The notes below the pieces were generated by a model. The model saw only the letters and a list, made by a program, of their open reading frames with translations, was not told the DNA's origin and searched no databases. Positions 1-59,352 of a DNA stretch of 59,352 bases are shown in pieces. A program made the translations under genes and the position numbers. Every line of letters begins with the position of its first letter. Positions within the stretch are counted from its first letter, which is position 1. Source of the stretch: a virus (lineage: Duplodnaviria > Caudoviricetes); the IMG/VR virus record IMGVR_UViG_3300043415_000084, positions 1-59,352 of that record; one strand, 5' to 3'.

Positions 1-192
1 GTGTAATTAGCGGTGTTTTGTACATGGGGATGGATGCCGCGCAAGAGGTAAATTGCGGGACTTTCCCGGTCAATGCGTGGACGCATGTAGCCATGTGTTA
101 CGACAATTCGGGAACAATTCTTCGATGCTATGTCAACGGAGTACAGGCAGGTACATACTCCTCGCCAACTATTACAACGTCTTCAACTAATT
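1..192. repeat. Terminal direct repeat / circular assembly overlap (copy 1)
   Basis: Identical to 59161-59352 except C65 vs G59225; it lies inside a coding sequence, as expected for a circularly assembled or permuted genome. Confidence 0.95.
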
Positions 193-1643
193 TCAGAATT
201 GGAGCTAGAGACTCTGGGGTGTGGGAGCTTAATGGATATATTTCCAATGTTCGTATTGTCAAAGGCACAGCGGTCTACACCTCAGCCTTCACGCCTCCAA
301 CTTCGCCCCTTACCGCGATCACGAACACAAGCCTGCTCACCTGCCAATCCAACCGTTTTGTTGACAACTCAGCCTCTCCTTTTACTATCACAGTAAACGG
401 TAACCCAAGCGTCCAAGCCTTCCAACCTTTCCCCGGTGCAACCACATGGAGTGCAAGCGTATTGGGTGGGAGTGGGTACTTTGATGGGACGGGGGATAAT
501 TTATCAATTGCCAATAACGCCGCGTTTCAGTTTGGGAGTGGGGATTTCACTGTTGAGGCGTGGGTTTACGCACCGTCGAACCCTCCCGGTATAGGATCTA
601 TTGTTTCTCATTCAGACGGGGCAAGTGCATCCGGCACGCAGTTTTTGGTCAGAACTGAAGGAAGTAACACATCCGTAGTAGCCGCTGTGTACTCTGGCGG
701 CACGGCTTACGTTGCAACATGGTCATCTGCGTTGCCGATTGGTCAGTGGAATCACGTTGCGTTCACCAGATCAGGAACATCTACTTATCTGTGGGTCAAC
801 GGAGTGCAGCGTGCCACGGCTAGTGTTGGCAGTGTATCCCTGAATACAACATCAACAGCCCTTACAATTGGCTCAAATGCAAGCGCGTCTGCTGATAACT
901 GGCTTGGTTATATTTCTGGTACTCGTATAACAAAAGGTGCGGCGCTTTATACTGCTACGTTTACGCCGCCTACCGCGCCACCAACAACCACAGTGTCTTC
1001 AGGGACGGTTGGGGTGCTCCTGAACTTCACCAACGCTGGAATCTTTGACAGCGCGATGATGAACGACTTGGAAACGGCAGGAAATGCTCAGGTCAGCACC
1101 AGCATAGTGAAGTACGGCACGGGGTCGATGGCGTTTGATGGCAGTGGTGATTATTTGGTTGGACCGATGACACCAAATCTTGTATTTGGTTCTGGGAATA
1201 TGACATTTGAGTTCTGGGTATACGCAAACACACTTAGTAATTTTGATACTATTTTTGACACCAGAACGAGTGGTGGTTACGGTAATGAAGCCTTTTCTGT
1301 CTTTTTAGATGGTGGTATTCCAAAACTATTTGCAGGTTCTTATTCTGGATCATCACCTGTTATAGCTGGAAGTTCTGCGATAAGCACAGCCACATGGACA
1401 CATATTGCTTTTACTAGATCAAGCGGGACAAATTATCTGTTTGTCAACGGGACTTCCATAACATCCAACTCCAATTCTTGGAACCAGACACTCGTAACAA
1501 CCAACATTTTTCGTATTGGTGAACAAGTAAGTGGTGACGTAAGACCTCTTGACGGCTACATCGACGACCTGCGAATCACTAAAGGCGTGGCCCGTTACAT
1601 CTCTAATTTCACGCCACCGATAGCTCGGATGCCAAACCAATAA
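1..1643 (+). CDS. 3' part of LamG/concanavalin-A-like tail fibre / receptor-binding protein (gene starts at 58707, ~698 aa in total)
   Basis: Repeated LamG modules (FDGTGD..GDFTVEAW..WNHVA..YISxxRITKG); in frame with ATG 58707 across the junction. Confidence 0.85.
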   Translation, partial: VISGVLYMGMDAAQEVNCGTFPVNAWTHVAMCYDNSGTILRCYVNGVQAGTYSSPTITTSSTNFRIGARDSGVWELNGYISNVRIVKGTAVYTSAFTPPTSPLTAITNTSLLTCQSNRFVDNSASPFTITVNGNPSVQAFQPFPGATTWSASVLGGSGYFDGTGDNLSIANNAAFQFGSGDFTVEAWVYAPSNPPGIGSIVSHSDGASASGTQFLVRTEGSNTSVVAAVYSGGTAYVATWSSALPIGQWNHVAFTRSGTSTYLWVNGVQRATASVGSVSLNTTSTALTIGSNASASADNWLGYISGTRITKGAALYTATFTPPTAPPTTTVSSGTVGVLLNFTNAGIFDSAMMNDLETAGNAQVSTSIVKYGTGSMAFDGSGDYLVGPMTPNLVFGSGNMTFEFWVYANTLSNFDTIFDTRTSGGYGNEAFSVFLDGGIPKLFAGSYSGSSPVIAGSSAISTATWTHIAFTRSSGTNYLFVNGTSITSNSNSWNQTLVTTNIFRIGEQVSGDVRPLDGYIDDLRITKGVARYISNFTPPIARMPNQ

Positions 1644-1653
1644 GGAACCAAGA

Positions 1654-4359
1654 ATGACTCAAAGGTATATTGGTGGATTGATCTACAACCCTCCGGGCGG
1701 TTGGTCTGGGTACTTTGATGGGAGCGGGGATTACTTACAGGCCGGAACAAGTTCAAATTTGGCGCTAGGTTCGGGCGACTTCACTGTTGAGGGGTGGCAT
1801 TTTTGCACTGGCTATAACGGTGGCGGGGCGCTTTACTCAACAATCAATACCTATCCGTCAAGCACTGGGTTCCTGTTTTATATCTACTCTGATGGCAGCT
1901 ATACGATAGATGTGAACGGAACGATCTTAAAAACAACTGCGGTAGCCGCCTTAAATACTTGGGTGCATTACGCAGTGGTGCGTAGCGGATCGACAATTAC
2001 CATTTACGCCAATGGCACGTCTGTTGGAACCGTATCAAATAGCACAAATTTTACTGATCAATATGCAGTCATTGGTCGCACTGGCGCAGGTTCTGCATCT
2101 AATTATTACCTTGGTTATCTATCAAATTGTAGGACGGTCAAGGGCACGGCTGTATACACAACAGCTTTCACACCTCCCAACGGCCCCCTGCAAAACATTA
2201 CCAACACATCCTTGCTGACCTGCCGCTACCCCACTTTTGTGGATGGCTCAAACAACGCCTTCACGATTACAGTCAACGGCAACACGACGGTCAGCACCCA
2301 GAATCCTTTCCCGCTCACGACGCTACCCAACCCTGCACAGGGCAACGCTGGCAATGGCATCTTCAGCATGAGCCAGTATCAATCGCTGAAGCAGCAAAAC
2401 CTCTGGCCGGTAAGCGATCCGTATTTCGACTACACCACGCTCTTGCTGCACGGCAACGGCACCAACGGCGGTCAAAACAATACCTTCCAAGATTCATCAA
2501 GCAACAACTTCACGATCACAAGGAATGGCAACACGACCCAAGGCACCTTCAGCCCATTTAGCCAGACGGGGTGGAGTAATTATTTTGATGGGAGTGGGGA
2601 TTATTTGACACTAGGGGGGCAGTCAGCTTTTGTATTTGGTACTGGCGATTTCACTATAGAAATGTTTGCGTATGTAACAAACACCGCTAATACAATCTTT
2701 GATTTGCGCCCAAGCACACCAAGCGGTGCTTATATAACTATTTATATGACTGGCGGGGTTATTTATTACTATGCAAATGGAGCAAACCAGATAAATGGCG
2801 GCACTTTACCTTTAAACCAATGGGTACACATTGTTGCAAGCAGAGTTAGTAGTAATACAAGGTTATTTATTAATGGTGTGCAAGTAGGTTCAACTTACTC
2901 AGACACAACAAATTATACGACTAGCGGTTCACGCCCAATCATAGGTGCAGATGGTAATGTTACGGGATCGACCCCTATGATAGGTTATTTATCAAATTTG
3001 CGTGTTGTAAAAGGCTCTGGCGTTACTTCTGTAACAGTGCCAACCGCGCCCCTAACCAACATCACCAATACTTCTCTGCTCACCTGCCAATCTAACAGGT
3101 TTGTTGACAACTCCAGCAACGCATTCACCATCACAGTTACGGGCGATACCTCCGTCCAAGCCTTCTCACCCTTCCAACCAACATCGGCATGGAGCGCGTC
3201 AACAAACGGCGGCAGCGGGTACTTTGATGGGAGTGGGGATTCTCTTTCCGTCGCCGCAAACGCTGCATGGAACCTTGGAAGTTCAGCGTTTACGATTGAA
3301 TGTTGGAGTTACCCAACTGCGTCGCAATCCGACAAGCACCTGTTTAGCCTGAACAGCTCAGGTGGTACGGGCTATTGGGTATTACGCTATGACACGGGAA
3401 CGGTGCCACAGTTTATTTATAACAACTATGGCACATCCCTGACTTCATCAACGGCTGCAACGCTTAATCAATGGAATCACATAGCAATGGTTTCTAACGG
3501 CAGCACGATGAGCCTTTATCTGAACGGCACTCGGGTTGCCACAGCATCGGCTTCTTCAATCAATGATGGATCTTCCAACCCGCTGTATGTTGGGAGTCAA
3601 TATGGCGTCAACCGTGATATTTCGGGCTATTTAGCAAGCGGTCGAGTAGTCAAAGGTAGCGCGGTTTATGATCCGTCTCAATCCACGCTGACAGTCCCAA
3701 CCGCACCTCTAACCGCCATCACCAACACCCAACTTCTCCTCAACTTCACCAACGCAGGCATCATCGACAGCACTGCCAAGAACGATTTGCAGACCGTAGG
3801 CAACGCGCAGATCAGCACCGCGCAGAGCAAGTTCGGCGGGGCGTCGATGTATTTCGATGGGACGGGGGATTATTTGCAAAACCGTCTGACTGATCTAACC
3901 AACTTTGGTACGGGCGACTTTACGATGGAGTGTTGGATTTATCCAACTGCCTCTGGATCGCTTAGGACTATTGTTGATACACGCGGTACAGATATAAATG
4001 CCGCCTACGGGTGGTTTTTGAGTGCAAGCGATAAGTTAGACTTTTTGTATAAAGGTTCTTCGCCATTTCGTCTTACATCATCTGGTAGCGTGTCTACAAA
4101 TACATGGACGCATGTCGCTGTTTGTAGAGCATCAGGAACACTTCGCCTGTTTATTAACGGAAACATTGACGGTTCCGCAACAGTGACTGACAGCCTTAAC
4201 GGTGCGGCAGGTACGCGAATTGGCGGAGGTTATGCAGATGGATCGGGCAACCCCGGCTTTTATCTTACAGGCTACATCGACGACCTTCGCATCACCAAGG
4301 GATATGCCCGATACACCGCAAACTTCACCCCTCAACGCTCTCAATGGCAGGATCAATGA
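1654..4359 (+). CDS. LamG-repeat tail fibre / receptor-binding protein (4 LamG modules)
   Basis: Four YFDGSGD...GDFT(V/I/M)E..W.H.A...R..KG modules; paralogous to the preceding gene. Confidence 0.85.
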   Translation: MTQRYIGGLIYNPPGGWSGYFDGSGDYLQAGTSSNLALGSGDFTVEGWHFCTGYNGGGALYSTINTYPSSTGFLFYIYSDGSYTIDVNGTILKTTAVAALNTWVHYAVVRSGSTITIYANGTSVGTVSNSTNFTDQYAVIGRTGAGSASNYYLGYLSNCRTVKGTAVYTTAFTPPNGPLQNITNTSLLTCRYPTFVDGSNNAFTITVNGNTTVSTQNPFPLTTLPNPAQGNAGNGIFSMSQYQSLKQQNLWPVSDPYFDYTTLLLHGNGTNGGQNNTFQDSSSNNFTITRNGNTTQGTFSPFSQTGWSNYFDGSGDYLTLGGQSAFVFGTGDFTIEMFAYVTNTANTIFDLRPSTPSGAYITIYMTGGVIYYYANGANQINGGTLPLNQWVHIVASRVSSNTRLFINGVQVGSTYSDTTNYTTSGSRPIIGADGNVTGSTPMIGYLSNLRVVKGSGVTSVTVPTAPLTNITNTSLLTCQSNRFVDNSSNAFTITVTGDTSVQAFSPFQPTSAWSASTNGGSGYFDGSGDSLSVAANAAWNLGSSAFTIECWSYPTASQSDKHLFSLNSSGGTGYWVLRYDTGTVPQFIYNNYGTSLTSSTAATLNQWNHIAMVSNGSTMSLYLNGTRVATASASSINDGSSNPLYVGSQYGVNRDISGYLASGRVVKGSAVYDPSQSTLTVPTAPLTAITNTQLLLNFTNAGIIDSTAKNDLQTVGNAQISTAQSKFGGASMYFDGTGDYLQNRLTDLTNFGTGDFTMECWIYPTASGSLRTIVDTRGTDINAAYGWFLSASDKLDFLYKGSSPFRLTSSGSVSTNTWTHVAVCRASGTLRLFINGNIDGSATVTDSLNGAAGTRIGGGYADGSGNPGFYLTGYIDDLRITKGYARYTANFTPQRSQWQDQ

Positions 4360-4574
4360 TGACCGTCTTTCCGATCTGTCAGCAGGGCAAGATGTGTGCT
4401 GGACCTGATCCGTTGCACACCCACGGCCTAAAAACCCTCAACGAGAAGGTGCTTAGGCTGGATCAGGCAGGTTTCCAGTTATTCCCCCGCACGGGAAACT
4501 CCACGGGACGCAAAAGCGTTTCGTCACAATGACTCATCAGCCGTGGTAGAAAAGTATAACGTAACAAGGAATCA

Positions 4575-4892
4575 ATGATGCTTTACTCCAAAAACGGATC
4601 AATACCCAAGCCGCAAACGGATGGCACGGATGGTTGGATTGAAGTGCCTGAGCCACCCACGGCAGCAGACGGTCAGGAAGTTGTTTGGTGGTTTCCACCG
4701 GGATGGGTTGTTCGCCCTGTAAAGCCTGCGGATGAGGCTGGCTTTGTGTGGAATTGGTCTCAGTCCAGTGAGGTATGGGTCAAGTCTGAAGCGCCCGACC
4801 CCACTGCTGAACCCCTGCAAACCATCACGCTTGACGCTGCTACAGCAGGGATTGTATTAAGCAGCTTTACCGCTGGTGAAACGATTATCTAG
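4575..4892 (+). CDS. Putative tail-fibre assembly/chaperone-like protein
   Basis: Trp/Pro-rich small protein directly after the fibres; AAGGA RBS. Confidence 0.5.
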   Translation: MMLYSKNGSIPKPQTDGTDGWIEVPEPPTAADGQEVVWWFPPGWVVRPVKPADEAGFVWNWSQSSEVWVKSEAPDPTAEPLQTITLDAATAGIVLSSFTAGETII

Positions 4893-4900
4893 GAGGCTTT

Positions 4901-5062
4901 ATGACCCTTAACCTACCCATCGACCTTGCCAATCAGATCATTGGCTACCTGGGCACCCGTCCGTACCAAGAAGTGTACCAACTGATTGACGGCATGAAAG
5001 AAGCCGCAAAGCCGCCGATTACGGGTTTGCATGAGGTTCCACGGGAGCAAGAGGTAGCTTAA
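4901..5062 (+). CDS. Small hypothetical protein (53 aa, MTLNLPIDLANQIIGYLGTRPYQEV...)
   Basis: Read manually, not in ORF track; AGGAGG RBS upstream; fills the gap between neighbouring genes. Confidence 0.7.
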   Translation: MTLNLPIDLANQIIGYLGTRPYQEVYQLIDGMKEAAKPPITGLHEVPREQEVA

Positions 5063-5063
5063 T

Positions 5064-5261
5064 ATGAGCGACGACCTGGACAAGCGCTTATCGGTGCACG
5101 AAGCGATCTGCGAGCAACGCTACAAAAATATCGAAGAGTCACTCGATAACGGCAAGGCTCGGATGAAACATATCGAGTGGCTACTTTACGCCACCATCCT
5201 CGCTGTTCTGTTTGGACCGGGTGTCGCCGCAACGTTCGTTAAGCGTTTTCTTGGTATATGA
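5064..5261 (+). CDS. Small membrane protein (coiled coil + C-terminal TM), lysis region
   Basis: HEAICEQRY coiled segment followed by hydrophobic WLLYATILAVLFG. Confidence 0.6.
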   Translation: MSDDLDKRLSVHEAICEQRYKNIEESLDNGKARMKHIEWLLYATILAVLFGPGVAATFVKRFLGI

Positions 5262-5527
5262 ACTGGAGCGACGTCCTCAAGGCAGTCATCCCGGTCATCG
5301 TGGCTTCGTTGGCGTGGTTGCTTGGGCAAGTCGCGGACTTTTCAACACGCTTAACGAAGATCGAAGGCGCTATGCCTGCCCTCATTACCAAGGAGGGCGT
5401 CCCGACCGATAGCCCAATCTCCGCTGAGAAACGGGCCATTCAGAAAGAGCAGTTAATGCAGCATATTAATGAGCTTCAAGTTAAGGTCCGCCTGCTTGAA
5501 GAGCGCGAGAAGATGGGGAAGCGGTGA
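5258..5527 (+). CDS. Membrane-anchored coiled-coil protein, lysis region
   Basis: N-terminal TM (AVIPVIVASLAWLL); ATGA overlap with upstream gene. Confidence 0.55.
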   Translation: MNWSDVLKAVIPVIVASLAWLLGQVADFSTRLTKIEGAMPALITKEGVPTDSPISAEKRAIQKEQLMQHINELQVKVRLLEEREKMGKR

Positions 5528-6024
5528 TGCTGGACATTATTGGTGGTGGTCTTTTCGGTACGATCTTCGGTGGTCTATTTCGACTGGCTCCTGAAGTCTT
5601 GAAATTCCTGGACCGTAAAAACGAGCGACAGCATGAGCTTTCAATGTTTAATCGCCAATGCGAACTTGAGCAGATTCGAGGCGAAATGAAGCTCGCTGAG
5701 ATTGGGGCTGAGCGCGACAAAGCTATAGACACTGGTGTCATGTCCGCATTTGAAGCTGCAATCAATTCACAGACCGAAATGGCTAAAGCTGCCGGTGGTT
5801 GGGTGGCTTCGTTATCCGCCTCGGTTAGGCCCGTAGTCACTTATTGGATACTTGCGATTTGGTCCGCCTCGCACATTTGGTTCGCAATCATCGCCTCCCG
5901 TGAGGGTCTTCCCGTGCAGGAAGTGTTCAAGATGATCATGTCGCCTGATTTTGCTGCGTTGGTAGCCGGTACGTTCAATTATTGGTTTCTTGACCGCACT
6001 CTGAAGGCTCGAGGTCTCGCGTGA
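5524..6024 (+). CDS. Putative holin (3TM/GTA-holin-like)
   Basis: SVRPVVTY motif, hydrophobic helices, basic C-terminus, immediately upstream of the endolysin. Confidence 0.6.
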   Translation: MMLDIIGGGLFGTIFGGLFRLAPEVLKFLDRKNERQHELSMFNRQCELEQIRGEMKLAEIGAERDKAIDTGVMSAFEAAINSQTEMAKAAGGWVASLSASVRPVVTYWILAIWSASHIWFAIIASREGLPVQEVFKMIMSPDFAALVAGTFNYWFLDRTLKARGLA

Positions 6025-6482
6025 AGCTCAATCTCGCAGCCGAGCTTTGTCGCAGATTCGAAGGATTTTCCGCGAAGCCTTACCTCTGTCCCGCAGGTGT
6101 GTGGACGATTGGATACGGGTCCACTTACTATCAGAGCGGCGATCATGTTACCAGGGATGACCCTCAGATAACGCGTGAATACGCCGAACAATTGTTAATG
6201 CACGAACTTGTACACACCTACGCTCCCGGAGCGGTGAGGCAGTGTCCGGTGCTTCTCGCCGTAGCCGTAAAAGATCGCGACTGGGGTAAATTGAACGCTA
6301 TAGTCGATTTCTGTTACAATTTGGGTGTCGGACGATTGCAAACATCAACACTCAAGCGCAAAATCAACGCTCAGGACTGGGAAGGCGCGAAAGAGCAGCT
6401 CATGCTCTGGACTCGAGGGGGTGGTAAAGTGTTGCGAGGTCTGGTGATCCGTAGGCAAGCCGAGTGTGCACTAATAGGATGA
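6021..6482 (+). CDS. Endolysin, phage lysozyme (GH24)
   Basis: FEG..PYLCPAGVWTIGYG and GL..RR.AE motifs. Confidence 0.92.
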   Translation: MKLNLAAELCRRFEGFSAKPYLCPAGVWTIGYGSTYYQSGDHVTRDDPQITREYAEQLLMHELVHTYAPGAVRQCPVLLAVAVKDRDWGKLNAIVDFCYNLGVGRLQTSTLKRKINAQDWEGAKEQLMLWTRGGGKVLRGLVIRRQAECALIG

Positions 6483-6486
6483 AATC

Positions 6487-7116
6487 ATGGCAGTAACAAT
6501 GACTTACACAAGCCTTGCCGCAGACGTTCAGTCCTATCTGGAGCGCACGGATACAGCTACGATCGACAAGATCCCCACATTTATCATGCTCGCCGAGCAG
6601 ATCCTGGCAGCGGAGATTAAATTCCTCGGTAATCTGACGGTTGACACCTCGACTCTCACCGCGAACGACCCGGTGGTAGCTAAACCCGCTCGCTGGCGCA
6701 AGACGGTCTCGATTAACATCACCGTTGCCGGGGAACGTAGGCCAGTGCTTGAGCGCCGCTACGAGTACATTCGTAATTACTGGCCGGACCCGACCGAGAC
6801 CGAGGTGCCTCTTTACTACGCGGATTACGATTACACGCATTGGTTTTTAGGGCCGACTCCGGCTGCAGCATATTCCTTCGAAGTGCTGTACTACGAGCGC
6901 CCGGTGCCGCTGGATTCGACAAATCAAACGAACTGGTTCACCGAGTACGCACCACAAGCTATGCTTTACGGTTCGCTTTTGCAAGCGATGCCGTTCCTGA
7001 AGAATGATCCTCGGATTCCGACTTGGCAGTCGATGTACGACAAGTATGTAGCCGAGCTTAAGACCGAAGATAAGCTTCGCATCGCCGATCGTCAAGCCGT
7101 AGCCGTGGACACATGA
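6487..7116 (+). CDS. Tail adaptor / tail tubular-like structural protein
   Basis: GPTP..AYSFEVLYY and NW..EYAPQAMLYGSL pattern typical of podoviral adaptor proteins; position. Confidence 0.6.
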   Translation: MAVTMTYTSLAADVQSYLERTDTATIDKIPTFIMLAEQILAAEIKFLGNLTVDTSTLTANDPVVAKPARWRKTVSINITVAGERRPVLERRYEYIRNYWPDPTETEVPLYYADYDYTHWFLGPTPAAAYSFEVLYYERPVPLDSTNQTNWFTEYAPQAMLYGSLLQAMPFLKNDPRIPTWQSMYDKYVAELKTEDKLRIADRQAVAVDT

Positions 7117-7117
7117 T

Positions 7118-8314
7118 ATGCCTACTTACGTTTCTCCCTTTACCGGCGATATTGTTCAGCCTACCGATGTAAGCTACCGGTCATTTACGCTTTCCGCGAA
7201 CACGACGCTTGAGTGGCCACTAGCCAATAGCAACACCGGGACTTACGCTTCCAGGATCATGGAGGTGCTACCGACGACTTCGGGGCTTACGCTGCGGATG
7301 CCTGCCGCGAACGCCACGTCGGTCGGCACGGACTCGCTAATTCGTAACCTAGGAGCTAGTTCTTTTACGGTGGCGGACAACGCCGGGAATACGATAGTTA
7401 CGATTGCCGCAGGAGAGGCGCAATACGTTTATGTCACGACCAATTCGACCGCTGCAGGTACTTGGGGCGTGATCGCTTTCGGAATCGGTTCATCGGGGGC
7501 GGATGCAGCAGCACTCGCCGGAAAAGGACTCCTGGCAATCACCACCACACTGAACCAAAGCCACCCGGTCTTGGCTGCGTCCTCAGGCAGCACATTCACC
7601 ACCGCCGATCGTGCGCAAACGCGGCTATGGTCCGGTGGTGCCGGAAGTTACACACTACCCGCTGCGGCTACATTGGGCGACAATTGGTTCGTTCTGGTGA
7701 AGAACAATGGTACCGGAGCTTTCACGATTTCAACCACTGGTGTCGAACTTATTGATGGGGCATCGGCTAAGGTTTTTAATCCTGGTGAGTCCGCCTTCAT
7801 CGTGTGCACTGGAACTGCCTACATTACAGTGGGTTATGGGGTAAACGCGAACTTCGCGTTTACTGCGCTAGTAAAATCGGTAGCCCCGGGCGGTACTACT
7901 ACCCTGAACTCGAGCGAAGCTTCGAACAACATCCAGACCTTCACCGGCGCATTGACTAGCAACGCTACGGTGATCTACCCGCCGGTAGTAAATCTCTACG
8001 TGGTAAATAATCAAACGTCCGGGTCTTTCACCCTTACTCTGAGCACTGGGTTAGGTGCAACCACGACGGTAGCCCAAGGTACCAGAGCTACGGTGATCTG
8101 CGACGGTACGAATTTCTACACCGCGAGTTCAGCTTCGGTGACATCTGCTACTGTCACATTGGTTGATGGGACGGTAGTCGCGCCTTCGCTTTCTTTCGCT
8201 TCTGAGACCGGTACCGGGATTTGGAGACCGGCGGCGGGCCAACTCGCGATCGCGGTCACCGGAGTAAATAAGTTCCTTTTGACTTCCGACGGCCTAGCTG
8301 GGGGTGCATTTTAA
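7118..8314 (+). CDS. Tail fibre/spike-like structural protein
   Basis: Thr/Ala/Gly-rich beta protein, DGT..APSLSF..ETGTGI.R motif, C-terminal GGAF shared with 55544-57733. Confidence 0.6.
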   Translation: MPTYVSPFTGDIVQPTDVSYRSFTLSANTTLEWPLANSNTGTYASRIMEVLPTTSGLTLRMPAANATSVGTDSLIRNLGASSFTVADNAGNTIVTIAAGEAQYVYVTTNSTAAGTWGVIAFGIGSSGADAAALAGKGLLAITTTLNQSHPVLAASSGSTFTTADRAQTRLWSGGAGSYTLPAAATLGDNWFVLVKNNGTGAFTISTTGVELIDGASAKVFNPGESAFIVCTGTAYITVGYGVNANFAFTALVKSVAPGGTTTLNSSEASNNIQTFTGALTSNATVIYPPVVNLYVVNNQTSGSFTLTLSTGLGATTTVAQGTRATVICDGTNFYTASSASVTSATVTLVDGTVVAPSLSFASETGTGIWRPAAGQLAIAVTGVNKFLLTSDGLAGGAF

Positions 8315-10317
8315 TGACCCTTAAAGTCTTCGCACTCGATACCAAACCCGGCATTCAGCGGGATGGTACTCTCTTCGACAAGCTTTACTACACGGACGGT
8401 CGTTGGGTGAGGTTCCAGCGTGGTAGACCGAGGAAGATCGGCGGATATTCAAAAATCACTAGTGCAATCCGTGGCCCGGTACGTGGAATGTTCGTAAACC
8501 CGCAGGGGCTGCTGAATAACGTATTTACCGGGTATTCGGGTGGGTTGCAGAAGACTCCAGTCGATAATTATGGCGTGGGATCCGGAGTGTCCGACATGAC
8601 ACTTAGCGATTTCACGGCAAGCGTGAACAACCTCTGGCAATTTGACTCTTTCACGGACACCCTCGGGTCCGGTCTCACTTACTTGCTCGCGCACCCAGGT
8701 CAAAATCTTGCGGACCTGAATAGTTCAGCCAATACTCCGGTGCTCGCAGGTGACATTACCGGTTCCACTCTTGGTAAAATCGGAACATTCACGGACTCGG
8801 TGAGTCTAACTACCGGTCTGAATACAGGTACTGTCTCTACGGCGAACCCACTAATAGGTGCGGGTCAAACCGTGGGACCTACCACTAATTTTGCGGCGGG
8901 TACTACGGTAGTGAGTGTGGTCGGTACAACGGTCACTTTCTCCACTAACGCGCTCACCACTGGATCCGCAACGCTGACATTTGACAACAACGTCAGTGTC
9001 TCGGGTGGCGTGGTGGTTCTCCATCCCTACGTCTTTGTTTACGGGAACAATGGTCTTATTCGCAATTGCTCAAGCGGGAACTTCCAGGACTGGGTCACCG
9101 CCGACGCGAACGAAGTTAACGTCGCTACCGGCAAAATCGTGCAGGGTCTTCCGGTTCGGGGTGGTTCGAACTCACCCTCCGGACTTTTTTGGTCATTGGA
9201 CTCTTTGGTTCGTGTCAGTTACGCTCCCACTTCTATCACCGCTGGCGCGACGACCATCACTCAGTATTGGCGCTACGACATTATTTCGACTCAGTCCTCG
9301 ATCATGTCTTCGCAATGTGTCATCGAGTATGACGGCATCTACTATTGGTGTGGCGTTGACCGGTTCCTGCTGTACAACGGCGTGGTGAAAGAAATCCCTA
9401 ACCCGTTTAATCAGAATTACTTCTTCGATAACTTAAACTACACCTATCGCGAGAAGGTATGGGTCACCAAAGTACCACGGTTCGGTGAAGTCTGGTGGTT
9501 CTTCCCAAATGGTTCCTCGGCCACCGAGTGCAACGACGCGGTGATCTATAACATCCGCGAGAACTGCTGGTACGATGTGGGCACCGCAGTGGGGGCGCGA
9601 CGATCCGCTGGATATTTTTCGCAAGTGTTCGCGAGGCCTATCGAGGCTGGGGACGATATTACCTCGGCGAACGGCATCGAGAGTCTGACGATCACGAACC
9701 CTGGTGCTGGATACACGAATGGTACCTACAATAATCAAGCGCTGACAGGCGGCACGGGAACGGGCGCGACCGCCAACATCATCGTCGCCGGTGGCGTAAT
9801 TACCTCCGCTGTTATTTACACTCCAGGTCAGGGTTACACGGTGGGAGATGCCCTCACCGCTGCGATCCCTGCGGGGGCGGGACTCGTGCTTACGGTGGCT
9901 ACGGTCGGAAACTACATTACCCTGTGGCAGCACGAATACGGGACCGACGCTGTAGACGGAACCACAGTACTGGCGATCGAGTCCTACTTCGAAACAAACG
10001 ACCTTGGATGGGTATCTGGCGGACCTTCGGAGCCTGCGCCCACTGGCCAGAACAACTGGCTGCACCTGGAGCGTGTTGAACCTGATTTCATACTTTCCGG
10101 CGAAATGAATATGTACGTTACCGGGCGGTCTTATGCGCAAGGGTCGGACGATGTGACCGGGCCTTACACTTTCGACTCCACCACTACTAAGATCGACCTG
10201 CGAGAGCAGCGGCGCGAGCTAAGACTTAAATTCGTATCCAACGTCGCGGGTGGTAATTATCAACTGGGTAAGCTGCTCCTCAGCGCCGATCTAGGTGATG
10301 TCCGAGGGTATTCGTAA
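8314..10317 (+). CDS. Tail nozzle / DNA-stabilisation protein (P22 gp10-like)
   Basis: PGIQRDGT..WVRF.RGRPRKIGG N-terminus, FGEVWWFFP motif, size and position. Confidence 0.65.
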   Translation: MTLKVFALDTKPGIQRDGTLFDKLYYTDGRWVRFQRGRPRKIGGYSKITSAIRGPVRGMFVNPQGLLNNVFTGYSGGLQKTPVDNYGVGSGVSDMTLSDFTASVNNLWQFDSFTDTLGSGLTYLLAHPGQNLADLNSSANTPVLAGDITGSTLGKIGTFTDSVSLTTGLNTGTVSTANPLIGAGQTVGPTTNFAAGTTVVSVVGTTVTFSTNALTTGSATLTFDNNVSVSGGVVVLHPYVFVYGNNGLIRNCSSGNFQDWVTADANEVNVATGKIVQGLPVRGGSNSPSGLFWSLDSLVRVSYAPTSITAGATTITQYWRYDIISTQSSIMSSQCVIEYDGIYYWCGVDRFLLYNGVVKEIPNPFNQNYFFDNLNYTYREKVWVTKVPRFGEVWWFFPNGSSATECNDAVIYNIRENCWYDVGTAVGARRSAGYFSQVFARPIEAGDDITSANGIESLTITNPGAGYTNGTYNNQALTGGTGTGATANIIVAGGVITSAVIYTPGQGYTVGDALTAAIPAGAGLVLTVATVGNYITLWQHEYGTDAVDGTTVLAIESYFETNDLGWVSGGPSEPAPTGQNNWLHLERVEPDFILSGEMNMYVTGRSYAQGSDDVTGPYTFDSTTTKIDLREQRRELRLKFVSNVAGGNYQLGKLLLSADLGDVRGYS

Positions 10318-10559
10318 TGGCACTTGTTTACGACCCCCGGTACCACACCTGGGACTCTTGGGCGGCACTCATGGTCGAGGCCTATGGTGCACAGCAGCTC
10401 GAGATCCCGGGAAGCGAGGATGATTGGAAGTCTTGGGCTGCGGGATTCGCAGGAATTGACGTATTCGTCAAGGATGCAGTCCCAAGTCCCTACGTTTTCG
10501 AAGACTGGAAAGATTGGGCAGCGGAGTTGGTCAACGTCGTAAGCACATCGGTGAAATAA
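10317..10559 (+). CDS. Hypothetical Trp-rich structural-region protein
   Basis: Tightly packed between two structural genes. Confidence 0.6.
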   Translation: MALVYDPRYHTWDSWAALMVEAYGAQQLEIPGSEDDWKSWAAGFAGIDVFVKDAVPSPYVFEDWKDWAAELVNVVSTSVK

Positions 10560-13500
10560 ATGGCATTTACTGAAGACCAATATAGACAAGCTGGTGAATT
10601 CATTTTAGCTAACCTTGCTAATCCCGAGATCATAGCAAGTAGAGGGCAAGAGTTAGGACTTACCAGTGCCGATATTTTAAGAGCAGCACAGACGGTAAAC
10701 CCGAATCTTACGTCTGGAGACATTACAAGCTATTTCGGAAACGCGGGATTGTCGTACCTCGAGCCATCACCATCATTACCCACGATGGATGACAACATGG
10801 GTGCCCCCGCAGGTGGTATTCCTGGAGTATCACCACTGGGATCATTAGCGAGCGGGACTGCCACTTCAGGTGGTGGAGCGCTACAACGTTCGACTGGATT
10901 CACCGAGCAGGACTCATACCAAGAGGATTCAGGAATTCCGCTGTCGGTGGGTGACCCGACAAAAATGACCGACTATCGCGGGAATACGTACAATACTCAA
11001 GAGGTGTTAGGTCTCGCCAGCCAGATCGCACCACTAGTAGATCTGAAACAGTCGAAGGGCGGAGTCTACGGCACTCAGGGGCAGTCAGTAGGATTCGATT
11101 TCGACCAAACGGCAGCAGTGTTGGGGCGTGCTCCATCTTCCGCTGAGCAAGTCGTCATCGACATGGCGAGGCAATTGATCGACTCAGGGATAAAGGACGT
11201 AAGCCAGTTAGGGGGTTTGAAGGCACATACCTTTACCGAGACCTCGTCTGGTGAGGGTGGCGATATGACGTTTGAAAGGCCGGGTCTAATGGATCCGACC
11301 GGGAAAGAATTCAGCAGCACTTTTGGTTCCACCTACACCGGACCCGGTGGGACGATGTATAATTTGATGATTGGTGAAGGTGGACCAAAGATCACGACCT
11401 CCGGGGTTAGCACCAGCGACTTGGATAAGGTCGGACCGGCATTGACGATCCTTTCTTTCATCCCTGCTACTGCACCCTTCGCGCAAGTGCTGAATGGAGT
11501 GATTGCAGCGAGCCAAGGCAACGTACTCGGCGCGGGGGCGAGCCTGCTAGGTGCCGGAGGATTTGCCGATGCGTCCGCCGTGCTTCGAGCTGCCGATGCT
11601 GCCCAAAAGGGTAACGTTATGGGGGCACTCTCCACCCTGGCCGGTACCACGATCGGTGCCGAACTTGCAGGGACAAGCCTTGGTGGGAACATCACACTTG
11701 GTGACACACTCAACGCTGCGAATACAATCACGAAGATTCAGACCGGGGATATTGTCGGCGCATTGGATTCCGCCTCGAAGCTCACTGGCAGCACGGACAT
11801 GCAAACGGCAGCATCCGCGCTTAAAGTGATTAAAGCGGTCGAGAGCGGAAATTTCAACGCGGCTATAACTGCTGCAGGGCAACTGACTAATACGATTGAT
11901 AAAGCGACTGCGAACTCACAAGTAGCTGCACTGGCGACGGCGGGGTCCGAGAGCCTGGACGCGAAGCAAGACTTGGGGGCCGCAGCCTTCGCCGCTGCTA
12001 AAGCCGCAGGGGCGGACGACGCTACTGCCTTCGAGACCGCGAAAGCCGCGACGGTTGGCACCATTACACCAGCGGCAGCTGCGACTTCCCGTGACACCAC
12101 ATATGATCCGGATCTCGTCGATGCTACCGCAGGGCAAGCACTGGCCACCAAAATCGCCAACGCGCAGGAAGCGGTGCGGATGGGTGCCGGAGAGGCTACG
12201 GGTACTGGCGAAATTAAAGCCGGAGCGGGTGAGTTCGCAGGAGCGGGTGCTTCCCAGACGGTAAGCGAGAAGATCTCGAATGCGCCGAATTTCGGTGCTG
12301 CTTACGCTGCAGCGAGAGAGGCATTTGGACCCAATGCGACATTCAATTACCAGGGAAAACTCTACAGCACCGCGACCTTCCAGGAGGATCCGAAACTCGG
12401 ATTCAAGCCAGTTGAGGGAAGTGGACGGGGGACCGCTGCTGGAAAGACCGCTGAGCAAGAAACCGCGTTAATCAATACCGCGAACGCGCTGGCTGCGGCA
12501 CAAAGCGCGAAGCCTGTGGAGTCTACCGGATTCTTCCAGAATCTGTCGAATGCGCTCTCGAATCAGATGAAGCTCAGTAGCGACGCTGCGAACGCCTACT
12601 TGCAAAATAACCCGAATTCCCCGATCACCCAGTCGGTAAGCACCGCGCTTGAGGCGGCAGGAGAGCTTCAAAAGAATGTGATCGGCGGTACTGCGCTGAT
12701 GCTGGACAAAAAGCCGGTGGCCGACGCATTCATCAAGGGTGGGAACGAACTCATTAAACTCGGCCAATCTATCGGCACCGGGCCTCAAGACACGAAGAAC
12801 TGGAACGACACGCTACAGCTCATTGACCAAGCGACTGGGTTCGAAAAGCTCGGAGTCCTGGCCGGTCGAGTGTTGGATGGGACCAGCGGACTCGGCAGGC
12901 AGACGGCAGTGGAACTGCGCCAAGAGCTACCCGCGCTTTTCCTCGGTGGTGGTACGGCACGAGGGGTGCTTGTGGCTAGTGGGCTCGTGGACACTAAAGA
13001 CACCGCAGGTGGGGCGGCGATCGACGCGTACGATGATGCTATCAAGACCGGAAAGAACCACAACGACGCACTCGCCGACGCACGTAAAGCTGGCCTTGCC
13101 GCAGGTGCTGCAGAAGCTGCCGTTCAATTAACACTCGGGAAGCTTGGTGATCTGGCGCTTGGTAAGCTCGATAACGTAGTGTCCAAAGGTGCAGGCAGGG
13201 TAGGCGCTGAGGGTGCCACCGAAGGTGGACAGGAGGGGTTCTCCTCAGCAGCGGTAGATGTGGCCCTAGGCCGCGATATCGATGTTAACAAGGCACTCAC
13301 CCAGGCAGTAGCAGGAGCTGCGGTTGGTAAAAGCACTACTGCCGCGACATCACCCGTTTCCGGTATCCAGGACGCGACCGAGCTGCGCGAGGCTGCAGTA
13401 GACTCCCAAGGCGTGAGCAACGCAGTTAATAACCTGCAGAGCCTATACGGAAGCGACAAAGCCTCCACCATCGTTCAAACGCTTACTTCCGCCTCGGATC

Positions 13501-15113
13501 TCAACGCAGCGGGTCAGTCGATCGCGAAGGACCTGTCGGGTATTATGGGGGACGACGCGGCGGTGAAGACCGCGAACACGTTGGTGTCTAACTTCGCCGT
13601 GAACAACGCTGCAGACACGATGGCCACCCAAGGCCTGAACGTAAATAACCTTTCCACCGTAGTAGGGAACACCGACACGGGCGGGACGATCACGCTTGGC
13701 GACGCGTTGGGTGCCGCGATCACGGGGAACGGCATCGGTGTCGATACGAGCACCGTGGTGGGTACTAAATCCGACGGGTCGAGTCTTACACTCGGTGAGC
13801 TTTCGGGTGTGGTGAAAGGTGGCGGGACCTCGGTAACTGCGGGTACTGGAGTAGATACTAAGACCGGGCCGACGGTAACTGCGGGTACCGGACCTACAGT
13901 AACTGCAGGAACCGACACGACGACAAAAGCCGGGGTTTCTACAGCAACGGACACTACCGCTCAAGCCGGAGTGACGACTGGTACTAAGTCTGGAGTAACG
14001 ACTGACACGACTACGGACACGAACACCAATACTACAACCCAGACCACGACGGACACAAATACAAACACCACGACTCAAACCGCGACGAACGCTACCACTA
14101 ACGTAACGACCCAAGTCACCACTAATAACGATACCGGAGCGACGACAACTGTTAACAGCGATCCTACGCTCGGAACCACCAGCCAGACGACTACGACCAC
14201 GACTGGCACGTCCACGACCACGGTAGACGCATCTTCGCAGGTAACTACTAATGTTACTGTGGATACAACCACCGGACTCAGCACCGAGACTGTGTGTCGT
14301 CTACCCGAAAGACCTGAATCCGAAGTCGTGATCACAGTGACTAATCCAACGACTGGTGAGATAGTGTCGACGGAGACAAAGACCGTCGCAGAACTGACTC
14401 CAGAGGAAAAAGAAAAGCTCGTAGTTACCGAACCCGAACCGGTGACCAAGACTACCGAGAAAAAACCGACTACAAAGAAGCCTGCAGCGAAAGCGCCCAC
14501 CGGTGGAGGGATGCTGCTCGGACAGGGTCCGCAAGCTACATCCAAGATCGAGATGCCCGAGGAGGTATGGCTGGGTGGTAGATTTCGGACCGACCTGCCC
14601 TCAATCGCGACGATGTTCCCTTTTCTTTTCCCCTCCCAAGAGCAGCAGGACACTGCGGCGGTCTCCGCGCTTCGTCGCGCGTCAGGCGTTGAACCTCAAG
14701 TACCCAAGAAGGAAGACATGGACTATTACGCATACGGCAAAGAGCCATCGATCGATAGCGTACTCGAACCGTACCTGAACGGGGGATCTGTCCAAAAGTA
14801 CGCACAAGGTGGTATAATAATGCCTTCGGCGCTGCAAGCCGCAGCCGGTGGTACGCCACACAAAGGCTCGCACTACGTGCAGGGTGCGGGCGGTGGACAG
14901 GACGATTTAATTCCGGCGAGGCTCGCGGACGGTGAGTACGTGTTCGACGCGGAGATCGTGGCGGCGTTGGGTGACGGGTCGAACAAAGAAGGGGCACGGA
15001 GATTGGATGCCATGCGAGAAGCGATTAGGAAGCACAAGCGGTCGGGGTCATTGAAAAAGATTCCGCCACCCGCCAAGAATCCACTCGCGTACTTTAAGGA
15101 AGCGAACAAATGA
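10560..15113 (+). CDS. Large internal virion / ejection-type protein (1517 aa)
   Basis: Ala/Gly-rich, long Thr-rich tract, C-terminal GAGGGQDDLIPARLADGEYVFDA..V..LGDGS domain. Confidence 0.6.
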   Translation: MAFTEDQYRQAGEFILANLANPEIIASRGQELGLTSADILRAAQTVNPNLTSGDITSYFGNAGLSYLEPSPSLPTMDDNMGAPAGGIPGVSPLGSLASGTATSGGGALQRSTGFTEQDSYQEDSGIPLSVGDPTKMTDYRGNTYNTQEVLGLASQIAPLVDLKQSKGGVYGTQGQSVGFDFDQTAAVLGRAPSSAEQVVIDMARQLIDSGIKDVSQLGGLKAHTFTETSSGEGGDMTFERPGLMDPTGKEFSSTFGSTYTGPGGTMYNLMIGEGGPKITTSGVSTSDLDKVGPALTILSFIPATAPFAQVLNGVIAASQGNVLGAGASLLGAGGFADASAVLRAADAAQKGNVMGALSTLAGTTIGAELAGTSLGGNITLGDTLNAANTITKIQTGDIVGALDSASKLTGSTDMQTAASALKVIKAVESGNFNAAITAAGQLTNTIDKATANSQVAALATAGSESLDAKQDLGAAAFAAAKAAGADDATAFETAKAATVGTITPAAAATSRDTTYDPDLVDATAGQALATKIANAQEAVRMGAGEATGTGEIKAGAGEFAGAGASQTVSEKISNAPNFGAAYAAAREAFGPNATFNYQGKLYSTATFQEDPKLGFKPVEGSGRGTAAGKTAEQETALINTANALAAAQSAKPVESTGFFQNLSNALSNQMKLSSDAANAYLQNNPNSPITQSVSTALEAAGELQKNVIGGTALMLDKKPVADAFIKGGNELIKLGQSIGTGPQDTKNWNDTLQLIDQATGFEKLGVLAGRVLDGTSGLGRQTAVELRQELPALFLGGGTARGVLVASGLVDTKDTAGGAAIDAYDDAIKTGKNHNDALADARKAGLAAGAAEAAVQLTLGKLGDLALGKLDNVVSKGAGRVGAEGATEGGQEGFSSAAVDVALGRDIDVNKALTQAVAGAAVGKSTTAATSPVSGIQDATELREAAVDSQGVSNAVNNLQSLYGSDKASTIVQTLTSASDLNAAGQSIAKDLSGIMGDDAAVKTANTLVSNFAVNNAADTMATQGLNVNNLSTVVGNTDTGGTITLGDALGAAITGNGIGVDTSTVVGTKSDGSSLTLGELSGVVKGGGTSVTAGTGVDTKTGPTVTAGTGPTVTAGTDTTTKAGVSTATDTTAQAGVTTGTKSGVTTDTTTDTNTNTTTQTTTDTNTNTTTQTATNATTNVTTQVTTNNDTGATTTVNSDPTLGTTSQTTTTTTGTSTTTVDASSQVTTNVTVDTTTGLSTETVCRLPERPESEVVITVTNPTTGEIVSTETKTVAELTPEEKEKLVVTEPEPVTKTTEKKPTTKKPAAKAPTGGGMLLGQGPQATSKIEMPEEVWLGGRFRTDLPSIATMFPFLFPSQEQQDTAAVSALRRASGVEPQVPKKEDMDYYAYGKEPSIDSVLEPYLNGGSVQKYAQGGIIMPSALQAAAGGTPHKGSHYVQGAGGGQDDLIPARLADGEYVFDAEIVAALGDGSNKEGARRLDAMREAIRKHKRSGSLKKIPPPAKNPLAYFKEANK

Positions 15114-16156
15114 GCCTTACCCAAGGATCACCGTTACCCGATGTAACGACCAAAAAGACCACTGGAACCGCAGGTCCCGCTTGGTACAACACGTACCTGG
15201 AGAACTTGGCCAAGGCCGGGATGGGGGCACTTGGCACGACAGCGGATGGAGTGTTCACACCGAAAACTGGTGCGGAACTGGTCGCCGGGTTCGACCCGCT
15301 ACAGACTTCGGCGCTGAAACGAGGCGCCACCGAATTCGAAGGTTACGGGGATTATTTTACCGATGCTGCGGACCTTGCCGAGAAGGCCGGACAAGGGATC
15401 ACCCCAGAGCTGATCTCTCAATACATGAACCCCTTCACGCAGGGATTCACGACTAAGACGGGTACGCGCGTCCCAGGTGTTGTGGATGAGATGGAGCGGC
15501 TCTCGCAGCAGAACATGCAGCGAAACCTAATGCCAGCGCTAAAATCGTTCTTCGGTGGTACGGGCGGGACTGGATCGCAACGAATGCTCGGAGCATTGGG
15601 GCAGATGGGTGCGGACGTTCAGGCGAACCTCACCGGTGCACAGACTCGAGCGTTGGCGGATGCTTATAACAAGGCCATGGATGTAGCAGGAACTCAAGCC
15701 GGACTGTACCGCTCTGCAGCGGAGACCACTAAGGGTCTAGGACAAGCAGACCTCGATGCCGCGATCAAATCAATCACCGGGCAGTTCGACCTCGGCGCGA
15801 AGAGTCAAGCGCAGGAACAGGCGAAGCTCCTGGCCCCAATCGCCACCGCAACCGGCGCAGGGAACATCTTCGCGAACCTTAAGGTCCCGACCACAGTTAC
15901 CGAGGACTTCAAGGGTCCAATGCCGGGTGCGTACGCCTCCTCGCCCCTGTCCCAAATCGCCGGACTCGGGTCGCTCTTCGCGGCGGGTGCCGGTGGCACG
16001 TCAGCGGTCCAAGGAATCACGGACGCTTTCAAGTCACTGTTCGGCACTACTGACTCTTCCGGCAATACTTCCGGTGGCCTGCTTGGCGGGGTCGATTGGT
16101 CACAATATACGGCACCGGACGGATCGACGGGTGCGGCTGCGATTGGTGAAGACTGA
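15110..16156 (+). CDS. Internal virion / DNA ejection protein
   Basis: Gly/Ala/Gln-rich, YMNPF motif, position in ejection-protein cluster. Confidence 0.55.
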   Translation: MSLTQGSPLPDVTTKKTTGTAGPAWYNTYLENLAKAGMGALGTTADGVFTPKTGAELVAGFDPLQTSALKRGATEFEGYGDYFTDAADLAEKAGQGITPELISQYMNPFTQGFTTKTGTRVPGVVDEMERLSQQNMQRNLMPALKSFFGGTGGTGSQRMLGALGQMGADVQANLTGAQTRALADAYNKAMDVAGTQAGLYRSAAETTKGLGQADLDAAIKSITGQFDLGAKSQAQEQAKLLAPIATATGAGNIFANLKVPTTVTEDFKGPMPGAYASSPLSQIAGLGSLFAAGAGGTSAVQGITDAFKSLFGTTDSSGNTSGGLLGGVDWSQYTAPDGSTGAAAIGED

Positions 16157-16171
16157 ACACCGGGGTAAAAG

Positions 16172-17794
16172 ATGACTACTTCTGCTGACGATTCAAGCGC
16201 GGACGGCTACAGCCCACTCCTGGCGCAAATGCTGAAGATCGACCCGAATAAACTCGGGGATGTGTCGCTGTCCGCGCTCGGACGGCAAGCGATGGGTTCG
16301 GAGACCGAGGCCTACAAAGCTGCGATGGCCGAAGTGACGGCAGCACGTGAGGCGATGAAAGCCGCGCTCGAGAACCGCAGAGGGCGTGTCGATCCGACGA
16401 TGCTCGCACTCGCTCAGGGATTCTTGGCACCCACAAGAACTGGGTCTTTCGGTGAATCATTGGGGACCGCCGTAGGCTCCTATCAACAAGCCCAAGCTAG
16501 GGAGGAGTCCCGTGCTGCTGAACTCGCGAAAATGCGTCTTGAACTGGCAAACGCTGCAGTCCGAGAAGAGAAGGAGGCAGCAGCATTGGGCCTCAACGTG
16601 GCATCAAAGCTCACCCCAAAACTCACCGCCTTCCAGCAACAAGTACAGTCCGAAGGCATTGATCCCCGGTCCCCAAAAGGAATCGAACGAATCCTAGAGC
16701 TGCAGGCGATCGAGAAGGCTACACCCGAGATGCGGGAGTTCGCAGCGTCCGCGAACATTAAACTCACCGATCCGATGTTCGCCGCAGCATTCAAGGCGGC
16801 GCAGGCTGCAAAGCCTCTGACCGATGTGGCGGCAAGGCTCGGAGTCGATGTCCGCACCGCCGAGGGTCGACAGTTGGCGCAGGCCGAATTGCAGCGCGAG
16901 GCCTTCCGCAAAGAAAACCCCGAGGTAGCGAAGGCGTTAGCCTCCTTTGGTGGTGACCCACTCAAGATGGCCGATCGTCAACGCGCAGAGCAGATCGTTA
17001 CACGGGCCCGGAATCTTGAAGAATCCTCAAAATCGCAAAGCATCGCGACGGCTAAACTCCAGGCAGATCGTCTGCGCCAAGAGATCGAGGAGAATCGTCG
17101 CACGGGGAATGCTCCTGCGGTTGCCGAAACAGCACGGGCAGCCGGAGTGCCGCTGGACACCACAGATCGGTACGCGGGGCTCACGCCGAAGGAGAGAGCG
17201 GAGAAGCAAACCAAGGATCGCGAGGCTGCGGACAAGTATGTGGCCGAGAAGATTAATCCATTCCTCGCGGGGTTGGACGACGATGTGACGAACCTGCGCC
17301 GCGCTCTGGAGCTAAACAAGCAGATAAACACCGGGATGGTGAAGGGAATGGGTTACGGGATCGGCGAGACCGCGAAATACCTCTCCGGTGACCGTGCGAA
17401 GTTCAATGAGTTCGATGCGCTGGCCGCACTCTCGGCGAAGCAGAACAAGATCCCGGGTGACTCCAATGTGTCGAACGTCGACGTGCAAATGATGCGCCTC
17501 GGGACGTTCTCCTCGGACAAGGAGCCGAGTAGCAATGACACGATTATTCAATATCAGTTGGCTCAAAGACTACGCGACCGCGATTTCCAAAACTATATGT
17601 CCAATTATGCGGCGGTTAATGGTGCTATTACTCCTCGTGCTACTGCTGAGTGGCGAAGATATCTTGATGCTAATCCACTCACTGCTCGAGACAAAAACGG
17701 TAAATTAGTCATGAATCCGAATTGGGTGCCGTACACCACCTACTTCTCGGCTCCGAGAGTAAAAGTAGACGAAAAGGGTAGGGAGAAAGAGTAA
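16172..17794 (+). CDS. Internal virion / DNA ejection protein
   Basis: Helical Ala/Glu/Arg-rich; GFLAPT.TGSFGESLG motif. Confidence 0.55.
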   Translation: MTTSADDSSADGYSPLLAQMLKIDPNKLGDVSLSALGRQAMGSETEAYKAAMAEVTAAREAMKAALENRRGRVDPTMLALAQGFLAPTRTGSFGESLGTAVGSYQQAQAREESRAAELAKMRLELANAAVREEKEAAALGLNVASKLTPKLTAFQQQVQSEGIDPRSPKGIERILELQAIEKATPEMREFAASANIKLTDPMFAAAFKAAQAAKPLTDVAARLGVDVRTAEGRQLAQAELQREAFRKENPEVAKALASFGGDPLKMADRQRAEQIVTRARNLEESSKSQSIATAKLQADRLRQEIEENRRTGNAPAVAETARAAGVPLDTTDRYAGLTPKERAEKQTKDREAADKYVAEKINPFLAGLDDDVTNLRRALELNKQINTGMVKGMGYGIGETAKYLSGDRAKFNEFDALAALSAKQNKIPGDSNVSNVDVQMMRLGTFSSDKEPSSNDTIIQYQLAQRLRDRDFQNYMSNYAAVNGAITPRATAEWRRYLDANPLTARDKNGKLVMNPNWVPYTTYFSAPRVKVDEKGREKE

Positions 17795-19812
17795 TGGCAA
17801 AAGAGCGGCTGATCAACGGCGTCATTTACGAATTCCCTGATAACGCGTCGGACGAGACGATCGAGCGGTTCGTGGCCCGAAAGACCGGAACGGCCCAAGG
17901 CTGGACCCCGAGGACGCCAGTGAAACGCGAAGAGCCGAACCTCTCCGGCATGCCCGCTGCATTTGCCCAGGGACTCACAATGGGATTCGCGGACGAAGCC
18001 ATGGCCCGTGCCCGATCGCTTGGTGGTGGCGACTACTCGGATCTTGTAAAAGCCGAACGTGAATCACTCCGCAAGTACCAAGAAGAACACCCAATAAAGA
18101 GCACACTGGCCGAAGTGGCCGGTGCCGCAGTCCCTGCGGTCTTTACCGGCGGCGCATCACTGGCACCCCAGGTCCCGGCTCGAATCGCACCAAGGCTTGC
18201 GCAGTTTCTTTTCGGCTCCTCCCCCTCGATCCCGAGAGCCATGGGATACGGTGCGGGGCAGGGCGCGATTACCGCTGCGGGAACCACCGAGAAGCCGATG
18301 AGCGAACTTCCCGGCGAGATGACCCGAGGTGCTGCACAAGGGTCACTGTTCGCTGGTGGACTTGGCGTACTCGGAAAGTACGTGGTGATGCCCTCCTTTC
18401 GGGCGCTTAAATCCGCGATGGGATTCGACGACCAAAACAAGGCAGCGGACATCGTTATTGCTCGGGCGCTGCAGCAAGACGGCAAGACTCCGGATCAAGC
18501 ACTGGCGGCATTGCAGGCCATGCAGCGCGGTGAGATGACCCTAGCCGACGTTGGGGAAGCCACAGCGAATCTCCTCAGACGTGCCTCCCAGGCACCGGGA
18601 CAAGCCCGAGAAGCGACCAAGACCGCGCTCGTGCAGCGCGAGGTGGGACGGGTACCTAGGGTGTCCGATGATCTCCGCACTTTAATGTCAGGCAGCAAGG
18701 ACTTTTACACCGACGTCCAGAATCTGCTCGACTCACGCCGCGCATCGGCCAACGCACTCTACCAGGACGCGTGGGCAAACGCCCCCACCTTCACCCCGCA
18801 GAACTCGCGGGATCTGGCGAGGCTCTCGAATCTACCGTCTTTCAAAGAAGCGATGAAGGTCGGTCAACGTCGGATGGAAGACCAGGGGATCGACATCTCG
18901 AAACCGCAAAACGTTCTACGCGGACTGCACGAGACCAAGCTTGCACTCGACGACCTGATCGACGCGCAAACGGACTCGATTACCCGCAAGGTGTCCCACC
19001 AGGGAGTCACCTACATGGACATGCGGAACCGGCTGGTGCGCGAAATGGAGAAGCTCTCGCCTCAATACCAGCAGGCTCGACTCCAGTACGCCGGGGACTC
19101 GGAAATGCTCGACGCGATGGAGAAGGGCAAGCGCATTTACCAGACCCCCGAACTCATGGTGCGGCGCGAGATCGCGGATTTCTCGAAGAACCCCTCCGTT
19201 TACGACGCCTACCGTGCAGGGATCGCGCAAACGATGCTCGAAAAACTACGCGCGGGTGGTGGTGCGGCGGACCCGATGCGGACGATATTCGGCAAAGACT
19301 CAGAAGCCCGGATCCGGCAAGCATTTAGGGACGACCAAGCGTTCGATGAATTCAAGCGCCGGTTACTCGAGGAATCGAAGATGCTCGGCACCGAAAAAGC
19401 CGGGTTCCGCCGGACCGCGCTGGATACCGACCTCGATACTCAGGGGGCCTCCGGGGTGGGTGCAGCTCGTGCGCTCCTGTCGGGTAGCCCGGTCCAGGCG
19501 ACGCTTGAAGCCCTCCGCGCCACGTTCCCCCGGGTGACCGGGATGCCGGAACAGACGGCACAATCCGTGGCGGGTAAACTCACCACTCCGACCACGCAGC
19601 TCGACCCGGTGATCGAGGGGATCATGCGTAACCTTCAGGCCGAAGAAGCCGCGCTCAAATCCCAATCCACCCTGGCGAATATCGGTGGAGCACTCGCCGG
19701 AAGCCAAGCGGCAGCAAGGAAGCCCACTCCTCAATATCCAGAGGACACCCAGGGGCGCGAGGATGGGTCTCCGGCTGGCTCCTTGGGGTCTCCGTTGAGC
19801 TTGCAGAGGTAG
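17794..19812 (+). CDS. Internal virion / DNA ejection protein
   Basis: QGLTMGFADE N-terminal motif, hydrophobic Gly/Ala segments, last gene of the structural run. Confidence 0.55.
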   Translation: MAKERLINGVIYEFPDNASDETIERFVARKTGTAQGWTPRTPVKREEPNLSGMPAAFAQGLTMGFADEAMARARSLGGGDYSDLVKAERESLRKYQEEHPIKSTLAEVAGAAVPAVFTGGASLAPQVPARIAPRLAQFLFGSSPSIPRAMGYGAGQGAITAAGTTEKPMSELPGEMTRGAAQGSLFAGGLGVLGKYVVMPSFRALKSAMGFDDQNKAADIVIARALQQDGKTPDQALAALQAMQRGEMTLADVGEATANLLRRASQAPGQAREATKTALVQREVGRVPRVSDDLRTLMSGSKDFYTDVQNLLDSRRASANALYQDAWANAPTFTPQNSRDLARLSNLPSFKEAMKVGQRRMEDQGIDISKPQNVLRGLHETKLALDDLIDAQTDSITRKVSHQGVTYMDMRNRLVREMEKLSPQYQQARLQYAGDSEMLDAMEKGKRIYQTPELMVRREIADFSKNPSVYDAYRAGIAQTMLEKLRAGGGAADPMRTIFGKDSEARIRQAFRDDQAFDEFKRRLLEESKMLGTEKAGFRRTALDTDLDTQGASGVGAARALLSGSPVQATLEALRATFPRVTGMPEQTAQSVAGKLTTPTTQLDPVIEGIMRNLQAEEAALKSQSTLANIGGALAGSQAAARKPTPQYPEDTQGREDGSPAGSLGSPLSLQR

Positions 19813-19841
19813 TAAGCTACATTAATAGCCACCGGGGGCTC

Positions 19842-19866
19842 GAGCGCCTCCGAGAGGCTCTCTTTT
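19842..19866 (+). terminator. Probable intrinsic terminator ending the late operon
   Basis: gag-c-gcctc/cga/gaggc-t-ctc hairpin followed by tttt. Confidence 0.5.
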
Positions 19867-19957
19867 CAGTCTTCATTTCGCGCACCCGTGTGAACCCTAT
19901 TCTGGCGACGACCTATGTGGTTCGTGGGACAGGGTTGCCGTCTGGAACCCCTCGAGA

Positions 19958-20210
19958 CCGTTCCATTGTTCCATTATGGTGGAACGGAGATGGAACAGCC
20001 TACTGGCTCCGAGGCCCCGTACGACGGGCGTTCTGAGGCAGTGGTATCTCTGTTCCACCGTTCCACCTGATATATATACATATTCAGGTTTCTGAACACG
20101 CAAGGTATACGTATATATGCATGGAACAATGGAACAGATGCCGGGAGGCCTTACGTGACGGGGGTTCTGACTGTTCCATCTGTGTTCCATTATGATGGAA
20201 CGGTGGAACG
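19958..20210. repeat. Non-coding element A: 12 GTTCCA/TGGAAC boxes around an AT-rich core; candidate replication origin
   Basis: Boxes in a >><< >><< >><< arrangement; inverted homologue at 41314-41568; next to the primase gene. Confidence 0.75.
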
Positions 20211-20229
20211 GGTGGAGCAATGCTGAGAC

Positions 20230-20258
20230 TTGTGCTCCGGGGAGAGATGTATTATAAT
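20230..20258 (+). promoter_or_regulatory. sigma70-type promoter of the primase operon
   Basis: TTGTGC-17bp-TATAAT, then ATAGAGGA RBS at 20295. Confidence 0.6.
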
Positions 20259-20311
20259 TATACCAGCCCACCGAGGTGGTGTCAATAGTAATAGATAGAG
20301 GAACGTAAAGA

Positions 20312-21865
20312 ATGGAAGGGTTAGTAAACGACTTCGCCGATCTGTTCTCGGGGAATCTCCGCTCTTACGGGCGCTGGGATCCGACGTCCGGGAACATGTC
20401 TACGGTAAAAGGTGAGGTAACGAACGATCAATACCTCGAGCACCTGGAAGGTGGGATCGGGTTAGGTATAGTACCGGTGACTGATGGTGGTACCTGCAAG
20501 TTCGGGGCAATCGACGTCGATAAACACGAGTCACCGGAGGATATTGATTTCGAGGCGCTCCAGGCCAAGATCAACGAGTACAGGCTCCCGCTGGTGATGT
20601 GCCGGACCAAGCGCGGGGGTGCGCACTTGTATCTCTTCGGCGAAGAATACCTTCCGGCCAAGCAGGTGCGGCGGGTGTTGGGGTCGTGGCGGGACGTGCT
20701 GGGAATTAAGCACAAGACCGAAATCTTCCCGAAGCAAGATTCGCTCGTGACGTCAAGTGGCGAGAAGGCGCTGGGGAACTGGATTAACCTTTGTTATTTT
20801 GACGCCGAGCACACGCTGAGGTATGGATTCGATGACGACTGTAACAAGCTCTCGTTCGATCTCTTCCTGCAGTACGCGCAAAGCAAGCGCGTCACCGTCG
20901 AGCAGCTGGCCGAACTCACGCTTCGTGAGCACCTCGAGGCCCCACCCTGCATCCAGAAGATGATTCACTCGGGGGTCGAGTCGGGTGCCCGGAATGAAGC
21001 GCTGTACAACGTCACCGTGTACCTGAAGAGGGCGAGGCCAGATAACTTCTTCGACGATGCGGTAGCGCTTAACGGAACGATGTTCGACAAGCCCTTGGGT
21101 GCTGCCGAAGCGAAAAAGGTCATTCGCTCCGCCTCGCGTCGCGACTATCTGTACCGGTGCGCGGAGGAGCCCTGCAAGTCGCTTTGCGATCGGAAGGTCT
21201 GCGTGACCCGGGAGTTCGGGATCTCGATGGACGAGAAAAAGGAACTCGACGCGCACGATGCGCTCCCGCAGTTTTCGGAGTTAATCGAGTACCTGTCCGA
21301 TCCTCCTAGGTGGGGCATCCACGTGAATGGGCAGCTGATTTCAAACATTCCGACCGTGGTACTACGCGACCCGAGCCTGATGGGGACGCTGATTTTCGAG
21401 CGCCTCAAGATCAATATCCCGAAGATCACCCTCGATAATTGGCGTTCCCGGGTGCTGGATCCGTTGGTGCCGAATTTACGAACGATCGAGGTGCCGAAGG
21501 AGGCGTCAGCCTCGGGGATCGTTCAAGCGAAATTCGCCGAGTTCGTACAGAAGGCGGATCTGTCCAAGGACGGCAAGGATACGAACGAGCGTAAAGCGTT
21601 GCTTCGCAACATCCCGATCGTGCAGGTCATCGACGGGGTTCGATGCGTGGTGTTCCGAGGGACCGCATTCTCCGAGTATCTGAAGCGTAACAAGGCTGAG
21701 GTCCAGACCGGCATGGATCTGTGGACGACGCTGCGGCGCGATTGCAATGCTTCGCACGACAAAATTCGCGTACCGGGTGGCAAGACCCTGAACGTCTGGT
21801 ACGCCCCAATCACCGAGGAATATGAGGTCAAGGTCGATGAGCCCGAATTTACCACCGAATTCTAA
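20312..21865 (+). CDS. Primase / primase-polymerase (AEP-like N-terminus plus PriCT-like domain)
   Basis: FGAIDVD and GGAHLY catalytic-type motifs; PPCI..GARNEALYN PriCT-like segment; Cys cluster C.EEPCKSLC...C. Confidence 0.75.
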   Translation: MEGLVNDFADLFSGNLRSYGRWDPTSGNMSTVKGEVTNDQYLEHLEGGIGLGIVPVTDGGTCKFGAIDVDKHESPEDIDFEALQAKINEYRLPLVMCRTKRGGAHLYLFGEEYLPAKQVRRVLGSWRDVLGIKHKTEIFPKQDSLVTSSGEKALGNWINLCYFDAEHTLRYGFDDDCNKLSFDLFLQYAQSKRVTVEQLAELTLREHLEAPPCIQKMIHSGVESGARNEALYNVTVYLKRARPDNFFDDAVALNGTMFDKPLGAAEAKKVIRSASRRDYLYRCAEEPCKSLCDRKVCVTREFGISMDEKKELDAHDALPQFSELIEYLSDPPRWGIHVNGQLISNIPTVVLRDPSLMGTLIFERLKINIPKITLDNWRSRVLDPLVPNLRTIEVPKEASASGIVQAKFAEFVQKADLSKDGKDTNERKALLRNIPIVQVIDGVRCVVFRGTAFSEYLKRNKAEVQTGMDLWTTLRRDCNASHDKIRVPGGKTLNVWYAPITEEYEVKVDEPEFTTEF

Positions 21866-23576
21866 TGAAACGAGTATTGATTATGATCCCAAAACCGGAC
21901 GCTTCGTCGTCTCCTCTCCGCCTTGGCTTCTTGAAAAAGTGCGACAGATTCCTAATCGTCGCTGGGATTCTCGTCGAAGAGTATGGACTGCTCCTGCACT
22001 CCGTGCTAATGCTGAATATATACTCGGGGCTTTTCAAAGCCGTTGTTTTACTGACCGAGCTTCTGCTGCGGCTCAAGCGGCTCTCGAGAAATCCCGTCCT
22101 GTTCAGGGATCTATGTTCCCGGCTGGTTACACTTTCCGAACGACTCCTCGGCCATATCAGAGGGAAGCTCTTAATCGCGCATTCGACAAAAATGTCTTTG
22201 CATATTATATGGACATGGGTACAGGGAAAACGAAGGTCTCTCTGGACCTCTTAGGCGCACTCTTCCTTGACCAGAAAGTCGACCGGTTGCTTGTAGTCAC
22301 CAAGTTCACGACCCGTAAGAATTGGGAGCGCGAGATCGGCATTCACCTACCCTTCGAAGCCGATGTCTTGGTGCTGGATACCACGAAGCCGAAACTCTTC
22401 CAGAATTGGAACACGACCGGCGATAAATTCAAGATCTTGATCGTCGGTACCGAATCCCTCGCCGCAGGGTCAGCGGTGAATTATGCTGATGCGTTTCTGA
22501 TGGTCTCCACTCGCGCCGCGATGGTGGTGGACGAGGCGCATATGATTAAGAATCACTCGGCGGTGAGAAGTAAAACTTGTGTCTCGCTCGGGCGTAAGGC
22601 TGAATATCGGTTCATCATGACCGGCACCCCGGTGGCGAATGGCCCAATGGACGTGTTCATGCAGTTCGAATTCCTGGATCCGAATATAATCGGGATCGGA
22701 GATTTCTATTCGTTCCGGAATCGCTACGCGGTGATGGGCGGGTACGAGGGGAAGGAGATCGTCGGGTACCAGAATCTCGATGAATTGATCGAGCTAATTT
22801 CGCCCTTCATCTTCCAGGTGCGGAAGTCCGAGGTGTTGACCGAGTTACCACCGAAGGTGTTCGCGGTGCGCGAAGTGCAGATGACTGATGAGCAAAAAAG
22901 ACTATATAGACAGATTTCTAAAGAAGATAAAGCAGTATCTGGAGATCGGGGTATCACCGTTAAGTCCGTGCTCGAGCGAATGCTCAGACTACAAGAGATC
23001 TGTGGCGGGATCATTGCGTACGAGCGAAATCCTGGCCTTTACAACCCGGACAAGTACGAGCATTGTCGTATCCCGGGTAAGAATCCGAAGGTCGAAGAGC
23101 TAAAGGCGATTATTGAGGAGACCGAGGGCGCGGTGATCGTCTGGTGCCGGTTCCTGGAGGAAATCGCGATGGTGAGCGAGGCCTTACGCGAGACTTACGG
23201 GCGGAGATCGGTGGTTGAGATTCACGGCGGGATCGGGGAGCAGCAGCGGGACGATAACGTCCAGGCGTTTCAGCGGGGTGAGGCGCGATTTTTGGTCGGT
23301 AACGCCGCGACCGGTGGGGTGGGGCTCAATATGACCCGGGCAGAGACCGTGATTTATTTCTCGAATTCGTTCTCCTTCACCGATCGCGACCAGTCCGAAG
23401 ATCGGGCGCACCGGATAGGACAGACGAAGTCGGTGACCTACATTGATTTGGTGTGCGAGGGGTCGGTGGACGAGATCGTGCTCGATGCACTACGCAGTAA
23501 GAAGGACGTCTCCGAGTACGTACGCCGGAGCATTAACGATGCAAACGAAGATATCTTACGCCGATTACTCTCCTAG
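21837..23576 (+). CDS. SNF2-family (SF2) helicase
   Basis: MDMGTGKT, DEAH, MTGTP, GGVGLN, QSEDRAHRIGQ motifs; start 21822 or 21837. Confidence 0.92.
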   Translation: MSPNLPPNSNETSIDYDPKTGRFVVSSPPWLLEKVRQIPNRRWDSRRRVWTAPALRANAEYILGAFQSRCFTDRASAAAQAALEKSRPVQGSMFPAGYTFRTTPRPYQREALNRAFDKNVFAYYMDMGTGKTKVSLDLLGALFLDQKVDRLLVVTKFTTRKNWEREIGIHLPFEADVLVLDTTKPKLFQNWNTTGDKFKILIVGTESLAAGSAVNYADAFLMVSTRAAMVVDEAHMIKNHSAVRSKTCVSLGRKAEYRFIMTGTPVANGPMDVFMQFEFLDPNIIGIGDFYSFRNRYAVMGGYEGKEIVGYQNLDELIELISPFIFQVRKSEVLTELPPKVFAVREVQMTDEQKRLYRQISKEDKAVSGDRGITVKSVLERMLRLQEICGGIIAYERNPGLYNPDKYEHCRIPGKNPKVEELKAIIEETEGAVIVWCRFLEEIAMVSEALRETYGRRSVVEIHGGIGEQQRDDNVQAFQRGEARFLVGNAATGGVGLNMTRAETVIYFSNSFSFTDRDQSEDRAHRIGQTKSVTYIDLVCEGSVDEIVLDALRSKKDVSEYVRRSINDANEDILRRLLS

Positions 23577-23606
23577 TGGTATAATAGGGGTCTGCTACAT
23601 AGAGGA
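23577..23606 (+). promoter_or_regulatory. Extended -10 promoter plus ATAGAGGA RBS
   Basis: TGG-TATAAT (23580-23585), weak -35; RBS 23599-23606. Confidence 0.5.
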
Positions 23607-23614
23607 ATAGAGCG

Positions 23615-23962
23615 ATGTCATCCCGAGTATTCGTGACTCAAGAGGTCACCACTGCGAACTACACCGATCTGGACCGGTGGGGCGAGTCAGTATTCTTAAC
23701 CGCGTCTGAGGTGTCGAATGTACGAACTTCGGTCCATAACCGTAAACTGGTACACGTCATCCGGTCGAAGCTCGAGACCTTTGACCCAAAGCGTGACTAT
23801 ATCGCGCCGTCTGGATCCCCAATTGTCACGGGGATTGTATTCGCTGTACTGGCAGCTCAGGGCGTCCGCGAATTCCCAGTGCTTAAATGGAATAACCGAG
23901 ACCGGATATACACTCTGGTGCTTGTAGAAATCGATAAATCGGAGGTGGAAGATGTCATCTGA
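23615..23962 (+). CDS. Hypothetical protein
   Basis: Strong RBS; inside the replication module. Confidence 0.7.
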   Translation: MSSRVFVTQEVTTANYTDLDRWGESVFLTASEVSNVRTSVHNRKLVHVIRSKLETFDPKRDYIAPSGSPIVTGIVFAVLAAQGVREFPVLKWNNRDRIYTLVLVEIDKSEVEDVI

Positions 23963-24395
23963 AGACGCATTGAATGCTGAATTCCGGATCTACGATGGTC
24001 TCAAGCTCACGGAGCTAATCATTCGCATGCACGAGATCCAGGGTAAGAAGGATCGGCTCGAGGCGCAGGTGAAGGATCTTAATAAGCATTTCGACTTCTT
24101 GCGCATCACCAAGATTCCGGCGCAGATGGAAGAGGACGGGATCGATCGCATTAATGTCACCGGCGTGGGCCGGGTGTCGCTTACCGCAGACATGCACGTG
24201 TCGATCAAGGCGGAAAAGAAAGGCGACTTTTACCAGTGGCTTCGCGACAACGGACGGTCGGATCTGATCGCCGAGACCGTGAATCCGTCGACACTAAAAG
24301 CTACAGTCAAGAATATGGTCAAGACCGGCGAGGCGTACCCGGATGAGCTTTTGAACGTCTCCCCCTTCACCCGTGCCTCGATTACGAAGGCATAA
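23952..24395 (+). CDS. Conserved phage replication-module protein (coiled coil; WLRDNG..DLI..TVNP.TL)
   Basis: GGAGG RBS; motif pattern typical of the gene preceding phage ssDNA-binding proteins. Confidence 0.6.
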   Translation: MSSEDALNAEFRIYDGLKLTELIIRMHEIQGKKDRLEAQVKDLNKHFDFLRITKIPAQMEEDGIDRINVTGVGRVSLTADMHVSIKAEKKGDFYQWLRDNGRSDLIAETVNPSTLKATVKNMVKTGEAYPDELLNVSPFTRASITKA

Positions 24396-24464
24396 CACCG
24401 AATTCGGCGCAAGCCGGATACTGGCGGGGCTTCCCGTCTGTTAATTGTAATGGAGTAATTGCAA

Positions 24465-25214
24465 ATGGCGAAAGCTAAAGAGTTAGTAACTACCGCGAAG
24501 AGCGAATTCGATATTATCACTACGGACGCTCCCGATTGGCTCCCGACCGGCACCACGCGTGGGACGGAGAACATTACGACGGACGATATGATTATTCCTC
24601 GAATCGAGGTGATCCAAGCGCTCTCTCCTGCGCGGAACAAAAAGGACTCCTCCTACATCGAGGGGGCCGAAGAGGGGATGCTGTTCAATAACGTCACTCG
24701 TGAGCTTTACGGCGAGTCGGTCACCGTTATTCCGGTGTTCTACACCAAACAGTACCTAATTTGGAAGGATCGCAAGCTCGGGGGTGGTGGCAGTAACGGG
24801 TTCCGTGGTGCATTCAACACCCGCGAGGACGCGTTGGCCGAAATCTCGAAGCTCGGCGAGGATGGACTTGAGGCTATTGATACCGCGCAGCATTTTGTAC
24901 TCGTGCACCACCTGGGGCAGGTCACCGAGGCCGTGCTCTCGATGAGCAAGTCCAAGATGAAGGTGAGCAAGCGTTGGAATTCGTTGGTACGCATGACCAA
25001 CATGGATTCGTTTGCTCGTGCTTACACGCTGTCTTCGGTCGAAGAGACTAACGCACGGAACGAGTCTTACTACAACTTCAACATCGCACCGTTGGGGTTC
25101 GTGAGTAAACCGCTTTACGACCGGGCGCTGCAGCTCTTCACCACAATCAAGTCCGGCGGCGTGAAGGTCAGCAATGACTACGATGCGGCTGACGTTGGCG
25201 AAACCGAGTACTAA
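24465..25214 (+). CDS. Putative ssDNA-binding / annealing protein
   Basis: G.EN...DM.IPRI..IQALSP..YIEGA..G..FN pattern, acidic C-terminal tail, next to helicase. Confidence 0.55.
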   Translation: MAKAKELVTTAKSEFDIITTDAPDWLPTGTTRGTENITTDDMIIPRIEVIQALSPARNKKDSSYIEGAEEGMLFNNVTRELYGESVTVIPVFYTKQYLIWKDRKLGGGGSNGFRGAFNTREDALAEISKLGEDGLEAIDTAQHFVLVHHLGQVTEAVLSMSKSKMKVSKRWNSLVRMTNMDSFARAYTLSSVEETNARNESYYNFNIAPLGFVSKPLYDRALQLFTTIKSGGVKVSNDYDAADVGETEY

Positions 25215-26635
25215 TGCACGTTCGGGCCATCTACGGTCCTCCTGGCACCGGTAAGACCACGGAGTTGCTGCGATTAGTGCAGCACACGCGCGAGACCGGT
25301 GTCCAGGCCGAGCGGATAGCGTTTCTGTCGTTCACCCGTGCGGCGGCGAGTGAGGCGTTATCTAGGCTCGGCCTGAAGAGGTCCGATAACGTATCCACGA
25401 TTCACGCGATGGCGTTTCGCTCCTTGGGATTGAAGCAAGCCCAGGTGGTGGACCATATTAAGTTGCGTGAATTCTCGAAAGTCACCGGTATTCCGATCGT
25501 CGGCAAGTCCCCCGAGGACGATGAAGAGCGCACCGATGGGGACGCCTACTTGGATCTGCTGAACTATGCGCGAAACACCTTCAGTCACCCTTCCGAAGTC
25601 TACGAGATTTCGGATCGTCCGGGCACTCGTGCAGAATATGAAATGTTCGTCTCGGCGTACGCGAACTGGAAGAAGACCTACGGCTACTACGACTTCACCG
25701 ACATGCTCGAGAGGGCCAGCGCCGGAGCTGTTCGACAGGGAATTGAGGTCCTATTCGTCGACGAGGCACAAGACCTTTCACCTCTGCAGTGGCGTGTTAT
25801 TGAGCGGCTCGCAAAACGCGCACATCAAGTCTTTGTCGCGGGGGATGATGACCAAGCAATATATGCTTGGTCGGGCGCTGATCCACACGGTATGGCAAAA
25901 TTCTGCGCGAAGCACAAGGGTGATAGCGTTGTGCTCTCGCTCTCGCATCGACTTCCTGTTGCAGTGCACCAAAAGTCCCAGTCTCTCATTCGTCGAGTCC
26001 TTTTCCGCGTGGATAAGGAGTTCGATTCTTGTGGACGCCCAGGCACAGTACGGAACCATGGGTCAATGGCGTCGATTGATGTTGAACACGGCGAGGATAC
26101 GCTGGTTTTGGCACGGACGCATTCAATCCTGCGTGAAGCTGAAAACGCGCTCATCGACCGCCGCATCCCCTACGTTCGGGAGTCGGGCCGTCCGGGAATG
26201 TTCCAGAATCGGTATGCCATTGGCCTTCGATCATACAACAAGATTCGCGACGGAAAACGTCTATCAGACTCTGATCGATCGGCTCTCTTTGCAGTGGGAT
26301 CAGCAGAGACAAAGGCAGCGCTTGAAAGAAACGATTACATGGCGATCGTCGCGTCCCCTTTCTACATTGCGATCGAAATGCCGCACCGTGTCATTGATTA
26401 CTACCAGGAGGTCGACATCGATGTGGAGCCTACTATTCGACTCTCCACTATTCACGCAGCTAAAGGCCATGAGGCGGATCGCGTCATCGTACTTACGGAT
26501 ATGACGAATCGCGTGGCGGACAGTGCTCATGCTAAGCCGGACGACGAGATCCGGGTATGGTATGTGGCGCTAACGCGAAGCAAAGACGTACTGGATATCG
26601 TGGAGGGCTACAATGGCTATAACCTAGATAATTGA
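25214..26635 (+). CDS. UvrD/Rep-like SF1 helicase
   Basis: GPPGTGKT, DEAQDLS, AGDDDQAIY, TIHAAKG.E, YVALTR motifs. Confidence 0.92.
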   Translation: MHVRAIYGPPGTGKTTELLRLVQHTRETGVQAERIAFLSFTRAAASEALSRLGLKRSDNVSTIHAMAFRSLGLKQAQVVDHIKLREFSKVTGIPIVGKSPEDDEERTDGDAYLDLLNYARNTFSHPSEVYEISDRPGTRAEYEMFVSAYANWKKTYGYYDFTDMLERASAGAVRQGIEVLFVDEAQDLSPLQWRVIERLAKRAHQVFVAGDDDQAIYAWSGADPHGMAKFCAKHKGDSVVLSLSHRLPVAVHQKSQSLIRRVLFRVDKEFDSCGRPGTVRNHGSMASIDVEHGEDTLVLARTHSILREAENALIDRRIPYVRESGRPGMFQNRYAIGLRSYNKIRDGKRLSDSDRSALFAVGSAETKAALERNDYMAIVASPFYIAIEMPHRVIDYYQEVDIDVEPTIRLSTIHAAKGHEADRVIVLTDMTNRVADSAHAKPDDEIRVWYVALTRSKDVLDIVEGYNGYNLDN

Positions 26636-26660
26636 CAGATAATCCCACGAGTGATATAAT
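26632..26660 (+). promoter_or_regulatory. Consensus sigma70 promoter driving the SSB-like/dpoZ/purZ/mazZ/datZ operon
   Basis: TTGACA-17bp-TATAAT; ATAGAGGA RBS at 26676. Confidence 0.85.
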
Positions 26661-26687
26661 AGACCCTTCACCACTATAGAGGACTAC

Positions 26688-26963
26688 ATGAAACAGTACG
26701 ACAACACCAATTCCGGGCTGCTGATGCGGAACGAGAATCGCACCACGGACTCGCACCCCGAGTTCACCGGATCGCTCAACGTCGAGGGCCGGGACTTCTG
26801 GGTATCCGCCTGGGTCAATACCGGCAAGCCCGGGTCCAAGATCGAGGGAAAGCGTTACTTCTCGATTAAGCTCTCCCCGAAGGATGCGCCCAATCGCGGG
26901 AACACGGGTCGCAAGAACGCGGCGACGGATTTCGACGATATAGACGACGAAATCCCATTTTGA
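26688..26963 (+). CDS. Small ssDNA-binding-like protein with SSB-type tail
   Basis: HPEFTGS..V.G..FWVSAW core; C-terminal DDIDDEIPF mimics the bacterial SSB tail. Confidence 0.65.
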   Translation: MKQYDNTNSGLLMRNENRTTDSHPEFTGSLNVEGRDFWVSAWVNTGKPGSKIEGKRYFSIKLSPKDAPNRGNTGRKNAATDFDDIDDEIPF

Positions 26964-28801
26964 TGAATATCCCACGCATTGACGGCCAGATCCCCTACTT
27001 GGTGGTAGATACCGAGACCACCGGGCTCAAGTGGTGGGAGGACCATGTGTTTGGGGTCTCTATCGCACTTCCCGATGGCACCGCTGGGTATTGGGACGTA
27101 CGGGCGACTCCGAAGATCCTGGATTGGATGGTCGACCTGATCGCCGAGGATCGCGTGGGCGTCTGGGTCGGGCATAATTTCAAGTTCGACCTGCACTTCC
27201 TGCGCGAAGCCCGAGTCGGAATCCCAACCGATCGGATCGATTGCACGATGATTCGGGCGGCGCTAATTAACGAGCATGAGCCGACTTATGGACTCGATTT
27301 TTTGGCACGGAAGTACGTCGGGGCGCAGAAAGACACGGAGATCTACGATGAACTGGCGAAGCTGTTTGGGGGTCGTGCTACACGCAACGCGCAGATGCCG
27401 AACATTTCACGCGCTCCTCAGGAGGTCGTGGCGCGGTATGCAATCCAGGATGCGGTAGTCACCCGGCAGCTATACCTGTGGCAGCGGAGCGAGATCGAGA
27501 AGCAGAATCTTCATCGAGTGCACAGGCTCGAGCGGGATCTGATGCCCGTTATTATCGACATGGAGACCGAGGGAGTGCGGGTCGACGTCGATATGGCCGA
27601 GAGGGCCTCTCGTCACCTCACGAAGCGCATCAACGATATGCAGCGGGATCTTAATAGGGAGGCCGGGTTCGAGATCAACCCGAACCCTTCCGGATCGATC
27701 GCGCAGCTATTCAAGCCGACCCTGGGTGAGGACAATGAGTGGTACCTGATCGATGGCACCCGGGCCGGGAAGACCGACGGCGGCAAGGCGTCGATCGATG
27801 CCGATTGTCTACGTCGCATGAAGCATCCGGCGGCGAAGATGATTCTCGATCTCCGCAAAATGCTCAAGACCCGAGACACTTTCATTCAGGGTCATATCCT
27901 CGGGCACCAGCAGGACGGGGTGATTCACTGCAATTATAACCAGACCAAGAACGATTCGGAAGCGGGGACCGGCACCGGGCGACTCTCGATCACCAATCCT
28001 GCGCTACAGCAAATCCCGTCGCGGGACGTGGCGATCAAATCGCTCGTGCGTCCGATCTTCAAGGCGGATCACGGCGCGAAATGGCTAGGTCTCGATTGGT
28101 CGCAATTCGAATTTCGGGTTGCGAACCATTATGGGCAGGTACCGTCCATTCTGGAGGCCTACCGCGAGAATCCGAATCTGGATTTTCACCAATTGGTCTC
28201 CGACATGACCGGCATCCCGAGGAACGCGCAGTACGCGGGGGGACCCTCCTCGAAAGCCATTAATCTTGGACTCGCCTTCAATATGGGGTCCGGGCGACTG
28301 GCCCAAGAGTGCGGACTACCCTACACCGAGGAGACCGGGCCGAATGGGAATCTGTACCTGAAGGCGGGACCCGAAGCGATGGAACTCTTCGAGCGGTACC
28401 ATGCGGCGAACCCCGGGATGCGGAATATGGCGAACAAGGCGAGTTCGATCGCCAAAGAGCGCGGGTACGTGCACTCGATCATGGGGCGGCATATTCGGTT
28501 CCCGGGTGGGCAGTTCGTGCACAAGGCGTCGGGGCTGATTTACCAAGCGACTTCCGCCGACTGCATGAAAATGAAGCTCATCGAGCTGCACCGTTATCTC
28601 ACCGGTCACGGGGTGGGGCGATTGCTGCTGTCCGTGCACGACGAGGTCGGGATCTCGCTCGATAAGGACTCGCTGGATCACGCGGACAAGATCGCGCAGA
28701 TTTACACTACATTTGATGGAATCGATTGCCCGATCAAGCTCCGGGTACCGATTACCTGTGATTGGGGCTTGGGTGAAGACTGGTACGAGGCAAAAGGATG
28801 A
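26960..28801 (+). CDS. dpoZ: Family A DNA polymerase, DpoZ-type (3'-5' exonuclease + polymerase)
   Basis: DTETTG, GHNFKFD, TGRLS..NP.LQQIP, DWSQFEFR, KAINLGLAFNMG, VHDE; ATGA-coupled to purZ. Confidence 0.8.
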   Translation: MMNIPRIDGQIPYLVVDTETTGLKWWEDHVFGVSIALPDGTAGYWDVRATPKILDWMVDLIAEDRVGVWVGHNFKFDLHFLREARVGIPTDRIDCTMIRAALINEHEPTYGLDFLARKYVGAQKDTEIYDELAKLFGGRATRNAQMPNISRAPQEVVARYAIQDAVVTRQLYLWQRSEIEKQNLHRVHRLERDLMPVIIDMETEGVRVDVDMAERASRHLTKRINDMQRDLNREAGFEINPNPSGSIAQLFKPTLGEDNEWYLIDGTRAGKTDGGKASIDADCLRRMKHPAAKMILDLRKMLKTRDTFIQGHILGHQQDGVIHCNYNQTKNDSEAGTGTGRLSITNPALQQIPSRDVAIKSLVRPIFKADHGAKWLGLDWSQFEFRVANHYGQVPSILEAYRENPNLDFHQLVSDMTGIPRNAQYAGGPSSKAINLGLAFNMGSGRLAQECGLPYTEETGPNGNLYLKAGPEAMELFERYHAANPGMRNMANKASSIAKERGYVHSIMGRHIRFPGGQFVHKASGLIYQATSADCMKMKLIELHRYLTGHGVGRLLLSVHDEVGISLDKDSLDHADKIAQIYTTFDGIDCPIKLRVPITCDWGLGEDWYEAKG

Positions 28802-29913
28802 AGAAAATAGATTTGGTCATTGACCTTCAATTCGGCAGCACGGGCAAGGGGCTGATCGTCGGCACTCTGGCGACCTACGAGGGATACGACACGGTGATCA
28901 CCGCGTGGGCACCCAACGCGGGGCATACGTTCATTGACGCCAAAGGGCGTAAATTCGTGCATACACATTTGGCGAATGGAATCGTCGCCCCCTACCTGCG
29001 TAGGGTGTTACTGGGCCCAGGCTCGGTGATTAATCCGGCGCAGCTCCTGGCCGAGATCGAACAGTGCAGGGATATAATCGACGCGAAAAATATCCAGATC
29101 CTTATCCATCCGCATGCAGCGGTGGTGACTGAGGAGCACTTGGAGGAAGAGGCGCAAAGCATGACGGCGATCGGCTCGACCAAGAAGGGTGTGGGTGCGG
29201 CGATGATTTCTCGGATCCGTCGTCAGCCGAACAAACCCGCCGTCGCGAAGGACTTCCTGGAGCTTGCGTCTATGGTGTGCACCACCGCGCAGTACCAACG
29301 GGCGATCCGAGATTCGGAGCACATTCTGATCGAAGGTGCGCAGGGCGTGGGCCTTTCCATGTACCACGGCTTCTACCCCTACACCACCTCGCGGGATGTG
29401 AGCACCTTCCAAATCCTGGCCGACTGTGGGATCCCGGCCACACTCTTCAACGAGGCCTCCTGTCGAGTGATTGGTACAGCGCGTACATATCCGATCCGGG
29501 TGGCGAACCGGTACGATTCGGAGGGCAGGCAGGTGGGGTACAGCGGACCGGCGCATCTGGATCAAAAGGAAATCTCATTCGAGGAGATCGGCCAGCCGAT
29601 CGAACTCACCACGGTGACCAAGCTCCCGAGGCGCATTTTCACGTTCAGCCGTGACCAGATCCACGAGGCGATCGACCTGTCGGGCGCGAGCGAGGTGTTC
29701 TTGAACTTCGCGAATTACGTGCAGGACGAGCAATACCTGCTCCATATCGTGAACTCTATTGAAGAGACCGGCGCTAGGGTAAAATGGCTGGGTCTCGGTC
29801 CCGATATCCACTCGGTGGTGCTGCTGTCCGAGGGTGAGAACTACACGGCGAGACGTAAAGAGATCGTATCCAAATGGCAGCGCTACAAATTCCGCAACAA
29901 GGCTGGAGCTTAA
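28798..29913 (+). CDS. purZ: PurZ, N6-succino-2-amino-deoxyadenylate synthase (PurA paralogue)
   Basis: DLQFGSTGKG (Ser in place of the PurA GDEGKG Asp), PNAGHT, EGAQG, YPYTTSR, YPIRV, TTVTKLPRR, NFAN. Confidence 0.93.
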   Translation: MKKIDLVIDLQFGSTGKGLIVGTLATYEGYDTVITAWAPNAGHTFIDAKGRKFVHTHLANGIVAPYLRRVLLGPGSVINPAQLLAEIEQCRDIIDAKNIQILIHPHAAVVTEEHLEEEAQSMTAIGSTKKGVGAAMISRIRRQPNKPAVAKDFLELASMVCTTAQYQRAIRDSEHILIEGAQGVGLSMYHGFYPYTTSRDVSTFQILADCGIPATLFNEASCRVIGTARTYPIRVANRYDSEGRQVGYSGPAHLDQKEISFEEIGQPIELTTVTKLPRRIFTFSRDQIHEAIDLSGASEVFLNFANYVQDEQYLLHIVNSIEETGARVKWLGLGPDIHSVVLLSEGENYTARRKEIVSKWQRYKFRNKAGA

Positions 29914-29916
29914 AAG

Positions 29917-30435
29917 ATGTCTAATGAATTTATCATGAACTCGCTGCTGCACACGCACGAACAGAACCCCCTTCCCTGGAGCATACACCCGGGGAACGAT
30001 ATGGTGGTCATTGATGCTAACGGTGCAGCGGTGGCGAACTTCGAAGTGAAACACCAGTACAACGGCGTGCTCGGGAATTGCGAGAAGAACGCGGACCTTA
30101 CCGTGCGCTCGGTCAACGCTTTCGCTCGACGCGGCGGCGCGGACATTCGTCGGCTGCAGCAGGTGGTGACCACTTGGGCCGACGAGGTGTTCCCGAATCG
30201 CCGAACACCCGATATCCTTCTGAAGCTCTATGAAGAGGTGGGTGAGTACGCTCGGGATCCGAAGGCAGCGGCGGAATTCGCCGATATTATGATCCTTCTC
30301 CTCGATTTGGCGACGATGAACGGCATTGATATTCACAAGGCAGTAACCGAGAAGATGGCGATTAACGTTGGACGCACTTGGACCGTGGACTCTCAAACCC
30401 GTATTATGAGGCATACCCGAGATGAAAAACCGTAA
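29917..30435 (+). CDS. mazZ: MazZ-like (MazG/DUF550) dGTP/dATP pyrophosphatase with extra N-terminal domain
   Basis: W...VFP....ILLKLYEEVGE....EFADIMILLLD....KMAIN..RTW; immediately after purZ. Confidence 0.8.
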   Translation: MSNEFIMNSLLHTHEQNPLPWSIHPGNDMVVIDANGAAVANFEVKHQYNGVLGNCEKNADLTVRSVNAFARRGGADIRRLQQVVTTWADEVFPNRRTPDILLKLYEEVGEYARDPKAAAEFADIMILLLDLATMNGIDIHKAVTEKMAINVGRTWTVDSQTRIMRHTRDEKP

Positions 30436-30622
30436 TGAGGTATTCGATATCTGGTATTCTCGCCGATTTGGTGAGTTACTAGGAGAACAGGACTCGCACA
30501 CCAGGGAGTTCGTGCGAGAAATATGGAATCAGGCGCTGAGCCGTGCCGTGGACCACTTCGAGTTCGAGAATTTCGAACCCCTAGAGAGTGGGCAGATCAT
30601 AGACAGGCTCGAGCGTCTTTAA
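30422..30622 (+). CDS. Hypothetical protein within the Z cluster
   Basis: Overlaps mazZ end; fills the gap before datZ. Confidence 0.6.
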   Translation: MKNRNEVFDIWYSRRFGELLGEQDSHTREFVREIWNQALSRAVDHFEFENFEPLESGQIIDRLERL

Positions 30623-30640
30623 GCGATAAGGTAACTAAGG

Positions 30641-31189
30641 ATGGGTCTTTCTTTAGCCGAACAGCTCCGCGCTTCGCACGTCAAGCGGTGGCAGATCGTC
30701 AACGTCTCGCGCACCCAGAATCTAGCGGAGCATCATTTTAACGTTACCCTCATCGTCGGCCAACTGGCCCGACACTGCAGGGACAAGCAGTTGCTCGACC
30801 CTCAATACGCGTTGAGGCTGATGCACTGGTCGCTCTCGCACGACATGGTCGAGGTCCGCACCGGGGACACCCCGACGCCCTACAAGCGGGTGTTGAGACA
30901 GGTGGGAGGGCAGGACATTATCGACCAGTCCGAAGAGGTCGTGGACCCAGGGTACATTGCCGATAAGCGTCGGGTAGCTGGAACACCGATCGAAATGTAC
31001 GTGGAGATCGCGGACTTGATCGAGGCGATTTGGTTCCTGCATGACCACGGGATCGGGCAGAACGCACTCGATGTTCAATCGGGTCTTGAGGCGTCACTCG
31101 ACCGCTGTGTGCAGAAGTGGCACGGGACTTTCGAGGAATTGGATATTGACTTCGCGGTGCGCCGCGTGTGCGAGGAGATCGGGATATGA
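30641..31189 (+). CDS. datZ: DatZ-like HD-domain dATP phosphohydrolase
   Basis: HVKRW.IV....QNLAEH.F.V and HD..EVRTGDTPTP.K, ADLIEA motifs; in the purZ cluster. Confidence 0.85.
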   Translation: MGLSLAEQLRASHVKRWQIVNVSRTQNLAEHHFNVTLIVGQLARHCRDKQLLDPQYALRLMHWSLSHDMVEVRTGDTPTPYKRVLRQVGGQDIIDQSEEVVDPGYIADKRRVAGTPIEMYVEIADLIEAIWFLHDHGIGQNALDVQSGLEASLDRCVQKWHGTFEELDIDFAVRRVCEEIGI

Positions 31190-31386
31190 AATGTGTAAAG
31201 TGTGGCGGTAACACCCAGGTGACCACCGTGTACCAGAATGCGGACGGTGGAACGCGTCGTCGGAGGGAGTGCACGGTTTGCCATTTTCGATTCACCACGC
31301 GCGAGTACCCGTCGATCACGGATCCGAAGCTCAAAGAGTATTACTTGGAGACAGACGTTGACACAGATACCCCGCCCGTGGTATAA
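31186..31386 (+). CDS. NrdR-like zinc-ribbon protein (no ATP cone)
   Basis: MKCVKCG...TQV...RRRRECTVCHFRFTTRE. Confidence 0.75.
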   Translation: MKCVKCGGNTQVTTVYQNADGGTRRRRECTVCHFRFTTREYPSITDPKLKEYYLETDVDTDTPPVV

Positions 31387-31387
31387 T
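31358..31387 (+). promoter_or_regulatory. sigma70 promoter of the deacetylase operon
   Basis: TTGACA-18bp-(TGg)TATAAT; ATAGAGGA RBS at 31404. Confidence 0.75.
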
Positions 31388-31416
31388 TGAGATCTTAACA
31401 CATATAGAGGAACTTA

Positions 31417-32250
31417 ATGACCCCGATCTTTTACAATCTCCGTCAGTCCTGTGACTTCGACTTCCCGTCCTACCGCAAGATCCCGATGTTCGTGCGACAG
31501 GCCGCGCGACCGCTGCTCACCGATTTCGAACCGTTGAAGGACGTCGAACTCGTCACCGCACATTCGCTTAAATACGTAGCGAATGTATTCTCGGGCAAGA
31601 CCCCTAACGGATTCGGGAACACCGATCCGGCGCTCAATGAGACGTTGCGCTACACCAACGCGAGCTTCCTGGCCGCGACCCGACACGTAAGCGGAAAGAA
31701 GACGGAGGTCGCATGCTCAGCGACCCAGGGGTTCCATCACGCGGGGTTCGACTCCGGGGGTGGGTACTGCACGTTCAATGGTTTGATGATCGCGGCGTTA
31801 AGCTCCGGGGCCATAAAACCCGCCCTAATCTTCGACGGCGACGGTCACTATGGGGACGGAACAGATGATATAATCGGTGCGCTCGCCGTGCACGACCGGG
31901 TGCGGCATGTTACGAACATGGATATGGAATCGTTCGTTTCGCGTTATAAACCAAACGCTCATGAGTGGGAGGTGTGGGCCTCCGGCTTGATTTCGTCGTC
32001 GAAGCCTAGTATAATAATGTACCAAGCCGGTGCTGACGCATGGATCGAGGACCCTTACGGTGCGGGGTACCTGTCGCTCGAGGGTATGCGAAATCGAGAC
32101 CTCGGAATCTTTCGCGCAGCCAAGAAGTCCAAGATCCCCCTCGTGTGGAATCTCGCCGGTGGATACTGCAAGGATGTTCAGCGCACGGTAGACGTGCATA
32201 TTCAGACACTTAGAGCCAGCGACGAGGTGTATTATGGCGGGACCCGGTAA
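31417..32250 (+). CDS. Zn-dependent histone-deacetylase-family (HDAC/AcuC/APAH) amidohydrolase
   Basis: GFHHAG, GGYCTFN, DGDGHYGDGT, YQAGADAW..DP.G, LAGGY: complete catalytic and metal-ligand set. Confidence 0.9.
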   Translation: MTPIFYNLRQSCDFDFPSYRKIPMFVRQAARPLLTDFEPLKDVELVTAHSLKYVANVFSGKTPNGFGNTDPALNETLRYTNASFLAATRHVSGKKTEVACSATQGFHHAGFDSGGGYCTFNGLMIAALSSGAIKPALIFDGDGHYGDGTDDIIGALAVHDRVRHVTNMDMESFVSRYKPNAHEWEVWASGLISSSKPSIIMYQAGADAWIEDPYGAGYLSLEGMRNRDLGIFRAAKKSKIPLVWNLAGGYCKDVQRTVDVHIQTLRASDEVYYGGTR

Positions 32251-33421
32251 AGCACTCACATTTTTGGACCTGATGGGCCAAGTCGGAGCGGGAACCCGCG
32301 CGATCGCAAACCTCCCGGGGGCGAAGCGCATTCCGGAGTCGTTCGCCAAAGCGCAAAGAGGGATGACTCCAGCCGAGGTTATCGAGCAATACAATAAGGC
32401 GCAGATGTTCGGGAAAGATCCGACCACGGGTGAGGTCAGGCAATTGCAGCAGACTCCGAGGCTTCCGGACCCCTTCAATTCGCTATCGGTCAGTGATCGG
32501 GCGCGGATGGTGCAGGGGAAACTCCCACTCGAGCGCGGGGTAAAACAGAGGGTTATAAACCCTTCGAGTCCTTACACGACGTTGTCGGAATTCAGCTTGT
32601 ATCCGGATCAAGATTTGGTCTTCAGCAGCGCGACTCCCGAGGAGCTTTATCACCGGATGTACAATCGTGCCGAGGATGCACAAGCCAGAAGGCCTGTGCC
32701 GGACGAAGTCGGTGTGTACAATATTGGTGCGCTTGATGCGGGTGAAGGGTTGGGCGCTATGCAATACGCGGCGCTTTATGACCAGCTCCGTGCCGCAGGT
32801 GCTTTTTCGGGTCCTAATGCGCTCACCGACATTAATGAGTTACGTAGACTCGGTAATGTAATGTCCTACGGTTTGCGACATGGTGACTACGAGAACGTTG
32901 CACCGGTTATAAGCATGATGAATCGGTCCTCGCAGCTTTTCAATCGTGCGGAGAATGCGGATTGGATGGCTCGTCCGATGATGGAGGTCCTGCAGCAGGG
33001 ACGGGGTGACCCACTTTTCGAGCAAGCAGTAGCGCTTCGGCCTCAGCACATGACGCAAATGACCCCGGACCAAATCACCGGCACGCTGGGTTTTAAGGAA
33101 TCACAACTCGCTCGAATCGCCGGACCGGTACGCGAACCCGTGATGCTTGAGCCTGGGGATCCAGGACTGCTTCGTCACCTCGCGATTCCGGCGCTCACCG
33201 ATCCCAATGCTTTCGGGATGCAAAGGGGCATTGGCCCCAACACTTTGGGTCGTGCAGCGACGGTGGAACAGTTGATCGAGAAGATCCTCGCGGGTCGTAC
33301 CGGCGAGGAAGCGGCGGAGGAGATTCTTAATCAGTCCAAGCGTCGCGGGATGAACCTGGAGGAAGGGTACAAAGGTCGTTATAAACAAGGAGGGTTAGCA
33401 CGTGCAGCAATCATCGACTGA
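32234..33421 (+). CDS. Unknown protein with possible GNAT-like motif and C-terminal YKQGG tag
   Basis: Overlaps the deacetylase (GAGGTG RBS); VYNIGALDAGEGLGAMQYAALYDQLRAAG segment; ends RYKQGGLARAAIID. Confidence 0.55.
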   Translation: MAGPGKALTFLDLMGQVGAGTRAIANLPGAKRIPESFAKAQRGMTPAEVIEQYNKAQMFGKDPTTGEVRQLQQTPRLPDPFNSLSVSDRARMVQGKLPLERGVKQRVINPSSPYTTLSEFSLYPDQDLVFSSATPEELYHRMYNRAEDAQARRPVPDEVGVYNIGALDAGEGLGAMQYAALYDQLRAAGAFSGPNALTDINELRRLGNVMSYGLRHGDYENVAPVISMMNRSSQLFNRAENADWMARPMMEVLQQGRGDPLFEQAVALRPQHMTQMTPDQITGTLGFKESQLARIAGPVREPVMLEPGDPGLLRHLAIPALTDPNAFGMQRGIGPNTLGRAATVEQLIEKILAGRTGEEAAEEILNQSKRRGMNLEEGYKGRYKQGGLARAAIID

Positions 33422-33674
33422 TTTGAAGGCAATACTTGAACAACGCGGGTCGGAATACGGGGATTTCACGGAACAAGCGAAGATCTCCCAGGCCTTGCAG
33501 GAAGTAGCGAAGGCGGGGCGCAGTTACGTCACGATGGACACGTTCCAGAAGGAGGCGCTTTTTATGATTTTACACAAAATCTCGAGGATCGTTAATGGAA
33601 ACTCTCGGAACGTTGACTCATGGGCGGATATCGCCGGATATGCCACACTCGTTGCAGACCGACTACAAAAGTGA
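33402..33674 (+). CDS. DUF6378-like small protein
   Basis: L.QRG..YG.F...MILHKISRI.NG....DSWADIAGYATLV signature. Confidence 0.7.
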   Translation: MQQSSTDLKAILEQRGSEYGDFTEQAKISQALQEVAKAGRSYVTMDTFQKEALFMILHKISRIVNGNSRNVDSWADIAGYATLVADRLQK

Positions 33675-33681
33675 AGGGGTA

Positions 33682-33710
33682 TTGACAGATTGTAGCACCC
33701 GTGTTATAAT
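33682..33710 (+). promoter_or_regulatory. Consensus sigma70 promoter
   Basis: TTGACA-17bp-TATAAT with TG extension; ATAGAGGA at 33733. Confidence 0.85.
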
Positions 33711-33745
33711 AGAGTCTCCAGTAAACAAACCGATAGAGGACAAAA

Positions 33746-34030
33746 ATGGCAAAGAAAGCACCAGTAATCACCGAGCAGATGGTCGACGAGTTAGCACAAG
33801 TCCGCCAGCAGCTTGCCGAGCTTGTGGCGCGGGAGAAAGCGCTGAAGGAGACCTTTCGCGAGGCGGGTGCAGCCGTCTACAGGGGCCAGCAGTTTCAGGT
33901 CGAAATTACGTTCTCATCCCAGAGTCGATTAGACTCGCAAGCGGTGAAGGATGCCCTTGGGCCGAAGTGGATTGCCGAGCACCAGAAAGCGGTGGAGCAG
34001 ATGAATATCCGATCGATGGTCCTGGTGTGA
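33746..34030 (+). CDS. Hypothetical coiled-coil protein
   Basis: Promoter-proximal with strong RBS. Confidence 0.7.
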   Translation: MAKKAPVITEQMVDELAQVRQQLAELVAREKALKETFREAGAAVYRGQQFQVEITFSSQSRLDSQAVKDALGPKWIAEHQKAVEQMNIRSMVLV

Positions 34031-34266
34031 TGAAGCCCCGATACGTGACTACGCGTAAAGGGGTCCGGATCGGGTACACATACGTGCCCCGTCCGGTTTA
34101 CGATCAAAGCGGCGACATGGACCGGCTGCAAACCGCACTGCTGCACCGACGTGGAAGTGCCTGGGCGGGAGCAAGAGATCTGCTCGCCTACACGATCGGG
34201 ATGGCTGCACTTCTCTCACTTCTTTGGGCCAAGGAGCTTTACGAATGGGTAGGCAGTCTAATCTAG
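34030..34266 (+). CDS. Hypothetical protein with C-terminal TM (MKPRYVTTRKGVRIG...)
   Basis: TGATG coupling; 3' part of track ORF 33595-34266. Confidence 0.6.
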   Translation: MKPRYVTTRKGVRIGYTYVPRPVYDQSGDMDRLQTALLHRRGSAWAGARDLLAYTIGMAALLSLLWAKELYEWVGSLI

Positions 34267-34595
34267 CCGATCAGCTGCAGCAGGCCATTGAGTATTTCCG
34301 ACGATTTGGACCCTGCCCCTCGGGCGATATGCAGAACGAGATCGGAATCACCAAGCGCGAAGCCGAGCGGGTGATCCGGTTGCTCAAGAATCACGGCGAT
34401 ATCGTGGAGCTAGCATTCTTTCGCAATCGCCCCTGGTATGTGCTTAAACACGACGTCGAGCGACACCAGGATTGGCTCGATCGGAAGCGTCGAGGAATGG
34501 GGGACCTGGGGATCTCGGTCCGCGCGAGAGACCGGATGCTAAGGGATTCAATGAAGCTGATCGACGAATCGATGCGCACGTGGTGGGAGGGGTGA
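34245..34595 (+). CDS. Possible winged-helix DNA-binding protein
   Basis: AAGGAG RBS; GP..SGDMQNEIGITKREAERVIRLL..G.I HTH-like pattern. Confidence 0.45.
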   Translation: MGRQSNLADQLQQAIEYFRRFGPCPSGDMQNEIGITKREAERVIRLLKNHGDIVELAFFRNRPWYVLKHDVERHQDWLDRKRRGMGDLGISVRARDRMLRDSMKLIDESMRTWWEG

Positions 34596-34599
34596 ACGG

Positions 34600-34794
34600 A
34601 TGCTTTGCCCTTTTTGCCACGACGACCGGACAGGCCACGCCGGTTCCACCCGTGTTGCGGATTCCCGGCATTATTGGGACGCGAATGCTCGGCGCTACTT
34701 CACCGAGCGACGTCGCGTGTGCAAGGTGTGCGACGCAGTATTCCATACCGTCGAGCGATCACCGACGGTGAAACCCAAGGAGAAGAACACATGA
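34600..34794 (+). CDS. Second NrdR-like zinc-ribbon protein
   Basis: MLCPFC...TRVADSR...ERRRVCKVC..VFHTVE. Confidence 0.7.
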   Translation: MLCPFCHDDRTGHAGSTRVADSRHYWDANARRYFTERRRVCKVCDAVFHTVERSPTVKPKEKNT

Positions 34795-35177
34795 GCAGAG
34801 AAGCTATGCAGTTGGCGCTTGAGGCGCTGGAGTTATATCAAAGCAGGATGAGCGTTCAAAGGTTTGACGAAGCCGTCAAAGCTCTACGCCAAGCACTGGA
34901 GACAGAGCAAGAGCCAGTGGCGTGGCGCTACAAATACCCGGATGGGGTCTGGCGATTCAGCAACGGCGAGCGAGTGAACGGCAGCGATCCGATTAAGAGC
35001 CAACCCCTCTACACCGCACCACCAAAGAAGCAATGGGTTGGGCTGACGGATGAGGAACGCCATAGCATTCGGGAATGGCAGGAGATTCAAAAAGAGCTTG
35101 GGCCAGTGTGGGCACCGATGATGCTGTATCTGTACCTCGCCATTGAAGCCAAGTTGAAGGAGAAAAACCATGGCTGA
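34791..35177 (+). CDS. Hypothetical accessory protein (EPVAW..PLYTAPP..WVGLTDEE family)
   Basis: RBS inside the junction repeat; shares modules with neighbours. Confidence 0.7.
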   Translation: MSREAMQLALEALELYQSRMSVQRFDEAVKALRQALETEQEPVAWRYKYPDGVWRFSNGERVNGSDPIKSQPLYTAPPKKQWVGLTDEERHSIREWQEIQKELGPVWAPMMLYLYLAIEAKLKEKNHG

Positions 35178-35490
35178 AAACAAGAATGCGAAGACACCAA
35201 CAGATAGCGGGGTAGGTTTTATCGACGGTGTTTGGTATGGGCCAGGGCCTACGGCGTGGCAGTGTCAATGCGGCAAACCCTATACGGTTACTTGCATTTC
35301 AAGCAAACCACCAAAGAAGCAATGGGTTGGGCTGACGGATGAGGAGATTGAAACATGCACGATCAAAGCGGAGCGTGACTACCACAGATATAGGAGTTCG
35401 CTCGGCGGGCAGATGTTAGATCAGAGAGACGACTTAGACTGGTGGGTATCACGAGCCATTGAAGCCAAGCTAAAGGAGAAGAACACATGA
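35170..35490 (+). CDS. Hypothetical accessory protein (WVGLTDEE..AIEAKLKEKN)
   Basis: Shares DNA-level modules with 34791-35177. Confidence 0.7.
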   Translation: MAENKNAKTPTDSGVGFIDGVWYGPGPTAWQCQCGKPYTVTCISSKPPKKQWVGLTDEEIETCTIKAERDYHRYRSSLGGQMLDQRDDLDWWVSRAIEAKLKEKNT

Positions 35491-35726
35491 ACGAACGAAT
35501 TCGAGAACTTGCAAAGGCATATCTGGTGCATGAACGATTTACCCAATATGGTGAGATTGTAGAGGAAGACCTATATGAATTCTATCCAGATGAATTAGAA
35601 AAGTTCGCCGAGTTGATTGTTCGGGAATGTATTGACATTGTAAGCCCTTATGCCGTTAGGATGGAAAACTTTGATGGTGGACATCCTATCGCAGATTTGA
35701 AGAAACACTTCGGAATTGAAGTATAA
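35487..35726 (+). CDS. Hypothetical accessory protein (MNERIRELA..EKFAELIVREC..HFG)
   Basis: ATGA coupling with junction-repeat RBS. Confidence 0.7.
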   Translation: MNERIRELAKAYLVHERFTQYGEIVEEDLYEFYPDELEKFAELIVRECIDIVSPYAVRMENFDGGHPIADLKKHFGIEV

Positions 35727-35739
35727 AGGAGAAGAACAC

Positions 35740-36006
35740 ATGACCTACGAGACGACACCCAAGCAAGATCAAGCGATCCGGGAGTGGTTACAAGCGTCCA
35801 TAGTTCCTTTGATTGAGCAGGTGCTGGTGAAAAAACTCGGACAAGCCATGTCGTTCGCGGCTCAGGAATTGGGGAAGCCTGAACGTGAATGGCGGGGGCT
35901 GACGGATGCGGAGATACACGATATGAGCGGGTACGAGGAAGATCGGAAAATGTACCGATTTGCCCGAGACGTTGAAGCCAAGCTCAGGGAACGTAATCAT
36001 GGATAA
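35740..36006 (+). CDS. Hypothetical accessory protein (WRGLTDAEI..VEAKLRERN)
   Basis: Junction-repeat RBS. Confidence 0.7.
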   Translation: MTYETTPKQDQAIREWLQASIVPLIEQVLVKKLGQAMSFAAQELGKPEREWRGLTDAEIHDMSGYEEDRKMYRFARDVEAKLRERNHG

Positions 36007-36238
36007 AAGCATTTGGACGCGTAGACACGAGATCGACAAAGCACGGCACGACAAGATGAAGGAGCTTATGGACGAGTACGACCGAACCGTGTACTATCCG
36101 GCGAGAAAGCAATTGGTCGAAGACTGCGAAAAAGAGGGTCACACCCAGGGGAAGTTCCACGACAACGGGCTCGGCTGGACGTGGTGGTGGTGTGGTAAGT
36201 GCGGAACATCTTTTAACAAGCTGAATAGTCATGCGTGA
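35999..36238 (+). CDS. Hypothetical small Zn-finger-like protein
   Basis: C...GH...WWWCGKCG. Confidence 0.6.
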   Translation: MDKSIWTRRHEIDKARHDKMKELMDEYDRTVYYPARKQLVEDCEKEGHTQGKFHDNGLGWTWWWCGKCGTSFNKLNSHA

Positions 36239-36368
36239 ATTCGATATGTGGTTTCGGTTATGCGCCCTCCTCGGTTGCGGTATTTGCACCGGAGTGAGCA
36301 CCGGCGATTTTTTCACCACGACGGCCGTGATCCTGGCGCTGATTTTTCTCGAGCCTTACAAGTATTGA
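36231..36368 (+). CDS. Small hydrophobic protein (45 aa)
   Basis: Read manually; MREFDMWFRLCALLGCG..TTAVILALIFLEPYKY; overlaps upstream gene. Confidence 0.45.
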   Translation: MREFDMWFRLCALLGCGICTGVSTGDFFTTTAVILALIFLEPYKY

Positions 36369-36396
36369 TCGTCCGACGAACGGTAGCTTTAGCCCA

Positions 36397-36425
36397 TTGA
36401 CGAATTGTCCCACTGGTGTTATAAT
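36397..36425 (+). promoter_or_regulatory. sigma70 promoter with upstream TCCGACGAACGGTAG box
   Basis: TTGACG-17bp-(TGt)TATAAT; ATAGAGGA at 36444. Confidence 0.8.
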
Positions 36426-36459
36426 AGAGGTTCATCAATCACAATAGAGGACAGTAGAA

Positions 36460-37434
36460 ATGGCACACGAACTCGATTTTTCAAATGGTCGCGCGAACAT
36501 GGCCTACGCCGGTCGCACCCCCTGGCACGGACTCGGGCGGGAGCTGGACGCGAATGCGACGCTCGACACCTGGATCGAGCAAGCGGGGTTTAACTGGGAA
36601 GTCAAGAAGGGCGCGATCCAGTACGAGGTGCGCGACGAGGAGAATCACCCAGTCTGCGTGAACACGGTCCCTAACCGCTGGGCGCTTTACCGCTCGGACA
36701 CCGGCAAACCGCTTTCGGTCATGTCCTCGAATTACAACATCACCCAGCCGCGCGACGTTATGGAGTTCTTCCGGAACCTGATCGAAATCGGCGGGTTCAA
36801 GATGGAGACCGCCGGGATGCTGCGCGGTGGTGCCACCTATTGGGCGCTGGCTCGGATCGACGATTCGTTCGATGTCGGTGGCGGCGACACGATCCGCCCC
36901 TACGTCCAGGTCGCGACCTCGTGCGATGGAACACTAGCGAACGTTGCGCAGTTCACCTCGGTGCGGACCGTATGCCAGAACACGCTGAATGATGCGCTCC
37001 GCGAGTCCCAGGGCCAAGTCCGTATTCCGCATTCGACGAAGTTCAACGCCGAACGCGTCAAGGCTGACCTCGGGCTGATCGGCGGGACCTGGGAACGGTT
37101 CAAGAAGGACGCGACCGAGCTTTCGAAGCGGACGGTGTCGAAGGAGGAAGCGACCAAGTATTTCCTCGACGTGCTCTACCCGGACCAGGAAGAGGTCGAC
37201 CTCGACGCCCATCGTCCGATGCTCGAACTCGTGACTTCGATCTACCTGAACGGCATTGGCCAGAGCACCAAGACCGCGCAGGGTACCGCCTGGGGGCTGG
37301 TCAACGCGATCACCCGGTTCACGGACCATGAGCGTAAAGCCACCAGCGCAGATACCCGGCTGCAGTCCGCTTGGTTTGGTGCGGGTGCCCGGATGAAAAA
37401 GAACGCATTGACAACGGCACTCGCTCTGTTATAA
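36460..37434 (+). CDS. DUF932 / LGT_TIGR03299-family phage protein
   Basis: MAHE....MAYAG.TPWHGLG, METAG.L.GG..WALA, TS.DG...TSVR.VC.NTL, GTAWGL.NA.T...DH, SAWFG.G. Confidence 0.88.
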   Translation: MAHELDFSNGRANMAYAGRTPWHGLGRELDANATLDTWIEQAGFNWEVKKGAIQYEVRDEENHPVCVNTVPNRWALYRSDTGKPLSVMSSNYNITQPRDVMEFFRNLIEIGGFKMETAGMLRGGATYWALARIDDSFDVGGGDTIRPYVQVATSCDGTLANVAQFTSVRTVCQNTLNDALRESQGQVRIPHSTKFNAERVKADLGLIGGTWERFKKDATELSKRTVSKEEATKYFLDVLYPDQEEVDLDAHRPMLELVTSIYLNGIGQSTKTAQGTAWGLVNAITRFTDHERKATSADTRLQSAWFGAGARMKKNALTTALALL

Positions 37435-37435
37435 T
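37408..37435 (+). promoter_or_regulatory. sigma70 promoter overlapping the end of the DUF932 gene
   Basis: TTGACA-16bp-(TGt)TATAAT. Confidence 0.65.
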
Positions 37436-37440
37436 GACCG

Positions 37441-37525
37441 GTGCGGATCGCCTTCCCCAATCCGCTTCTCCTGTTGTAAGGGTTAACGACGTTTCGGGGG
37501 GTCACGCAATGGGCCCCCCATTTTT
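37441..37525 (+). ncRNA. Candidate small RNA or structured leader
   Basis: Promoter, hairpin GCGGAT/ATCCGC with a C/U-rich loop, then G6/C6 hairpin plus T-tract; no obvious ORF. Confidence 0.4.
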
Positions 37526-37552
37526 CACACACAAATAGAGGACTTTTCACCC

Positions 37553-37927
37553 ATGGTACGCAAAAAAGGCAAACTCACCACCCCCGAGATCGACGAGCAT
37601 GAAGCGCTCACCTTTCACCCGCTCGACCCGAAGAAGGTGTTCGAGGAGCCCGAGCCCACCCCGGAGCCTGAACCCCCGTCCGAACCCGAAAAGACCCGGT
37701 ACACACGCGATGAAGCGATTCACACGATCGCCTCCTACGAATGTGAATCTTCGACCCATTCGCAGGTGTACGAAATGCTCACCGGGGCGATTTTGCCGCT
37801 GCCCTTCAAGACCAACGCGGTACTGGCCAAAATCCTCGCCGACTGGCTCGGGTTGGAGGAGGTCGAAGTGTACTCGACCAACGATTGTGTGAAACGCTGG
37901 TACGTTTCCGCCGAGTCCCGGGTGTGA
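37553..37927 (+). CDS. Hypothetical protein
   Basis: ATAGAGGA RBS at 37535; PEP-rich linker. Confidence 0.65.
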   Translation: MVRKKGKLTTPEIDEHEALTFHPLDPKKVFEEPEPTPEPEPPSEPEKTRYTRDEAIHTIASYECESSTHSQVYEMLTGAILPLPFKTNAVLAKILADWLGLEEVEVYSTNDCVKRWYVSAESRV

Positions 37928-38142
37928 AGAGCTACATCGCCGGTGAAGCCACATGGCGGTCACCGCAGGAGCACCCTCCCCCGATGGGCGTGAGAATGAT
38001 GCTTCTGAACCCGAGTGGCGTGTGCGTGATCGGGACCTGGGCCGACTGGGCGTTGGCCTGGGCTCCGCTGCCAAAGATCACACCTGAAATGAAAAGCATC
38101 ATCATCTATGGAAAAAAAGATATTATGAAAGCGAAGGAATGA
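37924..38142 (+). CDS. Hypothetical protein (HPPP.G..MLLNP.GV..G.W...AWAPLPK)
   Basis: GTGA overlap start; pattern seen in small phage proteins. Confidence 0.6.
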   Translation: MKSYIAGEATWRSPQEHPPPMGVRMMLLNPSGVCVIGTWADWALAWAPLPKITPEMKSIIIYGKKDIMKAKE

Positions 38143-38360
38143 ATCGCGACGAAATCATCCGCATGGCGCGGGAGGCTGGATTGGCTTACGGGCCTGACGA
38201 AAAGCCATTAGGTTCTGTAACACGTTTTGCTGCCCTTGTTGCCGCAGCAGAGCGTGAGGCGTGTGCGAAGGTGTGTGATGTGCTTGCTGTACATCCTGAA
38301 TATGCGTCAGACATTACAAAGGTGGCCGCGCAAGCAATCCGAGCAAGGGGTGAGAAATGA
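38139..38360 (+). CDS. Hypothetical accessory protein (AAAEREACAKV..AIRARG)
   Basis: ATGA coupling; module repeated in 38811-39080. Confidence 0.7.
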   Translation: MNRDEIIRMAREAGLAYGPDEKPLGSVTRFAALVAAAEREACAKVCDVLAVHPEYASDITKVAAQAIRARGEK

Positions 38361-38581
38361 TTAACGATGGAGGACCAGCATTTCCACGAACCGGATGGCC
38401 GAACGAAACAGGAATGACACTGCGCGATTACTTTGCAGCGAAGGCGATGCAAGGCCTTTTGGCAGGCCTTGATAAGGATGCAAGACGGTTTCTTGAGTTT
38501 CAGACCGAGCCAGAACAAACCATGGCAAAGGCATCGTGGTTAATGGCCGACGCAATGCTGAAAGCAAGGGGTGAGCAATGA
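38357..38581 (+). CDS. Hypothetical accessory protein (GGPAFP..GMTLRDYFAAKAMQ..ADAMLKAR)
   Basis: Common small phage protein motif; junction-repeat RBS. Confidence 0.75.
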   Translation: MINDGGPAFPRTGWPNETGMTLRDYFAAKAMQGLLAGLDKDARRFLEFQTEPEQTMAKASWLMADAMLKARGEQ

Positions 38582-38814
38582 GTACGCAACCCAAAGCCTT
38601 GCAGTTGGCTGACATGGTTGAAAGATATAACGCAGGAGTTCATTCACAGGCAATCTGCGAGGACTATCAACAAGCTGCTGCTGAACTACGCCGACTGCAC
38701 GAGGTGAATGCTGATCTGCTTGCAGCGTTGCAGTACGCAATCAAACAGGTGCCTGAGCTGGCTACTGTTCCAGGCATCAGCGACGCCATCGTGAAAGCAA
38801 GGGGTGAGCAGTGA
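38578..38814 (+). CDS. Hypothetical accessory protein (QPKAL.LAD..AAAELRRLH..LLAAL)
   Basis: Junction-repeat RBS. Confidence 0.7.
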   Translation: MSTQPKALQLADMVERYNAGVHSQAICEDYQQAAAELRRLHEVNADLLAALQYAIKQVPELATVPGISDAIVKARGEQ

Positions 38815-39080
38815 CTAACCACATCGGACTGGATGAACTTGCTATACAAGAAGGCATACGCAAGCCGTGGGAAACCCTCTTGATGATGACAAAAACTGCG
38901 TACGGTCTTTATGCCTTCACTCATAAGGATTTAGAGCAATTCGCCGTCCTTGTTGCCGCTGCCGAGCGCGAGGCGTGTGCGAAGGTGGCAGACGAGCAGG
39001 CGCAGGACGAACCATACGGTCACGCAAAATTCAGGTGCGGCAATATCGCAGCCGCCATACGAGAAAGAGGTAAGATATGA
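38811..39080 (+). CDS. Hypothetical accessory protein (AAAEREACAKV..AAAIRERG)
   Basis: Junction-repeat RBS. Confidence 0.7.
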   Translation: MTNHIGLDELAIQEGIRKPWETLLMMTKTAYGLYAFTHKDLEQFAVLVAAAEREACAKVADEQAQDEPYGHAKFRCGNIAAAIRERGKI

Positions 39081-39150
39081 GCGGTGAAATAATCAAATGT
39101 TACCGTTCATCCGATCCGACGAGCGGTAGGTTCCAAATACCCATTTGGAC

Positions 39151-39179
39151 TTGACAAGGTATTGCACGGGTGTTATAAT
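39151..39179 (+). promoter_or_regulatory. Consensus sigma70 promoter with upstream inverted boxes
   Basis: TTGACA-17bp-(TGt)TATAAT; ATAGAGGA at 39216. Confidence 0.85.
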
Positions 39180-39230
39180 AGAGGTTCGTTAGTAGCAAAC
39201 ATTCCACCCAAACCGATAGAGGAAAACGAA

Positions 39231-39740
39231 ATGAACCAAGCCACAGTCACCACCGCTCGTGTAATCCCCACCGACGACCTCGTCAAGATCCTCGCCGTCA
39301 AAGGCGGATGGACCACAGTCGCCGACGTCGGCAGCGGTCGCGAGTACAAGGTCCGCAATTCCGCGTTGCACATGATTGTCGAGACCCCAGTCAAGCCCCC
39401 GGTCCTGGCCGAAGAAGTCCGCGCACCGAAGGTCGCCGCTCCTCGCGAAAAGCTCCCCCTCGAGCAGCGCAAGAACGGGGTGGTGGATTCGCTCTACCTG
39501 CAGTTTTACCAGAATTACAGCAAGACCGTGAACGGCCAAGTCGTCCGCTCGATGGACAAGGGCGATTTCGTGGCGGTTGAGCTTCGCAAGTGCGAGACAC
39601 TCGAGCAAGTGTACACTTTCGTCGCGAGCCAGATGGGACTCTCCCGTGCCGATTTGGTCTCCCGGTTCGCTCACCTCAACGTCGGCATGCAGCGCATGAA
39701 CCTCGGCAACATGCTGCGCCGCTACCTCAAAGGAGCATGA
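39231..39740 (+). CDS. Hypothetical early protein (D.GD.VA..LR...HLNVGMQRMNLGN.LR)
   Basis: Promoter-proximal with strong RBS. Confidence 0.7.
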   Translation: MNQATVTTARVIPTDDLVKILAVKGGWTTVADVGSGREYKVRNSALHMIVETPVKPPVLAEEVRAPKVAAPREKLPLEQRKNGVVDSLYLQFYQNYSKTVNGQVVRSMDKGDFVAVELRKCETLEQVYTFVASQMGLSRADLVSRFAHLNVGMQRMNLGNMLRRYLKGA

Positions 39741-39985
39741 TGACCACCACACCGATTTTCCCTACTAGCATTATGGCCACCGAAACCCCGAACACCCGGA
39801 TCCGCCTCGCGAAGGGGCGGTTAGCCGGTGAAATGCTGCACCAGGGTCGAGTCTACAAGTTCGATTGCTCGATCTCGGGCCAAGACATCGACGCCGAATT
39901 CCGGACCGTGGGCGAGGAGCCCTTCGACCGGTGGGAGGCGTTCAAAGCCCTCGAGGCCTGGATTGAGGCGCACCTCTGTGGTTAA
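39737..39985 (+). CDS. Hypothetical protein
   Basis: AAGGAG RBS, ATGA overlap. Confidence 0.6.
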   Translation: MMTTTPIFPTSIMATETPNTRIRLAKGRLAGEMLHQGRVYKFDCSISGQDIDAEFRTVGEEPFDRWEAFKALEAWIEAHLCG

Positions 39986-40538
39986 CTGGCCTTTCCCCTT
40001 TGGTGACCGTCCCGACGGCACCCACCGCGCGATCGGGGAACCGATCGCCCCACCTACCCTTGCACTTGTGGAAGACACGATGAGCTTTGAACTTGCCATC
40101 GACGAACACGCCCCCCGGGGAGTCGGGGACCCCTTCTACGTCCCGTGGTGGGCGAAGATTCGCCGATTGGACGGTGAAGCGAAAACGTACCGTGCCTGGG
40201 ACGGCACCGAAATCCGGGGTGGGAAGATCGTCTCGCGTGGTACCTCCTTCCGGGGGTTCGAGGCGGTGATGCACACGAAGCCCGAGGTCGCTCCGACAGA
40301 GATGGCCCCGCCGAGCCCTCCGGAGGTACTTCCGTTGCATTCGAAGCCCCGGGTTAAGGCTAATGTACCGGACTGGGCCTCCGATGCGCTCCGTGAGGCC
40401 GGGAAGTGCCCCGACGCCCGTTCAAGGCTCTGCGCCCAGTACGGCATCGACTACGCGGCGCTCATCGAGGGGGCACCAAATGCTGGGGTGGCTACGATGC
40501 GAGTCGTGAACGCGCTCCGCCGTTCGTCGAAAGGCTGA
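39978..40538 (+). CDS. Hypothetical protein; C-terminus (PNAGVATMRVVNALRR) resembles that of 39231-39740
   Basis: GTG start overlapping upstream gene; start uncertain. Confidence 0.55.
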   Translation: MVNWPFPFGDRPDGTHRAIGEPIAPPTLALVEDTMSFELAIDEHAPRGVGDPFYVPWWAKIRRLDGEAKTYRAWDGTEIRGGKIVSRGTSFRGFEAVMHTKPEVAPTEMAPPSPPEVLPLHSKPRVKANVPDWASDALREAGKCPDARSRLCAQYGIDYAALIEGAPNAGVATMRVVNALRRSSKG

Positions 40539-40577
40539 CGTTATTTACCCTTTTAACCACTGATAGAGGACAGTGAA

Positions 40578-40763
40578 ATGGCGAAACGATTAAGTGCAAT
40601 GGACCAAGTGTGGGTCACCCAGGAAATGAAAGCCAAAGCGGAGCGTTACCCCACTTGCGGGTACCGCAAAATCGCCGCGATGCTTAGGCTCGACGGGTGG
40701 GCGGTCACCGAAACGCAGGTGAAACGGTTGTGGCGGTTGGCCGGAATGAAGGCACAGCTGTGA
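40578..40763 (+). CDS. Stand-alone IS3-transposase-like HTH protein
   Basis: YPTCGYRKIAAMLRLDGW.V....VKRLWR.AG.K matches the IS3 OrfB N-terminal HTH pattern; ATAGAGGA RBS. Confidence 0.6.
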   Translation: MAKRLSAMDQVWVTQEMKAKAERYPTCGYRKIAAMLRLDGWAVTETQVKRLWRLAGMKAQL

Positions 40764-41221
40764 GCGCGGAAAAGAACCTCTGGGGCTGGCTCGACCTGCG
40801 CCTCGGGGGTCACTGGTTCGCGCAACGAGTCGAAAACGAGGTCGGCCGTGACACCCCGGACGTGTGGTTCGCGCTTTACAAACTCCGCGCGGTCTCGGGC
40901 TGGATCGAACTCAAGGTCCTCACCGACCTGCCCAAGCGCCCCGGCACCCCTCTCCGGCTCCCGAAGTGGACCTCCGGGCAGCGCAATTGGGCGGTGTCCG
41001 CACACCGGCACGGGGCTTGGTGCTTCCTGGGGCTGCAGGTGCTCGAACGCCAGGAATTCTACCTCATCCCCGGGCATGAGGCGGCACGACTGGTCGAAAT
41101 GCAGGTGCCACACGAGGAGACGCTGCACAAGCTTCGCGTCCGGGGGCTGTGCGTGGACCAAAAGACTTCACGTGAAACACAAACGCTTCGACTAGTTGAC
41201 ACGCTTCGCCAGCCGTGGTAA
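40760..41221 (+). CDS. PD-(D/E)xK nuclease, VRR-NUC / Holliday-junction-resolvase-like
   Basis: E..LW...RVEN..G..TPDV.....WIELK....Q..W. Confidence 0.75.
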   Translation: MSAEKNLWGWLDLRLGGHWFAQRVENEVGRDTPDVWFALYKLRAVSGWIELKVLTDLPKRPGTPLRLPKWTSGQRNWAVSAHRHGAWCFLGLQVLERQEFYLIPGHEAARLVEMQVPHEETLHKLRVRGLCVDQKTSRETQTLRLVDTLRQPW

Positions 41222-41224
41222 GAT
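41196..41224 (+). promoter_or_regulatory. sigma70-like promoter reading into element B
   Basis: TTGACA-17bp-(TGg)TAAGAT. Confidence 0.55.
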
Positions 41225-41313
41225 TCGTGGATCTGCCCTCCCCGGGCGGTGTGTGGCACCCTCGCCACACTGGCCGAGATAAGTCTCGTGCCGTCTTGGC
41301 AGCAGCCGAGAAG

Positions 41314-41568
41314 TGTTCCATTGTTCCATCATGATGGAACACAGATGGAACGGTCAGAAGCCCCGTACGACGGACCAGAGAGCCAAGTGTTCCATTGTTC
41401 CATGCATATATACGTATATATTTTTGGTTCGAAAACCTGAATATGGGGGGATATGAGGTGGAACGGTGGAACAAAAGAGGGTACTTGAAGAGAAGCCCCG
41501 AGGGACGGGGCCTTTGGACCAGTGGGGTTGTTCCATTGCTGTTCCATTATGATGGAACGATGGAACGG
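41314..41568. repeat. Non-coding element B: inverted homologue of element A
   Basis: 12 GTTCCA/TGGAAC boxes; 41388-41418 is the exact reverse complement of 20106-20136. Confidence 0.75.
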
Positions 41569-41734
41569 ATATGACCACACCCGTACTACACCTGCAGACT
41601 TCCAGACGACAAGGTATCGTCACTCACCACGCAGGGCTGCACCTCGGCCTCGTACGCAAATGCATGAAGAAGAATTTTGACATGTCTGGTGGAACAGTTG
41701 TGGAACACGTTGCGCTTGTGGTACACTTCGCGTC

Positions 41735-42430
41735 ATGGCTGGAGTAAAAATCGAACCTTTGCCGGTGGTGGATGTCGACGCGGTGGGTGAACAAACACTG
41801 CGCGAGTACGAGCGCCGCGCGGGGATCACGTACGCGATGCTTTACGACATGGTGAAGCAGGACCGTGTTCGTTTTAAGGAACGAGGGGTCGAAGAAGACG
41901 CCGAGTCGTTAGTTTACTGTGTCCCGGGTGTTGAGGGTGTCGGACGTCTATGGCGTTTTGAACGCACGAAAGCCTACCGCATGCTGCAAATCCTGGCTGA
42001 GTTTCGGGACGGACCCGAGAATGCAAAATTTTCTTTAAGACACGCGTACGTGGCTGCCGAAGTTAGCCGTGGTGCGATGTCCACGTGGAGGGCGGAACAT
42101 CCGACCTTCGATCGTCTGATGGAAGACATCCAGCTCGAAATGGTTGACACCATGAAAGCCGAGGCTTATCGGCGCTCGGTGATCGGAGTCGACGAGCCCT
42201 TGGTACACCAGGGTCTTAAGACGGGCGAAACGATCAAAAAGTATTCCGATTCCCTGCTGCAGTTTACCCTGATGGGGTACGACGCGAAATTCCGAGCCAA
42301 AGACGTGAACGTCGCGGTATCGGGCCAACTTAACACGAACGTTAACATCGAGGGACTCCGTGATCGACTTGCCCAGCGATTACAGGCGGTCGCCAAGTCG
42401 AAGATACAAGGCGAAGAAAGCCCCGATTGA
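41735..42430 (+). CDS. Terminase small subunit
   Basis: WR..HP.F...EAYRR...GV.EP...G....KKYSDSLL.F.L; immediately upstream of TerL. Confidence 0.8.
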   Translation: MAGVKIEPLPVVDVDAVGEQTLREYERRAGITYAMLYDMVKQDRVRFKERGVEEDAESLVYCVPGVEGVGRLWRFERTKAYRMLQILAEFRDGPENAKFSLRHAYVAAEVSRGAMSTWRAEHPTFDRLMEDIQLEMVDTMKAEAYRRSVIGVDEPLVHQGLKTGETIKKYSDSLLQFTLMGYDAKFRAKDVNVAVSGQLNTNVNIEGLRDRLAQRLQAVAKSKIQGEESPD

Positions 42431-43802
42431 TCCGCACAATTTCTCGGATTTTGTGTCCGAGATGAGCGATCAGGAGGTGGTGGAGCTTTACTACGACTGG
42501 CCGACCTGGGCTCGACCCAACCAGATGGTCCCACCCGGTGAGGATTGGACGATTTGGCTCATTCTTGCCGGTCGTGGGTGGGGGAAGACTCGGTGTGGTG
42601 GTGAATTCGTGCGGTTTCACGTGGAACGAAAGCTTGCTTCACGCGTTGCGCTGATCGCCGAAGACGCGGGGGACGCCCGGGACGTGATGATCGAGGGCGA
42701 ATCCGGGCTCCTGGCCATTTCGCACCCCTCAAACCGTCCGAATTGGGTGCCGTCCAAGCGCCGACTCGAGTGGCCCAACGGGGCGATCGCGACGATCTAC
42801 TCGGACAACGATCCCGAGACCCTGCGCGGTCCACAGCACGACCTGTTTTGGGTCGACGAGTTGGCGAAATTCCGCAACGCCAAAGAAATGTGGTCTAATT
42901 TGATGTTCGGGCTTCGCCTCGGCCAACGCCCACGCGGTGTCGTCACCACCACGCCCAAACCGATTCCCATCGTGCGGGAGCTGCTCGAAAACCCGCGCGT
43001 CTTCGTCACCTCAGGGACCACGCATGAGAATTTCGGAAACCTTGCACCTACATTCCGTGATGAAATCATCGCCCAGTACGAGGGCACTCGACTTGGACGG
43101 CAAGAGCTTTACGCCGAGGTCATCGACCCGGAAGATTACGGAATCGTCAAACGCGAGTGGTTCAAGCTTTGGGACTCCGATCGGCCATTCCCCGATTTTA
43201 TGTACATTGTGCAGTCCTACGATTGTGCTTACACCGAAAAGACTATCAACGACCCAACCGCATGTTCCGTCTGGGGAGTGTTCAGGCCGAGTGAGGATTC
43301 ACCTCTTTGCGTGATGCTGATCGACTGCTGGGAGGAATTTCTCGCCTACCCCGATTTACGCCCCCGGGTGATCAACGAGTACAAAGAGTCCGTGTACGGC
43401 GAACCGGGCAAAAAGACCGATTTGGTGCTCGTCGAGGAGAAAGCCTCGGGCATTTCGATCCTCCAGGACTTGCGCTACGCCGGGGTGCCGTGTCGTGGCT
43501 ACAATCCGGGGCGAGCCGACAAGGTCCAACGGCTGCACATCGTGGCAAACATCATCGCCTGCGGTCGCGTCTACATTCCCGAGTCGGTCGTGCACCGAGG
43601 CCAGCCGCGTGACTGGGCGGAAAAGCTCGTGTCCCAGATCTGCTCCTTCCCCGAGGCCGAGCGCGACGACCTGACCGACACGACCACGCAGGTGCTGCGG
43701 CTGCTCAAGGACATGGACTTTTTGCGCATCGACCCGGCCGAAGTCGCGCCGGATTACTACGACGACGAACGACCACGCAGGGTGAATCCTTATGCCCAAT
43801 GA
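42360..43802 (+). CDS. terL: Terminase large subunit
   Basis: AGRGWGKT Walker A, LRGPQ..WVDE Walker B, TTTPKP, FP.A.RDD..D nuclease; true start may be ~42453/42462. Confidence 0.93.
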   Translation: MIDLPSDYRRSPSRRYKAKKAPIDPHNFSDFVSEMSDQEVVELYYDWPTWARPNQMVPPGEDWTIWLILAGRGWGKTRCGGEFVRFHVERKLASRVALIAEDAGDARDVMIEGESGLLAISHPSNRPNWVPSKRRLEWPNGAIATIYSDNDPETLRGPQHDLFWVDELAKFRNAKEMWSNLMFGLRLGQRPRGVVTTTPKPIPIVRELLENPRVFVTSGTTHENFGNLAPTFRDEIIAQYEGTRLGRQELYAEVIDPEDYGIVKREWFKLWDSDRPFPDFMYIVQSYDCAYTEKTINDPTACSVWGVFRPSEDSPLCVMLIDCWEEFLAYPDLRPRVINEYKESVYGEPGKKTDLVLVEEKASGISILQDLRYAGVPCRGYNPGRADKVQRLHIVANIIACGRVYIPESVVHRGQPRDWAEKLVSQICSFPEAERDDLTDTTTQVLRLLKDMDFLRIDPAEVAPDYYDDERPRRVNPYAQ

Positions 43803-45027
43803 TCTACTGAAAACGATCGGCGATTACCTCAACCCCGAGGATGTGCTCACCCTGGCCGGACCGCTCGCGGGGTTCAAGCCCACAGCCGGGATCACCGCCG
43901 CGCTGTACGCACCGAGCTTGAACGAAAACGAGGCCGAGGAGTTGGACAAGCTCCGGGCGATGCGCCCCCCAGTCGCTGCTCCACGTGAAACCGTACAGAC
44001 TCCCGAAATGCGGGATTTTGTAAATCGACTCCGGTACGAGCAGTTCGTGGGCGATCTCCGCAAGCAGTACGGGCAGCACGCCGACCTGATGCTGCAGGGG
44101 TTAATCAAGCAAGGGCTGCAGGACGAAGCGCAACAGGCCCGGATGACCGGTCCACGTGCCAAGCCCCCCGCCCCTCCCGCCGCGCGGCACGAGGCGACCA
44201 TCCCCGAAGGGCGATTCCGCAGGTACGCCGAGGGCGGCATGATCGAGCACACCACGCCGGACATGTCCGACGGCGGGCGGATGTTTTACACGGATTCGCT
44301 CGACTCCTACGCCGGGGGTGGTGGCGTTAAGGGAAAGACCGTGCAGCAAATGGCGGACGAGTTGCTCACCAAAGGTGTGAAGACGCCGGACCTGTCGAGG
44401 CGAGGGTTCATGCGGTTGCCGGATCTAGGTGGTCTCAAGGAGTCGAAGCTCCCGGTACCGGCCAAAGACATGGAGCGCTTCCAGACCGAGAAGACCATGG
44501 TCGATCCCCTCTCGGGTTCGGTGGAGAAAGTGGTCGAGAAGGTCGCGCAAACGCCGATGTCCAGGCGTCAGGTTTTGCAGGGCGCACTTGCCCAAACCGC
44601 GCAACGGGTGCTGCCCTCGGTGGCTATGCAACCCGTGAGGGATGTGGCGTCCGAGGTGGCCAAGACTGTGATGAAGCCCGTCCCCACCCCGTCAATTGGT
44701 GGTCTGGTGGCGCAGGCGTTGAAAATGGGTATGGACGAAGACGAGGTCATTCGTTTCGTGCAAAGTGCGATGCCAAAAGAAGATCCTGAGGCGATAGCCG
44801 GTGATTTGTATTACCTGCCCGGAATTATGCGCGATCCGTACGAATACGCAGAGGATATGGGCGATGCACCATTGATGAAAATCTTCGGGCAATTAGTGTC
44901 GCCCTACCAGGAATCCCCAATGGGACTTCGTCGTACGATGCGCGACATACGAGCCATAGACCCGGAAAAGTACAATGAGTTAAAATCGGTGGCTCGCGAT
45001 ATTAAAATGTCGAATCTGGAAGACTAA
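43792..45027 (+). CDS. Unknown protein between terL and portal with YAxGG and twin-arginine-like motifs
   Basis: YAEGG, MSDGG, YAGGG; DLSRRGFM and PMSRRQVL. Confidence 0.6.
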   Translation: MPNDLLKTIGDYLNPEDVLTLAGPLAGFKPTAGITAALYAPSLNENEAEELDKLRAMRPPVAAPRETVQTPEMRDFVNRLRYEQFVGDLRKQYGQHADLMLQGLIKQGLQDEAQQARMTGPRAKPPAPPAARHEATIPEGRFRRYAEGGMIEHTTPDMSDGGRMFYTDSLDSYAGGGGVKGKTVQQMADELLTKGVKTPDLSRRGFMRLPDLGGLKESKLPVPAKDMERFQTEKTMVDPLSGSVEKVVEKVAQTPMSRRQVLQGALAQTAQRVLPSVAMQPVRDVASEVAKTVMKPVPTPSIGGLVAQALKMGMDEDEVIRFVQSAMPKEDPEAIAGDLYYLPGIMRDPYEYAEDMGDAPLMKIFGQLVSPYQESPMGLRRTMRDIRAIDPEKYNELKSVARDIKMSNLED

Positions 45028-45036
45028 GGACCCGAT

Positions 45037-47544
45037 ATGGCCACTAGCACTTTTCCGCAGCAGCAACAGCCATCGATGACCCCCGGGCCGGAGGATACCG
45101 AAGGTCTGATGGTCGACCTGGACGACGAGTTCGCGGAGATCGAAGAGCAGCCCGACGGCTCGGCGATCGTCCGAATGCGTGAATTCGCGGGTCCACAAGA
45201 GGATCCGGACTTCTACGAGAATCTGGCCGAGACCGTTCCCTCCTGGGAGTTGTCAAAGCTCGCGCTGAAGATGATCCAGCTGATCAAAGCGGACAAAGAA
45301 GCGCGGAAGGAACGCGACGAGCAATACGAAGAGGGGATCCGACGCACGGGATTGGGGAAAGACGCCCCGGGTGGTGCGAATTTCGAGGGTGCATCTAAAG
45401 TCGTGCACCCGGTGATGGCCGAGGCCTGCGTCGATTTCGAATCCAGGGCGATCAAAGAGCTTTTCCCGCCGGACGGTCCCGTACGGACGAATGTGGTGGG
45501 GGATGTCACCGACGAGCAAAAGAATCGGGCCGAGCGCAAGCGCGATTTCATGAACTGGCAGCTGACGAACCAGATCGTCGAATTCCGGGACGAACAGGAG
45601 CAAATGCTGACCCAGCTCCCGCTTGGGGGTTCGCAGTTCCTGAAGCTGTGGTACGATCCGCAGAAAAAGCGCCCCTGCGCCGAATTCGTTCCGATCGACA
45701 ATCTAATCATCCCTTACGCGGCGGGGAGTTTCTACACCGCGAACCGTTGCGCCGAGATGCAGGACATCACCGAGCAGATGTTCAACGAGCGGATCGAGGC
45801 GGGGCTTTATCGTGACATTTCGGTCACCAGGGTTGCCGAGGAGCCCGAGCTTACCGAGCCCGAGAAGGCGAACCAGAAGGTCGAGGGCAAGACCTGGACC
45901 GATGACGAGGACGGGCTGCGGCGTGTGTACCACGTGATGGTGAACATGTCCTGCGAGTGGGACACGTTGTGCGACGGCGAAATCGCCCCTTACATTTTGA
46001 TGATCGACGAGCAGACCTCCGATGTGGTCGGCTGGTACCGAAATTGGGAAGAAGGGGACGAGACGCGCACGAAGCTCGACTGGATCATCGAGTTCAAATT
46101 CATCCCCTGGCGTGGAGCACTGGCGATCGGGTTTCCGCATTTGATCGGCGGCATGTCGGCTGCGCTCACCGGGGCACTCCGGGCGCTGCTGGACACGGCG
46201 CACATCAATAACGCGGCGACGATGCTCAAGCTCAAAGGGACGAAGATTTCGGGCCAAAGTCAGAACGTCGATGTTACCCAGATCACCGAGATCGAGGGTG
46301 CACCGGGGGTGGATGACATTCGCAAGATCGCGATGCCGATGCCTTTCAATCCGCCGTCCGAAGTGCTATTCAAGCTGATGGGGTGGCTGACCGAAGCCGC
46401 GAAAGGCGTGGTGACCACGAGCGAAGAGAAAATCGCCGATATCGCCTCCACTGCTCCGGTCGGTACGACTCAGGCGCTGATCGAACAGGGCGCGGCGGTA
46501 TTTAGCGCGATTCACGCCCGGTTGCACGAGTCGCAAAAGCGGGTGCTGATGGTGCTGCAGCGCATCAACCGCTGGTACCTCGACGAAATGATCATGCACG
46601 ACGTCCCGGCGGAACTCGAGGTTAAGCGCGAGGACTTCAACCGGAACTCGGACGTGATCCCAGTGTCGGATCCGCATATCTTCTCCGAAACGCAGCGGAT
46701 GGCACAGAATCAAGCCGTGCTGGCGCTGATGGACAAGAACCCGGACCTTTTCGACCGCCGTGCGGTTGTACACCGGGTGCTAAAGCAGATGAAGGTGCCG
46801 AACATCACCGAAATCATGCCCGCTGTGGCCGAACCGATGGAGATCAACGCGGCGGAGGAAAATGGTGCGATGTCGATCGGTCGCGCAGCATTCGCCTACC
46901 CACACCAAAACCACCTCGCGCATATTCAGGCGCACCTTGATTTCGCGATGAACCCGATGCTGGGCGCGAACCCGATGATCGCCCCGACTTTCATGCCAAT
47001 GCTGGTCGAGCACATCAAGCAGCACGTGATCCTTTGGTACCTGGGCCACATGAACGGTTATGTCGAAAAGGCGCTCGGCAAGAAGCCCGAGGACTACGAC
47101 GTCGCCGGAATCACCGGAGAGGTGGACAAGCTGTACGCACTCGCCTCGCAACACGTGATGATGGACTCGAAAGACGCTTTCGCGAAGGTCATGCCGGTGA
47201 TCCAGCAGATCCAGCAGGTGCTAATGCAGCTCAAGCCCAAGCCCCCAATGGACGGCGGCGACCAAGTGATCCTCGAGACCTCAATGGCCGAAACGCAACG
47301 CCGTGCCGAGAACGACAAGGCGCGACTGGCGCTCGACGCCGAGAAGATCAAGCTCGAGGCGCTGGCCAAGAATCGCCAACAGCAAATCGACATCGCGCTC
47401 AACGCCAGCGATAACCTGACCGAAGAGCGAATCAAGACCGCAGAACTTACGCACGACGCGCAAAGGCTGCAATCCGAGCAGCTCGAAACTGCAATTACCG
47501 CGCAAGACAGCGCACAACGTGCACTAGGAGGCATGAATGGCTAA
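45037..47544 (+). CDS. Portal protein
   Basis: F.GAS.V.HPV.AEA.V.F..RA..ELFP..GPV, LPL.GS.F.K, PVGTT.AL.E, DV.PVSDP; size and position. Confidence 0.85.
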   Translation: MATSTFPQQQQPSMTPGPEDTEGLMVDLDDEFAEIEEQPDGSAIVRMREFAGPQEDPDFYENLAETVPSWELSKLALKMIQLIKADKEARKERDEQYEEGIRRTGLGKDAPGGANFEGASKVVHPVMAEACVDFESRAIKELFPPDGPVRTNVVGDVTDEQKNRAERKRDFMNWQLTNQIVEFRDEQEQMLTQLPLGGSQFLKLWYDPQKKRPCAEFVPIDNLIIPYAAGSFYTANRCAEMQDITEQMFNERIEAGLYRDISVTRVAEEPELTEPEKANQKVEGKTWTDDEDGLRRVYHVMVNMSCEWDTLCDGEIAPYILMIDEQTSDVVGWYRNWEEGDETRTKLDWIIEFKFIPWRGALAIGFPHLIGGMSAALTGALRALLDTAHINNAATMLKLKGTKISGQSQNVDVTQITEIEGAPGVDDIRKIAMPMPFNPPSEVLFKLMGWLTEAAKGVVTTSEEKIADIASTAPVGTTQALIEQGAAVFSAIHARLHESQKRVLMVLQRINRWYLDEMIMHDVPAELEVKREDFNRNSDVIPVSDPHIFSETQRMAQNQAVLALMDKNPDLFDRRAVVHRVLKQMKVPNITEIMPAVAEPMEINAAEENGAMSIGRAAFAYPHQNHLAHIQAHLDFAMNPMLGANPMIAPTFMPMLVEHIKQHVILWYLGHMNGYVEKALGKKPEDYDVAGITGEVDKLYALASQHVMMDSKDAFAKVMPVIQQIQQVLMQLKPKPPMDGGDQVILETSMAETQRRAENDKARLALDAEKIKLEALAKNRQQQIDIALNASDNLTEERIKTAELTHDAQRLQSEQLETAITAQDSAQRALGGMNG

Positions 47545-47704
47545 CACCACGTACGAAATCAACGCATCGAAGGTAAATGTTCCATACCACAAGCGGATCG
47601 CGATGGGCGAAAAGCTCGACGGCTCTTCCCTGCAGTCGAAGGGGAGCACCGAAGCGCCCGCCAAGAAGTCGGGCGGCGCATTGTCCTCGATGAAAAAGAA
47701 ATAG
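47537..47704 (+). CDS. Small basic protein (55 aa, MANTTYEIN..HKRIAMG..KKSGGAL)
   Basis: Read manually; AGGAGG RBS; overlaps the portal stop. Confidence 0.6.
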   Translation: MANTTYEINASKVNVPYHKRIAMGEKLDGSSLQSKGSTEAPAKKSGGALSSMKKK

Positions 47705-47705
47705 C

Positions 47706-47891
47706 ATGCGTTACGTCTCGGACTTCGTCGAGGCTCTGAAGTACGAGCAGCAACGTTTGCGCGATGCAATGGCCGCAGGATCCCCTGCGACCTTTGAGGC
47801 CTACCAACGCCTAGTTGGCCAAAATCAAGGGCTTGAAAAAGCTCTGGATATCTTAAACAATCTTTTAATGGAAGAGGATTCCGATGACTGA
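47706..47891 (+). CDS. Small head-module protein
   Basis: G....FE.YQRLVGQ..GL..A pattern; between portal and GroES-like gene. Confidence 0.7.
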   Translation: MRYVSDFVEALKYEQQRLRDAMAAGSPATFEAYQRLVGQNQGLEKALDILNNLLMEEDSDD

Positions 47892-48315
47892 TAAACCGGA
47901 GGCTTCGAATGAAGCCGCTTTGCGGGAAGCATTTCCTGCTGTCGACCCCGGTGCTGTACCCGTAGGTGGCCGTATTTTGGTTCAGTGGCGTCAAACCCGC
48001 AAAACCGCGACCGCTGCAGGTCTACTAATCGTGGAAGAGACGAAAGAAACGGAAAAGTGGAACAATCAAGTCGCGAAGGTGATAGCGATTGGACCGCTGG
48101 CATTCAAGAAGCGAGACACGCTTGAACCCTGGCCGGAAGGCAACTGGGTGGAGGTGGGCGATTACGTCCGCATGCCGAAGTGGGGCGGCGACAGGTGGGA
48201 GGTCGTGTTTGGCGATCCAAAGCTGGGCGAAACCGCGCTGTTCTCGATCTTTAATGACCACGAAGTGATCTCTAAAGTAACGGGTGATCCGTTGAAAGTG
48301 AAGGCCTTCCTATGA
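47884..48315 (+). CDS. GroES-like co-chaperonin
   Basis: PVGGRILV, T.AGLLI, V.AIGP, VGDYV, ND.EVI. Confidence 0.8.
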   Translation: MTDKPEASNEAALREAFPAVDPGAVPVGGRILVQWRQTRKTATAAGLLIVEETKETEKWNNQVAKVIAIGPLAFKKRDTLEPWPEGNWVEVGDYVRMPKWGGDRWEVVFGDPKLGETALFSIFNDHEVISKVTGDPLKVKAFL

Positions 48316-49316
48316 ATGCGACCGAAAAGGCGGAGATGCAGGTCTCCGAAGCCCCGGACGGCTCGGCCATCGTCGAGATGGTGACGCCCGAAGAGGTGAA
48401 CACCGAGCAGAAGATGGAGCAAATCGGTGTCCAGAATGGGTTCGAACGGGCGAATGCTAATTCGAACACCGACGCCGACGATGACGGCGAAGAGGTGGAT
48501 CCCGAACGTGAAGCGATCCGGGCTGCAAGGCGTGAAGAGCGGCACCTGAAGAAGCGCTTGACCAAAGCGAAGATCGAGGAGTCGAGCCACGTCATCAATT
48601 CGCTGCGCCGCGAGAACGAGCGGATGGCCGAAAGGCTAGCGGTCCTTGAACGCAAGACGGCGGGGTCCGACCTTGCGCGACTCGACAAGGCGATCGAGGA
48701 TTCGCAGGTGCGGATGACGTACGCCAAGATGAAGATCAAAGAGGCGACCGAACAGGCGGATGGTGCAAGTCTGGCCGAAGCCCAAGAGGCGTGGTACGAA
48801 GCGAGGCGTCAGGCGGAAGCACTGGAGGCGCTCAAGCGTAAAGCCGTCGAATCGGGTCCTACTTCGAATGTCCCCCAGGCACCGGATCCGACCCTGAAAA
48901 AGCACGCCTCCAATTGGATGGCTCGCAACGACTGGTACGACCCCAACGGGCGGGATATGGACTCGCAGATCACCACCAAGATCGACGAGCAGCTGACGAA
49001 AGAAGGCTGGGATCCAAAGACCCCCGATTACTGGGAGGAGCTGGATAATAGATTGACAAAATACCTGCCTCACAGGTACAATTCGTCCAACGATGACCGT
49101 TCGTCATCTAATCGGAGACCTCGTTCGGTGGTTACTGGCTCAGGTAGAGAATCAGCACACGGCAATCGCAACGATAGCAATGCAGGGTTCCATTTGTCGC
49201 CAGAGCGGGTAATAGCGATCAAAGAAGCGGGTAGGTGGGACAATCTCGCCGAACGCAAGAAAATGATCCAGAAATACATGGAATATGACCGCATGCACGG
49301 AACAAGGAATAACTGA
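48312..49316 (+). CDS. Probable capsid scaffolding protein
   Basis: Acidic N-terminus, long coiled coil, W..RN.WY..G, G.DP...YW.ELD.RL; upstream of capsid genes. Confidence 0.65.
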   Translation: MNATEKAEMQVSEAPDGSAIVEMVTPEEVNTEQKMEQIGVQNGFERANANSNTDADDDGEEVDPEREAIRAARREERHLKKRLTKAKIEESSHVINSLRRENERMAERLAVLERKTAGSDLARLDKAIEDSQVRMTYAKMKIKEATEQADGASLAEAQEAWYEARRQAEALEALKRKAVESGPTSNVPQAPDPTLKKHASNWMARNDWYDPNGRDMDSQITTKIDEQLTKEGWDPKTPDYWEELDNRLTKYLPHRYNSSNDDRSSSNRRPRSVVTGSGRESAHGNRNDSNAGFHLSPERVIAIKEAGRWDNLAERKKMIQKYMEYDRMHGTRNN

Positions 49317-49317
49317 A

Positions 49318-49854
49318 ATGAGAGACGAACGACTCAAAAAGAATCTTTCGGCAGGTGGCCGTGAGTCCCGCGCAGTGCAGGACGGAAGACAGTCAGCTGA
49401 CGAGAGCTTGGCAAGCAGCCGCGAACGTCGTAGGATGTTCAGAGATGAGTGGATGCAAGAATCCCTCCCCAAACCACCCGGTATTCCGGGGTTTCATCTT
49501 TGTTGGCTTTCCTCCACCAATGGCTACGATCCAATCCACAAGCGATTGCGGATGGGTTACACGCCGGTAAAACCCGAGGAAGTTCCTGGCTTTGAGAATT
49601 ACCGAGTAAAAGCAGGGGAACACGAAGGATTTATCGCCTGTAACGAAATGCTACTGTACAAGATTCCCGAGGATATTTACCAAGGGATCATGGAAGAATT
49701 TCACCACTACGCTCCCCAGGACGAAGCGGACAAAATCCGCGTCCAGGCCGAGCAGCAGCTGGGTCGGGATTCGCGCGGTAGGTCTCTTGGCAGTCTCGAG
49801 GGTGAGGGTATCGCCTCTATGGATGAAGTACGTCCCGTTCCAGTATTCAACTGA
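49318..49854 (+). CDS. Conserved head-module hypothetical protein
   Basis: LP.PP..PG...CW.....GY.PV..EE..LLYKIP pattern. Confidence 0.6.
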   Translation: MRDERLKKNLSAGGRESRAVQDGRQSADESLASSRERRRMFRDEWMQESLPKPPGIPGFHLCWLSSTNGYDPIHKRLRMGYTPVKPEEVPGFENYRVKAGEHEGFIACNEMLLYKIPEDIYQGIMEEFHHYAPQDEADKIRVQAEQQLGRDSRGRSLGSLEGEGIASMDEVRPVPVFN

Positions 49855-49879
49855 CGGATACTTTATTTAGGAGATATCG

Positions 49880-50479
49880 ATGTCTGCAACATCTGCTCCG
49901 TTTGGCTTGCGTCCTGCCTATCATCCCTCGGGCCTGGACAGGGCTTTCGCGCTTGCCAACGGTATTCAAGCCGTTTCCACTTCCGGAAACGTTTCAGCTG
50001 GTTATGCCACCAACATCCTCAAGGGTCAGCCCGTGAAGATGGACACTGGTGGTTACATCGTGGTCGCTGCTGCTGGTGACGCCTTCCTTGGCGCTTTCGC
50101 CGGTGTAGAATGGACCGATTCTACCGGTCGTCGCCGGGTTTCGAATTACTGGCCAGCCAGTGAATCGTTCCAGGTGGGTTCGGTAGTCGCTTACTTCTAC
50201 CAGGATCCCAACATCGTGTACGAGATCCAGTCTGACGGCACTCTCGCTCAGACCTCGATCGGTGATGAGGCAAACCTGAGTAACACTACGGCGGGTTCTA
50301 CCACCACGGGTCTCTCACAGTGCACACTGTCCAATACGTTGGCCGGTGCCGGTAACAACGCGCAAATGCGTATTATCGACATCGCTCCGTACCCGGACAA
50401 TGCCTGGGGTGACACTTATGTCATCGTACGCGCTCAGATTTCGAAGAGCCAGTACGTTGCCGCTTCTAACGCTATCTAA
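49880..50479 (+). CDS. Capsid decoration / minor capsid protein
   Basis: APFGLRP, I..G.PV, G.F.GVEW.D, DP..VYEIQ; directly before the MCP. Confidence 0.6.
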   Translation: MSATSAPFGLRPAYHPSGLDRAFALANGIQAVSTSGNVSAGYATNILKGQPVKMDTGGYIVVAAAGDAFLGAFAGVEWTDSTGRRRVSNYWPASESFQVGSVVAYFYQDPNIVYEIQSDGTLAQTSIGDEANLSNTTAGSTTTGLSQCTLSNTLAGAGNNAQMRIIDIAPYPDNAWGDTYVIVRAQISKSQYVAASNAI

Positions 50480-50492
50480 GGAGGGCTAAGAA

Positions 50493-51407
50493 ATGGCAGC
50501 CCCGATGCGCAGTACCGACTTTCGGTCGATAGTCGAGCCTATCCTTAACGAATGCTTCGACGGTATTTACGAGCAACGCAAGGACGAGTGGTCGAGAGTC
50601 TTCCGCGAGGAGCAAGGCATTCCTCGTAATTACCACGAAGAGCCAGTCCTGTACGGATTTGGCGCAGCACCTCAACTGCCTGATGGTACTCCAGTGACCT
50701 ATCAGCAGGGCGGTGTGCTCTTCCTCAAGCGCTACGTGTACAACGTTTATGGCTTGGCCTTCGCGTTGACCAAAGTGCTCGTGGAAGACGGCGACCACAT
50801 CCGGATCGGTCAAGTTTACGCCAAGCACCTCGCACAGTCACTCATTGAGACCAAAGAGACGCTGTCGGCAAACGTGCTCAACCGCGCCTTTAACAGCTCT
50901 TACCCCGGTGGCGACGGCGTCCAGTTGAACTCGGCTTCACACCCGATCGTCAATGGCACCTTCAGTAACCTTTTGTCTACAGCCGCGAACCTTTCGCAGA
51001 CCTCGCTTGAGCAAATGCTCATTCAGGTCCGTCAGGCAGTGGACAACAACGGCAAGAAGATCCGCCTTGTGCCCCGCCAGTTGGTGGTCGCACCCGGTAA
51101 CGTCTTCCAGGCCGAAGTGTTGCTCAAGTCCGTGCTCCGCGCAGGTACCGCGAACAACGACATCAACCCGGTCAAGTCAATTGGCTTGCTCGACGAAGGT
51201 GCCGCAGTTCTTTCGCGTCTGACCTCGGCGACGGCTTGGTGGGTGCAAACCGACGCTCCGGAAGGCATGAAGCTCTTGATGCGTCGTGCGCTTGAGAAGA
51301 CGATGGAAGGTGACTTCGAAACTGACTCGATGCGCTACAAGGCGACCGAGCGTTACGACGTCGGCTTTACCGATCCTCGGGCAATGTACGGCACTCCAGG
51401 AGTGTAA
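50493..51407 (+). CDS. Major capsid protein (HK97 fold, Mu gpT-like)
   Basis: EP.L..FG.A...DG..V.Y, ETKE...ANVLN.AF..GGDG..L.S.SHP, GDFET...RYKA.ERY..G..D.R..YG.PG. Confidence 0.88.
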   Translation: MAAPMRSTDFRSIVEPILNECFDGIYEQRKDEWSRVFREEQGIPRNYHEEPVLYGFGAAPQLPDGTPVTYQQGGVLFLKRYVYNVYGLAFALTKVLVEDGDHIRIGQVYAKHLAQSLIETKETLSANVLNRAFNSSYPGGDGVQLNSASHPIVNGTFSNLLSTAANLSQTSLEQMLIQVRQAVDNNGKKIRLVPRQLVVAPGNVFQAEVLLKSVLRAGTANNDINPVKSIGLLDEGAAVLSRLTSATAWWVQTDAPEGMKLLMRRALEKTMEGDFETDSMRYKATERYDVGFTDPRAMYGTPGV

Positions 51408-51412
51408 GTACC

Positions 51413-51444
51413 CGGGCCGGTTTAAAACCCGGCCCATTCATTTC
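51413..51444 (+). terminator. Hairpin after MCP (terminator or mRNA stabiliser)
   Basis: GGGCCGG-tttaaaac-CCGGCCC followed by attcattt. Confidence 0.5.
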
Positions 51445-51475
51445 AAGACTCGTCAAGCTTTTCAAGGAGAAGACG

Positions 51476-52438
51476 ATGCCTCAGTATTCAGATGACCTGT
51501 TTCTAGGTCCAGCGATAACCTATATGGGTTTATCGAGCACACCTAACACTTCGATTTTCACAGGTAGTATGTCGGGCACTACGCTCACTGTTACCGCTCT
51601 TCTTTCTGGTGACCCACTCCAAGTCGGCCAATACATCGATGGTACCAGCGTAACGAATGGTACCTACATCACTGCATTCGATAGTGGCACGGGCGGCGCG
51701 GGGACTTACACGATCAACCAATCGGTAAGCGCTTCCAGCACCACAATGTACGCCAATGGTAACGCGCTATTATCCGACCCGTCGAACATGGATGTTGGCG
51801 TTGGGCCACTCGGACGCATTTACGTTTGGGATGTCATTCCCCAAGCAGCAGTTACGAACAACGTCGCGGCATCGCAGACCGCTGCGGGCGCTGGCGCGGT
51901 CACTTTGACTGCTGGAACGTCGGTTCGGGCGGTCGTGAACTCAGCGGGTCAAACGGTCTACCAGCTCGACTGTCCAAGAGCCCTCAAGGTAAACTGCTCT
52001 ACAACCGCTCGTGCATTCACGATTACCGGTTATGATTACTATGGCCAGACAATGACCGAAACGATCACGGTTTCTGTCGCAGGTACAGCGGTCACGGGTA
52101 AGAAAGCGTTTTATCAGGTGTTGAGCGCAACGATCGCGGGTTCTGCTACTGCTGTAGTGATTGGTACCAGTGATGTTCTGGGTATCCCGGTAAGGGTAAC
52201 AAATGTAGCGTACGTGGCCAGTGTAAAAAGTAACAACACACTCGCCCAGGATACGGGCACTTTTGTAGCCGCAGATACCGCAACAGCTACCGCGACGACG
52301 GGCGACGTGCGCGGGACCTACACTCCGGCCACCGCATCAGATGGTATTGTCCGTACAGTGATGGGCATTCTACTTCCCGCAATCGCGGTTGGTCCGAACG
52401 CTACTCGCGTAGGGGCTCTCGGCGTTACCCAAGCCTAA
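51476..52438 (+). CDS. Structural (capsid fibre/decoration-like) protein
   Basis: Thr/Gly-rich beta protein following the MCP; TGDVRGTY motif. Confidence 0.55.
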   Translation: MPQYSDDLFLGPAITYMGLSSTPNTSIFTGSMSGTTLTVTALLSGDPLQVGQYIDGTSVTNGTYITAFDSGTGGAGTYTINQSVSASSTTMYANGNALLSDPSNMDVGVGPLGRIYVWDVIPQAAVTNNVAASQTAAGAGAVTLTAGTSVRAVVNSAGQTVYQLDCPRALKVNCSTTARAFTITGYDYYGQTMTETITVSVAGTAVTGKKAFYQVLSATIAGSATAVVIGTSDVLGIPVRVTNVAYVASVKSNNTLAQDTGTFVAADTATATATTGDVRGTYTPATASDGIVRTVMGILLPAIAVGPNATRVGALGVTQA

Positions 52439-52450
52439 TAGGAGGGCAAC

Positions 52451-53248
52451 ATGGGTCAGTTTAAACCAATGGTCAAAATGATGACCACCGAACCTTCGGT
52501 CATACTGAAGCTTAAACAGGGAGGATCAGCCTCTCATAAGCGGCTCATGAAAGAGGGCGGCGAAATGGGTCACAAGCCCATGGGAAAAGCGATCGGTGGC
52601 GCGATGGGCGCTTTAGCGGGTTCACCCCCTCCGACCACCCCGATCGGTAACCCTGCTGCAGCAAGAGCGATGGCTACTCGCCGTATGGCGAAGGCTCCGA
52701 CTCCGGCGGCGGCATCGGTTCCTCGCGTTGGACCTGCTCCCGCCCCTGCAATGCCAATGGGTCGTCCGATGATGCGCAAGAAAGGCGGAGAAATCGAGAC
52801 CCCGGCGATGCATAAAGCTGAGATGAAAGCGATTCACAATGTGGACACTCGGTTGAAGAAGCATGCTGATAAACCTGCCTCGAAAGCGCACAAGGGATTG
52901 AGGACGGGTGGTGTTGCCAAGTCGACGAAACCGGGTGAATACGCGACCGGCGGCGTAGTGGACGGTCAAGGTGGATTCAAGAATGGTGGTATCATCAAGA
53001 CGATGACCAAGAAGACGACGAAGGTGGTAGAGGCAAAGCCCGACCGCAATTCGGCTCCGACTGGCGACGTTAAGATGGGGAATGCTGGTGGCTACAAGAA
53101 AGGTGGTGCCACAAAAAAGCATTTTGCTACGGGGGGCGTAGTTGATTCAGGCCGACCCGTAGCGATGCCGAAAAAGGCTCCTTCCAAACCCGTCGCGATT
53201 TCCCAGCTTTCCGGGACGTTCAAGAAGGGTGGTCAGGTAGCTTGTTAA
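52451..53248 (+). CDS. Basic low-complexity protein with ~10 [YFMLK]xxGG repeats
   Basis: LKQGG, MKEGG, KAIGG, RKKGG, LRTGG, YATGG, FKNGG, YKKGG, FATGG, FKKGG. Confidence 0.7.
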   Translation: MGQFKPMVKMMTTEPSVILKLKQGGSASHKRLMKEGGEMGHKPMGKAIGGAMGALAGSPPPTTPIGNPAAARAMATRRMAKAPTPAAASVPRVGPAPAPAMPMGRPMMRKKGGEIETPAMHKAEMKAIHNVDTRLKKHADKPASKAHKGLRTGGVAKSTKPGEYATGGVVDGQGGFKNGGIIKTMTKKTTKVVEAKPDRNSAPTGDVKMGNAGGYKKGGATKKHFATGGVVDSGRPVAMPKKAPSKPVAISQLSGTFKKGGQVAC

Positions 53249-53288
53249 TAGTAGGGGGCTCAGGCCCCCGCTAACTTTGGGGATTAGC

Positions 53289-53705
53289 ATGGCAGACGCA
53301 GTAGCAAGCCAAACGTTATTTGATGGCGAGCGTATGGCCATCATGAAGTTCACGAACACTAGTGATGGCACCGGTGAAACCAATGTGGTTAAGGTCAACC
53401 CTTCCTCGTTAAATCCTTCAACCGCAGGTGGCGCTTGTGATTCAGTGACAATCACTAAAATCACGGCTCTGACTCACGGGATGGAAGTTCAGCTAAAATG
53501 GAAGGCTACTACGCCTGTAATAATCGAGACCATCCCGCAAAATAATGTATACCAACAGGATTTCGAAAAGATCGGTGGTCTTACGAACAACGCGGGCACC
53601 GGCAAAGATGGGGCGATCACGTTTACCACATTAGACGCCTCGTTGAACGACACTTACACGGTTGTTTTAGAGATGGTTAAACATTACGTTAATCCTAGGG
53701 GTTAG
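53289..53705 (+). CDS. Structural hypothetical protein
   Basis: MADAV.SQT..DG.R..IMKFTN.SDGTGE..V.KV..S.L motif; structural operon. Confidence 0.6.
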   Translation: MADAVASQTLFDGERMAIMKFTNTSDGTGETNVVKVNPSSLNPSTAGGACDSVTITKITALTHGMEVQLKWKATTPVIIETIPQNNVYQQDFEKIGGLTNNAGTGKDGAITFTTLDASLNDTYTVVLEMVKHYVNPRG

Positions 53706-53707
53706 TA

Positions 53708-54115
53708 ATGCCAGCCAGATCCAAGGCCCAATTCCGGTTGATGAAGGCGGCGGAGCACAACCCCGCATTCGCAAAGAAGGTCGGAATTTCGTCTTCGATA
53801 GCTTCCGAGTATACTTCTAGCAACGTGAAGGGCAAGTCTTATGCGAAGCTACCTGAAAGAAAAGCTAAGGGCGGTGTTGCACTTGCTGTCGGACGTGGTG
53901 AAAAGCTGGCGACATCTGAGGGCGCAGGCCTCACGGCCAAAGGAAGAGCAAAGTACAACCGGGAAACCGGATCGAACCTGAAAGCTCCCCAGCCACAGGG
54001 GGGTTCACGGAAGGATAGTTTCTGTGCTAGAATGTCGGGTGTCGTGAAGAACGCATCAGGTGATGCACCACGAGCCAAGGCAAGTCTCCGCAGGTGGAAA
54101 TGCCCCGGATGGTAA
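53708..54115 (+). CDS. Small basic protein (DUF6321-like C-terminus)
   Basis: GLT.KGRAKYNRETGS.LKAP..RK.SFCARM.G...SLRRWKC. Confidence 0.6.
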   Translation: MPARSKAQFRLMKAAEHNPAFAKKVGISSSIASEYTSSNVKGKSYAKLPERKAKGGVALAVGRGEKLATSEGAGLTAKGRAKYNRETGSNLKAPQPQGGSRKDSFCARMSGVVKNASGDAPRAKASLRRWKCPGW

Positions 54116-54124
54116 AGGACTTTC

Positions 54125-55201
54125 ATGACGACTTCTGGTACAGTCGGCACCACAATAGTTACGGTTCAAGAGTTCATAGACGAGGGTGCTCGCAAGTGCG
54201 GTAAACTCGCGGAAGAGCTTACCAACGAGCAGACCAGATCCGCGAAGCAGAATCTCACTTTTCTGCTCTCTGCGTTGATCAACAAAGGTATTCAGTACTG
54301 GGCAATCGATAAATTAGTTATTGGTCTTAAACCCAATCAGTACCAATACGAACTACCGTTGGGTTCAAATGATGCATTGAACGTGCTTTACCGCACGATG
54401 AATCGACCCTCAGGTACGTATGCTACCTCGGCGGGTGGCACTGTAGCCTTCGCTTTCGATAATGACACCAGTACATATTGCCAGCAAACGTCGACTAACG
54501 GAAACATCTCCGTGCAGTACGGCTCGGGGAATCCCGAGTATATAGGCTCAATCGGTCTTCTGCCCTACGTCTCCGGTGGTGGTGACGCGGTCTGGACGTT
54601 GATCCTCGAATATTCAAATGATCTCGGGGTAACCTGGAACACACTTTATGACCTTGGCACCGTAACCGTTACTGATAACCAGTGGCTCTGGACCGACATC
54701 GATCCAGGACAAGACGTCACCGGATACCGCGTCCGGGCCTCCGGAGGTACCACGCTTGCACTCCGAGAGTTCTACCTGGGTGATAATAGCCGAGAGATTC
54801 AGATGGCCCGTCTGAACCGCGACGACTATACGAACTTGCCTAATAAGAACTTTACGGCGAACCAGCCCTACCAGTATTGGTTCGACCGCACGATTCCGAA
54901 GCCGACACTTTACTTATGGCCAACGCCCAGCGACGCCTTTATTCAGATGACCGTTTGGTATTCGCGACTTGTTCAAGACGTAGGTAAGCTCTCGAATACC
55001 CTTGAAATCCCCGATCGCTGGTGTCTGGCTATCCAGTACATGCTCGCGCAGCATATGGCACTTTCACTTCCCGCTGTAGCCGTAGATCGTGCAAAGTATT
55101 TAAAAGAACTCGCGGATCAATACTTCAACGAGGCCGAACAAGAAGAGCGCGACAAATCTCCGATTTACTGGGCACCAAACATTGCGGTGTACACCCGATA
55201 A
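54125..55201 (+). CDS. Head-tail adaptor / tail tubular protein with inserted domain
   Basis: MTTSGT..., NKG..YW, R.DY..LPNK....P.QYWFDR...LWP.P. Confidence 0.65.
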   Translation: MTTSGTVGTTIVTVQEFIDEGARKCGKLAEELTNEQTRSAKQNLTFLLSALINKGIQYWAIDKLVIGLKPNQYQYELPLGSNDALNVLYRTMNRPSGTYATSAGGTVAFAFDNDTSTYCQQTSTNGNISVQYGSGNPEYIGSIGLLPYVSGGGDAVWTLILEYSNDLGVTWNTLYDLGTVTVTDNQWLWTDIDPGQDVTGYRVRASGGTTLALREFYLGDNSREIQMARLNRDDYTNLPNKNFTANQPYQYWFDRTIPKPTLYLWPTPSDAFIQMTVWYSRLVQDVGKLSNTLEIPDRWCLAIQYMLAQHMALSLPAVAVDRAKYLKELADQYFNEAEQEERDKSPIYWAPNIAVYTR

Positions 55202-55542
55202 TGCCGATCTTTCTTGACACCACTGGTAATGCCTCACTTGCAATCGCGGTATGCGATCGCTGCAAGATGAAGCGTTTTTATTCGGTGATGCGCAAAGATC
55301 CGAACTTTCCCGGGCTCCGCGTGTGCGACCAGGGGTGTGCGGATCAATTCGACCCGTACAGACTTCCGGCCAGAAAGACTGAACGCATTAACTTGCGTTT
55401 TCCTCGTCCGGACGTCTCGGTGGCGGATTCGAACGAATACTTGGTTACGAGCACGGGGAATAATCTGCAGATCTCTTCTACGCAGAATAACAATACCCCG
55501 GGCAATAACGGAAATATCAACCCCTTGACTCCGAGCACCTGA
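55201..55542 (+). CDS. Cys-rich structural-region protein
   Basis: CDRC...GLRVC..C.DQFDPY.L...PRPD. Confidence 0.65.
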   Translation: MPIFLDTTGNASLAIAVCDRCKMKRFYSVMRKDPNFPGLRVCDQGCADQFDPYRLPARKTERINLRFPRPDVSVADSNEYLVTSTGNNLQISSTQNNNTPGNNGNINPLTPST

Positions 55543-55543
55543 T

Positions 55544-57733
55544 ATGGCCGCACAAATCCCCATTAATCAGCTCCCGCCAGCGGGTCCAATTACAGGTCAA
55601 GAATTAGTTCCCATTGTTCAGAATGGGCAAACAGTCCAAACGACGACGTTTGATATTTCCTCTACGCCGAGCCAGACGCAATCGTTCCTTACTGTAAATC
55701 AGGAGCTTTCGCTACCTAATAGTCGATATTTAGCGGTAAATACTGGGCTTGGACTTACGGACGGTGGCGCTACTTCTTTCCTCCGGATATCGCTCAATGG
55801 AGCTTCTGGATCTTTAGAGTCTGCCAGTAACGGGTTAATCGTAAAGACTGCTTCAAACTCGGTAACTTCAAGGCTATTAAATACTTCAGGAGTTGGTCTA
55901 AGTATCTCCAACGCCAATGGGGTGAGTGGCGATCCGACTTTGTCACTCTCGGGACTAGCTTCCGCTTTCGCGAATCTTGGTGGCTCGGGGATCCCCTACG
56001 TTAACTCCGGGACTACCGTCGGTCTACGACAATTGCTAGGAACAGCGAATCAAATTGATGTTACGAACGGGACTGGAGTGGCTGGTGACCCAACCATTTC
56101 GATCGTTTCAGATGCTGTTTTACCCGGCACTGGAGCAGTAACTTTCCCAAAAGGTACGACCGCCGAAAGACCAGGGGGCATAAATGGTCAATTTCGGTAC
56201 AACACTACGACCGGGGTATTTGAAGGATATGCGAATGGATCTTGGGGCGCGGTTACTACCGGGGGTGTCGGGGTAACATCGATCATTCTCGGCAATGGTT
56301 TGAGTGGTACTCCCAATCCGATCACGTCGTCTGGTACGATCACGATTGATACGACGATCGTCGCTACTTTAGCAGACACCCAAACGCTTACCAACAAAAC
56401 CATTAGCGGTTCGAGCAATACGCTTAGCAATATCGGTAACGCTAGTCTCACCAATAGCTCGTTGACTTACAACGGCGTTACAGTTTCGCTAGGTGGCGCT
56501 GGCACTATTACCGCCGCTAATCCCAATGCACTCACCGTAGGTACGGGCTTGCAGCTTGACTCCGGGACTACTTACGACGGCTCGGCTGCCAGGACTATTT
56601 CGCTTACTAATACGTCGATTACGATCGGCTCAACAAGTATTTCTCTTGGTGGTACTAGCCTTACACTTGCAGGCCTTTCTTCAGTCACGGTTACGGCAGA
56701 TCCAACCACGGCGCTTCAGTTAGCAACCAAGCAATACGTTGATGGCTTGGCGTCAACAGGGTTGATCTATCACTCACCGGCGCAAGTGGCCACAACGCAA
56801 TCCCTGGCTGCGCAAACGGGCGGGTCTGTAACTTACAACAACGGATCTTCAGGCGTCGGCGCAACCCTGACACTCGGTATCGCGTTGACAACGCTTGATG
56901 GCTATAGCCTTGTCAATGGCGATCGGATACTTGTCAAGAACGAGACCACGCAAGCCTATAACGGTGTATACACATGGGCTACAGGTGGTACGGTCCTTAC
57001 ACGCTCAACGGACACCGATAGCTACGGGACTGGCACTGGCGATATCAGCGAAAACGATTACTTCTTTATTCAAAATGGCACGGTAAACAAGGGCTCGTCT
57101 TATGTCTGCACGACAGCAGGCACGATTGTCTTTGGCACCACGGCCATTACGTTTGCCCAGTTCAGTACCTCCCAGGTCTATACCGGCACGTCGCCCATCC
57201 AAGTATCTGGGACGACTATCTCGCTTAATACGGTGCCTGTGGCTTCGGGCGGAACCAACATAACAAGCTACGCAACGGGCGACATGCTTTATGCGTCGGC
57301 CTCTACAACGCTTGCAAAGCTCACGCTGGGCACGTTGGGTTATGTCATGACCGCAGGGGCCTCAGCGCCTCAATATGTGGCTCAGAGCACCCTTTCCGTA
57401 GGCACGGCAACCAATATTGCGGGTGGCGCTGCCGGATCGCTGCCCTACAACAGCGCTTCGGGCACAACGACGTTCTTGAGCCTGGGCACAACCAACTATG
57501 TCCTTACTGCTGGCGCAAGTGCGCCCCAGTATGTCGCGCAGAGCACGCTGTCGGTAGGCAGTGCAACAAACGCCACAAATACAGCAATCACGGCAAACTC
57601 AACGAATGCAACCAATTACTTGACGTTCGTATCTGCCACTACTGGAAACTTGCCCCAATTGGTAAACTCATCCATATCTTGCAACCCCAGCACTGGGCAA
57701 GTAACCGGTGGGATCTCTGGCGGCGCTTTCTGA
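55544..57733 (+). CDS. Tail fibre protein
   Basis: GTTAERP...G.FRYNTT..FEGY, ATKQYVD, GDRILVKNE...NGVY; internal YV.TAGASAPQYVAQSTLSVG duplication. Confidence 0.75.
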   Translation: MAAQIPINQLPPAGPITGQELVPIVQNGQTVQTTTFDISSTPSQTQSFLTVNQELSLPNSRYLAVNTGLGLTDGGATSFLRISLNGASGSLESASNGLIVKTASNSVTSRLLNTSGVGLSISNANGVSGDPTLSLSGLASAFANLGGSGIPYVNSGTTVGLRQLLGTANQIDVTNGTGVAGDPTISIVSDAVLPGTGAVTFPKGTTAERPGGINGQFRYNTTTGVFEGYANGSWGAVTTGGVGVTSIILGNGLSGTPNPITSSGTITIDTTIVATLADTQTLTNKTISGSSNTLSNIGNASLTNSSLTYNGVTVSLGGAGTITAANPNALTVGTGLQLDSGTTYDGSAARTISLTNTSITIGSTSISLGGTSLTLAGLSSVTVTADPTTALQLATKQYVDGLASTGLIYHSPAQVATTQSLAAQTGGSVTYNNGSSGVGATLTLGIALTTLDGYSLVNGDRILVKNETTQAYNGVYTWATGGTVLTRSTDTDSYGTGTGDISENDYFFIQNGTVNKGSSYVCTTAGTIVFGTTAITFAQFSTSQVYTGTSPIQVSGTTISLNTVPVASGGTNITSYATGDMLYASASTTLAKLTLGTLGYVMTAGASAPQYVAQSTLSVGTATNIAGGAAGSLPYNSASGTTTFLSLGTTNYVLTAGASAPQYVAQSTLSVGSATNATNTAITANSTNATNYLTFVSATTGNLPQLVNSSISCNPSTGQVTGGISGGAF

Positions 57734-57742
57734 GGAAAAAAC

Positions 57743-58270
57743 ATGGCACAAACTGGTTACACCCCGATATTGATCTATGCCAGCGGCACCGCTAGTAATA
57801 CCCCTTCAGCCGCCAATCTGACGAGTAGCGCATCAGGCGCTGAGCTTGCGCTCAATTACACAGACGGCAAGCTTTACTACAAGGACAACGCAGGGGCTGT
57901 ACAGTTACTTGCAAGTAAGGCCGGTGCATCAGGAAGCGTAACGTCGGTCGCCCAAACCTTCACGGGTGGCATTATTTCAGTGGCTGGCTCTCCAATCACC
58001 ACGAGCGGAACGCTTGCCCTGACAGTGGCGGGAACCTCGGGTGGGGTTCCTTATTTCTCGAGCGCGTCAGCCTGGGCGTCTTCGGGTGCTTTGACGCAAT
58101 ACGGCGTTGTCTTAGGTGGTGGCGCAGGTGCTGCACCTACATCAACCTCTGCCGGTACTTCTGGGCAGGTTTTGACTTCAAATGGCTCAGGTTCGCCTCC
58201 TACGTTTCAAACGGCTTCAGGTATTTCCACTGGTAAAAGTATCGCTATGGCGATGATTTTCGGGTTCTAA
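57743..58270 (+). CDS. Tail fibre-associated protein
   Basis: ELALN..DGKLYYKD, GTSGQVLTSNG, GKSIAMAMIFG. Confidence 0.65.
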   Translation: MAQTGYTPILIYASGTASNTPSAANLTSSASGAELALNYTDGKLYYKDNAGAVQLLASKAGASGSVTSVAQTFTGGIISVAGSPITTSGTLALTVAGTSGGVPYFSSASAWASSGALTQYGVVLGGGAGAAPTSTSAGTSGQVLTSNGSGSPPTFQTASGISTGKSIAMAMIFGF

Positions 58271-58280
58271 GGAATAGATC

Positions 58281-58694
58281 ATGGCAAATCCAAATATTGT
58301 AAACGTCACAACGATCAACGGCAATACTGCGTATGTGACCCCTTCAACTACCAGCGTATCAACGTCATGGACTTGCGACGGTACGACTGCAATTACCGGC
58401 CTTACGCCCACAAGCACTGGCAATGTGGTGAACCGAGTTACTTCAATTGTGGTTAGTAACACCACGTCTAGTGCTGCAACGGCGACGGTTGCGATTGCAA
58501 ATAACGCCACGTTTGGTAGCGGTACAGCTTACAACATTGCTTATCAGATCAGTGTTCCGGCCAATACTACGTTGATTGTGACTGACAAGACCACGAGCTT
58601 TTATGTAACACAAAACCAGTCAGTTGGCGTCACTTCAGGCACTGCATCAGCTTTGACTTTTGTTGCGACGTTTGAAGCCATTACATCTACCTGA
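58281..58694 (+). CDS. Tail fibre-associated structural protein
   Basis: MANPNIVNVTTI.G.T..ISVPAN.TL motif. Confidence 0.65.
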   Translation: MANPNIVNVTTINGNTAYVTPSTTSVSTSWTCDGTTAITGLTPTSTGNVVNRVTSIVVSNTTSSAATATVAIANNATFGSGTAYNIAYQISVPANTTLIVTDKTTSFYVTQNQSVGVTSGTASALTFVATFEAITST

Positions 58695-58706
58695 TAAGGG
58701 TCCGCT

Positions 58707-59352
58707 ATGGCAATGCGCTATCCCGGTGGCTTGATTGCCACCTCCCCGGTCAATGCTGCCTACCCTTCGGGTGTCTGGACGCAATCCCAGACTATTCCTT
58801 ATGCCTCACAGAACGTCTGGCAGCGGGATCAGTATTGGCCCTATACCACCCTGCTGCTTCAAGGCAACGGGACAAACGGAGCGCAAAACAACACCTTCCT
58901 AGACTCGTCAAGCAACACCTTCACCATTACCCGCAACGGGAACACCACCCAAGGCTCGTTCACGCCTTATGAAGCTAACGGGTATTGGAGTAATTATTTT
59001 GATGGAAGCGGTGATTTTCTTTCAATAGCATACAACGCAAATTTAAACCCATCTTCTGGAACCTCGTTTACTGGAGAGGCTTGGGTTTATCCTTTAACGT
59101 CAGGTGCAAATTTCGTTATTTTTGGTCAAAACACAGGCGGAACATATGTTTGGGCTGCGCGTGTAATTAGCGGTGTTTTGTACATGGGGATGGATGCCGC
59201 GCAAGAGGTAAATTGCGGGACTTTGCCGGTCAATGCGTGGACGCATGTAGCCATGTGTTACGACAATTCGGGAACAATTCTTCGATGCTATGTCAACGGA
59301 GTACAGGCAGGTACATACTCCTCGCCAACTATTACAACGTCTTCAACTAATT
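58707..59352 (+). CDS. 5' part of the LamG tail-fibre gene continuing into 1-1643
   Basis: MAMRYPGG..DQYW.YTTLLL.GNGTNG.QNNTF.DSS; open to the end of the window and in frame through the repeat. Confidence 0.85.
   Translation, partial: MAMRYPGGLIATSPVNAAYPSGVWTQSQTIPYASQNVWQRDQYWPYTTLLLQGNGTNGAQNNTFLDSSSNTFTITRNGNTTQGSFTPYEANGYWSNYFDGSGDFLSIAYNANLNPSSGTSFTGEAWVYPLTSGANFVIFGQNTGGTYVWAARVISGVLYMGMDAAQEVNCGTLPVNAWTHVAMCYDNSGTILRCYVNGVQAGTYSSPTITTSSTN
59161..59352. repeat. Terminal direct repeat / circular overlap (copy 2)
   Basis: Matches 1-192 with one substitution. Confidence 0.95.

Follow-up and report, generated by a model that had tools for sequence, protein, structure and literature searches.

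Lysine acylation is widespread in bacteria, but how phages make use of it has, to our knowledge, hardly been explored. Among the enzymes that remove acyl groups from lysines, the cluster 5 fatty-acyl deacylases carry a G-[FY]-HH sequence instead of an RPP motif, which results in an extended foot pocket. VcHdaH, described as a selective lysine de-decanoylase, has been placed together with HDAC11 in this cluster (PMC11532494). As for acyltransferases, GNATs are a known class of effector in phage polyvalent proteins and are also encoded as solo proteins by late genes (Iyer et al. 2017, PMC5512222), in an article whose main text contains no occurrence of "deacetylase" or "HDAC." GNAT folds are also found in toxins such as AtaT, TacT, and KacT, whose partner is an RHH antitoxin. 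Finally, polyamines have been described as substrates of both viral GNATs and viral HDAC-family amidohydrolases. However, in that account, the phage spermidine N-acetyltransferases and the giant-virus acetylpolyamine amidohydrolases (APAHs) occur in separate virus groups and are never paired (PMC9992855). We found no characterized phage enzyme of the HDAC family in the literature; the supplementary tables of PMC11532494, PMC5512222, and PMC9992855 may list homologues.

Here, we analyzed a 59,352-nt stretch of DNA (hereafter the window) from an uncultured tailed phage whose DNA carries 2-aminoadenine (Z), in which a gene for an HDAC-family deacylase overlaps a gene encoding a 395-aa protein, p395. 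The deacylase resembles VcHdaH and HDAC11, which are likewise short, single-domain enzymes with a common HH, D-x-H, D, and GGY set. The phage enzyme reads QGFHH and AGGY where HDAC11 reads GGGFHH and SGGY (PMC11532494). It differs from VcHdaH in its length (277 aa versus 318 aa), in being phage-encoded, and in its apparent translational coupling to a GNAT-like gene.

The partner protein shows several partial likenesses. Like the polyvalent-protein GNATs, p395 is a phage-borne module with a predicted acyltransferase fold, of a kind thought to modify proteins after entry (PMC5512222). It is also homologous to the N-terminal modules of multi-domain proteins, and some of its relatives are fused to head-module domains. 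However, while the two families presented in PMC5512222 are RimI-like and recognizable by sequence, p395 matches no GNAT model, has an extra helical domain of ~140 aa and a conserved RYxxGG tail, and is encoded as a solo protein beside a deacylase in a putative early operon rather than among late genes. The sole Pfam family touching p395 is LPD37 (PF18853), in which profile positions ~60–150 align with p395 residues ~160–235, but with 13–14.4 bits (13.3 for p395 itself) against a cut-off of 27 (E = 0.027–0.072). The LPD37 core is matched also in two fused orthologues and two distant relatives, and 2 of 30 family members match at E ≤ 0.1 (best, 0.01). Since these scores lie far under the curated cut-off, p395 is not an LPD37 member by Pfam's criterion. 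With the GNAT toxins, the likeness is at the level of the predicted fold (Z of 5.2–6.0 over ~100–120 residues) and of the arrangement, a small GNAT core beside a gene that could counteract its product. However, p395 is twice as long, its sequence similarity to them is undetectable, and its partner is a deacylase-class enzyme. We rejected a toxin-antitoxin system of the TacAT, AtaRT, or KacAT type, the neighbors of p395 being HDAC and DUF6378 genes in which no RHH domain was found. Nor does p395 resemble SpeG-type enzymes.

A three-gene operon with its own promoter

Three overlapping genes, encoding the HDAC, p395, and a DUF6378 protein, form with their own promoter a single operon at positions 31358–33674 of the window, all on the plus strand. 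The original prediction that a sigma-70 promoter and a ribosome-binding site precede the deacetylase gene was correct. The promoter (31358–31387, plus strand), which is embedded in the 3′ end of the Zn-ribbon gene that precedes the operon, matches the consensus at 12 of 12 positions (TTGACA-18-TATAAT, with an extended −10 TG), and the GAGGA ribosome-binding site (31407–31411, plus strand), as read from the sequence, is 5 nt upstream of the ATG at 31417. Such perfect sigma-70 sites are rare by chance: there are six in the 59,352 nt, versus 0.01 expected, and none of 100 shuffles had at least six. The next of these promoters downstream (33682–33710, plus strand) marks the boundary of the operon.

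The order of the genes is also as predicted. The HDAC gene (31417–32250, plus strand; 277 aa) overlaps by 17 nt the start of the p395 gene (32234–33421, plus strand; an open reading frame call), which has its own ribosome-binding site, GAGGTG. In turn, p395 overlaps by 20 nt the third gene (33402–33674, plus strand), encoding a 90-aa protein that matches DUF6378 (PF19905, E = 2.2e-9). This last protein also matches phrog_17775 and phrog_474, and the PHROG families that it matches bear nucleotide- or sugar-phosphate-type labels. The structural module is 8 kb away from the operon.

The first gene encodes a putative HDAC11-like deacylase

The HDAC matches PF00850 with an E-value of 1.2e-22 and 81.1 bits (cut-off, 27.9). 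The catalytic elements that had been recognized from sequence (HH, DxH, D, and GGY), which comprise the Zn ligands, are conserved without exception in 11 orthologues whose identity goes down to 52%. They correspond to H107-H108, D140/D142-x-H144, D207, and G248-G249-Y250, and align with VcHdaH. When compared with PDB sequences, the HDAC matches 47 HDAC-family sequences at E ≤ 1e-3. Among the matches listed, the best is VcHdaH (9gkv/9gky; E = 3.7e-17 over residues 94–268), while class I HDACs give E-values of 1e-5 to 7e-7 and APAH chains, which align with residues ~84–153 alone, give 5e-6 to 3e-4. No AcuC-named chain is among these 47 matches, and none of the NCBIfam models matches at E ≤ 0.1. 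Of the earlier HDAC/AcuC label, the HDAC family stands, and VcHdaH is the nearest of the PDB chains listed. By sequence, the phage enzyme is nearest to this cluster 5/HDAC11-like deacylase, APAHs being more distant, and it probably favors acyl chains longer than acetyl.

A tblastn search of 50,697 phage records with the HDAC found matches in only six, none of which is known to be a described Z-genome phage. Rhodococcus phage E3 (gp202) and several huge phages have an HDAC homologue.

The gene order is invariant in one phage lineage, while p395 diverges rapidly

The linkage between the genes is constant among relatives of this phage. In a first scan, the order HDAC, p395, DUF6378 was found in all 47 loci that reach upstream, and DUF6378 followed p395 in 50 of 50 loci. 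A second scan, which yielded 27 new contigs, found the same order in 58 of 58 in-lineage loci. Altogether, 74 of 74 distinct contigs of one Z-genome lineage keep this order, p395 begins before the end of the HDAC gene in 16 of the 17 pairs of orthologues, and the operon is located directly behind PurZ, MazZ, and DatZ in every contig extending far enough. Outside the lineage, HDAC homologues that are 37–40% identical were found at eight phage loci. There, p395 is absent within 6 kb (zero of eight), no p395 relative is present anywhere in the five outgroup records searched, and there is no GNAT among the 20 neighboring open reading frames scanned. The surroundings of these outgroup HDACs vary (tail sheath and tube genes, or DUF932), and one of the eight loci has a weak match to PurZ, 28% identical, that is encoded on the opposite strand and is perhaps PurA-like. 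Conserved linkage, which had been proposed, is therefore seen in every relative examined (74 contigs, one lineage) but does not extend to the eight outgroup loci. Because every linked locus comes from a single syntenic lineage, the linkage does not count as independent evidence and could be inherited gene order. With p395 also missing at the outgroup loci, functional coupling is plausible, but no more than that.

In this constant setting, p395 is a new, fast-evolving protein family, with 40 representatives among 1.84 billion proteins. Identity between clades is 28–34% for p395, versus 51–55% for the HDAC and 79–86% for DpoZ. In one genome, two tandem p395 paralogues are 34% identical to each other. 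From the sequences, this divergence and tandem duplication might be read as the signature of an arms race.

It is quite possible that HDAC and p395 merely share an operon and are functionally independent, the deacylase working alone and p395 being an unrelated takeover or anti-defense protein. The HDAC might then strip host acyl-lysine marks off proteins of the host or the phage, or release polyamines from acetylpolyamines for replication and DNA packaging. This is how one would read the eight outgroup HDACs, which occur without p395 in varied contexts, the five outgroup records with no p395 relative, and the homologues in phage E3 and the huge phages. What it explains less well is that the stop-start overlap is conserved and that adjacency is invariant despite a divergence of p395 to ~30% identity. 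The polyamine role has a precedent in giant-virus APAHs, which are reported as biochemically proven (PMC9992855). However, the ten viral APAH homologues conservatively identified in that source all belong to Imitervirales, not to phages, and the phage HDAC is far closer to VcHdaH than to APAHs (best E-values of 3.7e-17 and 5e-6, respectively).

p395 is predicted to contain a GNAT-like domain

An AlphaFold2 model of p395, built with 30 diverse sequences, has a pLDDT of 89.2 and a pTM of 0.90. It shows an N-terminal helical segment, a GNAT-like α/β domain (residues ~46–235, encoded at 32369–32938, plus strand), a helical C-terminal domain (residues ~240–378, with helices at 243–378, encoded at 32951–33367, plus strand), and a conserved C-terminal tag. 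When this model was compared by VIA-align with 48,161 PDB representatives, the best 50 chains were all GNAT/NAT-superfamily folds, with Z of 5.0–6.8, which is below 8 and in the range where the tool warns of a mere common arrangement. The alignments comprise 95–146 residues over p395 residues ~46–235 and mostly cover the small targets, and they include the Elp3 KAT domain, ICL2/Rv1916, GNA1, NatD, AtaT/TacT, and Hat1. When the list from Foldseek was re-compared, the top 50 were again GNAT-superfamily folds (Z of 4.6–6.8), and the weak Foldseek matches were likewise enriched in GNATs. These searches are dominated by the GNAT-like domain. The proposed fold check on 32234–33421 thus came out in favor of a GNAT-like fold for residues ~46–235, with support that we consider real, although the Z scores of the predicted model are modest.

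The sequence itself is far less typical. At E ≤ 0.1, Pfam GNAT families match neither p395 nor any of 30 family members, and PF00583 has no match in the whole genome, while it is positive in 14 of 14 control genomes. Similarly, a p395 family profile found nothing among PDB sequences. The stretch V161...R205 is encoded at 32714–32848, where the original prediction had placed it. In the model, residues 161–188 form β4, the loop, and α3, and residues 199–216 form α4. However, the "GxGxG" loop that had been read there does not hold in the family, because G174 alone is invariant across 30 members. The same applies to GNAT motif A (Q/R-x-x-G-x-G/A), which is invariant only at G174, with G172 occurring in roughly half of the 30 members by eye count and the first-position R/Q not conserved. 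The alignment of 30 members has nine invariant residues, four of which (G174, Y178, N201, and R204) sit in the model on the β4-α3 loop/α3 and on α4, which we take to be the CoA-binding elements of GNATs; D183, R205, and N208 are near-invariant. The tentative GNAT call is therefore upheld for the predicted fold, for which the best 50 matches in both structure comparisons are all GNAT folds, but not for the canonical motif, which is degenerate and invisible to Pfam GNAT models.

A conserved tag and domain fusions connect p395 to head-module proteins

The C-terminal tag of p395, RYKQGG-LARAAIID (33377–33418, plus strand), is disordered in the model (pLDDT < 50 at residues 387–395). Y383, G386, and G387 are invariant, and R382 is near-invariant. 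Contrary to what had been stated, YKQGG is not the end of the protein, since this motif corresponds to residues 383–387 and is followed by LARAAIID. Accordingly, 39 of 43 p395 orthologues, which are unfused, terminate in RY..GG plus 6–9 residues, while the other four, which are fused forms, hold RY..GG internally.

Similar motifs do recur in head-module and internal proteins, as had been noticed. The strict form, [YF][AK]xGG, is found twice in the product of 43792–45027, five times in that of 52451–53248, and once in that of 10560–15113. The enrichment of the looser [YFWM]xxGG across the whole proteome is only modest, with 26 observed versus 15.5 ± 4.0 in 500 shuffles, the highest of which reached 29. 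The first of these proteins, p411, is a 411-aa head-module protein encoded between the large terminase and the portal (43792–45027, plus strand), with three xxGG motifs at residues ~145–175, a triplet that is conserved in a divergent clade, followed by a C-terminal domain of ~230 aa. Four relatives have p395 joined to this p411 domain, present once or twice, and still encode p411 in the head module. The C-terminal part of P0001 is 35% identical (E = 8e-29), and extra copies are present in G006–G008. The second protein, a 265-aa Lys/Ala/Pro-rich head-region protein (52451–53248, plus strand), has five strict and about ten loose xxGG motifs, and terminates in FKKGGQVAC.

The BFVD entry whose fold p395 matches best bears the name [quoted passage not shown] (E = 2.4e-3, probability of 1.00, 418 columns). 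By hhalign, p395 aligns with 96% probability to the N-terminal parts of two proteins, one of 1037 aa that includes an SLT transglycosylase and one of 663 aa that is built of several modules, which are separated by YAQGG, YAEGG, MADGG, and MAEGG. A remote relationship thus links p395 to domains of polyvalent phage proteins, which are delivered with the virion.

These findings could also be taken to mean that p395 is no enzyme, but a minor virion or ejection protein, cargo or structural, in which a degenerate GNAT-like fold would serve as a scaffold or for binding and the tag would direct assembly. A degenerate motif that no GNAT sequence model matches, homology to N-terminal modules of proteins with an SLT lysin, the head-module domain fused in four relatives, and a tag common to head-region proteins would all suit such a role. 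We nevertheless consider it unlikely, because four of the nine invariant residues are on GNAT CoA-binding elements, the gene is in a sigma-70 operon of early type 8 kb from the structural module, and evolution faster than that of every neighbor, together with tandem duplication, is rare for structural proteins.

Discussion

We favor, with a probability of about 0.4, a model in which p395 acylates a target and the HDAC counters it, from an early operon of virulent Z-genome podophages. In this writer and eraser model, the operon would be transcribed early by the RNA polymerase of the host in this virulent lineage. Its first gene would encode a Zn-dependent, enzymatically active lysine deacylase of the HDAC11/VcHdaH type, to which p395 would be translationally coupled. 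p395 would be a highly diverged GNAT-fold protein, probably binding acyl-CoA and probably moving the acyl group onto an amine, which would most likely be part of a protein, and it would derive from, or be ancestral to, the effector domains of phage polyvalent proteins. During takeover, p395 would acylate a host or phage target, with the deacylase limiting, reversing, or timing this mark, or shielding phage proteins from it. The RYxxGG tag may serve for docking or processing, possibly loading some p395 into capsids, as the same peptide would appear to join modules of head and internal proteins in this phage family. In proposing this, we infer CoA binding, acyl transfer, the target, the functional link between HDAC and p395, and the packaging of p395; the antidote or reset role first suggested for the deacylase is put forward in the same conditional sense. 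Since the promoter is of an early host type and the operon lies outside the structural module, an intracellular role of p395 fits better than packaging. A bolder version, in which the lineage has its own system of reversible protein acylation, is in our view unlikely. In it, the writer would be a very divergent GNAT, part of which could be loaded into capsids and brought into the next cell by means of an RYxxGG code that also marks and joins head and internal proteins, and a co-translated HDAC11-type eraser would reset the mark or protect phage proteins.

A role for the module in the 2-aminoadenine (Z) pathway, whether by placing an acyl group transiently on an intermediate of the amino-purine kind or by regulating Z enzymes through acylation, is very improbable even though the operon is right behind PurZ, MazZ, and DatZ and the DUF6378 protein matches PHROGs with nucleotide- or sugar-phosphate-type names, because the operon promoter is distinct from the Z operon promoter at 26632, the six phage records matched by tblastn are not known to include a described Z-genome phage, outgroup HDAC loci are without PurZ save the one weak match in eight, and full-text searches of the literature for PurZ and deacetylase, or for phage histone deacetylase and 2-aminoadenine, returned nothing relevant. 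We saw no mechanistic tie between the deacylase-p395 module and the Z pathway.

What this locus offers is a compact pair, an intact HDAC11-like deacylase and a rapidly diversifying family with a predicted GNAT fold, in one putative early operon that is conserved throughout a lineage of Z-genome phages. Should the pair turn out to be unrelated in function, the analysis still annotates a new protein family and a subgroup of phage HDACs. The RYxxGG peptide and the head-module fusions may provide a handle on how virion-associated modules are marked or joined. If both enzymes act on the same mark, the pair would be a phage-encoded write-and-erase switch, which could supply new deacylase and acyltransferase specificities.

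Results

The record is complete (CheckV 100%; 59,352 nt), with nearly all of its genes on the + strand. The structural module starts with the small and large terminase genes (41735-43802), proceeds through the portal (45037-47544) and major head protein (50493-51407) genes to tail and fibre-like genes; genes for a 1517-aa internal protein and for a DNA-ejection protein continue it at the beginning of the record. A Cpn10/GroES-like co-chaperonin is encoded in the head module directly after the portal gene (47884-48315; PF00166, E 8.5e-7). The replication/early region carries the polymerase gene (26960-28801), PurZ (28798-29913; phrog_1211, E 2.3e-84), a MazZ-like pyrophosphohydrolase and a DatZ-like HD protein (phrog_7076, E 1.2e-26). 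Between the last of these and the operon of interest (31358-33674) lies a gene for a 72-aa NrdR-type zinc ribbon (31168-31386; PF22811, E 1.5e-8), which is kept in all relatives, contains the HDAC promoter in its 3' end and may encode a small regulator.

Perfect TTGACA-N16-18-TATAAT promoters occur six times between 20.2 and 39.2 kb, where 0.01 would be expected: at 20257-20285 (- strand), 26632, 31358, 33682, 37408 and 39151. All of these sigma-70 promoters are confined to the early region (20-40 kb) and the structural module has none, which gives a clean early transcription map. Those at 31358 and 33682 enclose exactly three genes, encoding HDAC (277 aa, 31417-32250), p395 (395 aa, 32234-33421) and DUF6378 (90 aa, 33402-33674), the last with no solved relative found. 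As in the original prediction, the three ORFs overlap, and HDAC has its own promoter, the perfect one at 31358, together with a ribosome-binding site (GAGGA, 31407-31411).

HDAC is indeed an HDAC-family protein with its catalytic elements in place. It matches PF00850 at E 1.2e-22, and the catalytic set, consisting of H107-H108, D140/D142/H144, D207 and the GGY at 248-250, is invariant in 11 orthologues, the most distant of which is 52% identical; the protein is very likely to be an active deacylase. The best solved relatives are the structures 9gkv/9gky (E 3.7e-17) of VcHdaH, a de-decanoylase from Vibrio cholerae, followed by two other short bacterial enzymes, while acetylpolyamine amidohydrolases and class I HDACs match over partial lengths and with E values 10-12 orders of magnitude poorer. 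Passages of one study assign human HDAC11 to the same cluster 5 as VcHdaH and tie the motifs G-[FY]-HH and xGGY to an extended pocket accommodating long acyl chains (PMC11532494). At these motifs the window HDAC reads QGFHH and AGGY. Since VcHdaH is nearest, both motifs agree and the other two classes match more weakly, the "AcuC family" label first attached to the enzyme is better replaced by "probable cluster 5 / HDAC11-like". By inference, it would favour acyl chains longer than acetyl. In a 595-kb uncultured phage (LR756511.1), the HDAC homologue (5848-6758 of locus L120) reads under code 11 as two ORFs that overlap, a split that could reflect a frameshift, use of another genetic code or an error in sequencing.

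p395 is far less visible to sequence searches. Against Pfam it gave a sub-threshold match to LPD37 (E 0.058; 13.3 bits vs a cut-off of 27), and neither PHROGs nor NCBIfam gave any. The family profile matched no PDB sequence at E<=10, and the best score in the ESM Atlas was 0.77, without a structure. Neither blastn nor tblastn returned a match in 50,697 GenBank phage records, and pattern scans of 185,579 species genomes (alignment A1) found no relatives. GNAT sequence models matched nothing in p395, in 30 family members or in the rest of the genome. The family is small, with 8 proteins recovered by word-based search and 40 by exhaustive HMMER over 1.84 billion representatives. Alignment A2 holds 30 sequences, namely the window protein, P0004, P0007, P0008 and 26 full-length or near-full-length representatives; fragments P0036 and P0038-P0043 were left out, as were P0044-P0048 (four distant matches and the 176-aa fragment P0047). 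Its mean column identity is 33%, and G174, Y178, N201, R204, G283, R340, Y383, G386 and G387 are invariant. Identity of p395 across the two main clades is 28-34%; a 66-aa ORF apart, no tracked gene scores lower. The corresponding values are 51-55% for HDAC, 57-64% for PurZ and 79-86% for the polymerase. One relative carries tandem p395 paralogues that are 34% identical (6749-8071 and 8370-9644 of locus L071, on the L031 contig), both of which retain an RYxKGG tail.

On the 30-sequence alignment, AlphaFold2 produced a model of p395 with a pLDDT of 89.2 and a pTM of 0.90; a model built from 7 close sequences (pLDDT 38.1) was discarded. When the model was compared exhaustively with 48,161 PDB representatives, the top 50 entries listed, at Z of at least 5, were all folds of the GNAT/NAT superfamily. 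Examples were the KAT domain of Elp3 (Z 6.8) and the acetyl-CoA-binding domain of ICL2 (6.8) and Rv1916 (6.7), and the list also included GNA1, NatD, serotonin N-acetyltransferase, the AtaT/TacT toxins, Hat1, aminoglycoside acetyltransferases and AHL synthase, with 95-146 residues aligned across model residues ~46-235. Every Z value is at most 8, a range for which the tool warns that a common arrangement of elements can be the cause. Foldseek returned no PDB match at E<=1e-3, and re-examination of its own list gave the same GNAT picture. Because the list is uniform and small GNAT targets are covered almost completely, a GNAT-like core is the best reading, and p395 probably adopts a GNAT-like fold. 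The tentative GNAT call of the original prediction is thus supported by the model, with superfamily members throughout the listing at Z<8.

In the model, beta4 spans residues 161-168, alpha3 174-188 and alpha4 199-216; alpha3 opens with the invariant G174 and Y178, and alpha4 is lined by N201, R204, R205 and N208. In GNATs, CoA is bound through its pyrophosphate and pantetheine by these beta4-alpha3/alpha4 elements. The stretch of p395 originally quoted as an acetyl-CoA loop had been placed correctly in the sequence, and it does fall in the right element, but its Q/RxxGxG/A motif is degenerate, with one Gly invariant, and no GNAT sequence model recognises the protein. Acyl transfer by p395 is best called putative, at slightly less than even odds.

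We then examined linkage across IMG/VR. A scan with the p395 alignment yielded 50 loci, in which an HDAC orthologue precedes p395 at the 47 reaching upstream and DUF6378 follows it at 50/50; the sole gap in gene order (L031) is occupied by the second of the tandem paralogues. With the HDAC alignment as query, a further scan matched 195 stretches; the 80 that were kept gave 66 loci with new ids. Of these, 58 belong to the lineage (27 as new contigs), all with the order HDAC-p395-DUF6378. Over both scans the linkage was seen on 74 distinct contigs, and the HDAC stop overlaps the p395 start in 16/17 orthologue pairs examined. These contigs nevertheless count as one evolutionary observation, since they represent one syntenic phage group with polymerases ~80% identical. 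Outside the lineage, p395 was found within 6 kb of none of 8 HDAC loci (37-40% identity) and nowhere in the 5 outgroup records searched (15-70% complete). The outgroup HDACs adjoin tail sheath and tube genes, or DUF932, and Pfam detected no GNAT in the 20 neighbouring ORFs scanned, among them ORFs beside Rhodococcus phage E3 gp202 and beside a huge-phage HDAC. Two ORFs upstream of outgroup HDACs (392 and 348 aa) were ruled out as p395 relatives by hhalign (probability <1%). The predicted pairing is therefore invariant within the lineage but was not found at the 8 outgroup loci, and a functional link between HDAC and p395 is tentative, rather less likely than not. That the two have independent functions, as the outgroup loci would allow and the unbroken gene order would not suggest, is a possibility of about one in three.

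DUF932 has its own pattern. A DUF932 protein is encoded 3 kb downstream of the operon in the window (36460-37434), and DUF932 lies at most ~1.5 kb upstream of HDAC in two unrelated outgroup loci (L110, 3590-4585; L114, 4690-5748), so the proximity recurs.

The C-terminus of p395 shares features with head-module proteins. The protein does not end in YKQGG, as first stated; the motif occupies residues 383-387, with eight residues after it. The claim that it recurs in head and internal proteins holds, strict [YF][AK]xGG copies being present in p395 (1), in p411, a 411-aa head-module protein whose gene separates terminase from portal (2; 43792-45027), in a 265-aa Lys-rich head-region protein (5) and in the 1517-aa protein (1). 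A looser GG pattern is modestly enriched genome-wide (26 vs 15.5 ± 4.0). The last ~14 residues (GRY-x-x-GG-L/A-A...), disordered in the model, are the most conserved part of p395, the remainder being ~30% identical between clades. In four relatives (L004, L005, L013 and L015) the ORF runs past the motif and adds one or two copies of a domain of ~230 aa, a homologue of the p411 C-terminal half (p411C; 35-53% identity, E 8e-29 for P0001), and these genomes also retain the head-module p411 copy. In p411 itself, three xxGG motifs join the N- and C-domains, at positions kept in orthologues of 27-34% identity. Tail conservation, fusions and junction motifs together indicate that RYxxGG behaves as a conserved peptide at the junctions or tails of head-associated modules. 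It may serve in docking, be cut by a protease or act as a degron, a ClpX-type degron having been considered from the Ala-rich C-terminus. Fast divergence, together with tandem duplication and the fusion of modules, is typical of host-facing proteins.

A search for longer fused forms recovered solely an 882-aa p395-p411C fusion, and no HDAC-p395 fusion. For p411C, Pfam yields just sub-threshold TAT_signal matches (21.5 bits vs a cut-off of 22.7 in a fused orthologue, slightly below), the Atlas has no match at or above 0.9, and all 60 homologues are unnamed or labelled "hypothetical protein". The domain holds two internal twin-arginine-like motifs, SRRGFMRL and SRRQVLQGALA (window 43792-45027; also L013, 10001-12649), and is tandemly duplicated in some relatives. 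The 265-aa protein, rich in Lys, Ala, Pro and Gly and encoded after the major head gene (52451-53248), has about ten xxGG motifs, ends in FKKGGQVAC and matches neither Pfam nor PHROGs; it is a candidate scaffold-like or internal protein sharing a peptide code with p395 and p411.

Distant relatives of p395 are found in large proteins. Its best BFVD match (E 2.4e-3, prob 1.00, 418 columns) is a segment of a >1,000-aa [quoted passage not shown] from an uncultured phage. By hhalign, the family profile aligns with residues 106-224 of a 1037-aa protein with a terminal SLT transglycosylase (probability 96%, E 3e-9) and, in a 663-aa protein, with residues 116-366 (probability 96.6%, E 6e-10), and both carry xxGG between modules (YAQGG, YAEGG, MADGG, MAEGG; FYAGGG, FKDGG, YQRGG). 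No genomic context for the multi-domain relatives P0046 and P0044 was obtained from IMG/VR; against GenBank phages, P0046 was matched in its SLT domain alone and P0044 not at all.

Discussion

The best-supported interpretation is that this early operon pairs a lysine deacylase of HDAC11-like type with an effector of diverged GNAT fold. The effector would probably be acyl-CoA-dependent and probably derives from the polyvalent-protein repertoire. GNATs are one class of protein-modifying domains described in polyvalent proteins, and in some mycobacteriophages solo GNATs are encoded among the late genes (Iyer et al. 2017, PMC5512222); the main text of that article makes no mention of deacetylases.

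Virion packaging of p395, a candidate role given its tail, is possible but less likely than not. That p395 is a non-catalytic virion module is improbable: the p411C fusions and the shared GG motif speak for it, and the invariant residues at the start of alpha3 and in alpha4 speak against it. A part for the HDAC-p395 module in Z-nucleotide chemistry is very improbable, even with the PurZ cluster present at every locus extending far enough upstream.

Phage HDAC-family genes and polyvalent-protein GNAT domains both belong to known kinds. Full-text searches brought up no HDAC/GNAT pair of this sort, and no characterised phage HDAC, though supplementary tables might list phage homologues. One study characterises viral acetylpolyamine amidohydrolases from giant viruses only, and phage spermidine acetyltransferases separately (PMC9992855). 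What is new here is a GNAT-like family invisible to sequence models, with a conserved RYxxGG tail and fusions to a head-module domain, which throughout one lineage of Z-genome phages is translationally coupled to a probable cluster 5 deacylase.
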